Positions 1-64,000 of a DNA stretch of 64,000 nucleotides are shown piece after piece (within the stretch, counting starts at the first letter, position 1; every line of letters starts with the position of its first letter). A model generated the notes under the pieces. It made no database searches. It worked only from the letters and a program-made list of their open reading frames with translations, and was not told the origin of the DNA. A program made the position numbers and the translations under genes. This DNA comes from Podarcis bocagei (lineage: Eukaryota), in the NCBI GenBank assembly GCA_964188305.1, contig OZ076892.1, one strand, 5' to 3'.

Positions 1-270
1 CACTGGCGGGGTTGAAATAACTCTAACAGCGGGAAAGGCCTATGTAAAAGAGTTAAAAAGTACGCGACTATATAATTTATTCGATACTTACCAAAGGAAT
101 GGAGGGAAGTCCAAGGCTCAGTTGAGACTAACTCAGTTATATATTTTATCTATGATTTGTGAAGTGGATATAATTTGTATAAGGTATGTGGTGGATTTTT
201 TGTTTATGTTTTTCCTGTATATATGTGCAAATATGAATAAAAATTTATGGAAATATATATATATATATAA
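1..270 (+). mobile_element. 3' end of a LINE (L1-like 3'UTR), cut off by the window edge
   Basis: T-rich UTR-like sequence with AATAAA at about 236-241 followed by an A/TA-rich tail. Confidence 0.45.
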
Positions 271-394
271 TTAAGTGCTTTGCATGCAGAAGCTCCTAGA
301 TTCAATCCCCAGCATCTCCGGGCATACTGTATTTACAGGAGGAAAACAGGGCAGTTGCCCAGGGTGGCAAATTAAAGGAAGAGGCATTGCATTT

Positions 395-472
395 AATCTG
401 TTGGGAGCCGCCCAGAGTGGCTGGGAAACCCTGCTGGATGGGTAGGGTATAAATATATTATTATTATTATTA
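395..472 (+). mobile_element. L2-family 3' tail fragment
   Basis: gagccgcccagagtggctggg...gatgggtagggtataaat followed by (att)n, the typical lizard L2 terminus. Confidence 0.65.
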
Positions 473-997
473 CCACCTCCCCACTGCCCTGCAAGATAGC
501 TGCGTGAAGAGCACCTGAAGTGGTCAGAGGCCACACTGAGAGTGTCACTCAAAGGGTAGTTGCCCTTGAGCAAACTCCTCTCCTCAGAAGGAGGCGAGAA
601 GAAGGGCAGAAGGGCCTCCCATCCCCCATGCCCTTTGAGCCACACCAGCTGCATGCAGCCCCTGGACTGGTTCTTACTCTTGGCAAGAAGGCTGCCATCA
701 TGCACTGCAAGAGACAGTTCTGTGCACACCTTATTTCAGAGGCAGCAAACCTTTTCTGCTTGGGACAGAAGACAGAATAAATACATCACTGTATCCAGGT
801 AGAGGTGGGAAAGAATCCCCAGAGACCTGCTGTCAGTCATGTAGATACTCCTGAGCTATATGGACCAATAGTCTGATTTAAGATTAGGCATCTTCCTACA
901 TCCTGGCAGTCCTCCTTTGGACCTCCATTTTAGAACAAAAAGTTGTCTTTAATGCTTCTTCTTATTGGGCCAACATCTATTGGTGTATCACTGAGAC

Positions 998-1127
998 CAG
1001 GTGCACGGAACCTTTGGCCCTCCAGATGTTGCCAAACTGCAACTCCCATCAGCTCCAGAAAGCATGGCTGAAGACCAAGGATGGTGGGAGTTGTAGTTCG
1101 GCAACAACCTGAGGCTCCGCACATCTG
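998..1127. mobile_element. Palindromic hAT-type MITE (common squamate 'ggactacaactcccatc' family)
   Basis: Internal inverted arms caactcccatc / gtgggagttgtag. Related copies at about 1760-1860, 14417-14540, 16850-16900, 24233-24361, 40715-40805, 45785-45913, 52745-52882 and 60368-60422. Confidence 0.65.
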
Positions 1128-2263
1128 GTCTAGGCAAGGAGTTTTGTGTTACTCAAAAGCTACAGACATTGGTTCAGTTATAACAGAGAGCTTTGTCTTG
1201 CTGGGATCCTGCCAAGATACGCCACCCAGAAGAGCCTCTTTCTCATGCTTCATTGGGAGAACCCTTTTTTTTATTAACAAGATTTATCAGGTGCCTTTCC
1301 AAAAGATCAAGTCAACACACAGCAATTCTGTAAATATCATATTAAAATGCATGATTTGTTCAGGTGTAAGTGGTAGAACTCATCTGCTGTGGCATTTAAA
1401 CACAATTACTTCCAACTACAGACTTTTCTTTTATAACAAACAAAAAAAAATAGATGTGTGATTAAATCCCACAGGGCATTTAACTATGACCGAATGTATT
1501 AAGGTCCAGAGCTGAAAAAACACTCAAATTTCAAGCAGTGCATCCCCCCCCCCAATTTCTTAGTACCTGGTTGCTGAGGTTTTTTAAGCTGCTGAGTAAT
1601 TGCTAGAACACAAAACTCCCAAGACCAAGTCTCTTATTCATCCAATAGCTCTGAATCACCACTATTTATCAGTCTGCCCTACCTCATAGGGGTGTCATGA
1701 TAAATGTCAGCAACAGGAGTGGGAGAAAGAAAAAGCACACTCATACTCATTCACAGCCTCCCCAGGTGCTCTGGACCCCCACTTCTGCCAACACAGACAA
1801 TGGTGAGGGATGATGGGAGTTGTAGTCCAAAACACCTGGCAAGGTAGTTTTTGGTGATCTTTAAGGAGCCCTTTGCTCCCAGGGAGAAAGTGGCACATGA
1901 AAAGTAAATCAGCAGCAAAAACCACCAAACTGAAGCAACAAATTGCTCTGTTCATAAGAAAATGAGGAACAGCATCACATTTGTAAAGCTTTGCAGCCAG
2001 TTAAAAATTTAGCAGCCACTTCCAAAAAAAACTGTGCCCAAACTTCCCTATGGTTTACAGAGGGCCCTGAGCGAGACAGCTGCGATGCAAGACAGAAAGG
2101 ATCTAAGCTTGGAAAAGTCAGGGGGAAATGTTTTCCTCCCTTGCAACGTTCAGCAACTTGTCTCCAGAAATGGGAACATGCCAGGATATTAAATGAAGAT
2201 GCTGTCCAGAGCTATAGAGCCATTCTGCCATAAGAAGGATTGATGGCAACATAACAGCAAACG

Positions 2264-2360
2264 ACTCACCCAGCCCTTCTGCTGGGACTGCTTATTTTAT
2301 ATTATATATTTTATAGAGAGATATAAATGGAAAGGGCCCTCCTACATGCAACAGCAGCCA

Positions 2361-2405
<45 letters not shown>

Positions 2406-2604
2406 CAGACCGATAAGCCAGGCATGCAAGCTCTCTGAAGGGACATGCCGCCACCTCTTCCTACACGCTCCGGCCATAACCTCAAATACAAAACTTATTT
2501 TTAAAATGAACACAGGAGAGGACTCCAAAGCATTTCACTCTGTTCAAGCAAAATCCCCACCCCCACCCGCAATCAGGAACAGCTGCCATATTTGGGTGGG
2601 AATG
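2264..2604 (-). promoter_or_regulatory. Candidate muscle-type internal promoter/enhancer with splice donor
   Basis: E-box CAGCTG 2580-2585, CArG CCATATTTGG 2586-2595, MCAT GGAATG 2599-2604, CACCC boxes about 2556-2568, MEF2-like TTATTTTTAA 2495-2504, minus-strand CTATAAAA 2316-2309, donor TGG|GTGAGT at 2270/2269. Confidence 0.45.
2362..2402. repeat. (AC)n microsatellite, about 20 units
   Basis: Seen directly in the sequence. Confidence 0.97.
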
Positions 2605-3268
2605 ATCCAGAAACCAGAGACAGGTTTAGTGGGGGAGGCTTAAAAACGCAAAATCCAGCCTTAACAACCGCCTCGGCAGAAAATACTTGGAAGCATAGCA
2701 TAGAGCTTCAAATACAGAACGCGGAGAGGATGCCAGAGCGCTGGCTGGCTAGCTCTCACTTGGACAAAGGCGCAAACCTTTCCCTGATTCAGAGAAGCAA
2801 AAGCAGCAGGAGGAGGAAAGACTGGAGGGCAAAAGAAAAGGGAGGGCAGACACTAACTGCCTTGCAATAGGAGGGCCAGCATGTGGCCCTTTTCCTCACA
2901 CCAGCCTTCCCCAACATGGCACCTTCAGGATGCACTGACCTACAACTCCCGTCAGCCCCAGTCAGCACAGCCATACTGTAGTTCAAAAAATCTGGATGGT
3001 GCTACACTGGGAAGGGCCATTTTTAGACAGTAAATATGTGAGGGGAGGGGAGGGAGGTCTACCTCTTCCCACTCTTCATCTTAAGACTCTTACCAGATGC
3101 AGAAATGGATGGCTTGACAAAAGTACCTTCTTCCCATCTAGACCAATGAAAAGTTTTTGTGAACTTAAAAGCTTCTGTACCATTTTGTGACATTTGAGTT
3201 CGCCCAACAGAGAAACTAAATGTGTGTGTGTTTGGGGTGGAGAATGCCAGTCGGTGTTCCTATTCACA

Positions 3269-3480
3269 GGAGTCAGTGTGGTGTAGTGGTTAGAGTGCTG
3301 GGAAATCAGGCTTCAAATCCCCACTCAGCCATGATGCTCACTGGGTGTGGTCTTGGGCCAGCCACTCACTCTCAGCCTAACCTACCTCACAGGGTTATTG
3401 TGATTAAGAAATGGGGAGAAGCTTGTAGGCCGTATTGAGCTTCCTGGAGAAAGGTGGGATATAAATGGAATGAATGAATG
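3269..3480 (+). mobile_element. MIR-like CORE-SINE
   Basis: tRNA-like head gtggtgtagtggttagagtg...ttcaaatcccc, core ctcagcctaacctacctcacagggtt, (gaat)n tail. Other copies at about 26495-26640 (+) and 53335-53540 (-). Confidence 0.75.
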
Positions 3481-5223
3481 AGTGAATTTGGAAGCAAGTC
3501 CTGCAGAATTGCCCAGAAAATACACAGAATTCATCTGTTTGTTATTCTCTGCTTCCCTGCCCTCCTAATGATGCTACCAGGCTCTCATTTACAAGATGCT
3601 TCTCTCAAGACCCATTTCTAGTATCCTGTTCCCATTCTTCATGGTAAACCTGCTGACCTCTTTCTCCTACCTAACAGCTGGTTTATATTTTATCCAAGTG
3701 CAAATGCAACACACACATACACACTTGCAATAAATGTATCATGCAGACACACCAATTAGAAAGCCAGGAGAAGTCATGGCTTCTTGCCTAATGTACTTGC
3801 CCGTTCCCCCATCATGGCTAAAGTGAGAATGGAGGATTAGATCAGGAAAACAAGAGAGGGTGAGTGAGTGGTGGCGGCTAAACACTCTCTCCCTAGTGCA
3901 GTTCCAACAATCCAGTTTGGGGGCTCACAGCTGCTTTGCACCATATTAAAAAGTGGGAGGTCCTATCTCATACCCAGCAGCACAACATTTCGTTTGGCAA
4001 TGACCTCTCATAGCTTCTCTTCTCCCCTGTAGAACCAACCATGGCAACAGCTAAGAACACCTTCCATATACTTCCCTGGCTGTTTTGACCCTGGCGTGTT
4101 GAGCAAATATCTCCCACTCTGGGCACCATAGAACTGAGAATGTTTCCTATCAAATAGCTCTCTCTCCTCAGATAGCTCTCTCTCCTCAGACTCAGCTGGA
4201 CAGACTAAACCCAGAGCGATAATTCATGTCAGTTTGGCTTAGCTTGGCATCCCCTGCTCCCCCCCCCCTTTCTTCCTAATTACAGGTCTGAACTGTACAG
4301 TCTTGGCTGTGGGTGCTACAATTTTTCACTGAGAAAAACTCAGCCTTTTGCCCACAGTTGGAGACTGTTTTCCACATGTGAACTGAACACTACATCATAG
4401 CCCTTCTCAAGCCTCTGGCTACTTCTGCTTTTCTTGTTTTTGAAATGTGCAACTGTCTGAAGCGTGAGAAATTGCAACCAAGCCAAGTTCCTAGGCAGGG
4501 GGGTAGGGGGGAAAAACCAACGTCATGACAGTTTAAAAAGTACAAAAAACTAGCTTAGCTTGGTTGACAACTGTCAAAATCAGTATCCAAAAGAAAACAA
4601 TGCCCTTTTATAGATGTTTGGTGCTGCAAACAGACTTGGCACAAAAGCTTCTCTTTTCCAAACCCTTTCTTTACTTGGAGATTTAAATAAAAAGTTTTCA
4701 GCAACTTCTTTTCTTCTCTACGGATTCGAAAGAGCCTTGACTAGGCAGTTGGTTGGTTTTTATCATTTATGTAATGTTGTTAGCCGGAATTTGCCTTATA
4801 CCATTTCCCTCTTAGCAACACATTTTCCCATCTATGAGCTCTGCAGCTACCCACACTTAATCACAATCTTTCAGAAGAAAATGTATAATTTGCTTCTGAG
4901 TGCATGAACATAATGCTACTTGAATAAGTCAGTTCAAGACACTGAATATTTTTACGTAAGCAAGATAATGACAGGTTTGTTCTTGTTTGAAACCCTCCCC
5001 ACACCTGAAAAGAAAAAGAAACCCACCAACCCAACACTGTTTCTATCAAGACCATTAAATCTGCCTACAAAATGTAACCCCCTTTCAAAGGGAAGGAGAA
5101 GCCAAATTTTAACAAAAGGGGAAAAAAGTCAGGCATGCTTTGTACTCCAAATTACATCAGTCAGTCAACAATGGATTAACTCCTCACTTCCTCCCCAACT
5201 CCCTTCCTACAAAAAAAGTAATT

Positions 5224-8200
5224 TTATGTCTGATATGGCAGCGTGTGGGGACCAGGGGAAACAAATACCTCATTATCTGGAACCAATCCATCCGTTTCAG
5301 CAGGAGGCCCTTCAGCAACGAGGGAAGAAAAGGAGGTACTTTCTGAGTCTGGCACAGCAGAGGTCAGCTCCTCCTCTCCACTTGCAGGTGCTGCAGAAGA
5401 GGGCAGCTGTGCTGTGCTGCAAACTGTATCCCACACTGCTCCAGGTGCCAGAGAGAAACCAACTTCTGGTGGCTCTGGCACACCATCTGCACCCAATGGC
5501 ATAGAGATGGCAAGGCCTTTAATCGCTTGGGCCACCTGAACAGGCTCCTTGGTGGAGGTGGGCATTGTGGCATTGGCCAGCTCTTCCAGAGCAGGCCGTT
5601 CCTCTCTACTTAGAGGCATATTTTCCAAGGAGAATGGCACAGAAGCAGAGGACATCTCCTCTGCATTTGGTAAGAATGGTATCAGGTCCTCTGCTTTGGG
5701 CTCCGAAGTGACTCCTGGAAGACCATCTTGACCACAAACTTCTTTATACCTGGACATGCAGGCAGCATCCACAACAGGCCCCTCTGCCTCTGGGGTTGAA
5801 GCAAGTGAGGATGGCAAAGGCAGGGTGGAACATGTTACAGCTGCTGGACCATCAGTGATGGAAGGCCCCACTCCAGTAGAAGGAAAGGGGTCAACAAGCT
5901 TCTCTGGGCTATCTGGAGGGGCATCAAGAGTCTTGTCACTAGGGAGGGGACTGACAGAAGCAGATTCCTCTCCAAAAGAAGAGGCCAAGTCTTCTGAACT
6001 GGGCTGTGCAGCAAACAAATCTTCAACAAAAGCTTGTGAGTTGGTACACACAAACTTGGCACTACATTCCTCATCCTTTGTTATCTCACTGTCCCTGCTC
6101 TGCCCAAAAAGGAACTCCAAGTCTCCAGGTTCCAAGCAATATCTCTTCTCTTCCACTGGGCTGCCTTTGGCTGCTGCTCCCTGCTCAACTACCTCTGGTG
6201 TTTCCTCCTGGAGAAGGGCTGCACTTGCTGACACCTCTCCATCACACAGCAGCCTTGTTAAAGCCTCAGGTTGACATACAGCCTTCAAGTTCTCAGAGGA
6301 GCCTACATGTTTTAGAGGCTCCTCAGAGTCCTGCAATGCAAACTCCCTTTGTGAAGGCACCCAGGAACTATCTACATCCTCTATGTCACTAACGTGGCCC
6401 CCACAAAGGAGGTTTTCTTTATCCAGTTCTGCAACTTCATCCTCAGAAACCAGCTCTGGGACATCCCAGTTGGAGAAGTCAGTCCTTTCTGATGGGTTGA
6501 GCTCATCGCAAGCCTGCAGCTCTTTCCCCATAGCACTCATCATCTCTTTTGCCAAGTCAAAATCTGGTTGGGAGTCCAGCTCCTCAGCAGTTGTGGCAAG
6601 TTCATCATGGCTCGGGGATGCCTCCTTTGCTCCATAGCAAATGACAGGCTGCATTTGCTGCTGCTCATTTTCTCTGCCTATGGCAAGAACATGGATGCAA
6701 GGAGGTGGTTCTCTACAGCAAGGGAAATCAACTGAAGCCACAGGTTCACCCATGGCAAAGTCCAACAATCCTTTGACCCTCTGGCTTTCTGCAGGGTCAT
6801 GACCTGCCAACAGTTCTGCCCCATACTCCTCTATCTGACTAACTAAGGATGAGAGTGATTGTTGGGATACAGCATCTTTTTCAAGCGGAGGACTGGAAGA
6901 CGTCACCTTTTCAGAGTCACCAGAAGTTTCCCGTTCAGAGTAGCACTCTGAAAGGGTAGCTTCTGCTGTACTTACTGCTTGAGAACCACATGTGGCATCA
7001 AAGTCCTCCAGATCTGAGACCACAGCAGAGTCTGCCATGCTGACTTCAAGGTGAGTCAAGGGCTGGGAGGCTCCCGCCAAGTCCTTCTGCATGTCCAGCC
7101 CTTCTGAACACTGATTAGCATCCTGTACCTCCAGATCACCTGGAGCCACTCCATCCCCTCCTTCTTCGACCATGCAAAGCTTTTCTAGTTCAAGGAACAT
7201 CTGCACAGAATCCGTGTCAGAGAACTGCTCTGGGGCAAGAGAGATGGCACAGGCTTCTAGGCCAGAAGCAAATTCCTCCTCTTCAATTTCGGCTGCTACA
7301 GCTTCAGCATTGCAGGCACCAGCCTCCTCCTCCTCCTCAAGAGTAGCGTTTAAGTCTTGGTGCGTTTCCTGGGGAACGAGAGCAGAGTTGACAGCTCGCA
7401 GCTGTGAGTCATCCCACAGCTCTTGCCAGTGAGATGGGTGGTTAGAGGTCCCTTGGACACCAGCAAAACTCTCTACAGCTTCCGTAAGTGTCACGGCTGG
7501 AACACTTAATTGTTCCTTTTCTTCAGAAATATCTGTCAAGTAACAACTTCTTTTCTCAGCAGCCTTCCCTGACAGCAAGCCTTCCTCCCACTCCTCCCCA
7601 GCCTCCATCATGATCAATCGCTCATCCTCCTCAAACCTCAGCTCCGACTCAGTCTTTTCCCGGAGGTTGGGGGCGATGAGAATGCTCATCCCTGGGTCCA
7701 GGAGCTCTTCACTCAGGCAAGGAGACAGTGGCACTGTTTCTATGACACAGTCTGTGTTGTCTGCCTCCAAGGTGTCATGATGCCCACTGCCAAGGCCTGC
7801 TCTGATGGCATTTTTCATCACCCTTGGCCACGTGGCGCTCGAGAGCCTGTGGTCCCGCCGCCTGCCGCCGGTCAGGTCAACTACCATGTCCTCTGGTCCC
7901 AGAAGAGGCTGGCACTCATCCTGAGACAACTCACAGAAGGCTTCGCTTAGCTGCTTCACTTCCTGAATTTCTGGAACTCCAGACAGTTTGGGAATGTGCT
8001 CCAGGGTCAACGGTTCTGACATGCATTCCCCCTGGTCGGACTGCCTAGGGCTCTCTGCCAACATGGCAGTGGACTCCTGCTTCTCTTGCAAGGATGGGTT
8101 AGAAACTCCAGCTTCTGAGACTTCACTCAAGGAGGCCTCAATTCTCTCAGCAAACTCGGGGAAATTGGGTGGCATAAAGGACTTCCATGACCGCCTGTTG

Positions 8201-8580
8201 ACATTCTCCTTCTTCTCTGGGTTTGGCCGCCGCCTTGGGGGTGCCGGTGCTGACTTGGAGACATCACTGCTAAGTTTCAAGGCATCAAAAATGACCCTCT
8301 CGTCTAACTTTTTGCTCTCGGGTGCCTTTGATTCAAAGACACTGGGTGCCCCTAAAGTCCCATTGCTAGAGATTGTGCTGCCATCCCCTTTTTCAAGGGT
8401 ACTCTTGGAAGGCTGGCTAGTCTTGGACCCCTGATCAATTTGCTCATTTATCCTCATGGTGTCGTAGATGGACCTCTGAGGGACGTAACAGTCTTCTATA
8501 TACCCATCCTCATCCTCTCCTTTCCCCAAGCAAGCAGGACTCTGCCTTAAACAGTCAGGCCTGCTGAGTGGCTTGCCCAT
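5224..8580 (-). CDS. KIAA0754: KIAA0754-like single-exon ORF nested in the MACF1 intron (1118 aa from MGKPLS; acidic, mostly disordered); internal phase-0 donor at 5269
   Basis: Uninterrupted 3.36-kb ORF with a strong Kozak context (aagtATGG). The N-terminus MGKPLSRPDCLRQ...YVPQRSIYDTMRINEQIDQG and the position in this intron match what I recall of KIAA0754. The ORF-track start at 8652 is a TTG. Confidence 0.85.
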   Translation of the reverse strand: MGKPLSRPDCLRQSPACLGKGEDEDGYIEDCYVPQRSIYDTMRINEQIDQGSKTSQPSKSTLEKGDGSTISSNGTLGAPSVFESKAPESKKLDERVIFDALKLSSDVSKSAPAPPRRRPNPEKKENVNRRSWKSFMPPNFPEFAERIEASLSEVSEAGVSNPSLQEKQESTAMLAESPRQSDQGECMSEPLTLEHIPKLSGVPEIQEVKQLSEAFCELSQDECQPLLGPEDMVVDLTGGRRRDHRLSSATWPRVMKNAIRAGLGSGHHDTLEADNTDCVIETVPLSPCLSEELLDPGMSILIAPNLREKTESELRFEEDERLIMMEAGEEWEEGLLSGKAAEKRSCYLTDISEEKEQLSVPAVTLTEAVESFAGVQGTSNHPSHWQELWDDSQLRAVNSALVPQETHQDLNATLEEEEEAGACNAEAVAAEIEEEEFASGLEACAISLAPEQFSDTDSVQMFLELEKLCMVEEGGDGVAPGDLEVQDANQCSEGLDMQKDLAGASQPLTHLEVSMADSAVVSDLEDFDATCGSQAVSTAEATLSECYSERETSGDSEKVTSSSPPLEKDAVSQQSLSSLVSQIEEYGAELLAGHDPAESQRVKGLLDFAMGEPVASVDFPCCREPPPCIHVLAIGRENEQQQMQPVICYGAKEASPSHDELATTAEELDSQPDFDLAKEMMSAMGKELQACDELNPSERTDFSNWDVPELVSEDEVAELDKENLLCGGHVSDIEDVDSSWVPSQREFALQDSEEPLKHVGSSENLKAVCQPEALTRLLCDGEVSASAALLQEETPEVVEQGAAAKGSPVEEKRYCLEPGDLEFLFGQSRDSEITKDEECSAKFVCTNSQAFVEDLFAAQPSSEDLASSFGEESASVSPLPSDKTLDAPPDSPEKLVDPFPSTGVGPSITDGPAAVTCSTLPLPSSLASTPEAEGPVVDAACMSRYKEVCGQDGLPGVTSEPKAEDLIPFLPNAEEMSSASVPFSLENMPLSREERPALEELANATMPTSTKEPVQVAQAIKGLAISMPLGADGVPEPPEVGFSLAPGAVWDTVCSTAQLPSSAAPASGEEELTSAVPDSESTSFSSLVAEGPPAETDGLVPDNEVFVSPGPHTLPYQT

Positions 8581-8899
8581 ACTTTTCAAAACAATAAAAG
8601 AAAACAGAACAGAATAGAATGGGGGGACCCGCAAAGAAGAGTCCCACAACAAGCAAAAAAAAAACCGCTCCCCTGCCTCACAAGCTCTCCATTCAAAGCA
8701 AAAAGAAATAGATTACGGTGGAGCAGGGTGTCTTTTAAAAATCCCTAATAACGACTTGGGAGGCCACAATTTTGTATTCCACAGAAGTTACAGAGCTTTC
8801 CAGAGAGAAGTCATCTTCCACCGTGGAAGTCCTTGAAAGAGGCAAGGCATTCCATGGCTCCTGCGGAAACGCTAGCAGTCCAAGGCCAACACATAAAGC

Positions 8900-10630
8900 C
8901 GTTTTTGCCGATCGCTATTTGCAAGCCCTCCGCCTCCTCCGGTTGCTCGGTAGGGCTGTTCTCCTTAAGGCAAGTCTTCCAGCCCGCTCCGACAAAGCCT
9001 CTTCCAGAGGGCGCCCCGGTCGGAAGCTCAGCAGCAGCGGCGGCGAGGAAAAGGCCAGCTCTCGGGAAGGCGGCCGCAGAGCGCGCTCTCCTGGCGGAAC
9101 AAAGGCCCGGCCTCCCGCGCGCCTCCATGCCCGGGCAGAACTGCGCTTTGCAGAGGCTGCTTCGCCGGCCCCTCGGCGCGGCGCGGCTGGCTCGGACTGC
9201 GCCTGGCGGCGGAGATCCCTCGCGATCCCAGCGCAGGAAGTTCTTCATGCCGGGCGACGTCGGGCGCCTCCAATCTGCCCAGCATCCTCGGCCAGCGGGC
9301 GGGATAACTGGTTCAGCGCCGCTAGCAAAGGCCCTGGAAGGTAGGCGGGCAGATCTCCCCGTGCAGTCTGGAAGCGACCGGGGATCTCGTGGCGAAGTCT
9401 GCTCGGCGTTTCTCCCTCGCTCAAGGGCGGCGGCAGCCGGCGGACAGAAGCAGAGGCACCCCCGCAGGGAACGGGCCGGGACAGCCGGCTGCCGCTGTCC
9501 TCGCCGGGCTGCTCTCGGCTCCTACCATGCTCGGGCCGCGCAGACGTAGCTCTCCCCGCTTGCTCGCTCTCCAGGAGGGAAGTTTAGTTGGAGCCTTTTG
9601 TGCGTCGCGGCGGCGGCGGCAAGAGCGGGGCCCGCCTCCCCCGGCAGCCGTCCCCGCCGAGCCGAGCCGTGGGCTGCATGTCAAGCGAGCAGCAGGAGCA
9701 GGAGCCGCCGCCGCCCCCTCTTCTGTGCTCCCGAACGGGGCTGCAGCTGTCACGGCCCTTCTCAGCGCACAAACTTCTTGCCGGGGGAACAAAAGGCTGC
9801 GCGGCGAGGCTAGCTCGGATGGAGGGATGCAGAGCGCGCGACGGCTGGCTGGCTGGCAGGCCGCTCCTCTTGCTCGCCCTTGGAGGAGGCCGGCGGGGCG
9901 AGACCCAGCAGCAGTCCGCCCCCCGCCCGGGAAGCCCAACTCCGGCAGGAGAGCTCCGGCCCTCAGCGCCAACGGCTGCGAGATTCCGGCTGGGCCACCG
10001 AGCTGCCAACTCCGAGGGGAGGGGACGCGCCGAGTGGCGAGGAGGGAGAGAGGGGAGGGAGGAAGGAGGCGGGGACCAGCAGGCGAGGCGAGGCGGGGAG
10101 GAGGTAGGATGGGGGCGGCCTTAGTGAGCCCCAGGCGGGCTCGGCGAAGCCAACGGCCACGGGCGGATGGAGGCGCGGAAATCGAGCCCCGCCAGTCAAG
10201 GACCCGGCCGCTCAGCAGCGGAAAAGGCGGCTGGGCGCTGAGCCTGGTCCGCGGGGGAGAAAAGGAATATTGCTGGTTCAAGGGGAGAAACAACCCCTCC
10301 CGCGCCTTGTCTGGGTCTCCCCCTCCTCCTCTGCCCCCTTCGCCTGGGGCGGGGGTCGCAGCGCAAATCCCTTGACAAAGAGCAGCGACGTCTTGCTTCC
10401 CTCCAGCGCGCCCCTCCGCTGACTCCGGTTCGCGGAGGCCAAGACTTTTTTGAGGGGCGGGAGAGACGCCTTGCGATCAGCAACCGCCCGCACGACTGCC
10501 AGCGAATCTCTCCTGCAAACAACCGTCCCCCAAACCAGAGAAATATAAGGTTCTGCCTCGAGTAGCACACTGGTGCCGCAAAGATAGTAGAGACGTTTAG
10601 TTGGAGCGTGAGAACGCGCCGCTTGAACAT
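8900..10630. promoter_or_regulatory. CpG island; probable promoter and 5' leader of the KIAA0754-type transcript
   Basis: Very high GC content and dense CpG against a CpG-poor background; multiple GC boxes (GGGCGG, GGCGGGG); lies immediately upstream of the minus-strand ORF. Confidence 0.88.
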
Positions 10631-11270
10631 GTGCAGAGTGCAGAGCAAACAATCCTCACAAAGCTGCAATTTTCACTAGGGGGAGGAAATGATAGTACCT
10701 CACCACTGTCTTCCTCCTAGGCATACAAAACCACTATTATAAATTGCTGACGTTGGGTTTTTCCAGGAGAGGGCAGGGGAAATAACTTGCAGATGAGCTT
10801 ATTAATTTGATGGAGCAGGGGAGGTACCTGTGCAGAGTAAATCCCTCTTCCTTAGCTCTTATTTGCTATCCAGCAATTGGCTAAGGAGTTGCAGGTCATT
10901 TACAGCCTTACAGCTTTGACAACACTGTATGAAAGCATCCTCACTTCCATTTATTTTTTTTAAAGCACAGGTGTGCACGTCTAAGAAAACAGCAGGACAG
11001 GGTCAAGATGTGTCTTTATGTGGAAATATCTGCACAAAGGTATGCTAGGATATTTCAAATGGGGCTAAAGTTTCATAGTTGGATTTCAAAGGCGTTTGCC
11101 CGACATTTCCCTTGCAACACACCACCATAGGAGGGCCATAGCAAAGACCCAACATAACCTGCTTCTAACTACATGATAGGATTAAGCCCTGTGAAACGAA
11201 GAATAAAAGAGTTCCTCTTTTGGGGGCCTTTCTCACACAACATCACACCCACAACCAGCCCACATGGTAC

Positions 11271-11959
11271 TGAGGACAGGATCACACTTCAAAACGACCT
11301 TGACAGATTAGAGAACTGGGCCAAAACAAACAAGATGAACGTTAACAGGGAGAAATGTAAAGTGTTGCACTTGGGCAAAAAAAATGAGAGGCACAAATAC
11401 AAGATGGGTGACACCTGGCTTGAGAGCAGTACATGTGAAAAGGATCTAGGAGTCTTGGTTGACCACAAACTTGACATGAGCCAACAGTGTGACGCGGCAG
11501 CTAAAAAAGCCAATGCAATTCTGGGCTGCATCAATAGGAGTATAGCATCTAGATCAAGGGAAGTAATAGTGCCACTGTATTCTGCTCTGGTCAGACCTCA
11601 CCTGGAGTACTGTGTCCAGTTCTGGGCACCACAGTTCAAGAAGGACACTGACAAACTGGAACATGTCCAGAGGAGGGCAACCAAAATGGTCAAAGGCCTG
11701 GAAACTATGCCTTATGAGGAACGGCTAAGGGAGCTGGGCATGTTTAGCCTGGAGAAGAGGAGGTTAAGGGGTGATATGATAGCCATGTTCAAATATATAA
11801 AAGGATGTCACATAGAGGAGGGAGAAAGGTTGTTTTCTGCTTCTCCAGAGAAGCGGACACGGAGCAATGGATCCAAACTACAAGAAAGAAGATTCCACCT
11901 AAACATTAGGAAGAACTTCCTGACAGTAAGAGCTGTTCGACAGTGGAATTTGCTGCCAA
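11271..11959 (+). mobile_element. CR1 LINE fragment: C-terminal part of ORF2 (end of reverse transcriptase), frame still open, truncated at both ends
   Basis: [12 protein letters not shown]...KCKVLHLG...EKDLGVLVD...[15 protein letters not shown]...[11 protein letters not shown]...[11 protein letters not shown] are hallmark CR1 ORF2 motifs. Confidence 0.95.
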
Positions 11960-14900
11960 TCTGGCTTCCCTGCAACATGACTATTTGCAGAAACAAAGCA
12001 CCAAGAGCAAGCAAAGGTGAAGGTTTCTAAGCTCTAGCAACACTGCAGGAGCTGGCAGGAAAAACATTGCACAGGCGTTTGCCTCAATGAGGCCCTGAAT
12101 CCTTAATGCTCAATAGTCCCAACTCCTTGTAGTTACACAGTTTTCAAGCTTTTCTACATTGAACTTTGCCCACCTTGTCATGTAGGAGGGCATCATTCTC
12201 AGCTCATACCAGGTGTTCTGGGCTTCTCCCTGGAAACCAAAAGCACAGCCTGCAACACTCTGTGGCTGGTGAAGGGAGTTGCTGGTAGTCTTGGGGCAAA
12301 CACTCTTTCAAGGAAGATTGTCGACCTTGATTTGAGGAACCCACAGTGAACACTTGACAAAGCACAGATTTCCTCATTATACGATCTGGAAATCATGGCC
12401 AAAGAGCAAAAAGCAGTTGCCTCATCTGCAACAGCACGTTCACACATCTTCTCCCCACAAAACCTGCAAGGTTGTGATTACTGGTAAAAGCAGCAACTGA
12501 ACCCGGATTGTATGGGTGGGGGGAGAAGTGGGCGAGTGCAATTCACTTTCCATGCAAAGATAGCTCACACTCCTACCCAAGAAATTACCCTCCTAGGAGC
12601 TTCCTCCCACAATCAACCGAAGCAACCCAGGCCACAGGTATGCTGCATAGAGCAAGTGCACAATCCAGCAAGGCAATTCTGGGGGAGGAGCAATTCTTGT
12701 CAATCAAATCAAACTTTAAATATGATTTCCTCCCCCAAGGCGAGGGAGAAAACTTGGCAAACAGTTAAGGGATGGGCCAAGTAAAGTTGATCCAGATTAT
12801 CTGCTTGGATTCTGGTGCCACAGAGCATTCATCTCATTAACCAACATTTCATTGCATCATTTATACCAAACAGGAAATTTCACCACTAAAAAGCCCTATA
12901 GCAACAGCTGCATACAGGGTTAGAGAGACTGCCCAGCCTCCTCTCTTCCCAGAGCACCACCAGCCAATATACTGTTTTGTGTGCACACAGAGACCCCCTT
13001 CCTGGCCTTTCCCTTGCTTGGCTCAGGAGCGCAGCAGACAGCCAGACATTACAGTCACAGAAGAACGTCTAGGCTAGCTGTAATAATTGGATGCAGCTGC
13101 AACAATAATCTGGCCAGTAGTTTCACCAAAGCAGGCCCTTTATGTGCCACCGCCGCCTTCGCTGTTCAAACTGCCTTCAATTGCGCAGGGCGAGTTTTTC
13201 TTTTTTAACTGCTCTCCCAGCTTCCTGCAGGAAGAATCTGAGGAATTCCATGTGAGGTTTCCCCCCTCACTTATAAAAGGACGATGTGTTGAGTTTGCAG
13301 CCAGGAATTCTTTGGCTATTTCCTCATCAGGTCACATGCCAACAAAAGGAGTGCCAATATACATTCATTCCCCTCCTCCTTGGAAGAGGGAATGTAGGCC
13401 TATCCCCTTCCCCACTAAAATCAAATATGCACATAAAGATACTGACATCGAAATGGGTCTGTCCTTCATCACACGAACTGACTCTCTTGAAGCTGAAATA
13501 TTTGCTTTGAACTGGCATTACTTCAAGCCTGCTTGGAAAAATTCCAAGTGGCAACAACTCACACAAGATGCCCACGTATAAGAATGGCAACATTTCTTCC
13601 ACTCCACCCACTTCCTTGAAATGGTCTCTAAAATTTCAGCTCTGGCAACTAAGAATCTGAAATATCTCTTCTCCCTCCCCAACTGATTCTTTAAGATGGG
13701 GTAGGGAACCTGGAGTCTAAATACTACAGACCTCCCTTTCTGGTCCTTGGGAGTCTCCACAGGCCACACCTTTCACTGGTCCTGCCTAAAACCCCTATCC
13801 TAGAGCAGTTTTGCCTGGCTTAAATGTATCCTCGAACTTGGATAATGCCTCTTCCTTGCCTGGAGAGAGTAGGAACTAATGCCTCCCTGCTCCTATATAT
13901 GTTTTTCAAAAACCTGGAGGGACATTTTACCTGGTGGGGGGGGGGTTCATAACAAGAGGGCACTCCTTTAAATGAATAATGGCTACTTCCTTATGACTGT
14001 CTTCAGCACTTTGAGTGTTCTGGGGTCCTTCCAATAAGATGCTCTGAGCACCCAGAAGATTGGCTCAGGTGTAGGAGATGGGTGGAGTACAAGATTTCTG
14101 AGGGATCCATGGGGACCATGGTTCCTTTTGCATTTCTTGCAGTGTGATGTAGAAAGACCAGCCAAGCAGCCAGCTGTGGCACTGAACTATATTTACCTGA
14201 TGATGGAACTTCCAGACTCTGTATCCCCTAGCGACAATTTAGAAGGAAGGGCGTGAGAGAGAGGGAGAACAAGCCAAAGGCACGTCTGCTAATTTCAGTT
14301 TATTTGTGGGACTACAGTATGCCTGGTGAGCAAAGAATCCCAAGGCAAATTCAAGCAAACTCCCAAGCCCACGTGCACAGCAAAGGTTTGTTAGCTCAAG
14401 AGGCTCATCCTTTCGAGCAGCCCCAACCTGACACCTTCCAGATGTTTTGGACTACAACTCCACCAGCATGGCCATGTGATGCTGGGGCTGCTGGAAGTGG
14501 TAGTCCAAAATGCCTGGAGGACAACAATTTGGTTAGGGGGGGCACTTTTAAGTCAAAGTTGGTTTCCTTCTGTAGCCAGCAGCTTTTCACAAAGCATTTC
14601 TTTAAAAGGAGGAGCTGGGACTTTGCCCACTGTTGCACCTGGGTCCCTGCCTTGTTAAATTGATCGCAGGGTTTGCTGTAGTAGCTCAGCCATGGATGGA
14701 AAGCAGTCTACATGCTCAGAAGCACAGTGTTAATCCACATGTTTGGGGAATGTGGCTTGTAGCTACAAGCAGATTCCAGGACTGTGCTCTGGTGAGCCAC
14801 TGAGCAAATTAATCCTACAAACTGATCTTAAGTAGGGCTGTCGAGCAATTAATAAATGGCAATTGATAATTCACAAGGCAGGTGGTATGAGGCTGCTTCC

Positions 14901-15794
14901 TATGTTCCTGACTCAGACCCTTGGGCCCATCTAGCACAGTACTGTCTACACTGACTGGCAGGGACTCTCCAGGGTTTCAGGCAGGAGATCCCAAAGTCTA
15001 AAATATTTGTACTGTATTGAGACAACAGCAGTGGCATTTTAAAGCACACTATTAACAGGAAAAGACCACCTTCAATGTTTTCTTTTTCTCATTTTTTATG
15101 ACAGTGGCACACTGTACTCAAAATAGCCTCAGAAAATAGGTAAGTGGTTTTTTTTTAACTCTGCTAATTAAAATCTGTTCCCATGGATTCATCAGCAAAA
15201 GATTTAGTTGTTCTACTGATTAAATCAATTAAAGCTTGAAGCTCAAATCTTAAACTATGGGTTGTGTTTCACAAACAAGGCATAAGAAGACTGTTCATGG
15301 TTAAACGGCACCAAGGATTACAGCAAAACTCCCTATTTTTCCTTCAGAAGGCAGAGCACCTCCATATATGGGGCTTGCTGGGCATGCAAAAGTATACAAC
15401 ACAGCCTGTATTTTGCTTATGGGCCTTGCCTCGTGCACCCCCCTCCACACTGCCCATTGGCAGACTTCAGCACCCTCCTTGCCCCTATCTGCTAAACAAC
15501 TGCACAACAGCTCCTCCAGGCAACAACACAAACTGCTTGCACGGACAAGCCACATCAGGAGGCTATTTGGATGGGTATTTTTAGGTCCCTTGTAATGCAA
15601 CTTAGCAGCTGGAAGTAAGCAGCAAAGCAAAGCACTTTCCTCAAGACTTAATTTCTAAAATGTGAGGGGCCCAGACCCAATATTGGCCTAGAAGGCATTC
15701 TTCACTATTCCACCTTGGTGTGTGAGCAGCTTGAGGCTGCTCAGTGGTGAGAATTCACTCAGCACGTGCCCAGTAACACGTTCACTTCTTTAGA

Positions 15795-16372
15795 ATGAAA
15801 GAACATAAGACCAGCCTGCTAGATCAGGCTCACCTAGTCCAGCATAGGTGGACATCCTTTTCTCATAGTGGCCAACCAGATTCCTGTGAGAAACCCTCAA
15901 GCACAGCTCAGGCACAATGGAAGCATGGCTGCTTCCAACTGTGGAGGTAGAGCATAGGCATCGTGGCTAGTAGCCACTGATAGCCCTCCCCTCCATGAAT
16001 TAGTCTAATCTTCTTTCAAAGTCACCCACATTGGGGGCCATCACTGCCTCCGGGGGGAGCAAGTTCCATAATTTGACTACAGTGGTAGCTCGGGTTAAAT
16101 ACTTAATTCATTCCGGAGATCCGTTCTTAACGTGAAACTGTTCTTAACCTGAAGCACAACTTTAGCTAATGGGGCCTCCCACTGCTGCCGCGCCGCCAGA
16201 GCACGATTTCTGTTCTCATCCTGAAGCAAAGTTCTTAACTTGAAGCACTATTTCTGGTTAGCGGAGTCTGTAACCTGAAGCGTATGTAACCTGAAGCGTA
16301 TGTAACCTGAGGTACCACTGTATATGCTGCATGAAGTACTTTCTTTGATCTGTCCTGAATCTTCCAGCATTA
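15795..16372 (-). mobile_element. Old CR1-family 3' fragment, interrupted by a MITE
   Basis: agaacataaga...gatcagg...gtggctagtagccactgatag...gcaagttccataatttgacta, resuming after the MITE as tatgctgcatgaagtactt...tgtcctgaatct. Confidence 0.65.
16080..16320. mobile_element. Tc1/mariner-pogo (Tigger-like) MITE, 241 bp
   Basis: Terminal inverted repeats CAGTGGTAGCTCGGGTTA / TAACCTGAGGTACCACTG, TA on both flanks, subterminal gtaacctgaagcgtat repeats. Confidence 0.9.
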
Positions 16373-19300
16373 ATTCACACACTCCAAGGCTAAGCCCATG
16401 GCAGTGGAAGCAGGCTTTGATTCAAACAACACCCCCTGATTTCCTAGGCCCATTCAGCGATCTTTGACTGGACTATGATGGGGTTATTGGGGAAAGATGG
16501 GGGGGCAGTTTTGGCTAACATGATGTAAGGAGACACCTGCTGAGTCAGGCCAAAGGTCCATCTCAGCCCAGCATGCTGTTTCCAACAATAAGCAGCCAGA
16601 GGCATCTTGGGAGGCCACAAGCAGGTCAGGAGGAAAATAGGCTGATCCTCACAGTTTGTCCCAGGTTTCTGGTATTACTGGTAGGCTGCCTCTGCACTTG
16701 GAAGTTCTAGTGAGCCATTATGGTTCTTGGCAGTTCATAAATGCACAGCACCTTTTTTTTTGCTTTTTTTGTCAGTGACCTTACAATCTTATCTGCTTCT
16801 TCTTTTTAAGGATAGTTATGGAGATTTTGCAGCAATCTTCCTCAAACTGGTACCCACTAGATGTCTTAAGACTACAACTCCCATCAACCCAAGCAAGGCA
16901 TGGCTGATTTACAGGCACAAAGTTTTTCACAGGGAGGTGCTCCTCCGCAACCACAGCCAGGAGCATTAAAGTTATCCCAGTGCTGAGCTCTCTGTGATTA
17001 TGCTAATTCAGAACTTAACACTGCACCTTCGCACAAGCACACACCCTCCTACGAAAGAAGCAGGATTTGTATAATTTATTTTAAAGCCCCTCCTTCACTC
17101 ACGCTCGGCTAGGACTTATGAAACACAAGGGATTTACTTTATCTTTCCTCCTCCATTCAACCTCTTCCAGCCTAGATCCAGCAGTTCTGCCTGCACCAAT
17201 CTTTGAGGGGAGGAAATTACATTTCTGTGGACATAGGGGGTAGCTGTGACACAAGGCTAAACCCTCAGCTCCAAACGTGCTCTAGACAAAAGCTGCCAGG
17301 CTAATCCCACCCAACTGCACTGCACTGGGCAATTCCTTTTATCTGCTTTGCTCATGACAGACTTCAAACTGATTTCATGTCAGGTCTCAGGCACCTTACA
17401 ATCCTGCTTTCCTAAGAAGAAAAGCCTCTTCTCTTCTTGCAGATTGTGGTTAAAGGAAGGTGGCCTTGTCCCAACAGCCAGAGTTAGCATTTCTGCAAGC
17501 GATGCAACAGAATTTCCTAGGGTGCACTGCAGAAAATTGCTCCCCACAGCAGCCCAACCAGGCCATGCCTGGCAAAGTGCCTGGATTAAACCTGCTCACC
17601 AAACTGACTGAAGCCCACCAGGCACAGATCAAGCCTTGCCAGAAGCTAAGCAACCACCAGGCAACAAAATCAGGAAGTTTCTGGAGCCCTACAGTCTGGC
17701 ATGGTCCATTCAAGGAGCATATTTCATCCACAGAAAATAAGGAAGCACAACACCACTGAAAGAAAGTTGCAGCTCCAATACAAGCTTCTCTTTCTGCCAT
17801 TGGAAGGAATATCATCTCACACTAGTGGTGGCAAGCCCTTGTTCTAGCTCCTTTGGGGAGTAGTGGAAGAAAACTGGTCTATATATTACACCAACCCATG
17901 TCCTGCAATCCTGGTTATAATACCATTCAGATAGAGTGTTTTCGGTGTCCTCAAATGTGACATTTGGCACCAGCAAAGGCCACTTTAAGTGACAGGATTA
18001 GGGCCACTCCATCAACTCAGCTGTGAACTGCCACAGTTGGGCTTCCCACTTGCTCAGAACTCACCCTCTCACTGGCCATTCCTCCTGGTTGCCCAACATT
18101 TACTTTTTTTGAAGAATTTGTACCTAAAATTGCTCATTCTCCTGCACTAGATGCTACACTGAAGAGTGGCCCTCACTTCAGCCATCCCAGGGAGTGGTGG
18201 ATTCTTCCCACTGCCATGCCTTCATCTTTTCCTCAAACTGAAACCCTGCCTGGCCTTCTGATTGGCTGGGAGACCCCTGTGTAAGCTTCCCACCTTTGCA
18301 GCTCATCCAGTCCTTGGGCATTCTGCTTGCAATCTTCCATCTGCACTTCAGGCCTCTCTTGGGTCTCCCACCTGATTAAGAGCCCCCTCTGATGCTTCAT
18401 CTGGGTTGGCACTCAGCTGAGCTAAACCCTGGGCTTGTTTCCTTAAGGTTAATCTTCTTTTAAACATGTACCAAGTGCATTCCTCTTGCCACTAAGTAAC
18501 TTGCTTTAACAGACTGGAGATTTTGGAACAGAGCTTCCAGGCAAAATATGTCAAATTTGAACCCTGGGCACCCAATTGTACGTACAACATACACTCTTCT
18601 ATCTCCTTTTCCTTTTCTTCAGGAAAATAACCTCTGTTGCCAGCCTTCAGCTCATGAGTCACCTGCTCATTCTTAGTCTCTGAAACTGTGTTGCCTCAAA
18701 TTTCGGGAAACTATGTAAGTGGACATAAATGACTAGTTTGTTGTCGGGAACCGAAAGCGCCCTGGTGATGCCAACCTCAGATAAAGCGGGTATTTTGCAG
18801 AGCTGCCAAGTAAACAGCCTCTTGGCTTGCCATGCCAAACACTACAGTGCTCACAGCTGCTGCCCATTCTGGGGCGCACCCTGCAGGAAACACAACTCTC
18901 CCTCCCTACTCTGCTTGGCAAACTCAGCTGCTGATTGATTTCCACAACAGGAAGGTGTGGTAAGCAATGGGAGCTGATGAAGCATCCTTTTATGCTGTTT
19001 ACCAAAGGGTCAAATCAGATACGCACACATTGCCCCAAACACAAGGCCAACTTGCCTTCCAGGACAGGGCAGCTTGAGAGCTGTTAAGAAGGCAAATACA
19101 AATGCCCACCCATCTAAAGCAGCCTTTGCCAACCTGGTCAGACTACATCTCCCATCAGCCTCAGCTACCACAAAGGCTGCTCTAAAGTGCTGAAATGCTA
19201 GCAATCATCAACCAGTGGACAGGTGCTTGGCTCACACCCTCCAGTTACTGAATCTGCATCTGCCTTCTCTCAACGTGGGGCATTCTGTGCTCTGAACTCT

Positions 19301-20206
19301 ATGGGGAATGGCCCTGTTATATGATCAGGTGGTCCTTCCAGGATTCACACTCCTCCTTTTCACTCTTCCCAGCTGTGCATGAGTGCTAACTTTGGTTAGC
19401 CATTGGAGAAACATTCAGCACATAAGCAGAAGCAATCTTGCTTATTGCTACTTCGCATGTTGAACTTTGCACTGCAAACAAGTCCTGGGAGAAGACTCTA
19501 ACCTGGGTACCTGCTCCCTCTTTGTGGGGCACTAGTGGTTTGGACTGGGTACACTGCTCTGCCATGGGGATAGACCTGTCTTTTCATCACTGATAATGAC
19601 TTAGAGCTTTCTACCTTGGCATTATTTGCTTCCTTGCACTGGCAAGGGAACATTGATGAGGAACTACTGGCTTCCTATACTGATGCAGCCAGAAGAAGAA
19701 TCCGAGGCAAAACTGCACAGCATCCCTTTTACAACAGCCCTTCCCCCAAATAGGACATTCTGGGCCTGGAAAACTTATTAGCACAAGTTTGATCAGAAGG
19801 GGAAACCCTGTTGATTGTGGTGCTGCCCAGCTCATGTTTCTCTGTAACAAGGCCTCCTTGGTGGTGGATCCCCATTTTTGGAATGACCTCCCTAGTAAGG
19901 TGTGTCCAATTTACATTCAGGGGGCATTTGCTGACTGAAAAGATGCTCTTCCCAGCAACTTGGTAATTATTTGCTGTGAGGATATGCAGCTGTTTTTAAA
20001 TGTTTTTAGGTGGCCTTAAAGTTTATAAAGAGGTTTTTATTTTATTGTAATTGCATTGTTTTACTACCTTGTTGCTTACTGCCCTGGGCTCCTTTCAGAG
20101 CAAGGGTTGGGCAGAAAATTAATTAACAAATAAGCAAACAAATAAGCAAACAGGGGAGAAACTGAGTTCAGCATCAATTCCCAAGGGAGCCAGATTGCAC
20201 CTCATC

Positions 20207-20208
<2 letters not shown>

Positions 20209-20247
<39 letters not shown>
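20209..20247. repeat. (GA)n microsatellite, about 19 units
   Basis: Seen directly in the sequence. Confidence 0.97.
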
Positions 20248-20251
<4 letters not shown>

Positions 20252-23200
20252 AACTGCAAGACTGACCTCCCACCAAAAGGCCAAGGTCATGGTTAATCAG
20301 GGTTTTTCCCCCAGTCTTCCGCAGAACGAACAATGGCAAGATTCTTTGGCCAATGCTGCTTTTGGCAAGCGGAGGCTGTCTGGGTTCCTGCTGGCTTCTC
20401 TTCCAAAGCACTTTTATTCCTTGAGTAAGAAGGGTGTTGCCTGACACAACACATTAAGACTTCTTGCTGGAGCTGGAGAACATCTCTGCTTGCACACAGA
20501 TCTATTTGCAGCACCTGCACATTCACACATTAGGAAGGGGCCTGCCACCCTCAGCGCCATCCCCTTGTTACTTATGTGCATGGTGCCTAGGTGTATGCTG
20601 GCAAGAAGGAGGAACCATAAGCAAGCATTTAAATACAAGGAGTCTAAATATAAAGTGACTTAATTAATTCAGTCTGATTTGATTAAAGTTTAAGCTAAAA
20701 AAATTAAACCTTGCTGATAATTCCAGTGCCTCTGCACTCATTGGCCAAGGCATTGGAAGGGATTTGAGAGCAAGCTAACTTCTTCCTGAACAACCAGAGA
20801 AGAACACAGATGGATTGCATTATGCACCTCCCTTTCAGAAGCAGGCACACCAAACCCTTTTGCCTCCTCTCTTTTTTCCCATGAGAGCATTAACGGGAGA
20901 CGCCTGAGGCACCCCCCCAAAAAAACTTCAGGGGGCCCAGGGCCCCAGAGCCCTTCCCTTGCCCCCCAATTCAACTGGCTTCCAAGAACAGCAACTATTT
21001 CACATGGGAGAGCCCCAACTCAACCACAGTTTTAACTCTGCAGTCAATTACATTGATTAATGCCTAATTCATTTCAGTCTTCTGTTATAAAGCACTATTA
21101 ACATGCAAGGCACATCTTGTTTGTCCTCTCACTTCCATTTTGCAGATGGAGAAGACCAGGGGCCCTTTTTTCTGCATGGAATCCCCCCGCCACACACACA
21201 GAGCCTTCCTTTTCTTGAGCTCACTAGGTCAGGTAACTGGAAAACAACAACAGATCATTTCTTCACCCTTATATACACCTCTAGAGGCACCACCCATAGA
21301 AGCAGCGCGGGTAGGTTGCATGCAAACCTTGATCTTGGCAGCATTTCCACTGCTAGAAGAAATACATCATCACCACCTTGCCACCCCTGGAAAAGCCTGA
21401 CATCTATTGTTAGGAAGGATGAATAGGTAGAAATGTGCATATTCTGTGCTATTTTATAAGAAAGAAAAGGCTTTGATAAGAGAAGAGTAGCAACAGTGGG
21501 GTATTTTGGGTGAGGGGCAGTACACGATGCCCACCCAACCAAGAACAAAGGTGCATAGGTTAGTGCCTGCTTAATGAGGCACTATGTTGGAAAGTCATGA
21601 ATGGGAGGCACAGGTAGGAACCAACGATGCAAAGCACCTGGAGGAAAGAAAAACACCCCACGGGCTGAGCACTAGATGCTGGTCCAAGGCCACCCAGCCA
21701 AATGGGTGTCTCTCTGGCCCAGGTGCTGCTGCTCTCTAATCACTGGATAGAATTGCCCACAGCCCCAGTTCTAACGCTGCCCCCTGGAGAGGCTGGTGCC
21801 ATGACTTAAAGAAGGTTAGGCAGCTGGAGAAGAGGAAGCATTCTGCTGGGTGATGCTGGCCCTCAAAACAGCAAGGCAGTGGCAGCAACAGCAACAGAAA
21901 CAATTTAAGTGGGCCTGGAAAGCATCCAACAAGGAAAACAAAATAGCTACCCTGTTCACCTCCCTCCCACCCCTTCCTCACCCCCAGCTGTTCAGAACTG
22001 GACTGGAAGGAGCCAATGCACATCAGAGAAGGGTTAAAAATATTGCCAGCTGGGCCATCCGATCTGGCAAGGCAGAGGAATGAGCAAGGGTGGATTTATC
22101 AGCATCACAGCATCCATAAAGACACCAGGATTACAGAGGAGACGATTCCTCCTCCTGCTACCCAGCAGGGCCAATACAGCCACACAGAGAAACTAGGATT
22201 TCAAGTTACAGGCATAAAAATGTCAACCACGGGTGCTGGTTCAGATCCCTACTATGCCATGAAACTCACTGCCTAACCTATTTCAAAGTGTCTTGCATGG
22301 CCATCATAAGGTTTAGGTATGTGCAGTGCTTCACACATCCTCAAGCATCCTTTCCCAACTTCAGCCACTTTGGACTACAGCTGTGCTGGGGGGCACCAGG
22401 TTGATAGGGCTACTTTAAAGGACTACCTTATGTTAATTGAAATGATGGCCTGCTGCATTCTGCACAATTGCCCTGACAAAGTCAGCCTTGGTTCTCTATG
22501 GCCAAAATCGGCATCCAAAGAATGTCAACTTTTATGAAACCTCCTTTTTTTAAAAAAAAAAAGGCCTGGCAACTGTGGGGATAAGTGCAGGGCAGTACCC
22601 AGGGCTAACCCAACCACAGAAGCAACCATCCAAAGCATTTTGGAAAGGTCCACCCAACATCATCTTCAACACTGGAAAGGCACTTGTTTTGGGTGCAGGA
22701 TGTAGATAATTTCCCTTAAGACATCAGCACAGATCGACCTTTAGATTTAGGGGGCGGGGGAGAGGAAGGAAGGGATGGAGAAAGCTGCAAAATAATTATT
22801 CCCATAGGCACATCTAAGTTGCAAGGTGTTAGAAAGGTGGGGAGATGATAGGTTCGGAAGTGTTAATTCAGCAGTAAAATCCCTTCCATTCAAGTGTAAC
22901 TAAATCCTATATGAAAGGTAAAGATCATTTACAAGAGGGAAAAGGATCACCACCCCTAGCTCTGTGGACAAGGAAGTCAGGGGTAATGACTGGTGAACTA
23001 GTGGGCATTTGCAACCCTCTTAAAGCACAGGAAAGCCTCAACTCACACCAGGGTTTGCACATTTGATCACAGAGGCAAAGGAAGGCTTTGTGTGCAGACT
23101 AGACTAGCCTCACTCATGGTCCGTTTCAGGCTGGAATGATGGGTTATTCTGTCCTACATCACCATTTGTGCCTTTTTGTTTCTTAACACACAGGAGCCCC

Positions 23201-26200
23201 TATCTGCCTCTTTTGCATAAAAACTGAAAAGCACAAACCATTCAGAATAAAACAACAAGCACTCAGCCTGCAAAGGTGATGATGTTGGTGTGTGTGATGG
23301 ATCTAGCCTTTCTTCCTTCTCCCTCATGGCCGCCCCCACAAAATGGCTCTATTGTTAGCCGAACTCCCGTTCTGCCAAGAGCACGCAGGTGCTTTTCAGC
23401 TTTTGGGTGGATGAAACCACCTGGAAAATCTGCATTCAATTTCATCCCCCTTCTGGCCACAGCGCCTTTGTTCCTGCAGTTATTATACAAAGCTGGCAAA
23501 GGATGGCAGCCAGACAGACAGCAAAAAGGAGAGAGGAGGACTTGGGGGCGGGGGAGAGGAGGAGGAGGAGGAGAAGGAGGAGGCTATGGTTCTTTTAGGG
23601 TTGCCAATATGCAAAATTCCATTTCCAACAGGGCACTGGCTTCTTTTCTCCCCCAAAACAAAAAAGGCCATTGTAGGGAAAAGGAGCTCATGAACAGGAA
23701 ATCCTTGAATGTATTGTCATCATTGCCACTAATACATTTCTTGAATCCCACCACTAGCCAGACCACAGGGGCAGCTTGGGCCCCTTCCGGTGGGGTTACA
23801 ATCTGCACAAAGCAGGTGACACTGAGGCGGGGGGGGGGGAGGATAAGGGACAAGTGCAGGGCTCACTTTCAGTGCCAAGACTCCGCAACATACAAGGGTG
23901 AGATATTCATCCACTGAAATGGATTTTGGCTAGCAAACAGGCTGGAAGGGAGAGTACCTCTGAGCATCTGCAGAGTTTCTTTCAGTCATAGGTATTTATT
24001 TCTTGGGCTATGAAGCAGGCTGATTAACAGGCCTTGTTAGATGGAGCAAGAGAGATGAATCTGAAGGTGAAAAGTGAAGGTGTGTGCTTGTTTTTGCTAT
24101 AGTTTGAGTATTTCATTATCTTGGAAATTTTCTGAAAAGTTTTGCTGGTTCTTATTGTTCTCATGATCCCACTCATGCCACGCTGGCAAATATACATAAG
24201 TAAAGGGTGGGATTAAAAATATATTTTAAATTGGCCTTCCCCATCCTAGTGCCTTCCAGATGTTTGGGACTACAATTCCCATCAGTGCCAGCCAGCATAG
24301 GGAATTCTGATAGGAACTATAATTCAAAACATCTAGAGGGCACCAGGTGGGTGAAAGCTGCTTTTAGGAAATAAGCAAGCCTCTCTCTTAGTAACGATTG
24401 GAGTCTCTTTGGCATCCTGTACGGTGCCTGGCACATTCCTGAGGCTTATTAAGCACCAGACAACCATATTTCTGGGTGTGTAGCAGCAAGTGTGGAATTA
24501 CATTGGCATACGTGTAAGTGCGGAGGGGGGCAACTGAAGATGAACATCAGCCTTGCATGAAGTCCTTTCTGGGTCTGGCTGGATGCTTTAATGTATTTCC
24601 TGGTAACCAGTCATAGTCCCATCCCCCTACGCTGCACATGGTAATTTGCACTCTTAATCAAATAATTGGAGTGATTAGGCAATGGATGGTTTGACTGCAG
24701 ATTAAAAACAGAGCTCCAATAGACTGGAACCAGCCATCTGGTCTCTCTGTGTCTCTCTTTGCTACCTCTCAATGACTCTTCAGAAGATTCTGCTGGGGAA
24801 CACCAAGGCAGCTCTGCTTGCAGGCGTCCATCCCAGTGTTAACCTACCCTCCTCCATAACTTTCTACCTACAGGGTTCAGGTTTTAAAGTCTGCACAAGC
24901 CACAAGCCCTGTCTCCTCCATAGCATCCTACCGACTGTGATCTTCATCACAGACCAAGCACACCTTTTTGACCGCACCAACCAAGTTCAGACAGCAGAAG
25001 CAGTGTTAGAAACTGAAATACTGTATGAAAGCTAGGAGCTAAATGGCACCTTAAACCTAGGTTATGGATGCAACAATGGAATGCCTAGGTGTGCTTTTTT
25101 ATAACAAGAATACAAAGCTGAAAATGAATGAACTGCAGCTAAAATATTATGTTCATTTTTCACATGGTTTAGTCCTTCCCCTGCCCACCCCCCTGACATT
25201 CTTAAGAGGGTCTCTTCTCCAGTCTTCAGAGAGTAGCTGGAAGTGAGGAGGCAGAAAAAGGTCGTCCTTTCCTTCCACTCTGCAGTTTTAATCTGAAATT
25301 TTAGGTGTAGTACTACACCCAGAGCTCAGAAACTGCTCACGCTAATGAAATTCCCTGTGACAAAATGCGCCTAGAACAATGGGAGTTTCAAATACTGAGC
25401 AGAAGCACTCACCAGGGACATCCGTCCCTCTCTCACAAAACTCACCAAGAGTCCAAGCCTGAGCACTTTCCATGAATCATATCAACACTATTTGGCCTGG
25501 GGTGGATTTGGTGAGCTGAGATTAAGTCAGCAGCAACCCATCTCTGCCCCTATCTCATTAGCCGGCGTTAAGCAAGGCATAATTCTCCCCTTCCTCTCTG
25601 CTCCACATCTGCAACATGGGGCAGTAACAAAGGCTTATATTCCTGTGACATAATTTTTTTTCTTACCACTTTTAATACTGAATTCCAAATTGTTGCAATT
25701 GTCGGTGAAGGGCTGATAATTCTAATATACTAGCACTAATTATACCACTGGACTGGTTTAAAGATTACAGAGATAATGTGCTTTGAAAATACAAAAAGTG
25801 TTGTATAAATGCTATTACTAATTCAGTATTGGCAGTTTTCATTTGAGAAGCAATTTTACTCTGGAGTTATTGGCTGCAAGTCTTTGCAGCAGATGTGACT
25901 TGTCTAAGCTGCCAAACAAAACCAAAACTGAATTTGATGCTCTCCAGATCTGGTGAGTCCCAGGGACATTCATGACTCTTTCCCCTAGCAAAGATCCCCC
26001 TTCATGCCATCACTTCACCTGAGGCATCACAAACGTGAAAGCATACGAAAGGCTGTGCCAGCAGCAGCCTTCTTGCTCTGTGTCCTGGCTGTTCTTGTCG
26101 TGAGTGAGCCGCCCAGGGACGAAGGCCATGTAGAAAAGGACAAGTATTGCCCTCTTGGGGACCTAATCAAGTATATTGGTTCAGGCTGTAAATACTTCCA

Positions 26201-27968
26201 GGTGAGGCCTGACCTATTGCACCTGAGCAAGAACCAGGCTCTGAACTTCTGGGTTTGTCTCCCTGCCATCCCCCACTGCTGCCCTTCTGCCTGCACACAC
26301 ATTCCAGTCCTTCCCCTTTGGACTAACTTTGGAGAGCAACTGGCTTTGCCTTTGGCTCTCCAGTGAATCTGTCCCAGTGTTTTCTCCAAGTCTGGCCCCA
26401 AACCTATGAGGACTTGCAATAGGTGCTACAGATGCTCAGCTGCCCACAGTCAAGTGCTAACAGTTGGGGATAGGAGAGGTCAATGAGCAATTGGGAGGAT
26501 CAGCACAGTGTAGTGGTCAGAGTGCTGGAGACTAGAGTTCAAATCCCTGCTGCGTCATAAAAGTCACAGGGTGACCTTGAGCAAGTGACCAGCTCTCAGC
26601 CTGGCCTACCTCACAGAAGAAGCTTGGAGGATAAAATAAGGAGGGGTCAGCTCACCCATAAGGCAAGATGAGGCAACTGCCTCAGGTGGTAGGATTCGGA
26701 GGGCAGCAAACCCAGCCTCCAAGGACTGCATCCCTGCAGCTGCTGTCATGGTGGCATCAACAGCTGAAGTGTACACCTTAGAGACAAAATCTGCCCCCCC
26801 CCCCCGCTGCCTCTATAGCATCCTCTTGGTGAATGGGTGCTGCTGCTGGTCTCCTCTACTCTTGTTCACTTACCCCTTCTTCCCTGGTGGTGGTGTGTGC
26901 CATTTTGTGGTTCACCTCAGGTGCCAAAATGTATTGGGCCGGTCCTGGGGCCAGCCTTCAAAGGATATAAAGAATTGTCTCCAGGACAGGAATAACAGAG
27001 CGCTCAGTGACTGGGAACAGCACTTGGAAGGCTGCACGTTGCTCACACCACCCACTAAGCACCTGCCTCATATCTAAACGCTAAGAAATGAACGGCTATT
27101 TTGATAGTTTGGGGGGTGGGACTGCAAATTGTGTCAAGGATAGCCTTTTCCTTCCCTTCTTAACACTTCCCTCTGCCAATCTGCAGCCTCGACAGCAGCA
27201 GCGGGGGCAACAGACCAGAGCAAAAAAAGCAAAAGGAAGAAAAATCAGATTGTGAGGGCCCTCTTGTCTTACATAGGCTGATTCTGATGGGAGTTGCAGC
27301 ACCAAACATCTGGAGAGCACCAGATTTGCAAATGCTGCAATAGGGAACTCAAGGTATAAAGCAAGCTTGGGGTTTTTATTTAAGGGTGGTGAAGGTAAAG
27401 TCAGGAGAAGGTAAACCAATTTTGCACTCATAGGATGTTTGAGAAGGGGGATACTCTGCTCTCCAAGCTATGGAAATGAGCCTCAGGAGAAAGCTCTGCC
27501 CAGTCACAGACCCTCTTGTGGGTATAAATATAGCCGACAGAGACAAATCCTTTCCTCCCATTGTTCTAACTTCCTGTGAGCTCAGCACAACACAGATCCC
27601 CCTTATCAGCCAGCCGGCTGCCAATCCCGGTTTCTGCAACATGAGAACAGCAGAAGAAAGTCACAGAATTGCTGCAAGCTCTGGAAAGCGAAGCTTCTGA
27701 GTTGGCGCCTTTCCAGTCTCTGTCCCAAAGGAAAACACTTACAAGCCCAGGGTGTGATTTCATGCAGATGAGGGAAACCATTCAAAGTTCTTTCCCCCGC
27801 AGCAAGTTCAGGAGGTATCTAAACTCTCCTTTTGTGTGTGTGTGTGACGAAGGACAACTATCATAGTGACCCGGTCCTCATATCACCAACTCTGAGTGAA
27901 TTGCTTTATGAGTTAAATTGTTTTATGTGGTGTTATTTTGTCAAATCAATTTGAAACTTTTTATTGTA

Positions 27969-28166
27969 TAAAGGTAAAAGGTAAAGGACCCCTGGATGGT
28001 TAAGTTCCGTCAAAGGCGACTATGGGGTGCAGCACTCATCTTGCTTTCAGGCTGAGGGAGCCAGCATTTGTCCACAGACAGCTTTCCGGGTCATGTGGCC
28101 AGCGTCACTAAGTCACTTCTGGAGCAACGGAACACTGTGACGGAAACCAGAGCGCATGGAAATGCA
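27969..28166 (-). mobile_element. 5'-truncated Sauria SINE
   Basis: taaaggtaaaaggtaaaggacccctg tail (ACCTTT repeat on the minus strand); cagctttccgggtcatgtggccagc body. Confidence 0.85.
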
Positions 28167-30065
28167 AGAGACCACCACCAACATCATCATCAGGAACAAG
28201 CAAGTTATGCAGTCCTTCTGTATTCCTGGTAATTACCAGCACTTCTTCATCTTTGGTTAAAAAGTAGGACACTTACTGTAACAACTTCATGGTGAGTATT
28301 GGCAAATACCAGCACCAATTTTTCTAGAAAAAAGCACGCTGCTAGTGCTGAACAGAATTTCAGGCACTTTCTAGACCTTTCAGAGACTCTTTTGTGAAGT
28401 GGCCTGGTGAAACCTAATAAGGACTTCCAGAGATCAGGTAGGAGTGTGATGTGGAAGGGCAGAGGAGCCTTAGGTGACCTGCAGTGTTCTCAATAGTTTA
28501 TAGTCTTCATCCTACAGCTCCCATCAGCCCCAGAACCAGACAGGCTACCCATAGTTAGTCAATATAATCTCCCTCCTCTCTATCCTTTGAAAACTTGAAA
28601 TCTTGGAAGCACAACAAATTTCACATAATGTTCAAATGATGCATACACATAATGTTTTAATCCTGTCTTTTAAAAATATGATCACTTTTTAGATTTTTCT
28701 TCATTTTGTTTCATGTCAGTTTTAATGTAGGTGTTTATTGTGAGCTGCTTTTGTAAAAGAAATAAAAATTAATAAGTTTAATAAAAAATAATAATTTATT
28801 CTGATTGAAGGATTAGGATTTCCTTGGTGCAGATGATATACGTTACCAGTTACTAGAACTGGAAAAATTGGGGAGTCCACTCCCCAGGCTCTGTATGCCA
28901 TCAGATACGGCCATGCAGTTCAGTATTGTGGACCCCCAACCCTGTCAAACTTGCTCCTGACTGAGATTAGACAGGCCCCCTCCCTACCAAACTTGAGGTG
29001 ATTGACAAACACTTTTCCTGTTTCAGCAAGCATTTTAAGGTAGGCATTCTAGGATGAATTATAATTGCTCTTATTCTTTGTATGGCTTAAAAAAATCATT
29101 TTATGTACATCACTTAGAAATTCTAAATATTAACCAGTATAATAAATAAATAGCTTTTTTAATTGTCTCTCCCCGCAATTGCAATTTTACTTGTTATAAT
29201 GCACCCTGCCTGATTTATGCATCATAGTTGGGCAGAAATTATTAAATAGATAAACATATCAAGGGTGAAATTACAGAGGGTCCTCAAAGCCTTCTACTCT
29301 TCACACAGAAAACCCGAGTCACAGTCCTTGCCCCTTCCCAACTTTTCCATATCAGCCAGGACAGCTAGAGGACAGCTCCTTCTCAATGTAAAGTTTGCTC
29401 AATCTCAGTTTCCAATCAAAGGCACTCAGGCTAGGAGGAGTCCAGAGCCTTATGCTTAACTGAGTCAGCACCAGATGCTCAACTGAGATCAATTCATGGT
29501 GTGATTCACTGAGATTGTTAAAACGTCCCCTGTCTTTCCTGGCAAGTGGAAAAGTTGTGTGTTCAAGTCAGTTGCCACAAACAGCAAGCCCAACAAGGCA
29601 ATTGGCTCAGAGTTCTTGCACAACAATACATCCTCAAGAGTAGCATTTCTCAGACTTCTGAAGAACAATTCACTTTTGCAGCCAGCAAGACTTTTGTTTA
29701 AAGTAGAAAAGACACACCCTCAGAGGATGTTCCTCCATGATTTGTGATTCATTGATCTGGGTCCAGGCTCTGCAGTGGGACAACAGCCAGTCTGTTTCCT
29801 CAGAGGAAACTGTGGCATCTCTGCATTGAGAATGGTTCAACAATTCGAATTGCGTCCAGTGCTGGGTTGTGGCAGAAACTCCTGCCCCCACTGGATGAAG
29901 AAGGTAAGGTCAGAGCACCAAGTCATACAAGGAAGCCTCTGGCAACCTCCCCATGGAGTGAGCAGAAGAATACAGAATTATTTGATGATTTAACTGATTC
30001 ACTTCTCATTCTGTGGTGTAGGAGTTACTACTACAAAAGTAACAAAAGTGCAGTTCATTATGTCT

Positions 30066-30421
30066 TAAAGGTAAAGGTAAAGGGACCCCTGACCAATTAG
30101 GACCAGTTGCGGATGACTCTGGGGTTGCAGCACTCATCTCGCTTTACTGGCCGAGGGAGCCGGCGTACAGCTTCCAGGTCATGTGGCCGGCATGACTAAG
30201 CCGCTTCTGGCGAACCAGAGCAGTGCACGGAAACGCCATTTACCTTCCCACTGGAGCGGTACCTATTTATCTACTTGCACTTTGTGCTTTCAAACTGCTA
30301 GGTTGGCAGGAGCAGGGACTAAGCAACAGGAGCTCACCCCGTCGCGGGGATTTGAACCGCCAACCTTCTGATCGGCAAGCCCTAGGCTCTGTGGTTTAAC
30401 CCACAGCGCCACCCGCGTCCC
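30066..30421 (-). mobile_element. Full-length Sauria SINE (lacertid/Podarcis type) with 11-bp target-site duplication
   Basis: Minus-strand head GGGACGCGGGTGGCGCTGTGGGTTAAACC, B-box-like GGTTCAAATCCC, (ACCTTT)n tail; TSD tcattatgtct at 30055-30065 and 30422-30432. Confidence 0.93.
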
Positions 30422-31069
30422 TCATTATGTCTCACATGCTTCCAAATATCAAGAGCCTTTTCACAGAATACCTGTGGCAGCTGAGAGCTGTTAAAATATT
30501 CAAACCTAATTCAAGTTAAATATTTAGAATAAGTAATCCAAATAAGTGGAGGGTCATTAACCGCTGTGGGTTGTGAGGGACAGATGTTTTTTAAGCACAA
30601 CATATTAAGTTTTTAGTGTGTTGCAATACATGTATACACTAAGATTTAATGAATGAAGAGCCTCCTAAATTGGACCACACAAGTTGCTCATGTGAATGAA
30701 AGAGTCACCCAGGGAGAATGACACGGATGGAAATTCACCCTGTGCTCTTTGTTTTCTGCCCAAGCTGGCCATGTTTATACAAACAAGTGATATACAAACA
30801 AGTGATAAAGGTCTTTTAAAAATAAGATTATACTATTTCTATAAGTCTTTTATCTTCCTTGTTTGTATAAAAACTGCTAAGGTAAGCTGAAAGATCATAT
30901 ATGGCAAAAAGGAAAGGGAAAAAAAGAATGAGCACAGGGGGAATTTTCACCCATGGAGCAGTGCAGGCCCTTCACTCTAAGGTCCCAGGGTGGGTTGCAG
31001 CATTAAAAACAACTCATCAGTAGATTCAGCATTAGCCAGAAGCTACCTGCAACATAGCCAGGTCCTTAC

Positions 31070-32541
31070 CTTGAAATCTGCCAGCTGCTGGCTGATGACC
31101 TCCACTTCTGTCCCAACGACCCACTGCAAAGCTTCGCTGTCTTCGGCTGTGGCTGTCATGTAGTTCAGCTCCTTTAGTTTGTCATAGAAGTCCTTGACGC
31201 GAGCCAGCGTTGTGTCCACCTGCTCCAGGCGACTTTTGCCTCTTTCGTTCAGTTTGCCACATTGCTTATTTAAAGTCTCCAGCTCACGTTTCAACCCTAT
31301 GAGGTCGGGACTTCCTTCATCATCCAACATCTGCCTGCATTTCTCTTCAGAAGCTTGGATATCCAGCCTCAGCCTCTGAAGTTTGCCCAGGAATTCATGG
31401 ACATCCTCTGCTTGAGACTGCAGACTGTCCATGTCTCTCCCAACAGAGCCCATGCTGTCCAATTCGTCATCTAGGTCAGCCAGCTGAGAGAACATCTCCC
31501 GAACATGATTATTAAACTGGCCAATCCCTTCAAGCTTGCTCTCCATAAGTTGACAACATTCGTTAACTTTTTGCTTGACTGCTTTGAAGTCTTGCTGGGC
31601 GACCTCAGCTTGACTTAAGAGATGGGAGGAGTCGGACCCATCTGGAGCATCTTCCACCAGGCCCCGAGTGAAATTCCTCAGGTAATCCACCTGGGGTTCC
31701 AATGCCTGGATAACTTCCTGTTGGGCTCTCAGCTTCTCCAAGTTCTTAGTGCTGCAGGCCTGTGGGCCAAGAGCCTCATAGATTTCCAGCTGATGCTTTG
31801 TCCCATCTAGTTTCTTCTCAATGTTCCTAAAGCTTTCTTGGAACTCCTTCAGCCTTTGCGACATTTCTTCCAGGGAACCGGTCTTTGCTTGGAGTTCCTC
31901 TGTAATAGCGTCCATCTTCTGGTTGATCCCCGCTTTCTCATCCCTAACATCATCCTCATCCATTTCTGATGCATTGATGAGGATATCAGCGGCGCTGTTC
32001 AGCATCTCCAGAAGGGAGCGGCGCTTCTCCACATCGCTCAGCATAGCCTTTGACCTCAGGAGTGTGGCTTCCAGTTGCACTGGATCCAGAGTGACTTCCA
32101 GCTCTAGCATCTTTGACCTGCAGTCCTCCACCCACGGGAAAAGGTCTTCCACATGACGCTGGTATTTCTGAGCCTTCTGTAAGCAGTCCTTGAGTTTAGC
32201 ATGTCGGTCTGTGATCTGTTTGCTAAGCTCCTCCCAGTTTGCTTTCAGGTTGACCAGCTGGCTTTGCAAACTGGCTCTCTCCTCGCCGGGATGAATGGAG
32301 TGAAGCAAAGACTCGCCCTCTACCACAATCATTTCATAGGAGCCCCTGTGCTGGTTGAGGCTCTTTTGGAATTCTTCCTGCTCCTGGATCTGAGACTGCA
32401 GCCTCTCCAGCTTAGCTGAGATAGGCCCGCTCTGTGCCTGCTGCCTCAGCTTGTCATCCAGCCAAGTGTGGAGCTCATCAAACATCTGTTGGAATTGCTG
32501 GGAGCTGGCAAGCACTGTCTGCAATCGATTCATCCGGTCAC
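31070..32541 (-). CDS. MACF1: MACF1 exon, 1472 nt, (G)DRMNRLQ...SQQLADFK
   Basis: tttcag|GT acceptor, AAG|gtaagg donor, phase 1-0; several spectrin repeats. Confidence 0.97.
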
Positions 32542-35500
32542 CTGAAAATTGGAGGAGGCAGGAATACATTGTTAAGACATGCATTTCATAAAGCTAGGAA
32601 CCTCTCCTAATGTTCCTGATGCACAAACCTACATTCCAGTCTTTGTAAATAAGCACCTTTCAGTGAAAAAGCAAATTGGTATACCATTAAAGGTAAGGCA
32701 TTCTTATAAACCTAGGAAGCTACAAATCACAGAACATAGGGTCTATTCAGGGAAATTTAATTGATTCTGTAGGATCCCCAGAACATCTGTTTCCTTAAAA
32801 AAAGCTTTCTAGACCTTACATTTACATAGAGGCAGTGGTCAAAATGGGATGGGGTGGCATTCCAATTCTTTTTAGAAAGACAAAATGGAGCCCAGCTAAC
32901 CATCCCACTTCTTCTACTCATGCGTTAGGGAAAAATACACCTGAGAAGTGGCATTGGCTGGGGCTTCCTATTGGGCCTGTGTTGGTGACACACTGAGTTT
33001 GCTTCATAATGTGTGGAGTGGCCCTGAGGTTAAGCCTTTCATCACATCTGGTGAGCCAAGGATCTATTGGGTCCTTATTGCCCACACAACTTTCCTGGCT
33101 GTTGGGAGTCCTCCTTCTCGACTAAATGCTGTTTGTGTTTCTAAATTCTGCAAATGGTCTTATATAGTACCTGATGACCCCATGTTTTCAAATGATTCAT
33201 TTCCATACCTGCCAAATCTTCGAGCCCTTTGAGAGGGAGGGCCACTGTCTCCAAGCGCTTCTTCAGCTCATCCTTCAGGTACTGCTCCCCAATGAGGACT
33301 GAGAGCTCATCACATAGGGCCTGAGCCTCCGTGATCTCCTCTTCCAGCTGTGCCAGGTTGGACCGGATTTCACTCGTTTCTTCCAGCTGCTGCTTCACAG
33401 CCTCCGGCTGGGTGCTGATGGTGGACTGGGTGCTCAGGCACTGCCCAGCAGCCTTCACCTTCTCAGACAGGCCCTGGAGCAGCTCTTGGTACTGGGTGCT
33501 CTTGACAATGGCCTGGTCGATTTGGCTGGAGCGTGAGTTGAGCCTCTCTGTGAGTTCAGTCCACTTCTGGTTGACAGCCTGGAGCTCCTCCTGCATGTTA
33601 CTGATGGATGGAGACCCTTCGCTGGGGCTGGTGAGTATCCCTTGCGCAGCCTCATTCAGCTGATCATACTGGGGCTTGCGGGACTCAAACTCCTTCAGCA
33701 TAAACTAAAATGGGGGAGGGTGGTAGAGAAACAATGCATAGGTTTTTTAATGAGAGACCAAGATGGTTAAAAAAAAAGATGAAAGAAGCCAAGGAGAATG
33801 CAACCATAGCACTGTCAGTCTTGGTTGCATAATAAAACACTTTTTTTAAAGCACCAAAAGAATGGCTGCCTTCTTTTTTTTTTAATATAATTTTTATTAA
33901 CAGGCCAATCAAATCACATTAATTCCAAATCACATTAATTCCAAATTATACAGCCAGATTTTTAAATTTTTGTTGGGGGTACCCATACATCAAGCTCCGA
34001 AAGGGGACCAAGAATGGCTGCCTTCCTAAACCTGATGAAAATAATGACTTCATGTTACTACTGGGCCATTTACTATTATATACTGGCATTAACAGCCCGG
34101 GACCAGTTTACTTATAGGATCACCCTATATATGCCCACTCAGCTGCTTCGAACTGTGGAACTGATACTGTTACAAGTGCCGCATAATGCTCATTCTGCAA
34201 TAAATCAATTTTTAGAGTGGCAGCACTTACACTTTGAAATTCCCTGCCCATTGACATCAGGCTGTACAATTTCTGGTGCCTCCTTACTTGCTTTTAACTG
34301 CTTTTATTGATAACTTTAATGTTTCTTTTAATTTTTGTAAAACCACTTAGGAGGTGCTTTGTTTTTTACAATCAAGCAGCACATATGTGATGTGATGTAA
34401 GCAATGCCTTTCCTGAGAATATCAGTGGTTTCCAAACTTCCCATTTTCACATTAATTAATCTGAGAACACGTTCTACCCCTCAATACACTGCAAAGGATT
34501 CTAGGGCGGAGGTGGACTTCAGGCTTGTTGGATCTAATCTGTTTTTTCACCAGAACCCCAAGATCTACCAATGAGAGCCGGGTGCAAAAGACATGCAGGG
34601 TGCCTCCAGACATTCCCTATTTGGGGCATTTAAAGTGGATTAAAGGGTTCAGTCACCCAAGTGCAACAAATCCATTTTTTACACAAACTCCAATTTATAA
34701 AACAAGTCCCACTTTGCAGCACAGAAAATGATGGGGAAAACTGTGGGATGAATGATTGACTAAGAGGAAGATGTATAAACCCCCTGGAAGCAAATCAGGG
34801 TGAATGCAGAAGAAATGCTAAATGGCATATATACAAATAAATCAGAAGGAGTACACAATGAAGACCAGACATAGTTGAACCACGATGTAAACAAATTAAT
34901 ATGAGTGCTGAATAAATAGAATGTCTGGAGGAGCCCATGGTTAGAATTAAATACCAGGGTGCCTCTGAGCTTATTCTTTTCCGAGCTCAGTCCTTTTGCA
35001 CAAAAAATCCACTCCCTGTTAGCCATCTCCATTTCAGCAGCCTAAATTAGGTGAGAAAAGTCATTTTGTTGTTGCTAATGTTGAACAACTGAGAGATCAA
35101 CCAGTTGCTGACCCCTGTTCCAGGACACACTCTTGGTTCTTGCAAGTGCTCCAGATAGCCTCACATGACCCGAGTGGATCCTGGAGCACACCTAACATTT
35201 CCCTGAGAGTGCACACTGGAAGGTAAGTGGTAAACGAAAGCTTGCCTGCCATGCCTGATTTGATTCTGAATGAGAAACCCCTGATAAGCTTCCAAGGAAG
35301 TCCAAGGCTCCTTGGAAAGCTGAGGTCTGAGCAATGAGGCAGCCAAAGATGAACTGTCCTCTTCATTGAGGAAGATACATCCAATGAGCTGCAAAGGAAT
35401 GTGATGTCAGCTGATGAATCAATTAAACAAGTTAGTCTGCTGCAAGAGTTTAGGTTGGCTGACACACAACTAAAAGCATATTGAGTTGCTATAAACCATC

Positions 35501-38500
35501 TGTAGAGTTTCTGGAAAGAAGCTGTGGGAAGTCAGCTTGAAACAGGATTTCAGCTTTAAAAAATGTCAGGGATGATGATGACATTCAAAAGACATTCCAC
35601 TCCCCTGCCTTATTTGTCCTGCTGCTGCTACAGTTCATATAAACAAGTTGCAGACTGAGAGTCAAACTGTATAAGCATGGAGATCTCCCGACAATCCTAC
35701 CCTCTCGAGCGTTTGACTGCCTACAGGCCTCTTCTTAGCAGCATGATTCATAATCCAAGGGAGAGGAAGGCAAATGCAAGAGATGGGCCTGCTGTTCAAT
35801 GAAACTAAGCATTTCTACACAAGCACCCCTTCTGTCAGGGCTAGTGATCTGGAGCTGGAAAGCAGGTAGGCAAGGACAGGCACCCTGTGCTGCTCAAACT
35901 GAAGAGCCAGGGGACGGGTGGAAATATATCAGCCCCTTGTACCAACTGATCATTGCTGGGCTAGAAGCTGCGATTGCTCAGGCCATCTGCAGTGGTGACA
36001 GTGCAGTGCAAAAGGTCAACAGTTCCCTCTCACTGGCAGATGACCAGCATGGTGCACTCTTTTAGTCACTTCCACCTGCATTGACCGCATACACTTTTCA
36101 ACCTGGTTGCATAAAATGCCTTTGCTGGCTTCTCACCTGAACTTGCTGCTTCTGTGCATTCAGCATGTTGGGATCGATGGAGAGTGGGCCCAGCACGCTC
36201 ATCATGAGCTCCTTCTCCATCAGCCAGGGACGCAGCTGGCCCTCAGCCACCTGGAAGCTGGCCAGCTCGCTGGCTGATTTCTCCAACTTCTGCTGGCGCT
36301 CTGCTGTCACCTGGTTGGCATGTGCCCACCTGGAATCTGAATGCCAGAAACACCATGACTGGGTACATTCCCTCCACAAAGGCTTCCACAGGACTCATTG
36401 GCTACGGGTGAATGCGGACCTCTAAGGGAATTTTTAGGACTTACCTGATCATGTATTTACAGCAGGAGTGGGAAAACTCAGGCCCGTGGGCCAAATGAGG
36501 CCAGGTCTCCCCTCTCCAGGTGACATGGGACCTAGGTGGTTGGGACATGTTCGTCACAGCATGTAGGCATGTGTGTTTGAATATGGGTGTGGTGTGAGTG
36601 TGGGGTGGCCTTGCCCTGTATGGCTAGAATGTGGCCCCCTGGAAGGTTAAGTCTGTCCCTCATGATTTAACTGAAGATACTGCAGACTGAACCCAAAATT
36701 TAACGCAGGTGCACACTGTGTCCTACCCCCACGCTAAGGGCTCCCCCTACCCACAAAATGAAGTGGTGCACCTGATCTCAGATGAATGGCAGAGCCTCCT
36801 CCATGAACTTTTGGAAAGATTCCACACAATGCTTTTCATGGGCCCAGTTCCTATGCAAACAGGGAGTGTCTTCTCTCAACAAACAGAGGTGGAACTGCTC
36901 TTAAAACTGCTCTTAAAAAGAAAAGTTTTCAGGGGAAAATTTTGGCAAATAAAGCAGTTTCAATATTCTTTTGCAAATATGAATTACAGTTTAAGCAAAC
37001 ATTTAAAATGTCAGGCTTCATCTTTCGTGGGGGTGGGAAATCACACAGCATTCCCCCAAAATAACAACAGTAAGACTGCAGTAGCTTGGGCAAGCTGACA
37101 GGCACAATCAGCTCTGACACTCATTCAAAAACCAGATCATGCTTTGTGCTAACTAACAATTTCTGGCTGCTTCAGAAATAAAATGTCATTATAAACTGGC
37201 CAGGACATGAGCCCGTTCTACCCAGATTTGGAGTGGGATGTGCAAGGGAAAGTCTGGAAAAGGAAACACAACCAAATATGAGGGTAAGGGAACTCTTGAC
37301 TATAAGGCATGCCCACAACTGCAGGCTTCAGAGTCTGCAACTGCTACACACTACTCAGGAGGGCCTTGTGCAACTCCATCTCTCCAGCCAGTGTGGATCC
37401 TCTGTTGCATGTAGAACAGGGAGTGGGGTGGAGAGAGACCATGCACTCAGTCTGGGAGGGGCAAGAGCTCCCAAATGGAAAGAGCTGCACATTCCAGTGG
37501 AATAATCCACTGGGCCAACCCTGTGGGAAATGAATGCACACCCACACACATGCACTTAGGATGGCCCCTTTTCTCACACCAAGGATAACTGCCTAAGACA
37601 CACCTCCTCTCTCAGCCTCTTCACACCCCCCCCCGATTGATGAACACACTTCTCTGCTTGCTGCACATGCTTTCTCCACTTAACTCTGTGATAGCCTGCT
37701 TTGTTCAGAAGCAGGATGTGCTGGCCTGCTTGCCACTGAAGAGGTTTATCTGATGACACCCCAAGAACGTCAGTAACACAATTTCTAAATGACTCCCCCT
37801 CCCCAGCCAGCACAAGCCATTTTGCTTCTACAGGCAAGGACAAGATGGCACCCCTCATTTCATACACAGATGCTGACTGGACTGGTAGCTGAATCTTATT
37901 TTGATACTGGTGATAGGACAGCATCATCCTGAGCGTAGCAGGCTTCTTTAGGGGGCACAAAGGAGGCTGCTGTCTGCCATCTCACTGCCATTCCCTGCCC
38001 TTCAGCATCTGCCATCTGAGGCAGCCAGCTCTCATTCACTTCCACAGCACTAGAGTTAAGAGAACTTTCTGGACCTTTGGCTTGCTTGTTATGCTTTCCA
38101 CACTTTTAATTTAGCCTACAGTCCTTTCCTGATTGCCATGGCACCACCCACCACACAGTCTATATTTCAGCTGAGCTCTGCTTTGCCTTTCTAGAACTGG
38201 CTCAGTCTTGCTCAGCCCCAGATGAGTTTCTCAGAGGTTTCTGGGTCACATACTTAAGTCCTCCAGCATCCGCTTCCAATTTCCTGCTTCTGGTGATTCG
38301 GGATATTTCTCCAGGAGTCCAGAAAGAGACTCTTTTGCTTTCTGGACTTTCACAGCGTTCTGCTCCAGCTCAGCCAGAAATGCCTACAGGGTCATGGGCG
38401 GGGAGGGGAGAGAGCCACAAGAGACAATTGCAATATTATTATTATTCTTAGAAACAGAATATGGTTTGTTTGTGGATCTGATGAAGCAGCAGAAATCTCA

Positions 38501-41500
38501 AGGTGTGGGGTGGACGGGTGTGTGGGAAGAAAAACAGCTGCCATTTCCAAGGGATTTAAGTGCCACATGCATTTCAAACTGGGCCTGTTCATGAAGGGCA
38601 GAATCTAGAAAATACTATAAAATAAGCACACTTTGAACTTTTCTGAAAAAGACAACACACCCAACAACACTTCCACTGATAACCAGAAATATATTACAGG
38701 CCATAATGTAAAGCCACATAATGAACTCTCAGGGCAAGTCAGTTTGAAAAATGCACAATAATTGTTCACAACACATAAAAATGGGTTTATAAATTCAGCT
38801 TTGTAAAGTATCACCAGTCAGATCAACTCTGACTGATTGCCAATCCTGAGAGACAGTACTTCATTCTCCACTTTTGTTAAGTCGGTTACAGTAGCAGATT
38901 TTCAAATTTGCACTCTCAGGGCTGCAAGGCCATCATCCAGTCAGCAATTAAGGGACATGTTATCTTTAAAATACATTAAAATACAAATACAAAATACAAA
39001 TACGTGGCTCTTCAGAAGTGTTTGTTAGCATTGAACCTTTTGTCTGCTTAGGGCCACACTATGTTATTTTGGCCAGGCCTTCCTCTTTGACAGATCAGAT
39101 GAACTTTGTTCCATGTCCGGTGTCAGGAATTTACCTTCTTTTCCTCAGATTACTGCAACACGTTGTAAGTATGGCTGCCTCTGAAGACAGTTCGGCAACT
39201 TCAGCTGGTGCAGAATTCAGCACCCAGGTTACTGACCAGGGTAGGATGATTTGAATATATTACAAAGATACTGGCCTGACTGTACTAGCTGCCAGTTAGT
39301 TTTGGGGCCCAATTAAAAGTGCTGCTTTTGACCTATAAAGCCTAAACGACTCAGGACCGCAATACCTCCAGGACTGCCTCTCTTCGTATGAAGCTAACTG
39401 GGCCCTGAGATCACCATCTGGGGCCCTACCTCATGTGCCTCCTCCATGAGAGGAACGGAGGGTGGGAGCACAAGAACAGGCCTTTTTTTGCAGTGGCTCT
39501 CTGCTTGTGGAATGCTCTCCCCAGGGAGGCTCACCTGGCGCCTTCATTATACACCTTTAGACGCCAGGAGAAAACAATCCTCCTCAACCAGGCCTTCGGC
39601 TGATTACACCCAATGCCCTTTTTAATGTGTTGTGGGTGGTGGATACTTAGTTTGCTCTTGCTTTTATTATGCATTTTGTATTTTTTGGGGGTCTTGCATT
39701 TTTATGTTGTGAACTGCCCTGAGATCTGTGGATGGAGGGCGGCCTACCAACTTAAATGATTAAATGATAAAATAAAAACACTTTCCCTTCTGCACTCCCT
39801 TTTTAATGCTACGTCTGGGGCTCTGCTTACTTTTTTTGATTGCGCATAAAGGCCTTAAACCGCCTGTGGTTGTCACGGTGCAACTAGATTCTTGCCTTTA
39901 AGCTCAGTGGCTGGCCATGCACCAGCACCAACAGTTAGATCAGCCTTATAAAAGAGAACCTCCTGTGCCAGATCTATAAAAATGACCACTTCCAAATTGC
40001 GTATCTTTGTCATATCCCCCCCCCCCCGAAAGCTATTTCATATATGGACGTTCTCCCCTTATATTATCACAAACTGCTGCAAACAAGGTGAGGAAGCAGG
40101 ATATCAAGGTATGTATGAAAAACAATAGGAACCTTGTTATGGTCCGCCTGAGCCCTCATCGTCTCTGACTTGGTAGGTGAGGAGGAAGCTTCCAGTGCGG
40201 TCAAGGCTCGCTCCTTTGACTCCAGCCACTTCAGCACGGAGCCCACCTCCTCCTGGACATCTCTCATCTTGGCCAACATGGAGGACAGCTGCTCCTGGTG
40301 CCCCCGTAAGGTGGCACCAAGCCCCTCATACTGCTGGTTGACATCTGACACGTCACACTGGATCTCTGTCAAATCTAAACAAAACAAACAAAAAAAGAGG
40401 GGGAGGGCTGAATCTGAGCCAGAGAAATGATTTCATTTCCATATTGATGGTAATATAAAGATAAAAAGTTAGAGATGGGTTCATATGGACAAAGACAGGA
40501 CACCTAAGCAGATCAGCTGAGGTGATTCCAGGGGTACCTGTGCGGTTGTACCTGTGCGGTTCATAGGCACACTATACATACAAATGTGTGGTTTCCATAC
40601 ATTCTGATGGAAGGCAGGGCCAATGAAGTCACAGGAAATGCCAAGTTATTCGCCATGCATTTGAGAACAGACCAGACATGAGTTCCAAAAGGCACTTGAA
40701 ATAAGCAAGTCTTCTCTACCCTGGTGCCCTCCATGTGTTTTAGCCAACAACTCCCATGAGCCCCAGTTGCATGTAGTCCAGCAACAGGTTGTGGGGAGGC
40801 TGTTCTAAACCCTCTCCCAAAATATTCACCTCAGACAGAAAAACCTTTTGCTCTTATTCTGCAAGTTCTCAGTATTTGCTCTGACTCCCACCATCTTGGC
40901 CTGAGGAGCAGCAGACAGGCCTCACAATTTGGTTTGAGGTGAAGCAGCCAGAGTGTTGTGAGAAGGTATCCTCCTTGGACACCAGGTGAGGCTTGGGAGG
41001 GGGTGGGAAAGGACCCTTGCAAAGCTTTTACTCTGCAGCATGCCCTCTCCCCTCCCCACAGTTCAAACAGAGGTGACACATGCTCTGGGGTTAGAGCATC
41101 ACCTTCTTTTCTCCAGCTGCTTTATACCAAGTCAGACCATTGGTCCAGCTCACTCAGTGTTGCTTGGACTGACTGACAGCAGCTCTCCAGGGTTTCTGAC
41201 AGAGGACTTTCCCACCTGGAGATGCTGGGGATTGAACCTGGGCAGGTGCTCTACCAGTAATATTTTGTCTTGAATACAGGGGACAACAGTGGGCACCCAA
41301 ACACAATCTCCATCCATAAGGGATAGAGGATGCATCGGAATACCAGCTGCTGGGAATCACAAGACAGTAGGAGAGAGCTGCTGCTATACTCAAGTCCTGC
41401 TTGCGGGATTCCCACTGGGGCATCTGCTTGGCCACTGTGAGAACAGAGGGCTGGACTCGATGGGTCCCCTATGGCCTGATCCAGCAGCCAGGCTCTTCTT

Positions 41501-44500
41501 CAGGGCAACTAGCAACATGTGCCTCGGCCTTACCAACTTCCCTGTTAGTTTGAGAGAACAACAGGACAACACCAGCCACAGGACACAACTCACACAAGCA
41601 CGCACAACAGTCTGGGCTCTCTCACCTTTGCAGGTGTGATATCCATTAATGCTGCCTACAGAACTTCCCCCAGCGGGCAGCACAGAACCTGAGCAAAACA
41701 ACAGGGAGACAAGACAAAACGACAGAGACAAAACATGTTAGAAATACGGGTGTCTGAAAACACATGTAAGCGGTGCCCTTTGCAGCCATAATACAGCCCT
41801 TTCTAGGAGGCCACGAAGGGGCTATGTGCAAATAGAGACCAACATCTGAGAGGGGATGTTGATGTTTTAAAGCATCCACAGGACAGCTTCAGCAGCATCA
41901 AAGTGGTAGCCCAAACTTTTGAAAACACTGGGTCCCAAAGTAGGCGATACTGCCCTGGGAGCAGGATTGCTTAGTGGGGTGCCAAGAGGCAAATGGGTGG
42001 GGGGTGAGGGGGACGCTGGAGGTGCAAATGACTACCAAACATTGAAAAGCTGGCATTACTGGATCAAGTTCATTAATTTTGTTGAATTAATTAAACTAAA
42101 TAGATTTAATTGGATTTTGATTACATGTGCAATTAATTGTTCCTGTTTTGAATTTTATTGTGCTATTAGTGGGTTGTGTAAACTGCTATTCTGAATAATG
42201 CTTTTTATAAGGTAGGGTACAGGGCACTGAGGATGAGTTTATGGAGTCAAGGGGGCAGTGGCCCAAAAAGGTGTGGGAACCATTGTTGTAATATGGTTAG
42301 AAATAACTCATTATACTTCTGCAGTGATTGCTGGTGTGGAAGCTCGTTAGCACATTTTTTGCTGTGGGTGTTTCATCTGGGGGGGGGGGCGTTTCCATGG
42401 AGATTGTCTATTGCGACAACCTGACTTCTGCTGGATCCTCACCCAAGTGCAACTCTACCAGCTTGTTTCCGGCAGCCCCCAATACCAAACAAAAGGCCCT
42501 CATTTCCACTGATGGCCGAATGCCTGGTTCAGAGGAGATATTCTCTCAAAAGCTCTGCAAGCAAGAGACTGTGATTGTAGTACACATATCAGCCTAAAGA
42601 ATCCATAATAACAATGTAGAACTCTTGCACAATACCTTTTTATCGCCCTTGCATAAGACTTTTTGGTTTAAAACAAAACAAACAAACAAACAAAAAACAG
42701 ATGGAGATGAATATTTCTCCCCACAAGACAAAAAAGCACAAGCCTCCATTATGCCCATTGCAAAATATGAAAACTGGCTGAAAACATTTGCTCTAGTGCA
42801 CTTCCCAGTTTGTTGTTCGTTTTTAATTAAAGTTGTGCACTGGTACAAAAATATCGCCACACATGCCCAAATGTGGGCCATTTCACGGAACCTCTCTATG
42901 ATAAAGGCTGTGTGTAAATAAAATCCCAACCCCAAAGGTGGTTCATTGTTGTCTCAGTAGCCGGTAGTGACATGTCACAACCTTAGCTTTGGGTGTTTGC
43001 CTGAAGCTCAGTTCCTTGTTGTTGCCTGGGTAACAACAAGGAAGACACCAAAGAACAATCTCCATGAAGTCATGTGGCTTGGTGCTGCAGCAGGAAGTAA
43101 TCCTGTCACCTGGGAAACCAGTGTGACTGACCTTTGCATATATTAACGCTGTAAAGTGCGGAGCCAACAACACAAAAGCAGTATTTGGGTGGCTATTATG
43201 TTGCCCAATTCATGCACAAACTGAGCCACAATTCATTTTAGAATGATGGATGTGATTGGGAGAAAAAAGCCTCAGCATAAACAAAATTAGCACAGCACAA
43301 GACCACACAGCTTTCTCAATACTTCTTCCCCCACATTTTACTGAGTCCTGGGAACCAAATACCAGGGGGGGCTATATATGGTTCAGAGAACAGGAGGGCA
43401 GAGGTCTAATAAACCCCCAAGATCTACTAACAGACCCAGGTGCAAAAGACACACCATCAGTGGCGTAGCGTGGGTTGTCAGCACCCGGGGCAAGGCAAGT
43501 AATTTGCGCCCCCTAACCCGTGGATTTGCGCCCCCTAACCCTAACCCCCAGATGTTGCGCCCGGTGCGGCCGGCCCCCCCTGCACCCCCCACGCTACGCC
43601 ACTGCACACCGTGAGACCAAAAGAGAAGCATATTCTGAGCTAAGGAATTTGCTTTCAGATCAAAGGCTGAACTGAGTTCACAGTCCTAGTTGCCACAAGC
43701 ACAGCAATTCAGACAAAGGGCATGTCCAGGACTCTGTCTGCTCGGGTCTTGTGGGTTCACTGGAACAGAGGAAGCTACCTTATAGAAAGCCAGACCATTG
43801 GTCCATCAGCGGGCTTTCTGTGGTTTCAGGCAGGAGCGTTTCATAAACCCTCCCTGGAGACACCAGAGATTAAAAATGGGACCTTCCGCACACTAAGCAT
43901 TTATTTAGTTATTTTAATTTATATACTGCCCTTCTCCCATAGATCTCAACTTGATTCACACAAAGCATGTGCTCTACCACTGAGCAGCAGTCAGCTGCTG
44001 CAACCTGAAGATTCAGACAAGGGGCGTGTAGAGGTGTGGCCTACGTCATGCTTGCTCATCCCTTGCCCTTCATGGATAATTACATCTAGGAGAAGAAGAA
44101 AATGAACTGCCTGCATCCAGGTGGCAATTGATGGCTTTTAGGAGAGAAGGTCTCTTGAAAACCAAAGTCACCTTAGGCCTCAAGGATGGATAACACCTGT
44201 TAGACAGGAGGGAACATCCTCTTCCTGAGCAAGGTGCTTGAGCAGATGGTGGCCACACAACTGCCACATTTGAGTATTATTTAGCTGTTAATCCACTCCC
44301 CCACCTCATTCAAATCAGAGCAGAGTGGTCCACACCAGCACACATTTGAATTTGTACTTGAGGAACAACTTCAGTCATCCCCATTCATACCCAAAAGGCA
44401 TTCCCTTTTGTGGTCATCCCTGCCTTCTAATTTGTTGATTCTATTATGCTAATTAAGTACCAACAGGGCATGTTGCTAATAGCTGCATGGACACCATGTT

Positions 44501-47500
44501 CTTAAAAAAAAAAAAAAAACCACCCAAGAAGTGTGCAAAAGCAGAGTCAGGCAATTGTAAATTCTCTCTCGCAGTTTTCTGGTTTTGTGCAATCGAGGGG
44601 ATCAAAAGGAAAATAGGGAGAGGGAAAGAAGGGACATATATAGGGTTAAGCTCTTGACATGCCCTTACCAGCAGGGTGGAAAAGAAATGAAAGCTATTGA
44701 TAATTCTCAGCACACACTTTTTAGGTTGCTGCACAATATATCTGTTGCAGCCATTTTTAATGTGGTTTGCTTGTGCAGTTTTCTGGTTTTGTGCAAATCT
44801 GACTAAGCATTTAGAAAAAAATTCTGACAGTAAGAGCTGTTTGGCAGTGGAACAGAGTGCCACGAGAGGTGATGGAATCTCCTTCCTTGGAGGTTTTTAA
44901 GCAGAGGTTGGATCTGTCATGGATGCTTTAGCAAAGATTCCTGTATTGCAGGGGGTGGACTAGATGACCCCTGGGTCCCTTCCAACTCTAAGATTCTATG
45001 ATCAAAAGAAAAAAAGTTCTCTTCTGGAGTTTTCTGGGGAAAGTTGCAAAAACAGCTGGAAAAGCAACGAAAACACTGAGGAAGTTGTGGGCATGGAAAA
45101 GAGAGTAGCAAAAAGTGACAATTAATCTAACCACCCAAAAATACCAAAACAAATGGTCAGCGACCGCAAGTGGAGTGGTTTGGAATCTAATTTCCTGCAA
45201 GGGAAGAAGTATTGAATTTAATCTTGTCCAAGGGTTACACGTATTAAATGGAGACGCAAACAGCTGCAAAAACACCGTAAACTCCAGGATGGACAAGCCC
45301 CCAATTCAATCTGGGTCTTGGCATAGAAAGCAGATTGGTCACCCTGATAAATGATTTATGTCAAGAGGGTGATGGAAAAGTGCTACCATACTGAATATCC
45401 AGGACCACTCATGACTTCCTGTATGTTCTAGGTCGCCTCTATAGGTTAGGAATTGTGGGAATGGCCATCCAGTGGTTTCACTCCACTTCTGGTGATTTCC
45501 AGAAGATGGCGCTGGGGGACAACTGCTCAGCCCTGTGTCATTTATACTATGGGGTCATGCAAGTCTTCATCTTTTTTTCTTTTTAGCCTGCTAGGCCTTT
45601 AAAGTGTTTTACTACTTGAAATTCTGGTTTTCTGCTGCTCTGCTTATTCTTTTACTTTTTTTTTTTTTTACTTTTTATAGCAACTTGCTGTATTTTGCTG
45701 CTTTATGTGCTGCAAAAATCCCTGGAATCATGAATGAAGAGCAGTATAAAAATCCCAAAATGAGTATAAATTAAATAAATAGAGCAACCTCCACCTACTT
45801 GGTGCCCTCCAGATGTTTTGGACGAAAATTCCCATCTGCCCCAGCTAGTATGGTGGGGGCTGATGGGAGTTGTAGTTCAAGACATCAGGAAGGCAACAGG
45901 TTGGTGAAGGCTGCTCTACTTGGAATAGAGTACTACAGCTGAAGTTTCAGGCAGAAATGGGTCTTCTTGAGATTCTTTAACAAAGGTAGCCTGGGGACTG
46001 AAGTGCTCCACCACATCGCCTCTGACCATCAATGTGAACACAAAACAAGAATGCCAGAAATGGGCGAGATCTTCCAACATGTTATGCAGAGTGCAGAATT
46101 GCTGAATCAGGACAAGCCTTATGGCTTATTCCCCAATCCATCCCCTGCCACACACCTCAAGTTTCTATGGTTTGGACAAATCAGCAACTGAAGTCAGGAG
46201 GGCTCCCAAAGTGGAGGAAGGACTGTGCTGTCTCTGTGGTCTCCAAACAGCTTTGAAGACACGTGCCCCTGTCTCTCTCACCCACCTGATTTGGACTGGG
46301 CATCAGGAGCTGTAATCTCAACTATCAGGCTCTCCAAGGCCGTCCCCCTGCGGTTGATCTCATCCACAAGAACTCCTTTCCCTGTCCATTCTTCCAAGAT
46401 CACCTGTTAAAGAGATCACAGTCAGGCATCAGAAGGTGGACAAAGGCAAGTAGGGCATGCCAAGACTTGGCTGGCCCTGGTGCACATTTATATCTGACCT
46501 ATCCCTTTAACATCAAGTGAATACTTACAGCGGCTTACAAATTTGTCAAAACAACAAATGAAATAACGTTAGAACATGGGAAACTATCAGAACAGATTTA
46601 AAGCATTTAAAATGCCAGTAAAACGAGTGTGTTTTCAATGCCTGCCTAAGGCTGGGCAATCAAGGGACCAGACATGCTGTAATCTGGATGCCGCAACCCA
46701 AGAAAGGGGCCACAGCAGAAAGTTCTCAGGTAGTTTTCTATGGAAGGAAGCAATTCCTGAAACACCAGGCTGGGCCCCAGGGAAAGGTATCCTCCACCAG
46801 TTCCACTGCACAAAGTACTATTGGATGCAAAAATCCAACATCTGGAGAACTTCAGCTTCCATGTTTTCTTTCAAAACCCATAATGATGTGAAGACAGGCC
46901 TGAATAGATGGCCATAATCCTGCCAAGTCTCAACAGAAAAGCGGGGAGGGGCAGAGCAGCTTTTGCCAACCTGGTGGTCTCCAGATGTTTTGGATACTGA
47001 CTCCCCTCAGTCCCAGCTATCAGGTTTGGAAAGGGCAAGCAGAATTTCTAGTACTCAGGAACTGGTGCCTGGTGCTCTGCATATCTCTTTGCCTCAGGTC
47101 AACCTCAGAAGCAGAATATATTTTGCAAAACAAGCAAACTGATACAAATCTGCAATGGCCCAGGGCACGGCCTGAAGGCACACAATGCATCAGTCTTGCT
47201 GATGCTTAACAGGTGTGTCTGCCCAGCACTTGGGATGCATCACCCACCTGGGCAGCCCTTTGGGTTAATTTAATTTAATTAGTTTATTGCAAAATTTATA
47301 AACCGCTCTGCATTCAGAGGCTACCCGATAGAACAAAAGACAAATATCATTTGCACAATGCCACAACCCAGATCTCAAGATTAATTTTGGGGGAGGTGCA
47401 GAATTGTGATTTGTTCGTTCACAGAGTACACCACAGCTCTGGCTATAGGAAGACTAGAGAAAGCCTACAAGAGAGGGTCCCCCCAAGAGCTTCCTGTATT

Positions 47501-50500
47501 TGTTGCCGTTTCAGAGGAAACTAGCCCCTATTCAGACCATCAACCCAGATGCAGTGACGCTCTTCTGTTTATGTTGTTGTGATCTCCCTCCCTCAAGAGC
47601 ACATCTTCCCTAGCAGGCTCTGGGACTCTTTCCTTCTTTCTCTGCCCACCTCAATTTGCTGCATCCGCTTCTCCAACTCATGGGTGCCCAAAGAAGCCTC
47701 TGTGGCTGGGATAGTCGCCTCTGTTTCTTTCAGCCACTGCTTCGTGGATTCAACCAGTTTTCGGAATTCGTCCAACTGTTCTTGGCAGGAAGATGCGCCC
47801 TTCTCTCTGGGAAGTAGAGAGAAAGGTGGCAGGTAAAAAAGTGGGCCAGCTCTGCTAGCCCTTTTCCTAGCATGTATTCCATCAGATGAATTCTAAGTCA
47901 CCGAGAAGTCTGCAACCACAGCAGGCTCAACCTCAACTCCTGCTCCCAAAATGTGTTGGGCTGCTGTGTAAGGAATTATGAGAAAAACAATGTCCAAAGT
48001 ACACTTAACAGCTGCATATATGCCAAGTATTGTTACTGCTCCTTCTGCAACACTGGACCACCTACAGTGGTGCCCCGCAAGACGAACGCCTTGCAAGACG
48101 GAAAACCCGCTAGACGAAAGGGTTTTCCATTTTGGAGGCGCTTCGCAAAACGAATTTCCCTATGGGCTTCCTTCGCAAGATGAAAGCCCATAGGGAAATC
48201 TCCGGGACAGCGGGGAAGCGCAGCGCTTCTTCCCCACTGTCCTCGGACCTCCTCCGAAGGCTGGCAGTGGGGCGGAAAGCCCTTCTCCCCGCACCAGCCT
48301 TCGGAAGGCTCCTCCAAAGGCTGGCGGTGGGGCGGAAAGCCCTTCTCCCCGTGCCAGCCTTCGGAAGGCTCCTCCGAAGGCTGGCGGTGGGGAGAAAAGC
48401 CCTTCTCCCCACGCCAGCCTTCGGATGGCTGTCCTGAAGACTTGCGGTGGGAGGAGGGTTTTCCTTCCCACCGCCAACATTCAGAATGCTGTTCTGAATG
48501 TTGGCGGTGGGGAGGAAAAACCCTCCTCCCACCGCAAGCCCCGGGAACAGAGGAGAAGCGCTGCGCCCCTTCCCCTCTGTTCCCGTACCTGTCCTGAAGG
48601 CTTGCGGTGGGGAGAAAAGCCCTTCTCCGCACCGCCAGCCTGGCAAGCGGTTTCCATAGGAACACATTAATTGATTTTCAATGCATTCCTATGGGAAACC
48701 GTGCTTCGCAAGACGAAAAACTCGCAAGAAGAAAAAACTTGCGGAACGAATTAATTTCGTCTTGCGAGGCACCACTGTATTTGGGACATTGTTGCTCAGT
48801 CCAATGGATTAAGGACTGAAAGGAAATCTCAGCCTCTTCATGCTCTGTTCTTCGTTCCTGGCTGATCAGGCCCTAACAAGGTTATCCACCCACCACAGAA
48901 AAGTGAGCAGACGTTTAGACTAAGTTCTCCTGTTAAGTAAATTCTGCCAAAGCCAACCACCACCTCCCAGTCATGCTGAGAAAACACTGAGGCAGAGATG
49001 GTCTACACCCTTCCCGAAACCTTCAAGTTATCAAAATGTCAGTTTATGACAGCTTTGTTCTTCAACCTTCTCTCTGCCTCTGTCTCTGGTGTGAGGTAAG
49101 TAGGTTTTAACTCACTACCACCATCAAAGAAAGAAAATAAACTTGGTGTTCCCAGGAAAAGCATTGCCTTGACATGTCTTTGTCAGGCTGTGACTTTAGA
49201 CAGGGGGGTTCTCCATCTTTGTGGTCCCAGGGACACATTTGGAAACCTAAGAAGCTATCACAGGCACGAGAAAACACTCATTCCATAGAAGAAAAACTGA
49301 TGATGCTCAGACATCCTCCATTCCAAAGAAAAGACAACTTTCCCCCCACCCAAAAAAAAGCAGACAACTCCCTCCAAAACATGACCTCTGGAAAAAAGTC
49401 AAAGCAGCCCTCATTAAAAACAAAACAACAACAACGAACGAGAACCAAGCTTTAGATACATGTTGGTTCTGACATTCCTTCTCCAACTGGTGTGAATTTC
49501 TATTGAGCAAAAATTCACGACTAAGCACCAGCCACATTGTTTGGAAACCACACTGGCAGGAAAGGAATTAAGTTGTAAAAGGAGCCATATTACGAAGCTG
49601 GATCTTGGCCCCCTTCCAAACATGCCCTCCACCTCCGCAAAGGACAAGATGCAGGGCCACTTGCACTGTCTCTTGTGCATGTGGCACAACCCTCGGTCCT
49701 TCTGCATGCAAAGCAGATGCTCTACCCCTGAGCTGCAGAGTGTCTGCTCATCACCACCTTTGTATCACAGAGCAGCAAAGAGCACCCCTTACCGTTCCCT
49801 TGCTGCTTTCTGTAACTGCATGAAGTCTTTCCGCAAACTGTGCACCTTCTCCTGGTGTGAGGAGGAGCTTGCTGCTGCAAAACCACAAGAGCTCAGCTCC
49901 GTGGTCAGATGTTCCAATGTGTCTAAGTCCTCGTGGTGCTGCTTCATCTCAGAATTCAATTCCTGGCAACAAAGCAGGGGTGGATGGAATGTTGCCATTA
50001 GAACAAAGAGCAGTGTCCAACACACAGGTCCAAGTTGGTCCTCTGGGACAAATTCACTACAGAAAGCCGCCAGTGGAGACTGCACAGCTCATGTCAGCTC
50101 CTGGAAGCCATGTGTGACTAGGGGTGTTGTGGGGAGGCAGAAGGGATATGCATGTGTGTGTGTATGTGCGAAGAATTTTTATTCAGATCATGCTGAAAGG
50201 CAATTATACCAAATTTGCACTTCCCAAAACAACACACAAGCCAAAATGCAGCCATCCTTTGAAATTCACACTTCTCTAAATTTTGCATATATGAGGTAAA
50301 GTGAGCATTAAAAGGCTCCTATTAGTGAAAGTCAATTGTCAATATTTGGTTTGATTGTACTGCTAGCCACTTTGAGCTTCCAACGAGGAAAGGTGGAGTA
50401 CAGAACTATTAAGTAAAGGCCAATTTGAGGGCCATATTCCTTCCTTGTTAACATTTAGGGGCCACATGCTAGCAACGGGCAGGGCCAATGCAAAAGGCAG

Positions 50501-53500
50501 CTGGGTGGATCCACCCCACTCTCCCTCACTTACACACCCACCCACATAAGAGACACCCACTTATTCACAAACTCCTTCCCTCCTCCATCTTGCTCTCTCA
50601 CACACATTCTCCCCCAGCAATCAGGATTACAAATGAGCCCTCGTTTTCAGTGTTCAAACTCTGAGCATGCTGCATTCCCATGCATGTAAAAGCTGCTTTA
50701 TTCTGAGCCAGACCTTTGGTCCATCAAGTCCCCAAAGGCCTTTCCCAGCTTTGCACCTCAAAGTGCCAGGGACTGGACCTAGGCACCTGTGCATACAATC
50801 CTGTGGCTCCACTCCTGAGCTATGCCTGGTCCCCCATCACTCCTCTCTGTCTCTCTCCACCATCATCTCACCTGGATCTGTTGGGAGAAGTGAGCAATGT
50901 CACGATCGGGCTGGTTTCCCGAGGCCAACAGCCGCATCCTGCTCTCCATGAACTGATGCAGTTTCTCAGAGAGGTGCTCGTACTGCTCCACCTTGGGGAG
51001 GAGATCCTTCAAGGCGTCCTCCTTCTCCTGCTGCTGCCGGCAAAGGCTGCCAAAGCGCTCTGTCACCTCGGCCAGCTTGCTCTGCAGAGCGGCAGCTGTG
51101 GCACTGTCGGCGGTCTCCATGAAGCGGGTCACCATCTCCCGGGTGGCTTCGAGGCTGCTCTTTTGCCTGGCGATGTCCTGCTTCAGCTTCTGTTAACGGA
51201 CACACAAGGGCAGGCAGGCAGACATAAGGATTGGGGGGAAGGAATTCTGTTCTGCTCGCTTTTCACAGCCAACTGACCCAATCCTGAACTTCATTGTGGA
51301 TTGAAACGCAACTCCCTGTTGGACTACGCATGTCTCTTGCTTTTGCAGTGCAGTTTTGGTGCATTCCAAAGTGTGCATAAAAATACTTTAGTCTACCCTG
51401 CACAGAAATATTTGGGAAGAAAACCATGGGCAGAAAGCAAAGACAAACCCCGGCTTACCATGTTTGTGGCGAGAGACTCCTGGATGGAGGTGGAGGAGAA
51501 AGCAGCCACGTCTTCCCTCTGGAGGTTCCTCTCTACCTCAGCCACGGACTGAAGGAGGCTCTCCAGCCCCTCCTGCACACTCTGGGACTGGGCGATGGAC
51601 TTCTGCAAGAGGTCTGAGCGTTCTGCCATCTGACAGGATAGGTTCTGGAAACGGCTCACGAGGGAATCTGAGGGAGCACCAAATCCATTACAAACTGGGT
51701 GCGGAAAATTAAAATGGGTGGAGGGCTTCCAGTACAGTACCCCATAGTTCGTGTGGGGTCCAGCTGCCACAAATCACTCAGCCGTGTAAAAGGCCAACTA
51801 AGGAGGTTGAGAAATGTTATTTCTCAGAGCTGGCCAGCCCAAGGCACTTTGGTGCTGGAGGTGGTGAACTCAAACAGCACCTTCCCATTTCCAGAACCCC
51901 CCTGGGAAGTCCACAGAGCAACAAGGGCCAGAAAGCAGCTCTTTCCATCCTTACCTGTGGTTTCCTGAATGCCTCTGTGAACAGGTAAGGGCGCTTCGTG
52001 TATTTCCAAGAGGGACCGAGCTGCCTTCTCAAGCCTCTCTACAGGCACTTGGTGCTCTGCAAGGTCTTCCTGCAGGTGCTGTTGCAATTGACATGGCAGG
52101 AATTAGAGCAGGGACAGACATGAAGAATAAGCTGCAGCTCTTTGATATAATATCTCAATAAATCCTGGCTGTGGTTAGGGAAGGGCCATATGTTAGTGGC
52201 AGGGCATCTGTTTGCACATGGAAGGTCCTCAGATCAATCTTGGGCATCTTAAGGTAGGGCTGGGAGAGACCCCTACCTGAAAACTTGGAGAGCTGCTGCC
52301 AGAGACCAACCAATGGTCTGACTCAATAGAACACAGCTTCCTATGTTCATAATATACTTAATCATCATGGACACTCTGTGTTTTTAACCATCATTGATCT
52401 TGCCAACTTTGATGGCAACTAACTGGGCCAAGCTTTTTGGGGGTAGGCAGTGCCTTACGGGCAGTGAACTGGTCATTGGTTATTGACATACGTTGGTCAC
52501 GTTGCACTGGTTTTTTTGTTGAATTGTTGCTGGGTGGGTTTAATTGGTTTATTCCTGAATCATAAGTTTTAATTTTGTTGCTATCACTTTGGAAGTCACC
52601 CAGGGAAATATTTTCATTATGAGATGAATAAATGGAATGAATGGATGAATGAAATATTCAGTGGAGAGGAAAATGTACTTTGCACACGTCTGTGCTCTTT
52701 TGGGGGCTACACATTCTATGAGATCAAGCAAGGCAGCATACTAGGCTTCCCCATGTGAGTGCCCTCTGAATGTTGTTGGACTACAACTCCCATTATCCTT
52801 GGCTGCTGCCCATGCTGCCTGGGGCTGATGGAAATTGGAATCCAACAGCATCTGGTGGGTAGCAGTTTTGGTGAAGGCTGCCATATATGTAATGTACAAC
52901 GCCATATGCTAACCCAGATTCCTAACAATTCCAAGACTAAGCCAGGGGAGCTATGAGCCCTGTTCACTTACTTTGGCACTGGCAAGCTGCCTCTGTAAAA
53001 TGGCTGGATCTGAAGAAACAGGCTCTGACAGGAGAGTTGCCATAGCCTCTTCACTCTCTTGTAGCCACGTCTGGAGAGATTCTGCTATGTCCTGGAACTG
53101 CTGAGAGCGATCCAGGAGCATACTCAGATGGGAACCAAGCGCAGTGCACTGCAAAAAAGGAGACAATTGTCACAGATGATTCTGCGGTAAGTCTAAGGCT
53201 AAGGTGCAATAGCAAGGTTCAGGTTTTGCCCCACCCCACACAGATGGATAGCCAAGATGACAACCATGGTCAGTTGTAGAGATCATAAGGGATTAGAAAG
53301 CTCACTTTCCAATTTCCCACAATCAGTAGCTTATAATTATATTTATATCCCACCTTCTCTCCAAAGAGCTCAAGTGGCAGACATGGTTCTCCCCCTCCTA
53401 TATTTTATCATCGTGTTAACTGTGGGTTAGGCTAAGCTAAGAGGCAGCGACTAGCCAAGGTCACCCAGTGAGCCACATGGAGATTTGAACCCCCGGGCTC

Positions 53501-56500
53501 CCAGAACGTAGTCCAATACTCTGTCACTATGCTATACCAAGGCTATGTACAAATCATAAAAAAAATCAACAACATGGGAGGCCCACATTAAGCTCCAGGA
53601 ATGAAGACATATCACAGTGGTTCCCAAAGTTCCCACCTTCCATGCTTTATATTTAAAATTTTACTGCTATTTTATTTTTCATGCATAATTCTTATCTGAA
53701 TTTTATTGTGTTCTTATCTTCCTTAGTGGGTTGTGCAAACTGCTCTTCTGAATAACAATTGTTTTTTTGTTTTTGTTTTTAAAAAGGGGGGGTTGGGTGG
53801 CATTGGAGATGAGTTTATGGAACGGGGGGGGGGTGGTGTTGGCCCCAAACTTTTGGGAACCACTGTCCTATGGCCTGCTTGTTCTACATCCAGAGGTCTA
53901 CACCTTCTTTTTATCACTGTTCTTGTACCTTGGAATGGAGAGAACTGTATCGTTTGGTGGCATCGTCCAACTTGTTCTTCACCAGCACCCCAGTAGCTGA
54001 AACCTCAGGCCTTGGAGGCCCCCCAGCAGTCCCAGCTTCTGCTGCCACCTTCTCTGCATCCAGCACTTTCTGCCCGGACATTGTCACAAAGCGCAAATCC
54101 CCCTTGTGTGAGATTACATCTTCTGCAAAGCTGCTCTGCCGCTGGAGCAGGGGCTGAAGGGACTCGAGGCTGCCGTCTCCTGCACGCATCCTTTCCAGCT
54201 CTTGCTCGGCCTGCTCCAGCCAAGCCTCAAACTCCACATGGTCCCGGAGGAATTTCTGCAGCTCATCCCGGAGCGCCTGTGATTGCTTGAGCCGCACCTC
54301 AGACTGAGACAAGGTGGTGGCATACTGTCCCTTCAGCTCCTCCAGTCTCCCCTGCAGCCTCTGCTTCTCCTCCGGGGCAAGACTGTGGCCTTGCTTGTCC
54401 AGGAAGGCCTGGGCTGACTGCGTAGCTAGAATGACTTCTTGCTGCTGAGAGAGAAGCTCCTGATGGCGGACCTGGAACAACAGCAGCAAACAACCAGGCT
54501 GAAGTACATCCAAGTCCACACTGACCGCGTGAAATTAGAACCTGGGCCCTTTACAAGGCTAGGGAGGGAAACTGCAGCCACCTTCAAAAATGCAAAGCCT
54601 TCATACAGTTCTGCAGTATCGAGCCCATAGGGCTAGCCCTACTGTTAGGCAGCATGAGGCAACTGCCACAGGTGGCAAATGTTGGGGGACAGCGGGGGCA
54701 GGCCTCCCTCCCTCAGCTGTTCTTTCTGACTATCCTGATTTTACCAACTTCTGCCAGAAGACAGAGCTCCCCACAAAGGAATGCGGTTCTTGGGGATGAA
54801 AAAGGTCCCCACTCCTGACTTTCAGCAAATGTGTTCTTAGCTTAGCTGGATTTTACACCTAGATCTTTAACTCAACCCTCCATCCAGCAGACCCCACCAA
54901 CCTTCAAGCTCTCATAGTGCAAAGTGAGATCTTCTTCAACTCTGTCAGCCTCCTTGAATCCACCATCAGGGTTATCTTGGACTCTTCCAGTCACTAGACC
55001 CACTCGGTGGTGTTCAGCTTCTGTGAGCTCCTTGGGCTGCTCTAGTGATGCCACCCAGTGCAGAAGAGATTCAATCTTACTCTTATTTTCTTCAAAGTCT
55101 TTGACAGCTCTAATCTGGAAACAGAGCAGAGTGCATAGGAAGCTGATAGATTACAAAGCACAGAATGGGTAAATATGGGCTAGAATTTTGCATGCCGCAG
55201 AAGCATCCCACTACAATTCACAGAGCACTGGATAACACATAGCCTCTTATAAGTTTACCCAACTCCCTCCTAATGCGAAGGAGGGATCTTCCACACCAGT
55301 TCCAGGTTGTGTGGTGCTGTACCTTTTCTGTTTGCTGTTGCACCACAGTGCTCACAGCACTCTCAAGCTCCTTCTGCGCCGCCTCCGTCCTCTCTTGCAG
55401 GGACTGGTACTGCTCCTTGGCCTGGCAGAGCCTTTCCTGCAGGGATGCCAGTTCCTTGGGGTCCAGTTTGGTCCGGTTCTCCTCCAGGAACTCCTCTGTC
55501 GCTTTCAAGACACCGGCAAAAGAGGCTGCTCGGCTGTGCAGGCTTCTCTGCAAGTCCTAATGGCAGAAATCAAAAGAGCAGCAAAGAGAGTGACCATCTC
55601 TGGCATAACTGTAAGCTGGTATTCACAGACTTGTAATGATGCTGAGTTCTTGAGGCAAGAGGCCACTGATTTCTGAGCAGAGATTATGCTTAGATTTCAT
55701 GCTGTCCTGTTGATTTTATTAGAACTGTTGAATTGTTAGTTTGCTTTTATATATGGTGCACCAACTCTGCCCTGGGATTACCGGCTTGAGGGATGTGTTA
55801 CAAACGAAACAAAGCAAATAAACAAGCCACACACCTTGCATTGTAACAAAGACAGAACAAAACATGAGTGCAGATGCTGGAGTGTGGAAAGAAGAAACAC
55901 CCAGCAAACCAGCCTGGTCACAAGGTGTGTTTTGCCACCTGGCCTACCAGCTCCATCAAGGGAAACACAGTGCAGTGGTCCAGCCTCCTTCAATTGTGTT
56001 CTCACCTTAACGTCACTCTGGCTCTGTTGCAGTACAGAGAGGTCCCCTTCCCTCACTGCTCCCTGTGGATCCACCAGTCTGTGCTCAGCCTGGTTCATCC
56101 AAGTGCACAACTCCTCCAGTTTCTGGCTGCGTATTGCCTGCTGTTCTTGAAGTGTCTGTTTAGATTTTGGATTGTTTAACAAAAACAAAGCACCTGTTAA
56201 TGCCGTTCAACTCAACTGTTAAAACCACAAATACAAGCCAAACAAGTTGCAAAACAGAAAGCACTTAAGCAGATGCAGTCAATGGCTCGCAAGAGGCATC
56301 ATCTCTCTCACACACACTCTCTTGCTTCACCCTTTACTTTTGCTCTAGACAGTCATTTAGGTCCATTGTCTGGCACATCAAAGCATATATGGTTTAAAAT
56401 GGAGTCATTTGCCATCTAGGTTCTTTCTTCTGCCTTTAATTCCCTCTTTTATTCCCATATAGCAGCCCACTTCTCAAGGACTGATGTTGACCTGATGGCT

Positions 56501-59500
56501 TTTTCCTTGAAAGATGACTTATCAGAGGGAAAATGGATGGCAAAATCTGTGTGGCTCTTGCAGGAAAATCAGAGGAAGGAAGAATCTGGTCTTCTCCTTG
56601 AAGACCTTTCCTGCAAAATCCTTCTCTTTTCTTTTTTTTTGCATTCCAATGTAACACTTTTCATGCCCCTTTCTCCCACTGAGGGGTGGGGAAACACATT
56701 CACTGAACCCAAACATAAATCATTTCCATGGAGGCAGTTATTCTGGCTTATGCTGTCAGGGCTAGAAAGCAATTAACCCAACTTTTGCTTGAAGCCCTGT
56801 TTTTGCATCCCAGTCTCAAGAACAAAAGATACCTGGGGAATAACAAGCTGTGCTAAATGACCTTGCACAACTGCTATAAACCCAAAAAAATGTTATTTCT
56901 GGGAACAGTGGGAGAGATAAAGAGAGACAGAGTGAGTGTGAGTGAATTTTGGACACTGCACCAAACCAAGTCCCAGATTATCCTCTTGGGAGTTCTGCAA
57001 ATAGGGCGTCATTGAGCATGATGTGTGACCCTGGGCCATCCTTCTTTCAACCAGTGTGCAATTTGTCTTTCCCTTGGTGCCTTACGATCAAAACATACAA
57101 ACTTCTGCCAAATGAAAAACAGGGCTTTTTTGTTCATTTTCAGACATTCCTTAAGCCAAATAACAGAAGCAGTTTGAGGAGGAGGAGAGGGGAAAAGAGC
57201 ACTGCTAAAAAAGCACTCTTCAGCAGCATAACAAGATCTTCTCGCATTAGGGATGGGAGCACACTGAATCTGAAAAGGCAAAGCAAAACGGTTAATACAC
57301 ACAAACACACATACACAAAAAGAAGAGAGGCAGAATAGGCACACATTACAAGGGGACAATTGTTAAACAAAACCTTACTTGTATTAGCAGTGTCTGAAGG
57401 AAAAAGAGAGGCAGGGGCATGCAGTTATGGGGGCTGCCAAAGCACACCTTTATTGAGCATCCTTGTGTGCACTTCTTAAGGGCCAAAGTGGATGCATTGC
57501 TGAACTCAAAAGCACAGAAGGGTCTTAGTAGCAGATATTCTTCCTGTTCTTAGAATATTCACTCTACATTCTCTAGATCAGTGGAGGGAAGAATTCAAGC
57601 TTGCTGAATCTATTTTGTGCTTCACTAGAACCCAAAGACCCACCAACTGGAGCCTGCGAGTGTCTCTGACATGGGTTCTAAACACCAGAACTGAGCTGAG
57701 CTCACAATGCTTCCACGTTTATATTTATGCTTCCTACGGATAATCTTCTAAAAAAAGGGCAGGGGTAAGCAATGGTAGACTGGACCTGCTGGGTAGATCT
57801 TTGGATGATCTGCAATGGATTGGCAAGGATTTCTGCTCCCAATTATTTAACAACAGCATCAAAATTAGGCTGCTAAAGTGAGGAAAGCTTGAGGGTAACC
57901 AAGAATGTGCTTATATCTGCTGGTAAAAGTATACAGAGGGCAAGTGCACCCGGCACCTTTAAAACACCAGTGTGCATATCAAAACTCCATTCCTTAAATA
58001 TAAGACAGAACAGGGGCTGGAATGGTAACTATGTTTGCAGAGACTGTACTGATTTTTCACAAAAGACTTTCTCCAGTCTGAGAAAAGTCAGATGAACAAT
58101 GGGTGGGGGGGGGGGAGGTGGTTTTGATTAAACTGCAGCCCTGAGTGGGCCTTGCGTGCAACTGTGTATTCTGCACTATTTCCACCATGTTCATGCTTTG
58201 TGTCAAGTCCTAAACCAGGGATAGGTAACGGTGATGCCCTTTGACCAGCAGGTTGGAACCACCCAAAATTTAAACAGTTACCAAAAGCAAGCACTGCTTG
58301 CAAAAGTTCTCCCTTTGTACCCACAGATTTTCTTGACACATCTGAAATCAGATGATGGAGGTGAGAGAAAAGTGGGCATGGCTGGAGGAAAACAGACTTG
58401 CAGGCCAAAGGTTCCACCTACCTGCCACAAACCATAACATACAAACCAGCACTCCTGGTTTGTTCCTCTACAAACAAAGCTTGGTGCTCAGTCTCTTGGC
58501 CTACTAAGCGTGACTTGTTTGGAGATAAACAAGCCACGAGCAGCATTTTGCACAACACATTAAAGAAGGGCTCATGGTTTGTTGCTCCTAACTCAACAAA
58601 GTGAGGAGTGCAGCAGACACAGTTCCGCAGAATAAGCTTGTTCATGTGCAAAATTGGACCACTGTGCCTGTTGCACTCATACTGTGCATCTGCACACCTA
58701 TTACAGCTAAAAACCACAGTTAGCAACAAGTCCCCCAGACCCTGGGCTAACACTTGAGTCACAAATGTGTTGCTTTTAATGCTCTGTTTCTCCCCTCTTG
58801 CTCCATCCAAGTCATTACTTTAGCCTTCCTTATTGAGAGGCAAGATTCAGCCCCACCGCCATGACAGAAACCAGCTTAACTGGTGTCCCCCATTGTCCTT
58901 AGAACAGCCACCTATTTGGAGTCCTGACTCACTCTGTGAAAGGGAGGATGGAAGGAGAGAGACACAGAAATGAGGCATCTCTCTGCTTTGAAGCAGCAGC
59001 TGACACACTCTATGATGCCACAACTTAATTGCAAAAGGATGCGTACAGAAACTGTAGGAAGGGCAGCTTGGTTAAAAAGGAAAAGACACACATTCTGCTC
59101 CCTGTTAAATACGAAACAGCAAAGAGGTTGCCACTCCATCACTGTCACCTGATCTGTCTGCTCCGCTTGCTGGAGACAGACCTGAAGGACCTCTGCCCGG
59201 GTGGCCAGCCTCTCTGAAAGTTCCCGGAAGGATGTCTGCAGCTCGTTCAGCAGCCTCAACAGCTGCCTGCTTTGTTCCGGGGACAAGTCTTGAGCGTGCT
59301 CAGAAATGAAGAACTGAATGTCAAGGGCTGTTGCATCAAGCTGAGCTTTGGTATCTGCAAGGGGCCTTTTCAGCTCCTGGCCACGTCAAGAGAGGGGAAG
59401 AGGGAGAAAATGTAGCCACTCTGAGACTTTAGTCACCCACAGGATACCTTTGCAAGTTTCACGTGCTTGAATGACCAAGTGACCAGAGACTTTAAAACAA

Positions 59501-62500
59501 AAGAGGCTTAATGGTCCTTCATCAGGGCAGGAAGCTTTCCCTGATAGCCTGAAATTGACACACTTACAGCTAGGGAGAAGGGCAGAGAAATAGCTCAGAG
59601 CCAGTCTGAATTCATTCTCTGCCCCTCTGTCTCTCACACACCATGAATTTGTGCGTGGATGAAGGTGAAGCACCTAAGGATGGGTCAGTTTCTCTCAGTT
59701 TCTTATTTTCCCCAATCACATTTTTGCACCGGATTGTGTGTGGTTTTTAAGTCCTAATGAAAATTCAGCAGCATTTTAGTATACACTTCAATTACACAAT
59801 TTTTGTTATGTAATTTTGCCCAATAAACATATTTTTGCAGGCCATTTCCCCCTTATATAAAGCATTTTAATGTGCTATTTTCATTAAAATATGCATTTAT
59901 GTATGCATTCCCCTGGTATATGCATTTCTGTACTAATTATTTGCTTGGAAAGGAACACAAAATTCGGAGAAATGTAAATTTCAAAGGATGGCTGTGTTTC
60001 AGTTCACATATTGTTTCAGGATGTGCATAGCTGGTAGGTTTGCCTTTAAATGAGAAGTGAAATCAATTATTCCCACACAACTTTAGAGACACCCCAGGGT
60101 GCAAGCTCTTTCTCCCTGGGAACCTGATGTGGAATTGCAGCTTGATGCAGAAGTCTTGGTTTGCTTCCCAAATGCTCTCCTTACATTTGTTATATCTTAA
60201 AATATACATTACAACTACACCTTAAGACTTCAGGGTGTAGTCTGGTTTCCCTTCCCATCCCAAAGAAACTAAACCCTGCCCACCCTTCCCTGGGGAGCTT
60301 CTCATCACCCGGAAAAACAAGAAATGCCTGGCAATGTCACATTCGAAGTCAAACCAACGTAGGCAGGGGATGATGGGAGTTGTAGTCTGAAACATTTGGA
60401 GGGCACCAGATTGGCAAAGGCTTTTCTAAGTATAAAGGAATTGGCTGGCAGCCCTACCACTTTCTCCAAATAGCAGGTCATACAGCTTAAGGTCTGGCTT
60501 CCCAGCCATATTATCTTGGGAGGAGCCATTTGCAAACTCAGGCATGCCACACACCCACAAAAAGCTCTCAAGAGCTCCAGGCAGAGAAGAGGAAATAGTT
60601 GTGTTTTTTCAAATGCCAGATCATAAAGCTACACAATTCATAACCATAAATGGTTATAACTTACAGCACTCACAGTCTTGCACAAACGGTTGTGATGTCT
60701 ACTGGCGCAAAATGCATGGGTGATGCTAATTGCCATCACAGATCCATTTTTAGATAATAATGCAGACCCCCCTGCATGGTGTGTGGGGGGGGTGGGGGGT
60801 GTGGAGCTTTGTCTAGACAAGCAAGGAGTCTCCACTAAGCAGAGTTCTTGAATCTTGCCAAAAGGTGTGTGGGGGGGGGGGGACAAAAGGAGGACAACTT
60901 AGGGCAATGAAAGAAAAGTGGAGGGTGTGGGGGTGGGGATGAATGAGGGAAGAAAAAAGAGGCCTACCAGCCTCTCTCTGGCCCTCTGAATTCATCCCCC
61001 AGAATTTCCATAAAGGCAGCCTTTGGTGGTCAGGATGCTGGCTAGCAACTAGCAGAAAATGGCTACCACCATAACAGCCCCGTTTGTGAAATACCCTGAA
61101 GCATCTGGCTCCATAAGGGAGCAACACTCTCAACCAGACAGACCAATGATCCAATACAGCAGGGCCATTCTCATGTGGCTGTTATTTGCAGAACTGGAAA
61201 GGTCCCAGAATGAGTTTGTAAATACTGAGGACAACTTCCTAAACATATGCCTTTTTACAAATATTGAGTAGCTGATAGGATAATTGCATTCATGGTTGAA
61301 ATGAAGTGAGCCAAGGGAGAAGGCCCAAAGTGACTGGTCCCAAGGGTGCTCTCAGCAGAGAGTATAGGTCCCCTAGTTTGCATGCGGACAACCAGGAACT
61401 CCCTGCCCCCTCCGTGGGAAGTTACCACCCTCCCAGTCAGGCTTAGCCTGTGACGTTGCTATGGCAACTACCTTGTAGCTCTGGAGGCAGGAATTCAAGC
61501 TGCTGGCATCAGTTTTAGTGTGGGACTCTAGATGGTTGAGTAACTCTGTGGTGTCAGACGCCCAGCTCAGCAGCTCCTGGAGCCGGCCCTGCAGCTTCCC
61601 ATGCTGCGCTAGGATTTCAGCCTCAAAATGAAACAACAACAGAGAAATAATTATTAAAACCAGAATAGGAACAAAAGGGCAAACCAAGGTCAGCCAAAGA
61701 TGCCGAACCTTAACAAATACTGGCATTTTAGCTGACAGGCGCAAAACTCTTGAAGCAAAAGTGTCTCCACAAGGTGACTCTCCCCTCAAGATCCATGTGG
61801 AAGGAGAGCTCTTGTGAATGGGCTCACATATAGCAGCAGTAGCAATAGCTGCTTTTTAAACAATGTTGGGGGGGCACGCAAAAAAGGAAGTCTTTTTCAG
61901 TATGCAAGAAATTCCTATTGCTGTACGAGGAGTCATTGTGCAGAGAAAAGACAAACTAAGGGGGAAAATTATGCATGGGTGAATCTTTTCCCCACAAAAA
62001 CTGTCGCATGAAGTGGCCCCTGAAACTCAGATGCACACACTCCACACAGGCAGTGTTCAGAGGTGGGACAATGTACGGTTGAGGCCCAGGACATCACTTA
62101 ATTATTTGGCATTTCCCCCCAAAACATCTGCTGACCACAAAGAGAACAAGAACAGGATGCTGGAATAGATGGGTGTAGGCGTGATCTAGAAGGCCTGTTC
62201 TTATATTCTTATGCTCTTAATGGCACGTTAAGGACAAACAGGGGTTAGAAAGTTGATGTGAGTATTAATCTGCTTTTAGTCTACTGTGGATAATGGTTGA
62301 TTTTTCTTATTGATAATTTCATTTTTGTAGACCACTTTGAGGTCTATTTTTACTATCAAGTAGTATATAAATTTTGTGAAATGAATGAATAAAACAAACC
62401 TCCACTTATGCAATGTGTGTGGGGGGGGGGGGACGGGACATTCAGACATGAGATCTTTGCAGCTCTATTTTGCTTGCATACAATGGCCCATTTTCTACCC

Positions 62501-63866
62501 CTTCGAGGAAAAATATGGGTTGCTTCCAGGAATTTAATATTGTAAAAAAAGTTGTTCGGATATTGCAACAGGATTCTTTAACACTGTATTTTCCCCAGAA
62601 AGCGTAGATACAGGTTAAACGGGGGGGGGGGGGATACAGACTGGCATTTTGATGCCAATGATGTTGTGTGGATGCTGCAAAAACAACAACTCCTGCATGC
62701 GTGAGGAGCAGTCACCCCACAATAAGCACCCGCCTGGAAGGACCCTGGAAGGGTGGGTCCTGTGCTTCCCAGAACATTCCTTTTCCATAGAATCGGCAAG
62801 CACCTTTTTTGAACAAACATGGAGCCTCCTTGCCAAAGGAAGGCTGTAAGGAGTGCAGTACCTTTTCTGCTTCTGTCGCAGCACGAAGGTTCAGTAGCCA
62901 AGAGTCCAGGGCCTTGCTGACGGAGCCAAAAGACTTCTGAAGGTTCTTGGCATCTTTCTCCAAAGCCTTCAGTAATTGCTCAGGGACTTCCCAGGGAGGG
63001 TTGGATACAATCCCTTTCACTGCCTCCAGCTCCTGATTCATTGGAGCCGACAAGTTCCTCAGCTCTGCGTCCAAGGCCTAAGGGGCAAAAGGGTACCTAT
63101 AAGCAGACATCTAAGCAAGACAAATGGTCCTGCCAAGGCTGGAACGAACTTGAGCCTCACACTCCCCCTGTCTGCTGTTAAGGCTTCTCAACTCTTTTCA
63201 CGTCATGGTAATCCTGTCCAAGCAGCAGAATCCAAGAAGCTCTTGTACATGTGTCATCGTCCAAGCATGAAGCAAGATTTGGTCCAGATAGTTCAATCCA
63301 GTACAAGTAAAAAACAAACCAACAATTGTAATCTGGTTTAAGGGTGTAGACGAGGGTTCAATTCTCACAATGGCCCTGAACTCCCTTCTACAGCTTTCGG
63401 CATGCGTGCACACACACAATACTCTCGCAGCCTCATTCGCCTAGTGTGATCTACATCACAGGGGTAGATCAGACCAAAGGCTAAAAAGTACTTTGCAAAA
63501 ACTACAGAGGATGTGAAAAGAATGAACAGCAACAGTAACTCATCTGATTGAGTGTTAGCCTTTTGAGGTGCCACAAGACTCTTCAGAAGTCCCTGAGAAG
63601 CTTACAGGCACAGCAAGTTGACAGGGAACAAAGGTGCTCTCCTGTGAATTGCCATAGTGGCCAGCCCACTGGGGAAAGTGACCTTTATGTGTGAAAACCA
63701 AAGCCACTCCTCTTACCTCAGCCTGGCGAAGCAGTTCCCGCAGTGCTGCTGAACTCAGATCTGCAACTTGAACTCGCTGGATGCGCATCTCAATGTCACG
63801 CACTCTGGACAGGAGCACAACCAATTTCTCATCATAGCTGAGGCAAAGCTGTTTGCTGTGTGGAGC
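31070..63866 (-). CDS. MACF1: MACF1 (microtubule-actin crosslinking factor 1 / ACF7), partial: 21 exons of the spectrin-repeat rod; the gene extends beyond both ends of the window
   Basis: Exon translations closely match remembered human MACF1 ([90 protein letters not shown]). All introns are GT-AG and the phases chain without frameshift; total about 5760 nt. Confidence 0.96.
33209..33704 (-). CDS. MACF1: MACF1 exon, 496 nt, [10 protein letters not shown]...LKGLEDLA(G)
   Basis: ttttag|TTT acceptor, CAG|gtatgg donor, phase 0-1. Confidence 0.96.
33874..34009 (-). mobile_element. 136-bp polyadenylated retroinsertion (probably an L1 3' end) with 16-bp TSD
   Basis: TSD aagaatggctgccttc at 33858-33873 and 34010-34025; poly(T) and tttatt on + (AATAAA and poly(A) on -). 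Confidence 0.85.
36137..36336 (-). CDS. MACF1: MACF1 exon, 200 nt, (N)SRWAHANQV...[10 protein letters not shown]
   Basis: attcag|AT acceptor, CAG|gtgaga donor, phase 1-0. Confidence 0.95.
38254..38383 (-). CDS. MACF1: MACF1 exon, 130 nt, [15 protein letters not shown]...WKRMLEDL(N)
   Basis: ctgtag|GCA acceptor, TAA|gtatgt donor, phase 0-1; not in the ORF track. Confidence 0.92.
39283..39778 (+). mobile_element. L2 LINE 3' fragment (end of ORF2 plus 3'UTR), degenerate
   Basis: gctgccagttagt...aaagtgctg...acctataaagcc...gtggaatgctctccccagggagg...tgtgaactgccctgagatc...gagggcgg terminus. Confidence 0.8.
40133..40374 (-). CDS. MACF1: MACF1 exon, 242 nt, (D)[12 protein letters not shown]...AQADHNK
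   Basis: gtttag|AT acceptor, AAG|gttcct donor, phase 1-0. Confidence 0.93.
41626..41688 (-). CDS. MACF1: MACF1 63-nt symmetric exon, (G)[20 protein letters not shown](D)
   Basis: gctcag|GT acceptor, AAG|gtgaga donor, phase 1-1; matches human GSILPSVGSSVGSVNGYHTCK. Confidence 0.92.
43458..43604. mobile_element. hAT (Tip100-like) MITE, 147 bp
   Basis: Perfect 17-bp terminal inverted repeats CAGTGGCGTAGCGTGGG / CCCACGCTACGCCACTG; 8-bp TSD cacaccat / cacaccgt. Confidence 0.9.
44808..45003 (+). mobile_element. CR1 3' terminus
   Basis: ctgacagtaagagctg...tccttccttggaggtttttaagcagagg...ggactagatgacc...gtcccttccaactctaagattctatgat. Confidence 0.9.
46286..46403 (-). CDS. MACF1: MACF1 exon, 118 nt, [17 protein letters not shown]...APDAQSKS(G)
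   Basis: taacag|GTG acceptor, CAG|gtgggt donor, phase 0-1; not in the ORF track. Confidence 0.92.
47650..47806 (-). CDS. MACF1: MACF1 exon, 157 nt, (R)[18 protein letters not shown]...MQQIE
   Basis: tcccag|A acceptor, GAG|gtgggc donor, phase 2-0. Confidence 0.92.
48065..48777. mobile_element. Tc1/mariner-pogo (Tigger-like) MITE, 713 bp, with internal 60-bp tandem units
   Basis: Terminal inverted repeats CAGTGGTGCCCCGCAAGACGAA / TTCGTCTTGCGAGGCACCACTG, TA on both flanks, CpG-rich. Confidence 0.92.
49793..49962 (-). CDS. MACF1: MACF1 exon, 170 nt, [19 protein letters not shown]...KAARE(R)
   Basis: tgccag|GAA acceptor, CG|gtaagg donor, phase 0-2. Confidence 0.93.
50872..51189 (-). CDS. MACF1: MACF1 exon, 318 nt, [28 protein letters not shown]...FSQQIQ
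   Basis: taacag|AAG acceptor, CAG|gtgaga donor. Confidence 0.95.
51459..51667 (-). CDS. MACF1: MACF1 exon, 209 nt, (D)[10 protein letters not shown]...ESLATNM
   Basis: cctcag|AT acceptor, ATG|gtaagc donor, phase 1-0. Confidence 0.93.
51955..52078 (-). CDS. MACF1: MACF1 exon, 124 nt, [14 protein letters not shown]...IQETT(D)
   Basis: caacag|CAC acceptor, CAG|gtaagg donor, phase 0-1. Confidence 0.92.
52178..52349 (+). mobile_element. tRNA-derived squamate SINE
   Basis: gggaagggccata...gcatct...aggtagggctgggagagaccc...ggagagctgctgccag...cagcttcctatgttc. Related fragments at about 275-325, 795-900, 14890-14990, 41130-41260, 43770-43985 and 50690-50825. Confidence 0.65.
52972..53148 (-). CDS. 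MACF1: MACF1 exon, 177 nt, [12 protein letters not shown]...QLASAK
   Basis: ttgcag|TGC acceptor, AAA|gtaagt donor. Confidence 0.93.
53615..53865. mobile_element. hAT-Charlie-like MITE
   Basis: Terminal inverted repeats CAGTGGTTCCCAAA / TTTGGGAACCACTG; related degenerate copy at about 41902-42285; no clear TSD. Confidence 0.6.
53929..54471 (-). CDS. MACF1: MACF1 exon, 543 nt, [10 protein letters not shown]...YSSLHSK
   Basis: ttccag|GTC acceptor, AAG|gtacaa donor; contains [24 protein letters not shown]. Confidence 0.95.
54902..55114 (-). CDS. MACF1: MACF1 exon, 213 nt, [20 protein letters not shown]...HYESLK
   Basis: ttccag|ATT acceptor, AAG|gttggt donor, phase 0-0. Confidence 0.88.
55323..55556 (-). 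CDS. MACF1: MACF1 exon, 234 nt, [13 protein letters not shown]...QQQTEK
   Basis: cattag|GAC acceptor, AAG|gtacag donor, phase 0-0. Confidence 0.92.
56006..56155 (-). CDS. MACF1: MACF1 exon, 150 nt, [19 protein letters not shown]...QSDVK
   Basis: aaacag|ACA acceptor, AAG|gtgaga donor; matches human TLQKQQ...LEDLCSW. Confidence 0.92.
57379..57393 (-). CDS. MACF1: Candidate 15-nt in-frame MACF1 microexon (TLLIQ)
   Basis: ctgcctctctttttccttcag|ACACTGCTAATACAA|gtaagg; symmetric phase 0 in a phase-0 intron; upstream TGC and TGCATG motifs. Confidence 0.62.
59149..59376 (-). CDS. MACF1: MACF1 exon, 228 nt (or 234 nt to 59143), [15 protein letters not shown]...QAEQTDQ(VT)
   Basis: ggccag|GAG acceptor; tandem donors CAG|gtgaca and ACA|gtgatg; contains [15 protein letters not shown]. 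Confidence 0.88.
61472..61621 (-). CDS. MACF1: MACF1 exon, 150 nt, [20 protein letters not shown]...CLQSYK
   Basis: ttttgag|GCT acceptor (rare GAG), AAG|gtagtt donor, phase 0-0; spectrin-repeat Trp motif. Confidence 0.85.
62862..63077 (-). CDS. MACF1: MACF1 exon, 216 nt, ALDAELRNL...AATEAEK (MACF1b-type segment)
   Basis: ccttag|GCC acceptor, AAG|gtactg donor; contains [20 protein letters not shown]. Confidence 0.92.
63717..63866 (-). CDS. MACF1: MACF1 exon, 150 nt, [15 protein letters not shown]...LLRQAE (MACF1b-type segment)
   Basis: ccatag|GCT acceptor, GAG|gtaaga donor, phase 0-0; resembles human QLCLEHDEKLVSYLS. Confidence 0.9.
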
Positions 63867-64000
63867 CTATGGAGTCAGAGGCATTAAAACACAGGTTTTA
63901 GACAGAATAGGAGAGATACAGACAAAGCACAACAATCTATTTGCATGGTTCTAGCTTATTTCATCTAAAAACTCTGTTTCTTGTAGGGCCAGATTTCATT

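Follow-up and report, generated by a model that had tools for sequence, protein, structure and literature searches.

Intronic promoters that lead to short C-terminal proteins are well known from dystrophin (Dp260, Dp140, Dp116 and Dp71) and from the short nesprins, in which a unique first exon is joined in frame to distal rod exons and the products are without the N-terminal actin-binding domain; it is to these forms that the KIAA0754-type isoform of the spectraplakin MACF1 can be likened. The unique first exons of dystrophin encode few residues, whereas the alternative first exon of MACF1 encodes more than 1,100 and opens with a conserved N-terminal motif. Disease is linked to both MACF1 and its paralogue dystonin (DST), lissencephaly 9, epilepsy and the neuropathy HSAN6 being among the conditions, yet in knock-out work and in the reading of variants attention is usually confined to the long isoforms, which open with the actin-binding domain. 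Among described MACF1 isoforms, MACF1c and MACF1-4 are without the calponin-homology actin-binding domain and keep the rod, the EF-hands and the GAR domain (PMC4914211). Both retain the plakin domain and the whole rod, and MACF1-4 has plectin repeats as well (PMC4914211), whereas the short lizard isoform considered here begins about 3,220 residues into canonical MACF1, from an internal promoter and with a unique 1,104-residue head. The KIAA0754-type isoform is absent from the six isoforms of that review (PMC4914211); the exon is mentioned in a 2017 review (bioRxiv 10.1101/122010), which also cites proposed myristoylation/palmitoylation sites in the type-3 N-termini of dystonin and MACF1. The isoform is therefore not new: for mouse and human it is already on record under the name 'MACF1 isoforms 6/7', and database entries of that name bear out an earlier guess that such transcripts were already annotated. 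A literature search for its function returned no functional study, KIAA0754 appearing in gene lists only.

The window, that is, the whole stretch of 64,000 nucleotides from the lizard Podarcis bocagei that was analysed, very probably carries the lizard orthologue of the KIAA0754-type MACF1 exon, the first exon of the short 'isoforms 6/7'. A CpG-island promoter lies within a MACF1 intron, and transcripts span one exon of some 4.75 kb on the minus strand (from about 10022 to 5269), which is spliced from GAG/gtattt after position 5269, in phase 0, into an exon beginning TFQKEQVDP. The features are as follows.

31070..32548, minus strand: last canonical MACF1 exon before the shared acceptor, 494 residues, ending ...QQLADFK/gtaagg in phase 0
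8750..10500, no strand assigned: CpG island, internal promoter region, GC 0.63-0.72, CpG observed/expected 0.72-0.90
8581..10022, minus strand: 5' untranslated part of the same exon as the coding part below, up to 1442 nt, from contig X3
5269..8580, minus strand: coding part of the alternative first exon, 3312 nt, 1104 codons, stop-free, from the ATG to ...GLVPDNE
5260..5268, minus strand: start of the intron after the donor, GAG/GTATTTGTT, a weak but conserved donor
1..5259, minus strand: intron downstream of the alternative exon, whose acceptor exon (TFQKEQ...) lies outside the window

The canonical gene provides the frame of reference. On its minus strand the window carries exons that match residues 1550-3223 of Podarcis MACF1, the last of them ending at 31070 with CAG CTG GCA GAT TTC AAG/gtaagg. 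This exon is 99% identical to residues 2730-3223 of Podarcis muralis MACF1 (tblastn) and identical to lacertid MACF1 up to LADFK. Residues beyond 3223 have no match anywhere in the window (tblastn), and a search of positions 1-5268 for the next MACF1 exon found no plausible exon ORF. The exon with the KIAA0754-like ORF lies 21 kb further downstream of 31070 on the same strand, and the MACF1 intron that holds the CpG-island promoter is more than 31 kb long. The coding part ends ...GAT AAT GAG/GTATTTGT, with 5269 as the last exon base, and the phase-0 donor on a codon boundary (GAG/gtattt) proposed in the preliminary description was found there as described. With a simple donor weight matrix the site at 5268 takes rank 18 among the 268 GT sites between 9000 and 4000, and the sequence by itself is therefore no better than chance; support for this donor comes from RNA and from orthologues, not from its sequence score.

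The RNA consisted of assembled contigs from close relatives of the window species, with a 31-mer share of 0.56-0.66. In contigs from three runs (X1, X3 and X11) the fit to the window ends exactly at 5269, and beyond it those of X1 (organism A) and of X3 (organism B) have the same loose end of 28 nt; its reverse complement is ACGTTCCAGAAGGAGCAAGTTGACCCAC, with T-F-Q-K-E-Q-V-D-P as the in-frame translation. The MACF1 proteins of Podarcis and Zootoca read ...QQLADFK/TFQKEQVDPLQ, with boundary residues 3223/3224. From this boundary and the RNA overhang together it follows that the two donors share one phase-0 acceptor, as had been proposed for 5269 and for the upstream exon that ends at 31070, and the spliced RNA that this proposal called for is found in the X1 and X3 contigs. 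Beyond the junction the lizard RNA covers 28 nt of the next exon only, and for this reason we infer that in lizards the transcript runs on to the 3' end. In other species, models of about 3,100-3,400 residues and a full-length MACF1-type contig of 11.5 kb (L004) show the isoform continuing through the distal spectrin repeats, EF-hands and GAR domain.

The most durable of the alternatives, although an improbable one, is a stand-alone nested gene in which the GT at 5268 is read through, adding 14 codons before a stop at 5224 and yielding a protein of about 1118 residues without any MACF1 part, comparable to mouse 'isoform 7'. Many database models of about 1,100 residues do end ...VPDNEVFVS..., including the RefSeq 'uncharacterized protein KIAA0754 homolog', and the mouse entry NP_001161390.1 carries the name 'Isoform 7'; many such models, however, come from gene callers blind to the splice. 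Sauropsid read-through tails have 'VFV' in common and then differ in length and sequence between clades, and the tail is therefore not under coding constraint. The RNA includes low-depth contigs (2.2) of run X11 at 4663-4812 and 4915-5062, but the main contigs of three runs break at 5269 and continue into the MACF1 exon, and depth past the donor (about 1 at 4550-5146, against 40 in the exon) is not above the level of intronic pre-mRNA. Neither AATAAA nor ATTAAA occurs from 5268 down to 2500 (2.7 kb), and there is no clear sign of the 'isoform 7' form in the lizard RNA, a result that applies to the major form, contigs dropping rare variants such as a possible minor form.

Returning to the spliced isoform, its 5' end lies in the CpG island that the preliminary description had assigned to the ORF and that is indeed present just upstream of it: positions 9001-10000 have a GC content of 0.71 and 115 CpG, observed/expected 0.90 (10001-11000: 0.72), compared with observed/expected ratios of about 0.1-0.3 elsewhere in the window. 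Contig X3 is unbroken from 5269 to 10022 with no joints reported, which means that one first exon, some 4.75 kb long, accounts for all of it; the X11 and X1 contigs end at 9093 and 9047. A possible pyrimidine-rich 3' splice site at about 8583 (...ttttgaaaag/tATG), preceded by a non-coding exon 1 within the CpG island, was rejected because X3 crosses to 10022 without a joint. In the read pairs of run X24 the first mate is always on the plus strand, which fits minus-strand RNA in a standard stranded library. Transcription starts inside the CpG island, somewhere at about 9050-10022, and the island together with the joint-free contig identifies the alternative exon as a first exon with its own promoter and not an internal cassette.

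The frame opens with the ATG at 8580 (MGKPLSRPDCL... in the ORF list and translation), where translation would start, judging by strong conservation. The open acidic frame from 8580 to 5269 is as originally described, with 1104 codons, no stop, a computed pI of 4.17 and 215 D+E against 77 K+R. Searches with the head found no domain in Pfam and no match among PDB sequences, and in the ESM Atlas scores were at noise level (0.79 or below) with nothing usable. AlphaFold gave residues 1-230 a pLDDT of 52.9 and a pTM of 0.20, and this first part of the head is predicted to be mostly disordered.

A further reading accepts the internal promoter and the splice and holds that the head is translated poorly or not at all, the transcripts being non-coding, regulatory or a source of N-truncated MACF1 from a downstream Met. 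In the leader (8581..10022) the upstream ATGs number as many as ten, each opening a short uORF and one of them being GCCATGG at 8855, and with such a long leader and 5-10 upstream ATGs, one in good context, translation may be limited; protein-level evidence for the head was not found. The sequence nonetheless shows coding constraint. The 1104-codon frame is kept open, its ATG has A at -3 and G at +4, and pN/pS against organism A is about 0.38 with substitutions biased to third codon positions. The single ORF indel relative to the RNA contigs is of 6 nt and in frame, whereas UTR indels are of arbitrary length (1-5 nt). Head residues 1-48 are near-invariant from hagfish to human in both paralogues. 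An untranslated head is thus very unlikely.

Conservation extends to the whole arrangement of a translated head joined to distal MACF1. Orthologues of the head from squamates to hagfish show 40-65% identity (phmmer), the matches having E values of 0 to 1e-140 and names such as 'KIAA0754 homolog' or 'MACF1, isoforms 6/7', and among 30 MACF1-type and DST-type sequences 38 columns are invariant, including M1 to S6, C10, C17 and C31. No head homologue was found outside vertebrates, all weak representatives that were checked being from vertebrates. The junction reads VPDNE/xFQKEQ in Gekko, Crotalus, Thamnophis and birds, VPDKE/LFQKEQ in Anolis and NSDE/MFQKEQ in primates, with equivalents in mammal, frog, fish and hagfish models, and squamate, bird and mammal models agree with the expectation that the position and phase of the donor would be conserved. 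In the skink Lerista the 21 nt before and the 11 nt after the donor are identical; at the skink locus (L001) no xFQKEQ exon occurs within 10 kb downstream, and the 'first exon' annotated there at 22681 has the look of a false ab initio prediction. Models in which the head is fused to Spectrin, EF-hand and GAS2 domains, about 3,100-3,400 residues in all, come from wombat, crane, turtle, crocodile and Xenopus and from many fish, and in a shorter hagfish model of 1,899 residues the head is followed by spectrin repeats. The databases searched contained no lacertid protein model of the short isoform. That the junction is an artefact of chimeric de Bruijn contigs in place of a true splice is scarcely credible: the evidence is contig-based, and the 12 raw reads in all of run X24 include none spanning 5269, but the identical break and overhang come from runs that cover two species and two studies, the break coincides precisely with the GT, the overhang keeps the frame and has the sequence of the next canonical exon, it is shorter than k = 31, as a graph branch at a shared exon would give, and the same junction recurs in independent gene models and contigs of other vertebrates.

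In relation to MACF1 isoform 6, initiated from KIAA0754, the lizard head is orthologous, with 57% identity over the first 462 residues and an identical MGKPLSRPDCL start, and it joins the MACF1 rod at the same site through the same phase-0 junction into xFQKEQVDPLQ. The two differ in head length (1104 residues in the lizard, about 1,340-1,400 in primates), with a poorly alignable C-terminal half, and in the junction residues (VPDNE in the lizard, NSDE in primates). The lizard product would be of about 3,386 residues, with the acidic, disordered head of 1104 residues placed before the distal 2,282 residues of MACF1, as judged from the orthologous Podarcis protein (residues 3223-5505) and from full-length models and contigs of other species. 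Its distal part would comprise about 15 spectrin repeats and a pair of EF-hands, as well as the GAR/GAS2 domain, which binds microtubules, and a C-tail that bears a SKIP motif of the EB-binding type; calponin-homology and plakin domains would both be absent. Such an isoform would keep microtubule and EB binding without N-terminal F-actin binding, and would most likely tether microtubules to membrane or to partners of the head instead of to actin, which would make it the 'different kind of microtubule tether' suggested at the outset. The N-terminus M-G-K-P-L-S, with Cys10, Cys17 and Cys31, would be compatible with a signal for N-myristoylation and palmitoylation, and N-myristoylation of Gly2 is putative, resting on conservation of the motif. 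KIAA0754 is absent from the list in a human (HeLa) N-myristoylome data set, and where MACF1 does appear in a myristoylome paper, the site is G5087 of a caspase fragment, myristoylated post-translationally, and not this N-terminus.

Short isoforms of dystonin show the same invariant N-terminal module, joined at the paralogous exon, xFQKEE(I/V)EPLQ, and followed by spectrin repeats, EF-hands and GAS2 without CH or plakin domains, as seen in full 10-kb mRNA contigs, among them the DST-type contigs L002 and L003 with an uninterrupted ORF of 2,690 codons. They differ from the lizard isoform in belonging to another gene and in size, with a head of about 400-430 residues in a whole protein of about 2,600-2,700. 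Because hagfish have the module and MACF1 and dystonin share it, the head and promoter arrangement would predate the duplication of the two genes. We suggest tentatively, at somewhat less than even odds, that head and intronic promoter form an ancestral vertebrate module giving rise to dually acylated, membrane-anchored spectraplakins that bind microtubules and not actin. Were this so, it would define a distinct functional class of spectraplakins, unaddressed by studies and left out of isoform reviews. Given an isoform that both paralogues have retained for about 500 million years, any mutation that falls in the distal rod, the EF-hands or the GAR domain would hit two classes of protein, while 5' mutations would spare the short isoform and conditional alleles on 5' exons would leave it intact. 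What has been recovered at this locus is a rediscovered isoform, annotated in mouse and human, apparently not in lacertids, and undescribed in function; the inference of an alternative first exon from the DNA alone proved correct, and its value is mainly confirmatory. The type-3 N-termini would likewise be leads of lipid-anchor type on a spectraplakin. They precede half an actin-binding domain at the 5' end of the gene, whereas the KIAA0754-type motif heads an internal-promoter isoform, and as far as compared the two sequences are unrelated.

The window lies within MACF1, which runs on the minus strand. In tblastn searches with the Podarcis muralis protein (P0281, 5505 residues), residues 1550-3223 fall on 17 minus-strand exon matches that span 56158 to 31070 with 88-100% identity (at least 91% in all but one), and residues beyond 3223 have no match anywhere in the window; the matches mark the source as a lacertid or one of its near relatives. 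The exon ending at 31070 closes with ...CAG CTG GCA GAT TTC AAG/gtaagg in its sole open frame, and in MACF1 of P. muralis, P. raffonei and Zootoca this boundary is followed directly by TFQKEQVDPLQ. Inside the intron that follows this ...LADFK exon, which exceeds 31 kb, lies the exon with the KIAA0754-like open reading frame for the acidic N-terminal part, or head, of a short MACF1 isoform:

8580 (ATG) to 5269, minus strand: head open reading frame, 3312 nt, 1104 codons, MGKPLSRPDCL... to ...GLVPDNE

The bases directly after 5269 are GTATTTGT, with the GT exactly at a codon boundary; reading on past the GT would bring the frame to a stop 14 codons later, at 5224. A CpG island lies upstream of the reading frame (9001-10000: GC 0.71, 115 CpG, observed/expected 0.90 as compared with 0.1-0.3 in other parts of the window). 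The preliminary description had proposed a giant alternative first exon that gives MACF1 a new N-terminus, and the reading frame, phase-0 GT, exon end at 31070 and island all lie where it had placed them. A second CpG-rich patch, at 48001-49000 (GC 0.55, 49 CpG, observed/expected 0.66), is intronic, flanked by the MACF1 exons at 49792-49968 and 47647-47808, and may represent a repeat or a further regulatory element inside the gene.

By sequence alone the donor at 5269 is unconvincing, ranking 18th among the 268 GT sites from 9000 to 4000 under a simple donor weight matrix, so that other evidence must decide. RNA runs of close relatives share 56-66% of the stretch's 31-mers, and four of them (X1, from organism A; X3 and X11, from organism B; and X24) were aligned to 4550-10500. 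The fit of the main contigs of X1, X3 and X11 to the window ends at exactly 5269, and past this point those of X1 and X3 carry an identical 28 letters, the reverse complement of which is ACGTTCCAGAAGGAGCAAGTTGACCCAC and encodes, in frame with the head, T-F-Q-K-E-Q-V-D-P. The next canonical exon begins with this sequence, and the alternative and ...LADFK exons therefore use one phase-0 acceptor; both the common in-frame acceptor foreseen for the two donors and RNA joining 5269 to the next MACF1 exon are thus found in relatives. The end of the contigs 28 nt into the shared exon would correspond to a branch point in the k = 31 assembly graph. The X3 contig is continuous from 5269 to 10022, and these 4.75 kb are a single first exon; contig ends at 9047 (X1), 9093 (X11) and 10022 (X3) place the start site somewhere in the CpG island. 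The few raw reads of X24 always have their first mate on the plus strand, as expected for minus-strand RNA in a standard stranded library. It is clear that the locus has a promoter island, a giant first exon and an in-frame splice. An acceptor-like sequence just 5' of the ATG is unused, the X3 contig passing through it without a joint.

A minor stand-alone form that reads through the donor may accompany the spliced form, the RNA evidence consisting of contigs. Database models of this kind continue ...VPDNE-VFVS..., opening with VFV in turtles, birds and squamates and VIV in mammals, beyond which both length and sequence differ by clade. No AATAAA or ATTAAA occurs in the 2.7 kb that follow the donor, and depth in X11 is about 1 below the donor versus 40 in the exon; with no such signal and almost no RNA past the donor, the spliced form is the main product in lizards. 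The donor, GAG/GTATTTGTTTC (window 5258-5289, minus strand; L001:13346-13377 in the skink Lerista edwardsae), is identical in the skink across 21 nt of exon and 11 nt of intron, which, with the similar read-through starts, indicates that a suboptimal site (T at +5) has been retained for hundreds of millions of years and may point to regulated splicing.

Between the window and organism A, 13 of 25 substitutions lie at third codon positions of the reading frame (pN/pS about 0.38, on small numbers), and among relatives the frame has a single indel, of 6 nt. An alignment of 30 MACF1-type and DST-type sequences has 38 fully conserved columns, including M1 G2 K3 P4 L5 S6, C10, C17, C31 and Y32-T41. 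The head has a pI of 4.17 (215 acidic versus 77 basic residues) and no match in Pfam or PDB, and an AlphaFold model of its first 230 residues from the 30-sequence alignment reached a pLDDT of 52.9, with short helices only (38-49, 94-101 and 141-152), in keeping with its earlier characterization as acidic and disordered. Translation probably starts at the ATG at 8580. The leader (8581-10022, minus strand) shows many small indels among relatives, of 1-5 nt, and contains 5-10 upstream ATGs, including GCCATGG at 8855, with upstream reading frames of up to 145 codons that all close before the main ATG; its length and upstream ATGs count against efficient expression, as does the failure to find protein-level evidence for the head.

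The predicted product, of about 3,386 residues, would consist of the 1104-residue head and the 2,282 residues that begin at the TFQKEQ exon (3224-5505), with neither a calponin-homology nor a plakin domain. Over residues 3223-5505 of the Podarcis protein Pfam matches spectrin 15 times, and the region also has a pair of EF-hands, a single GAS2 domain and, at the C-terminus, a SKIP motif; this content agrees with the anticipated fusion of the head to distal spectrin repeats, EF-hands and GAR domain, devoid of actin-binding and plakin domains. In lizards the transcript presumably continues to the 3' end. The mechanism that we prefer is that the short isoform would act as a spectraplakin with binding sites for microtubules and EB proteins and a lipid anchor at its N-terminus, a putative anchor suggested by the M-G-x-x-x-S motif and conserved cysteines; it would then link microtubules either to a membrane or to whatever partners the head has, instead of to actin.

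The head matches proteins about 1,100 residues long in squamates (54-65% identity) and likewise in turtles, birds, mammals, frogs and coelacanth, and fused models of about 3,100-3,400 residues (head, Spectrin, EF-hand, GAS2) occur in wombat, crane, tortoise, crocodile, rattlesnake, Xenopus and many fish. A shorter hagfish model (1,899 residues) joins the head to spectrin repeats, and in an 11.5-kb contig from a mammal a MACF1-type head is followed by spectrin repeats, EF-hands and GAS2, with the frame broken once. The junction into xFQKEQ is conserved, as the proposed exon would require, and varies slightly between groups in the orthologue models:

Gekko: VPDNE/TFQKEQ
snakes: VPDNE/QFQKEQ
Anolis: VPDKE/LFQKEQ
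birds: VPDNE/LFQKEQ
primates: NSDE/MFQKEQ

No lacertid protein with the head (Podarcis, Zootoca or other) was returned in the stand-alone or fused length class. The database does include isoforms X16-X29 of lacertid MACF1, so the short isoform may be unannotated in lacertids. Annotation of the Lerista edwardsae assembly treats the distal 2,299 MACF1 residues as a gene of their own, whose first exon (L001:22681-22740, MSLWKRKG...) resembles an artefact of ab initio prediction. The head is listed there as an unrelated 'hypothetical protein'.

Dystonin proteins of about 2,600-2,700 residues (among P0231-P0258) have a homologous N-terminal module, MGKPLSRPDCLRQNP..., in a head of about 400-430 residues joined at the paralogous exon xFQKEE(I/V)EPLQ, and two independent 10-kb Logan contigs (L002:1024-9096 and L003:1091-9163) carry an uninterrupted 2,690-codon DST-type reading frame. 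A homologous head at the paralogous exon makes the arrangement older than the MACF1/dystonin duplication. The observation made from the sequence is confirmed and its interpretation supported, and the isoform itself is already known: as had been guessed, it is present in curated and automated annotation, as 'isoforms 6/7'. Reviews of MACF1 isoforms list six and omit the KIAA0754-type short isoform (PMC4914211; PMC11989829), and in all 36 papers found to mention KIAA0754 the name occurs in gene lists, with no functional description of it or of the isoform. The interest lies in a strongly conserved isoform, ancient and common to both spectraplakin paralogues, for which the literature yielded no functional study. 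Teleost proteins of 1,150-1,690 residues without a Pfam domain (P0263, P0382, P0383 [Oryzias LOC105356979] and P0133 [Oncorhynchus LOC118399232]) also carry an MGKPLSRP...YIPQRSIYDT module, and could be separately annotated heads of duplicated macf1/dst or a third gene family.

Follow-up and report, generated by a model that had tools for sequence, protein, structure and literature searches.

Spectraplakins are studied as cross-linkers of actin and microtubules, and loss of either MACF1 or dystonin leads to severe neuronal and muscle phenotypes. If an isoform lacked the actin-binding and plakin domains and carried a lipid anchor instead, its job would be a different one, tethering microtubules or the spectrin rod to membranes. 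Does MACF1 encode such an isoform? The question is raised by one exon within a stretch of 64,000 nucleotides from the lizard Podarcis bocagei (contig OZ076892.1; the whole stretch is called the window here), whose product begins with Met-Gly and has Ser at position 6 and Cys at positions 10 and 17. A preliminary description of this DNA had pointed to these residues and to basic residues nearby. All are present, the basic ones being K3, R7, R12, and K20 of the MGKPLSRPDC N-terminus; the strand, which had been left unstated, is minus.

The exon is of the KIAA0754 type, and an isoform of this type would differ in which mutations and knock-out designs disrupt it and which leave it intact. Isoforms 6/7, to which it corresponds, are named in databases, yet a 2021 review of MACF1, which lists six other isoforms, does not mention them. 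The best explanation of the locus as a whole, and one that is somewhat favored, is a MACF1 isoform that arises from an internal promoter and carries a predicted dual-acylated anchor.

A first exon inside the spectrin rod of MACF1

The exon product is the orthologue of the N-terminus of MACF1 isoforms 6/7, formerly treated as the separate gene KIAA0754. Residues 1 to 190 are 95% identical to a protein of the skink Lerista and 80-83% identical to mammalian proteins named as the KIAA0754/isoforms 6/7 type, and the database names of its relatives are "KIAA0754 homolog" or "MACF1 isoforms 6/7". Like those isoforms, it is encoded by a large orthologous first exon that lies within MACF1 and is joined by splicing to exons for spectrin repeats. 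Nothing structural separates the lizard exon product from isoforms 6/7, and the same splice junction is present in turkey.

Coding sequence for spectrin repeats is present farther upstream on this strand (Table 1), which places the first exon within the rod region. The isoform therefore lacks both the actin-binding (calponin-homology, CH) domain and the plakin domain, in agreement with the earlier proposal that no actin-binding domain is present. The exon is nested in a gene of 7176-7663 residues in turtle, kiwi, frog, and rat; among these four, CH, plakin, and spectrin families are recorded for the kiwi gene only. Turkey and hagfish proteins with the MGKPLS N-terminus contain spectrin repeats only.

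Table 1. Features of the window around the KIAA0754-type exon, in order of transcription
Feature	Position	Strand	Evidence
MACF1 coding sequence for spectrin repeats, farther upstream (bounds of the ORF)	53917..54519	-	tblastn; Spectrin E = 5.7e-9
MACF1 coding sequence for spectrin repeats, upstream (bounds are those of the ORF and only approximate the exon)	31046..32584	-	tblastn; Pfam Spectrin E = 4.5e-27
CpG island with internal promoter	8801..10700	.	GC and CpG observed/expected
Unspliced 5' UTR, up to ~1.46 kb, several likely start sites, 10 upstream ATGs	8581..10040	-	contigs
Coding part of KIAA0754-type alternative first exon of MACF1, 1104 codons, acidic, mostly poorly conserved	5269..8580	-	homology, charge, conservation profile
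Start codon ATG, context AAAAGTATGG	8578..8580	-	first in-frame ATG; conservation onset in seven vertebrates
Proposed lipid-anchor peptide, codons 1-17, MGKPLSRPDCLRQSPAC (Gly2 8577-8575, Ser6 8565-8563, Cys10 8553-8551, Cys17 8532-8530)	8530..8580	-	sequence and conservation
Conserved N-terminal module, residues 1-160	8101..8580	-	conservation; AlphaFold2
GT splice donor, phase 0, joins ...VPDNE to spectrin-repeat exon outside the window	5267..5268	-	transcript contigs and turkey model

Transcript and exon product

An internal CpG-island promoter within the spectrin-rod region of MACF1 drives the transcript, and translation begins at the ATG at 8580. The island has a GC content of 0.61-0.72 and a CpG observed/expected ratio of 0.83-0.92, versus 0.14-0.20 in the flanks. 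Transcript contigs, which like all of the RNA evidence come from a close relative (the two contig runs are taken as RNA from their splice junction), are colinear with the genome from 5269 to 10010/10037 and have no joint at 8581. RNA depth in X1 steps through 72, 44, and 35 and then falls to 0 beyond ~10040, and these steps suggest additional, shorter 5' UTRs. Stranded raw RNA reads are few, and their placement is that expected for minus-strand RNA. A polypyrimidine tract and AG at 8582-8581 resemble a splice acceptor; this candidate is ruled out, since the contigs cross it colinearly without a loose end, and the tract is not conserved in an alignment of seven vertebrates.

The exon ends at a phase 0 donor, GAG/gt. 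The loose end of a contig at 5269, the last exon base, continues in frame as TFQKEQVDP, a spectrin-repeat exon, and the turkey gene model has a matching junction, with ...VPDNE followed by LFQKEQVDP. Thus, the in-frame donor noticed earlier is in use in transcript contigs. Its downstream partner exon is absent from the 64,000-nt window.

With a net charge of about -137 and a pI of 4.17, the exon product bears out the long acidic spacer that had been predicted: after the module of ~160 residues come ~940 residues that are acidic and poorly conserved. A Pfam search of the product finds no family. For residues 1 to 200, AlphaFold2 with a 20-sequence alignment (mean pLDDT 55, pTM 0.17) predicts no folded domain. 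Short conserved helical motifs are predicted at residues 38 to 49, 94 to 104, and 141 to 151; residues 1 to 37 are predicted to be mostly without regular structure, with one 3-residue helical turn at 15 to 17, suggesting that the anchor peptide would be accessible. A search with the N-terminal module returns 52 clusters, and every cluster whose source names an organism is from a vertebrate.

Fit to N-myristoyltransferase

The PROSITE pattern PS00008 is G-{EDRKHPFYW}-x(2)-[STAGCN]-{P}, which excludes Lys at its second position. The MGKPLS peptide fails this classical pattern at Lys3. ARF6 and HPCA fail it as well, yet are myristoylated, so the failure is not decisive. Since residue 3 is Lys and not Pro, removal of Met1 is expected.

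Work with HsNMT1 indicates that human peptides starting with GK (ARF6, HPCA, NCS1, TMEM106A/B, NKD1/2, and GAPR1) are all myristoylated on Gly, with kcat/Km values of 330-12,000 per second per molar among GK-starting peptides, and kinetic data for 10 human peptides led to the motif GKXXSX (bioRxiv 10.1101/2021.06.22.449375). In the same study, Lys3 is less favorable than small uncharged residues, hydrophobicity at residue 5 and a positive charge at residue 7 help, pockets 4 and 5 take all side chains, and the S6-K7 pair is important, Lys being the basic residue tested at position 7. GKPLSR matches GKXXSX, in which Lys at residue 3 is tolerated. It contains Leu5; Ser6, one of the residues allowed at this position (Ser/Thr/Ala/Gly/Cys/Asn); and Arg7 rather than Pro. 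Pro4 is present in none of the 10 validated GK substrates. The earlier worry that Lys3 is suboptimal for the enzyme therefore stands insofar as Lys is less favorable, but is largely answered by the myristoylation of all tested human GK peptides.

The closest comparison is ARF6 (GKVLSK), which has Gly2-Lys3, Leu5, Ser6, and a basic residue 7 in common with GKPLSR and differs only at residue 4 (Pro here) and residue 7 (Lys in ARF6, Arg here). The other GK-starting substrates (the HPCA/NCS1 family, TMEM106A/B, NKD1/2, and GAPR1) also have GKXXSX in common with it and are otherwise unrelated to MACF1. Together, these comparisons of sequence make a myristoyl anchor at Gly2 plausible, and it is probably present.

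In the proposed mechanism, methionine aminopeptidase would remove Met1, and N-myristoyltransferase would then acylate Gly2 co-translationally. Electrostatic affinity for acidic membranes would be added by K3, R7, R12, and K20. Transient contact with the membrane would allow DHHC acyltransferases to S-acylate Cys10 and Cys17, for an attachment both stable and reversible like that of eNOS (Gly2, Cys15, and Cys26). Both cysteines lie near Gly2, and the classical Met-Gly-Cys form is absent; a supporting role for their S-acylation is put forward tentatively. Finally, the acidic tail would hold the spectrin rod, and presumably the C-terminal microtubule-binding end as well, at a distance from the membrane anchor. 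The isoform may then be a membrane-to-microtubule linker, as the preliminary description had it; the microtubule-binding C-terminal part lies outside the window.

Conservation of the N-terminus

An MGxxxS string alone would be weak evidence for such an anchor; its conservation is not. The sequence MGKPLSRPDCLR is invariant in 120 of the 120 listed MACF1-type proteins. In these and in the motif-bearing paralogous groups, G2, S6, and C10 do not vary, and residue 7 is always basic (Arg, or Lys7 in some paralogues). C17 shows no variation in the MACF1 type and almost none in the paralogues, apart from slight shifts in position. When seven MACF1-type sequences and one from the second paralogue are compared over codons 1 to 12, nine codons vary synonymously only, and there are no amino-acid changes.

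The second spectraplakin gene, whose assignment to dystonin is inferred, contains an equivalent exon, which in Elgaria is nested in a 7902-residue CH/plakin/plectin/spectrin gene. A search seeded with this exon finds the motif in 119 of 122 proteins and exactly MGKPLSRPDCLR in 117. The peptide is identical from teleosts to mammals and in both genes, so that one answer on lipidation would serve for both. Hagfish and extra teleost paralogues start with MGKPLS[RK]Px and always keep C10. Some of the teleost paralogues have additional cysteines at positions 9, 14, and 16, an arrangement that would suit S-acylation, by analogy with known clusters. The expected conservation of G2, S6, C10, and C17 across vertebrates is therefore found, and it extends to paralogues and hagfish.

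Taken jointly, these results suggest, tentatively, that MGKPLSRPDC...C is an ancient vertebrate-specific membrane-anchor module that defines an unstudied class of spectraplakin isoforms. If so, the module is older than the split between hagfish and jawed vertebrates and older than the separation of MACF1 from dystonin; both vertebrate spectraplakin genes make members of the class from internal CpG-island promoters, without actin-binding or plakin domains; and these lipid-tethered isoforms link membranes with microtubules by way of an acidic spacer and the distal part of the spectrin rod.

Alternative readings of the conserved peptide

Conservation reaches well beyond the residues that lipidation would need. 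It is higher in residues 27 to 49 (0.98) than in residues 1 to 25 (0.87), and invariant blocks extend to residue 146. Conservation covers all of residues 1 to 50, so it does not single out the residues involved in lipidation, and a binding interface could be behind it. Residues 1 to 50 might then be an unlipidated docking peptide for a protein partner, with Gly2 kept as part of the interface and C10, C17, and C31 possibly binding metal or sensing redox state. The short helices that AlphaFold2 places in a disordered region are typical of binding motifs, and the peptide is missing from the myristoylome tables examined. GKPLSRPD does not appear in the table of human GK-starting peptides, although the text claims that all such proteins were examined (bioRxiv 10.1101/2021.06.22.449375). 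The HeLa myristoylome of Thinon 2014 contains MACF1 solely as a post-translational, caspase-dependent site, G5087; in its supplements, peptides starting with GK give internal matches only, and the MGKPLS N-terminus is not present. GKPLSRPD was not found in the supplements of two other N-myristoyltransferase proteomics papers, and a literature search for KIAA0754 myristoylation, for the peptide string, or for MACF1 in a myristoylome found nothing. Docking, however, would not require the peptide to be placed exactly at Met1-Gly2, and the MACF1 type, the second spectraplakin, and hagfish all keep this start position fixed. Moreover, the sequence obeys the experimentally deduced GKXXSX rule, and the extra teleost cysteines in the N-terminal segment suit S-acylation better than a fixed metal site. 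An unlipidated docking peptide is therefore unlikely. Docking and a lipid anchor are compatible with each other.

A second possibility retains the membrane and dispenses with myristate: Cys10 and Cys17 would be palmitoylated with help from the basic residues, and Gly2 would not be an N-myristoyltransferase substrate owing to Lys3 and Pro4. The invariance of C10, the near invariance of C17 in all paralogue groups, and the extra cysteines of some teleosts are consistent with this idea, as are the less favorable Lys3 and a Pro4 that is without precedent among validated GK substrates. On the other hand, G2, S6, and the basic character of residue 7 vary no more than the cysteines do, and every tested human GK-starting peptide is a substrate of the enzyme. 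In the established kinetic-trapping model, moreover, DHHC enzymes usually act on a soluble protein only once another signal has given it some affinity for the membrane. An anchor formed by S-acylation only is thus quite improbable.

The start codon

Anchoring through myristate calls for Met1-Gly2 at the true start of translation, and the ATG at 8580, together with the structure of the isoform, can be accepted with high confidence. It is the first ATG in its reading frame, in which a stop codon lies just upstream of 8652, and the transcript contigs run through it colinearly. An upstream in-frame start was considered and rejected, as there is no in-frame ATG upstream of 8580. In the alignment of seven vertebrates, the sequence upstream is unalignable, and third-position wobble conservation begins exactly at this ATG. 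The Kozak context, AAAAGTATGG, has A at -3 and G at +4, and the -3 purine and +4 G are kept in all seven (7/7), upholding the strong context ascribed to it from the lizard sequence. That the exon is mostly untranslated or is translated from elsewhere, so that MG is never N-terminal, is highly improbable: the 10 upstream ATGs of the longest 5' UTR may limit translation, and read depth is low in two bulk RNA runs, but the upstream ORFs all terminate by 8678, shorter 5' UTRs are suggested by the depth steps, and both the onset of conservation and the conserved Kozak context argue against another start.

Comparison with known anchored and truncated isoforms

The proposed dual-acylated anchor resembles that of eNOS, which is myristoylated on Gly2 and palmitoylated on Cys15 and Cys26. 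Both have an N-terminal Gly2 and two cysteines 8-24 residues away, without the classical Met-Gly-Cys, and in both myristate would come first and reversible S-acylation after, as predicted for the MACF1 isoform. Acylation of eNOS is proven whereas that of the MACF1 isoform is predicted; the spacer sequences are unrelated, and the MACF1 peptide has no (Gly-Leu)5 repeat. Cys10 and Cys17 lie farther from Gly2 than does the cysteine of the classical MGC motif; dually acylated anchors classically have a cysteine at positions 3 to 6, the range reaching to Cys26 in eNOS.

Within the spectraplakins, isoform 3 of dystonin/BPAG1 (a3/b3) contains a conserved N-terminal myristoylation motif. It too is an isoform whose alternative first exon provides a putative myristoyl anchor. 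Compared by description, the two differ in position and in what follows: the isoform 3 exon of dystonin is 5'-terminal in its gene and precedes a CH domain (CH2), the plakin domain, and the whole rod, whereas the lizard exon is internal to the rod, encodes ~1100 residues, and is joined to neither CH nor plakin domains. The lizard MACF1 exon is thus not a member of the dystonin isoform 3 class, although it may work in a similar way.

Two other MACF1 isoforms also lack a functional actin-binding domain: in MACF1-4, plectin repeats replace it, and MACF1c is described only as being without it (2021 MACF1 review). Unlike these, the KIAA0754-type isoform begins within the rod, with a conserved N-terminal module of its own.

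A predicted dual-lipid anchor

The MACF1 isoform that begins at the KIAA0754-type first exon carries an N-terminal peptide that, judged from its residues, is sound as a predicted dual-lipid anchor, a well-known kind of anchor. The peptide, with Met-Gly, Ser6, Cys10 and Cys17, is present where the preliminary description placed it; the strand, which that description left unstated, is the minus strand. The codons, read in reverse complement, are ATG GGC AAG CCA CTC AGC AGG CCT GAC TGT TTA AGG CAG AGT CCT GCT TGC. After removal of Met1, N-myristoyltransferase would put an acyl group on Gly2, residues K3, R7, R12, and K20 would provide electrostatic membrane affinity, and DHHC enzymes would afterwards acylate C10 and C17. 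The resulting reversible anchor would couple the distal rod, and presumably the C-terminal microtubule-binding end, to the membrane. The microtubule half of this 'linker' rests on known MACF1 architecture, since the C-terminal end lies beyond the window.

Coordinates of the features discussed
Feature	Location	Strand	Details
Predicted anchor peptide	8580-8530	-	MGKPLSRPDCLRQSPAC; translation of reverse complement
Conserved island, residues 285-325	7606-7728	-	PLSPCLSEELLDP...REKTESELRFEEDER
Conserved island, residues 451-470	7171-7230	-	FSDTDSVQMFLELEK
CpG island	8801-10700		GC 0.61-0.72; CpG observed/expected 0.83-0.92
Second-type first exon	Elgaria multicarinata locus L007:10001-11464		487 codons; starts MGKPLSRPDCLR

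The classical PROSITE myristoylation pattern excludes Lys at residue 3; ARF6 and HPCA, both Gly-myristoylated, likewise violate it. Kinetic work with HsNMT1 and human GK-starting peptides (ARF6 GKVLSKIF, HPCA, HPCL4, VILIP, NCS1, TMEM106A/B, GAPR1, and NKD1/2) found that every such peptide measured is Gly-myristoylated (Riviere et al., bioRxiv 10.1101/2021.06.22.449375). Thus, the earlier doubt about Lys3 stands only in part: Lys3 is accepted, although small residues are preferred at this position. The motif deduced in the same work is GKXXSX, helped by hydrophobicity at residue 5 and a basic side chain at residue 7, and pockets 4 and 5 reportedly take all side chains. GKPLSRPD conforms to this motif, with Leu5, Ser6, and Arg7, and GKPLSR departs from the ARF6 sequence in two places only, with Pro for Val at residue 4 and Arg for Lys at residue 7. 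Pro4, the other residue doubted, occurs in 0 of the 10 validated GK peptides, Arg7 is not among the residues tested, and GKPLSRPD is absent from the tables of that study. For cysteines far from Gly2, as predicted here for C10 and C17, there is a precedent in eNOS, the textbook case of a myristoyl-Gly2 with distant palmitoyl-cysteines (Cys15 and Cys26). In the AlphaFold2 prediction, residues 1-37 are mostly without regular structure, with short helices only at 38-49, 94-104, and 141-151, so the N-terminus should be accessible.

In the literature searched, no paper links this MACF1 N-terminus to lipidation. Thinon 2014 lists MACF1 as a post-translational, caspase-dependent substrate at G5087, a site other than Gly2, and a 2021 MACF1 review describes six isoforms and mentions neither KIAA0754, isoforms 6/7, nor lipidation. 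A myristoylation motif is known in dystonin/BPAG1 isoform 3, but the architecture differs: that exon is 5'-terminal with the CH domain next, whereas the exon here is internal.

Conservation among vertebrate spectraplakins

The residues on which the prediction depends are conserved. All 120 of the listed MACF1-type proteins (mammals, birds, reptiles, frogs, coelacanth, and teleosts) start MGKPLSRPDCLR, and C17 is invariant among them, save for one sequence with a one-residue shift. An exhaustive HMMER search with residues 1-160 against 1.84 billion representatives returned only 52 clusters, and those bearing an organism name are all vertebrate.

The HMMER hits divide into paralogous groups. A second type has the form MGKPLSRPDCLRQNP-x-CVGK and an exon of ~420-500 residues. 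In Elgaria this exon lies inside a gene of 7902 residues that carries CH, plakin, plectin, and spectrin families. The boa Candoia aspera carries the two exon types on separate contigs, and one second-type bird protein is named 'dystonin-like'. Vertebrates have two spectraplakin genes, and thus the host gene of the second type is most likely dystonin. Both genes seem to have such an internal-promoter isoform. A search on the second type finds the motif in 119 of 122 proteins, exactly as MGKPLSRPDCLR in 117. A hagfish protein of 1899 residues has MGKPLSKPDCLG...C and then spectrin repeats, and teleosts have extra groups (e.g. MGKPLSRPGCFRQSPCC and MGKPLSRPCCFRQCPCC). Fixed in all groups are G2, K3, P4, L5, S6, P8, and C10, along with a basic side chain at position 7; all have a second cysteine near position 17, with further cysteines in some paralogues. 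Since the same residues are fixed in all groups, hagfish included, the module predates the hagfish-gnathostome split. The first 12 residues are under extreme purifying selection in all paralogues, and a motif common to paralogues makes the anchor prediction stronger than was at first known.

The main rival reading is that the whole conserved region, residues 1-150, is a binding module whose N-terminus is unlipidated. A binding module and a lipid anchor are mutually compatible.

The two conserved islands, set within an otherwise poorly conserved acidic region, look like candidate short linear motifs. Among the protein matches, divergent teleost paralogues (P0145, P0146, P0151, P0155, and P0157-P0160; names include 'Si:ch73-305o9.3' and 'daf-12-interacting protein 1-like') keep MGKPLSRPxC and gain cysteines (e.g. 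CC at 16-17; C9 and C14) and a His-rich run.

The start codon

The ATG at 8580 is very probably the real start codon. It has the strong Kozak context originally claimed (AAAAGTATGG; A at -3, G at +4). It is not preceded by any in-frame ATG, and there is an in-frame stop just upstream of 8652. In a DNA alignment of seven vertebrates (skink, cobra, turtle, kiwi, rat, frog, and one teleost), the upstream sequence is unalignable, and conservation with third-position wobble begins at the ATG. Nine of codons 1-12 vary synonymously with zero amino-acid changes, and inclusion of the paralogous Elgaria exon leaves this result intact. The longest 5' UTR (8581-10040, minus strand) contains 10 upstream ATGs with frames of up to 145 codons, all ending by 8678, ~100 bases before the main ATG. 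These ATGs may have a regulatory role in translation; alternatively, the translated transcripts may be those with shorter 5' UTRs.

Many second-type ORF calls (protein matches P0202-P0243, mostly unnamed Logan) extend ~38 codons 5' of MGKPLS via an in-frame ATG. Use of that ATG would bury Gly2; the extension is probably a longest-ORF artefact.

An internal first exon of MACF1

The isoform starts at an internal-promoter first exon, is spliced in frame to the spectrin rod, and has an acidic spacer and no actin-binding domain. Upstream of the exon, its strand also codes for spectrin repeats, at window positions of about 31.0-33.7 kb and 53.9-54.5 kb; downstream, a tblastn search of window positions 1-5268 gave no MACF1 coding exon. 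The orthologous exon sits inside a long gene (7176-7663 residues) in loggerhead turtle, kiwi, a poison frog, and rat; for kiwi, that gene is recorded with CH, plakin, plectin, and spectrin families. Given this internal position, and since only spectrin repeats follow this N-terminus in a turkey model and the hagfish protein, the isoform has neither the actin-binding nor the plakin domain. Among the 250 relatives returned by a word-indexed search of proteins with residues 1-190, the top one is from the skink Lerista edwardsae (95% identity), which marks the window as squamate.

Transcript data are assembled contigs from two studies of organism A, a close relative rather than the window's own animal; the RNA label of the two contig runs is a guess, and both are taken as RNA because the splice junction is present. 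The contigs are colinear with the window from 5269, the final exon base, up to 10010 and 10037, with no joint. Beyond 5269 they switch to letters absent from the window, reading T-F-Q-K-E-Q-V-D-P in frame on the coding strand, and at the same junction the turkey model has ...VPDNE then LFQKEQVDP. Thus, the predicted donor (GAG/gt, phase 0) is in use and in frame, as the preliminary description had it. An acceptor-like AG just 5' of the ATG was rejected, as the contigs show no loose end there. Contig depth in run X1 is 72 over the ATG and then falls stepwise to 44, 35, and, past ~10040, zero. Stranded raw RNA reads are few (12 and 47), with the first mate on the plus strand, as minus-strand RNA predicts, and none past 10025. 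Our reading is of a true first exon whose internal CpG-island promoter has dispersed start sites, with up to ~1.46 kb of 5' UTR. A few opposite-orientation stranded reads of run X24, inside the CpG island at 9040-9433, may reflect divergent or antisense transcription, at counts too low to judge.

The coding part of the exon is 1104 codons, and the window contains zero N runs. The exon product, with a net charge of ~ -137 and a pI of 4.17, bears out the acidic spacer, and a Pfam scan of it gave no family match. Read through the intron, the frame reaches a stop at 5224 on the minus strand. Retention of 5224-5268 would add 14 codons; the exon-only product would then have 1118 residues and match entries of the 'isoform 7' type (mouse P0082, with 1115 residues).
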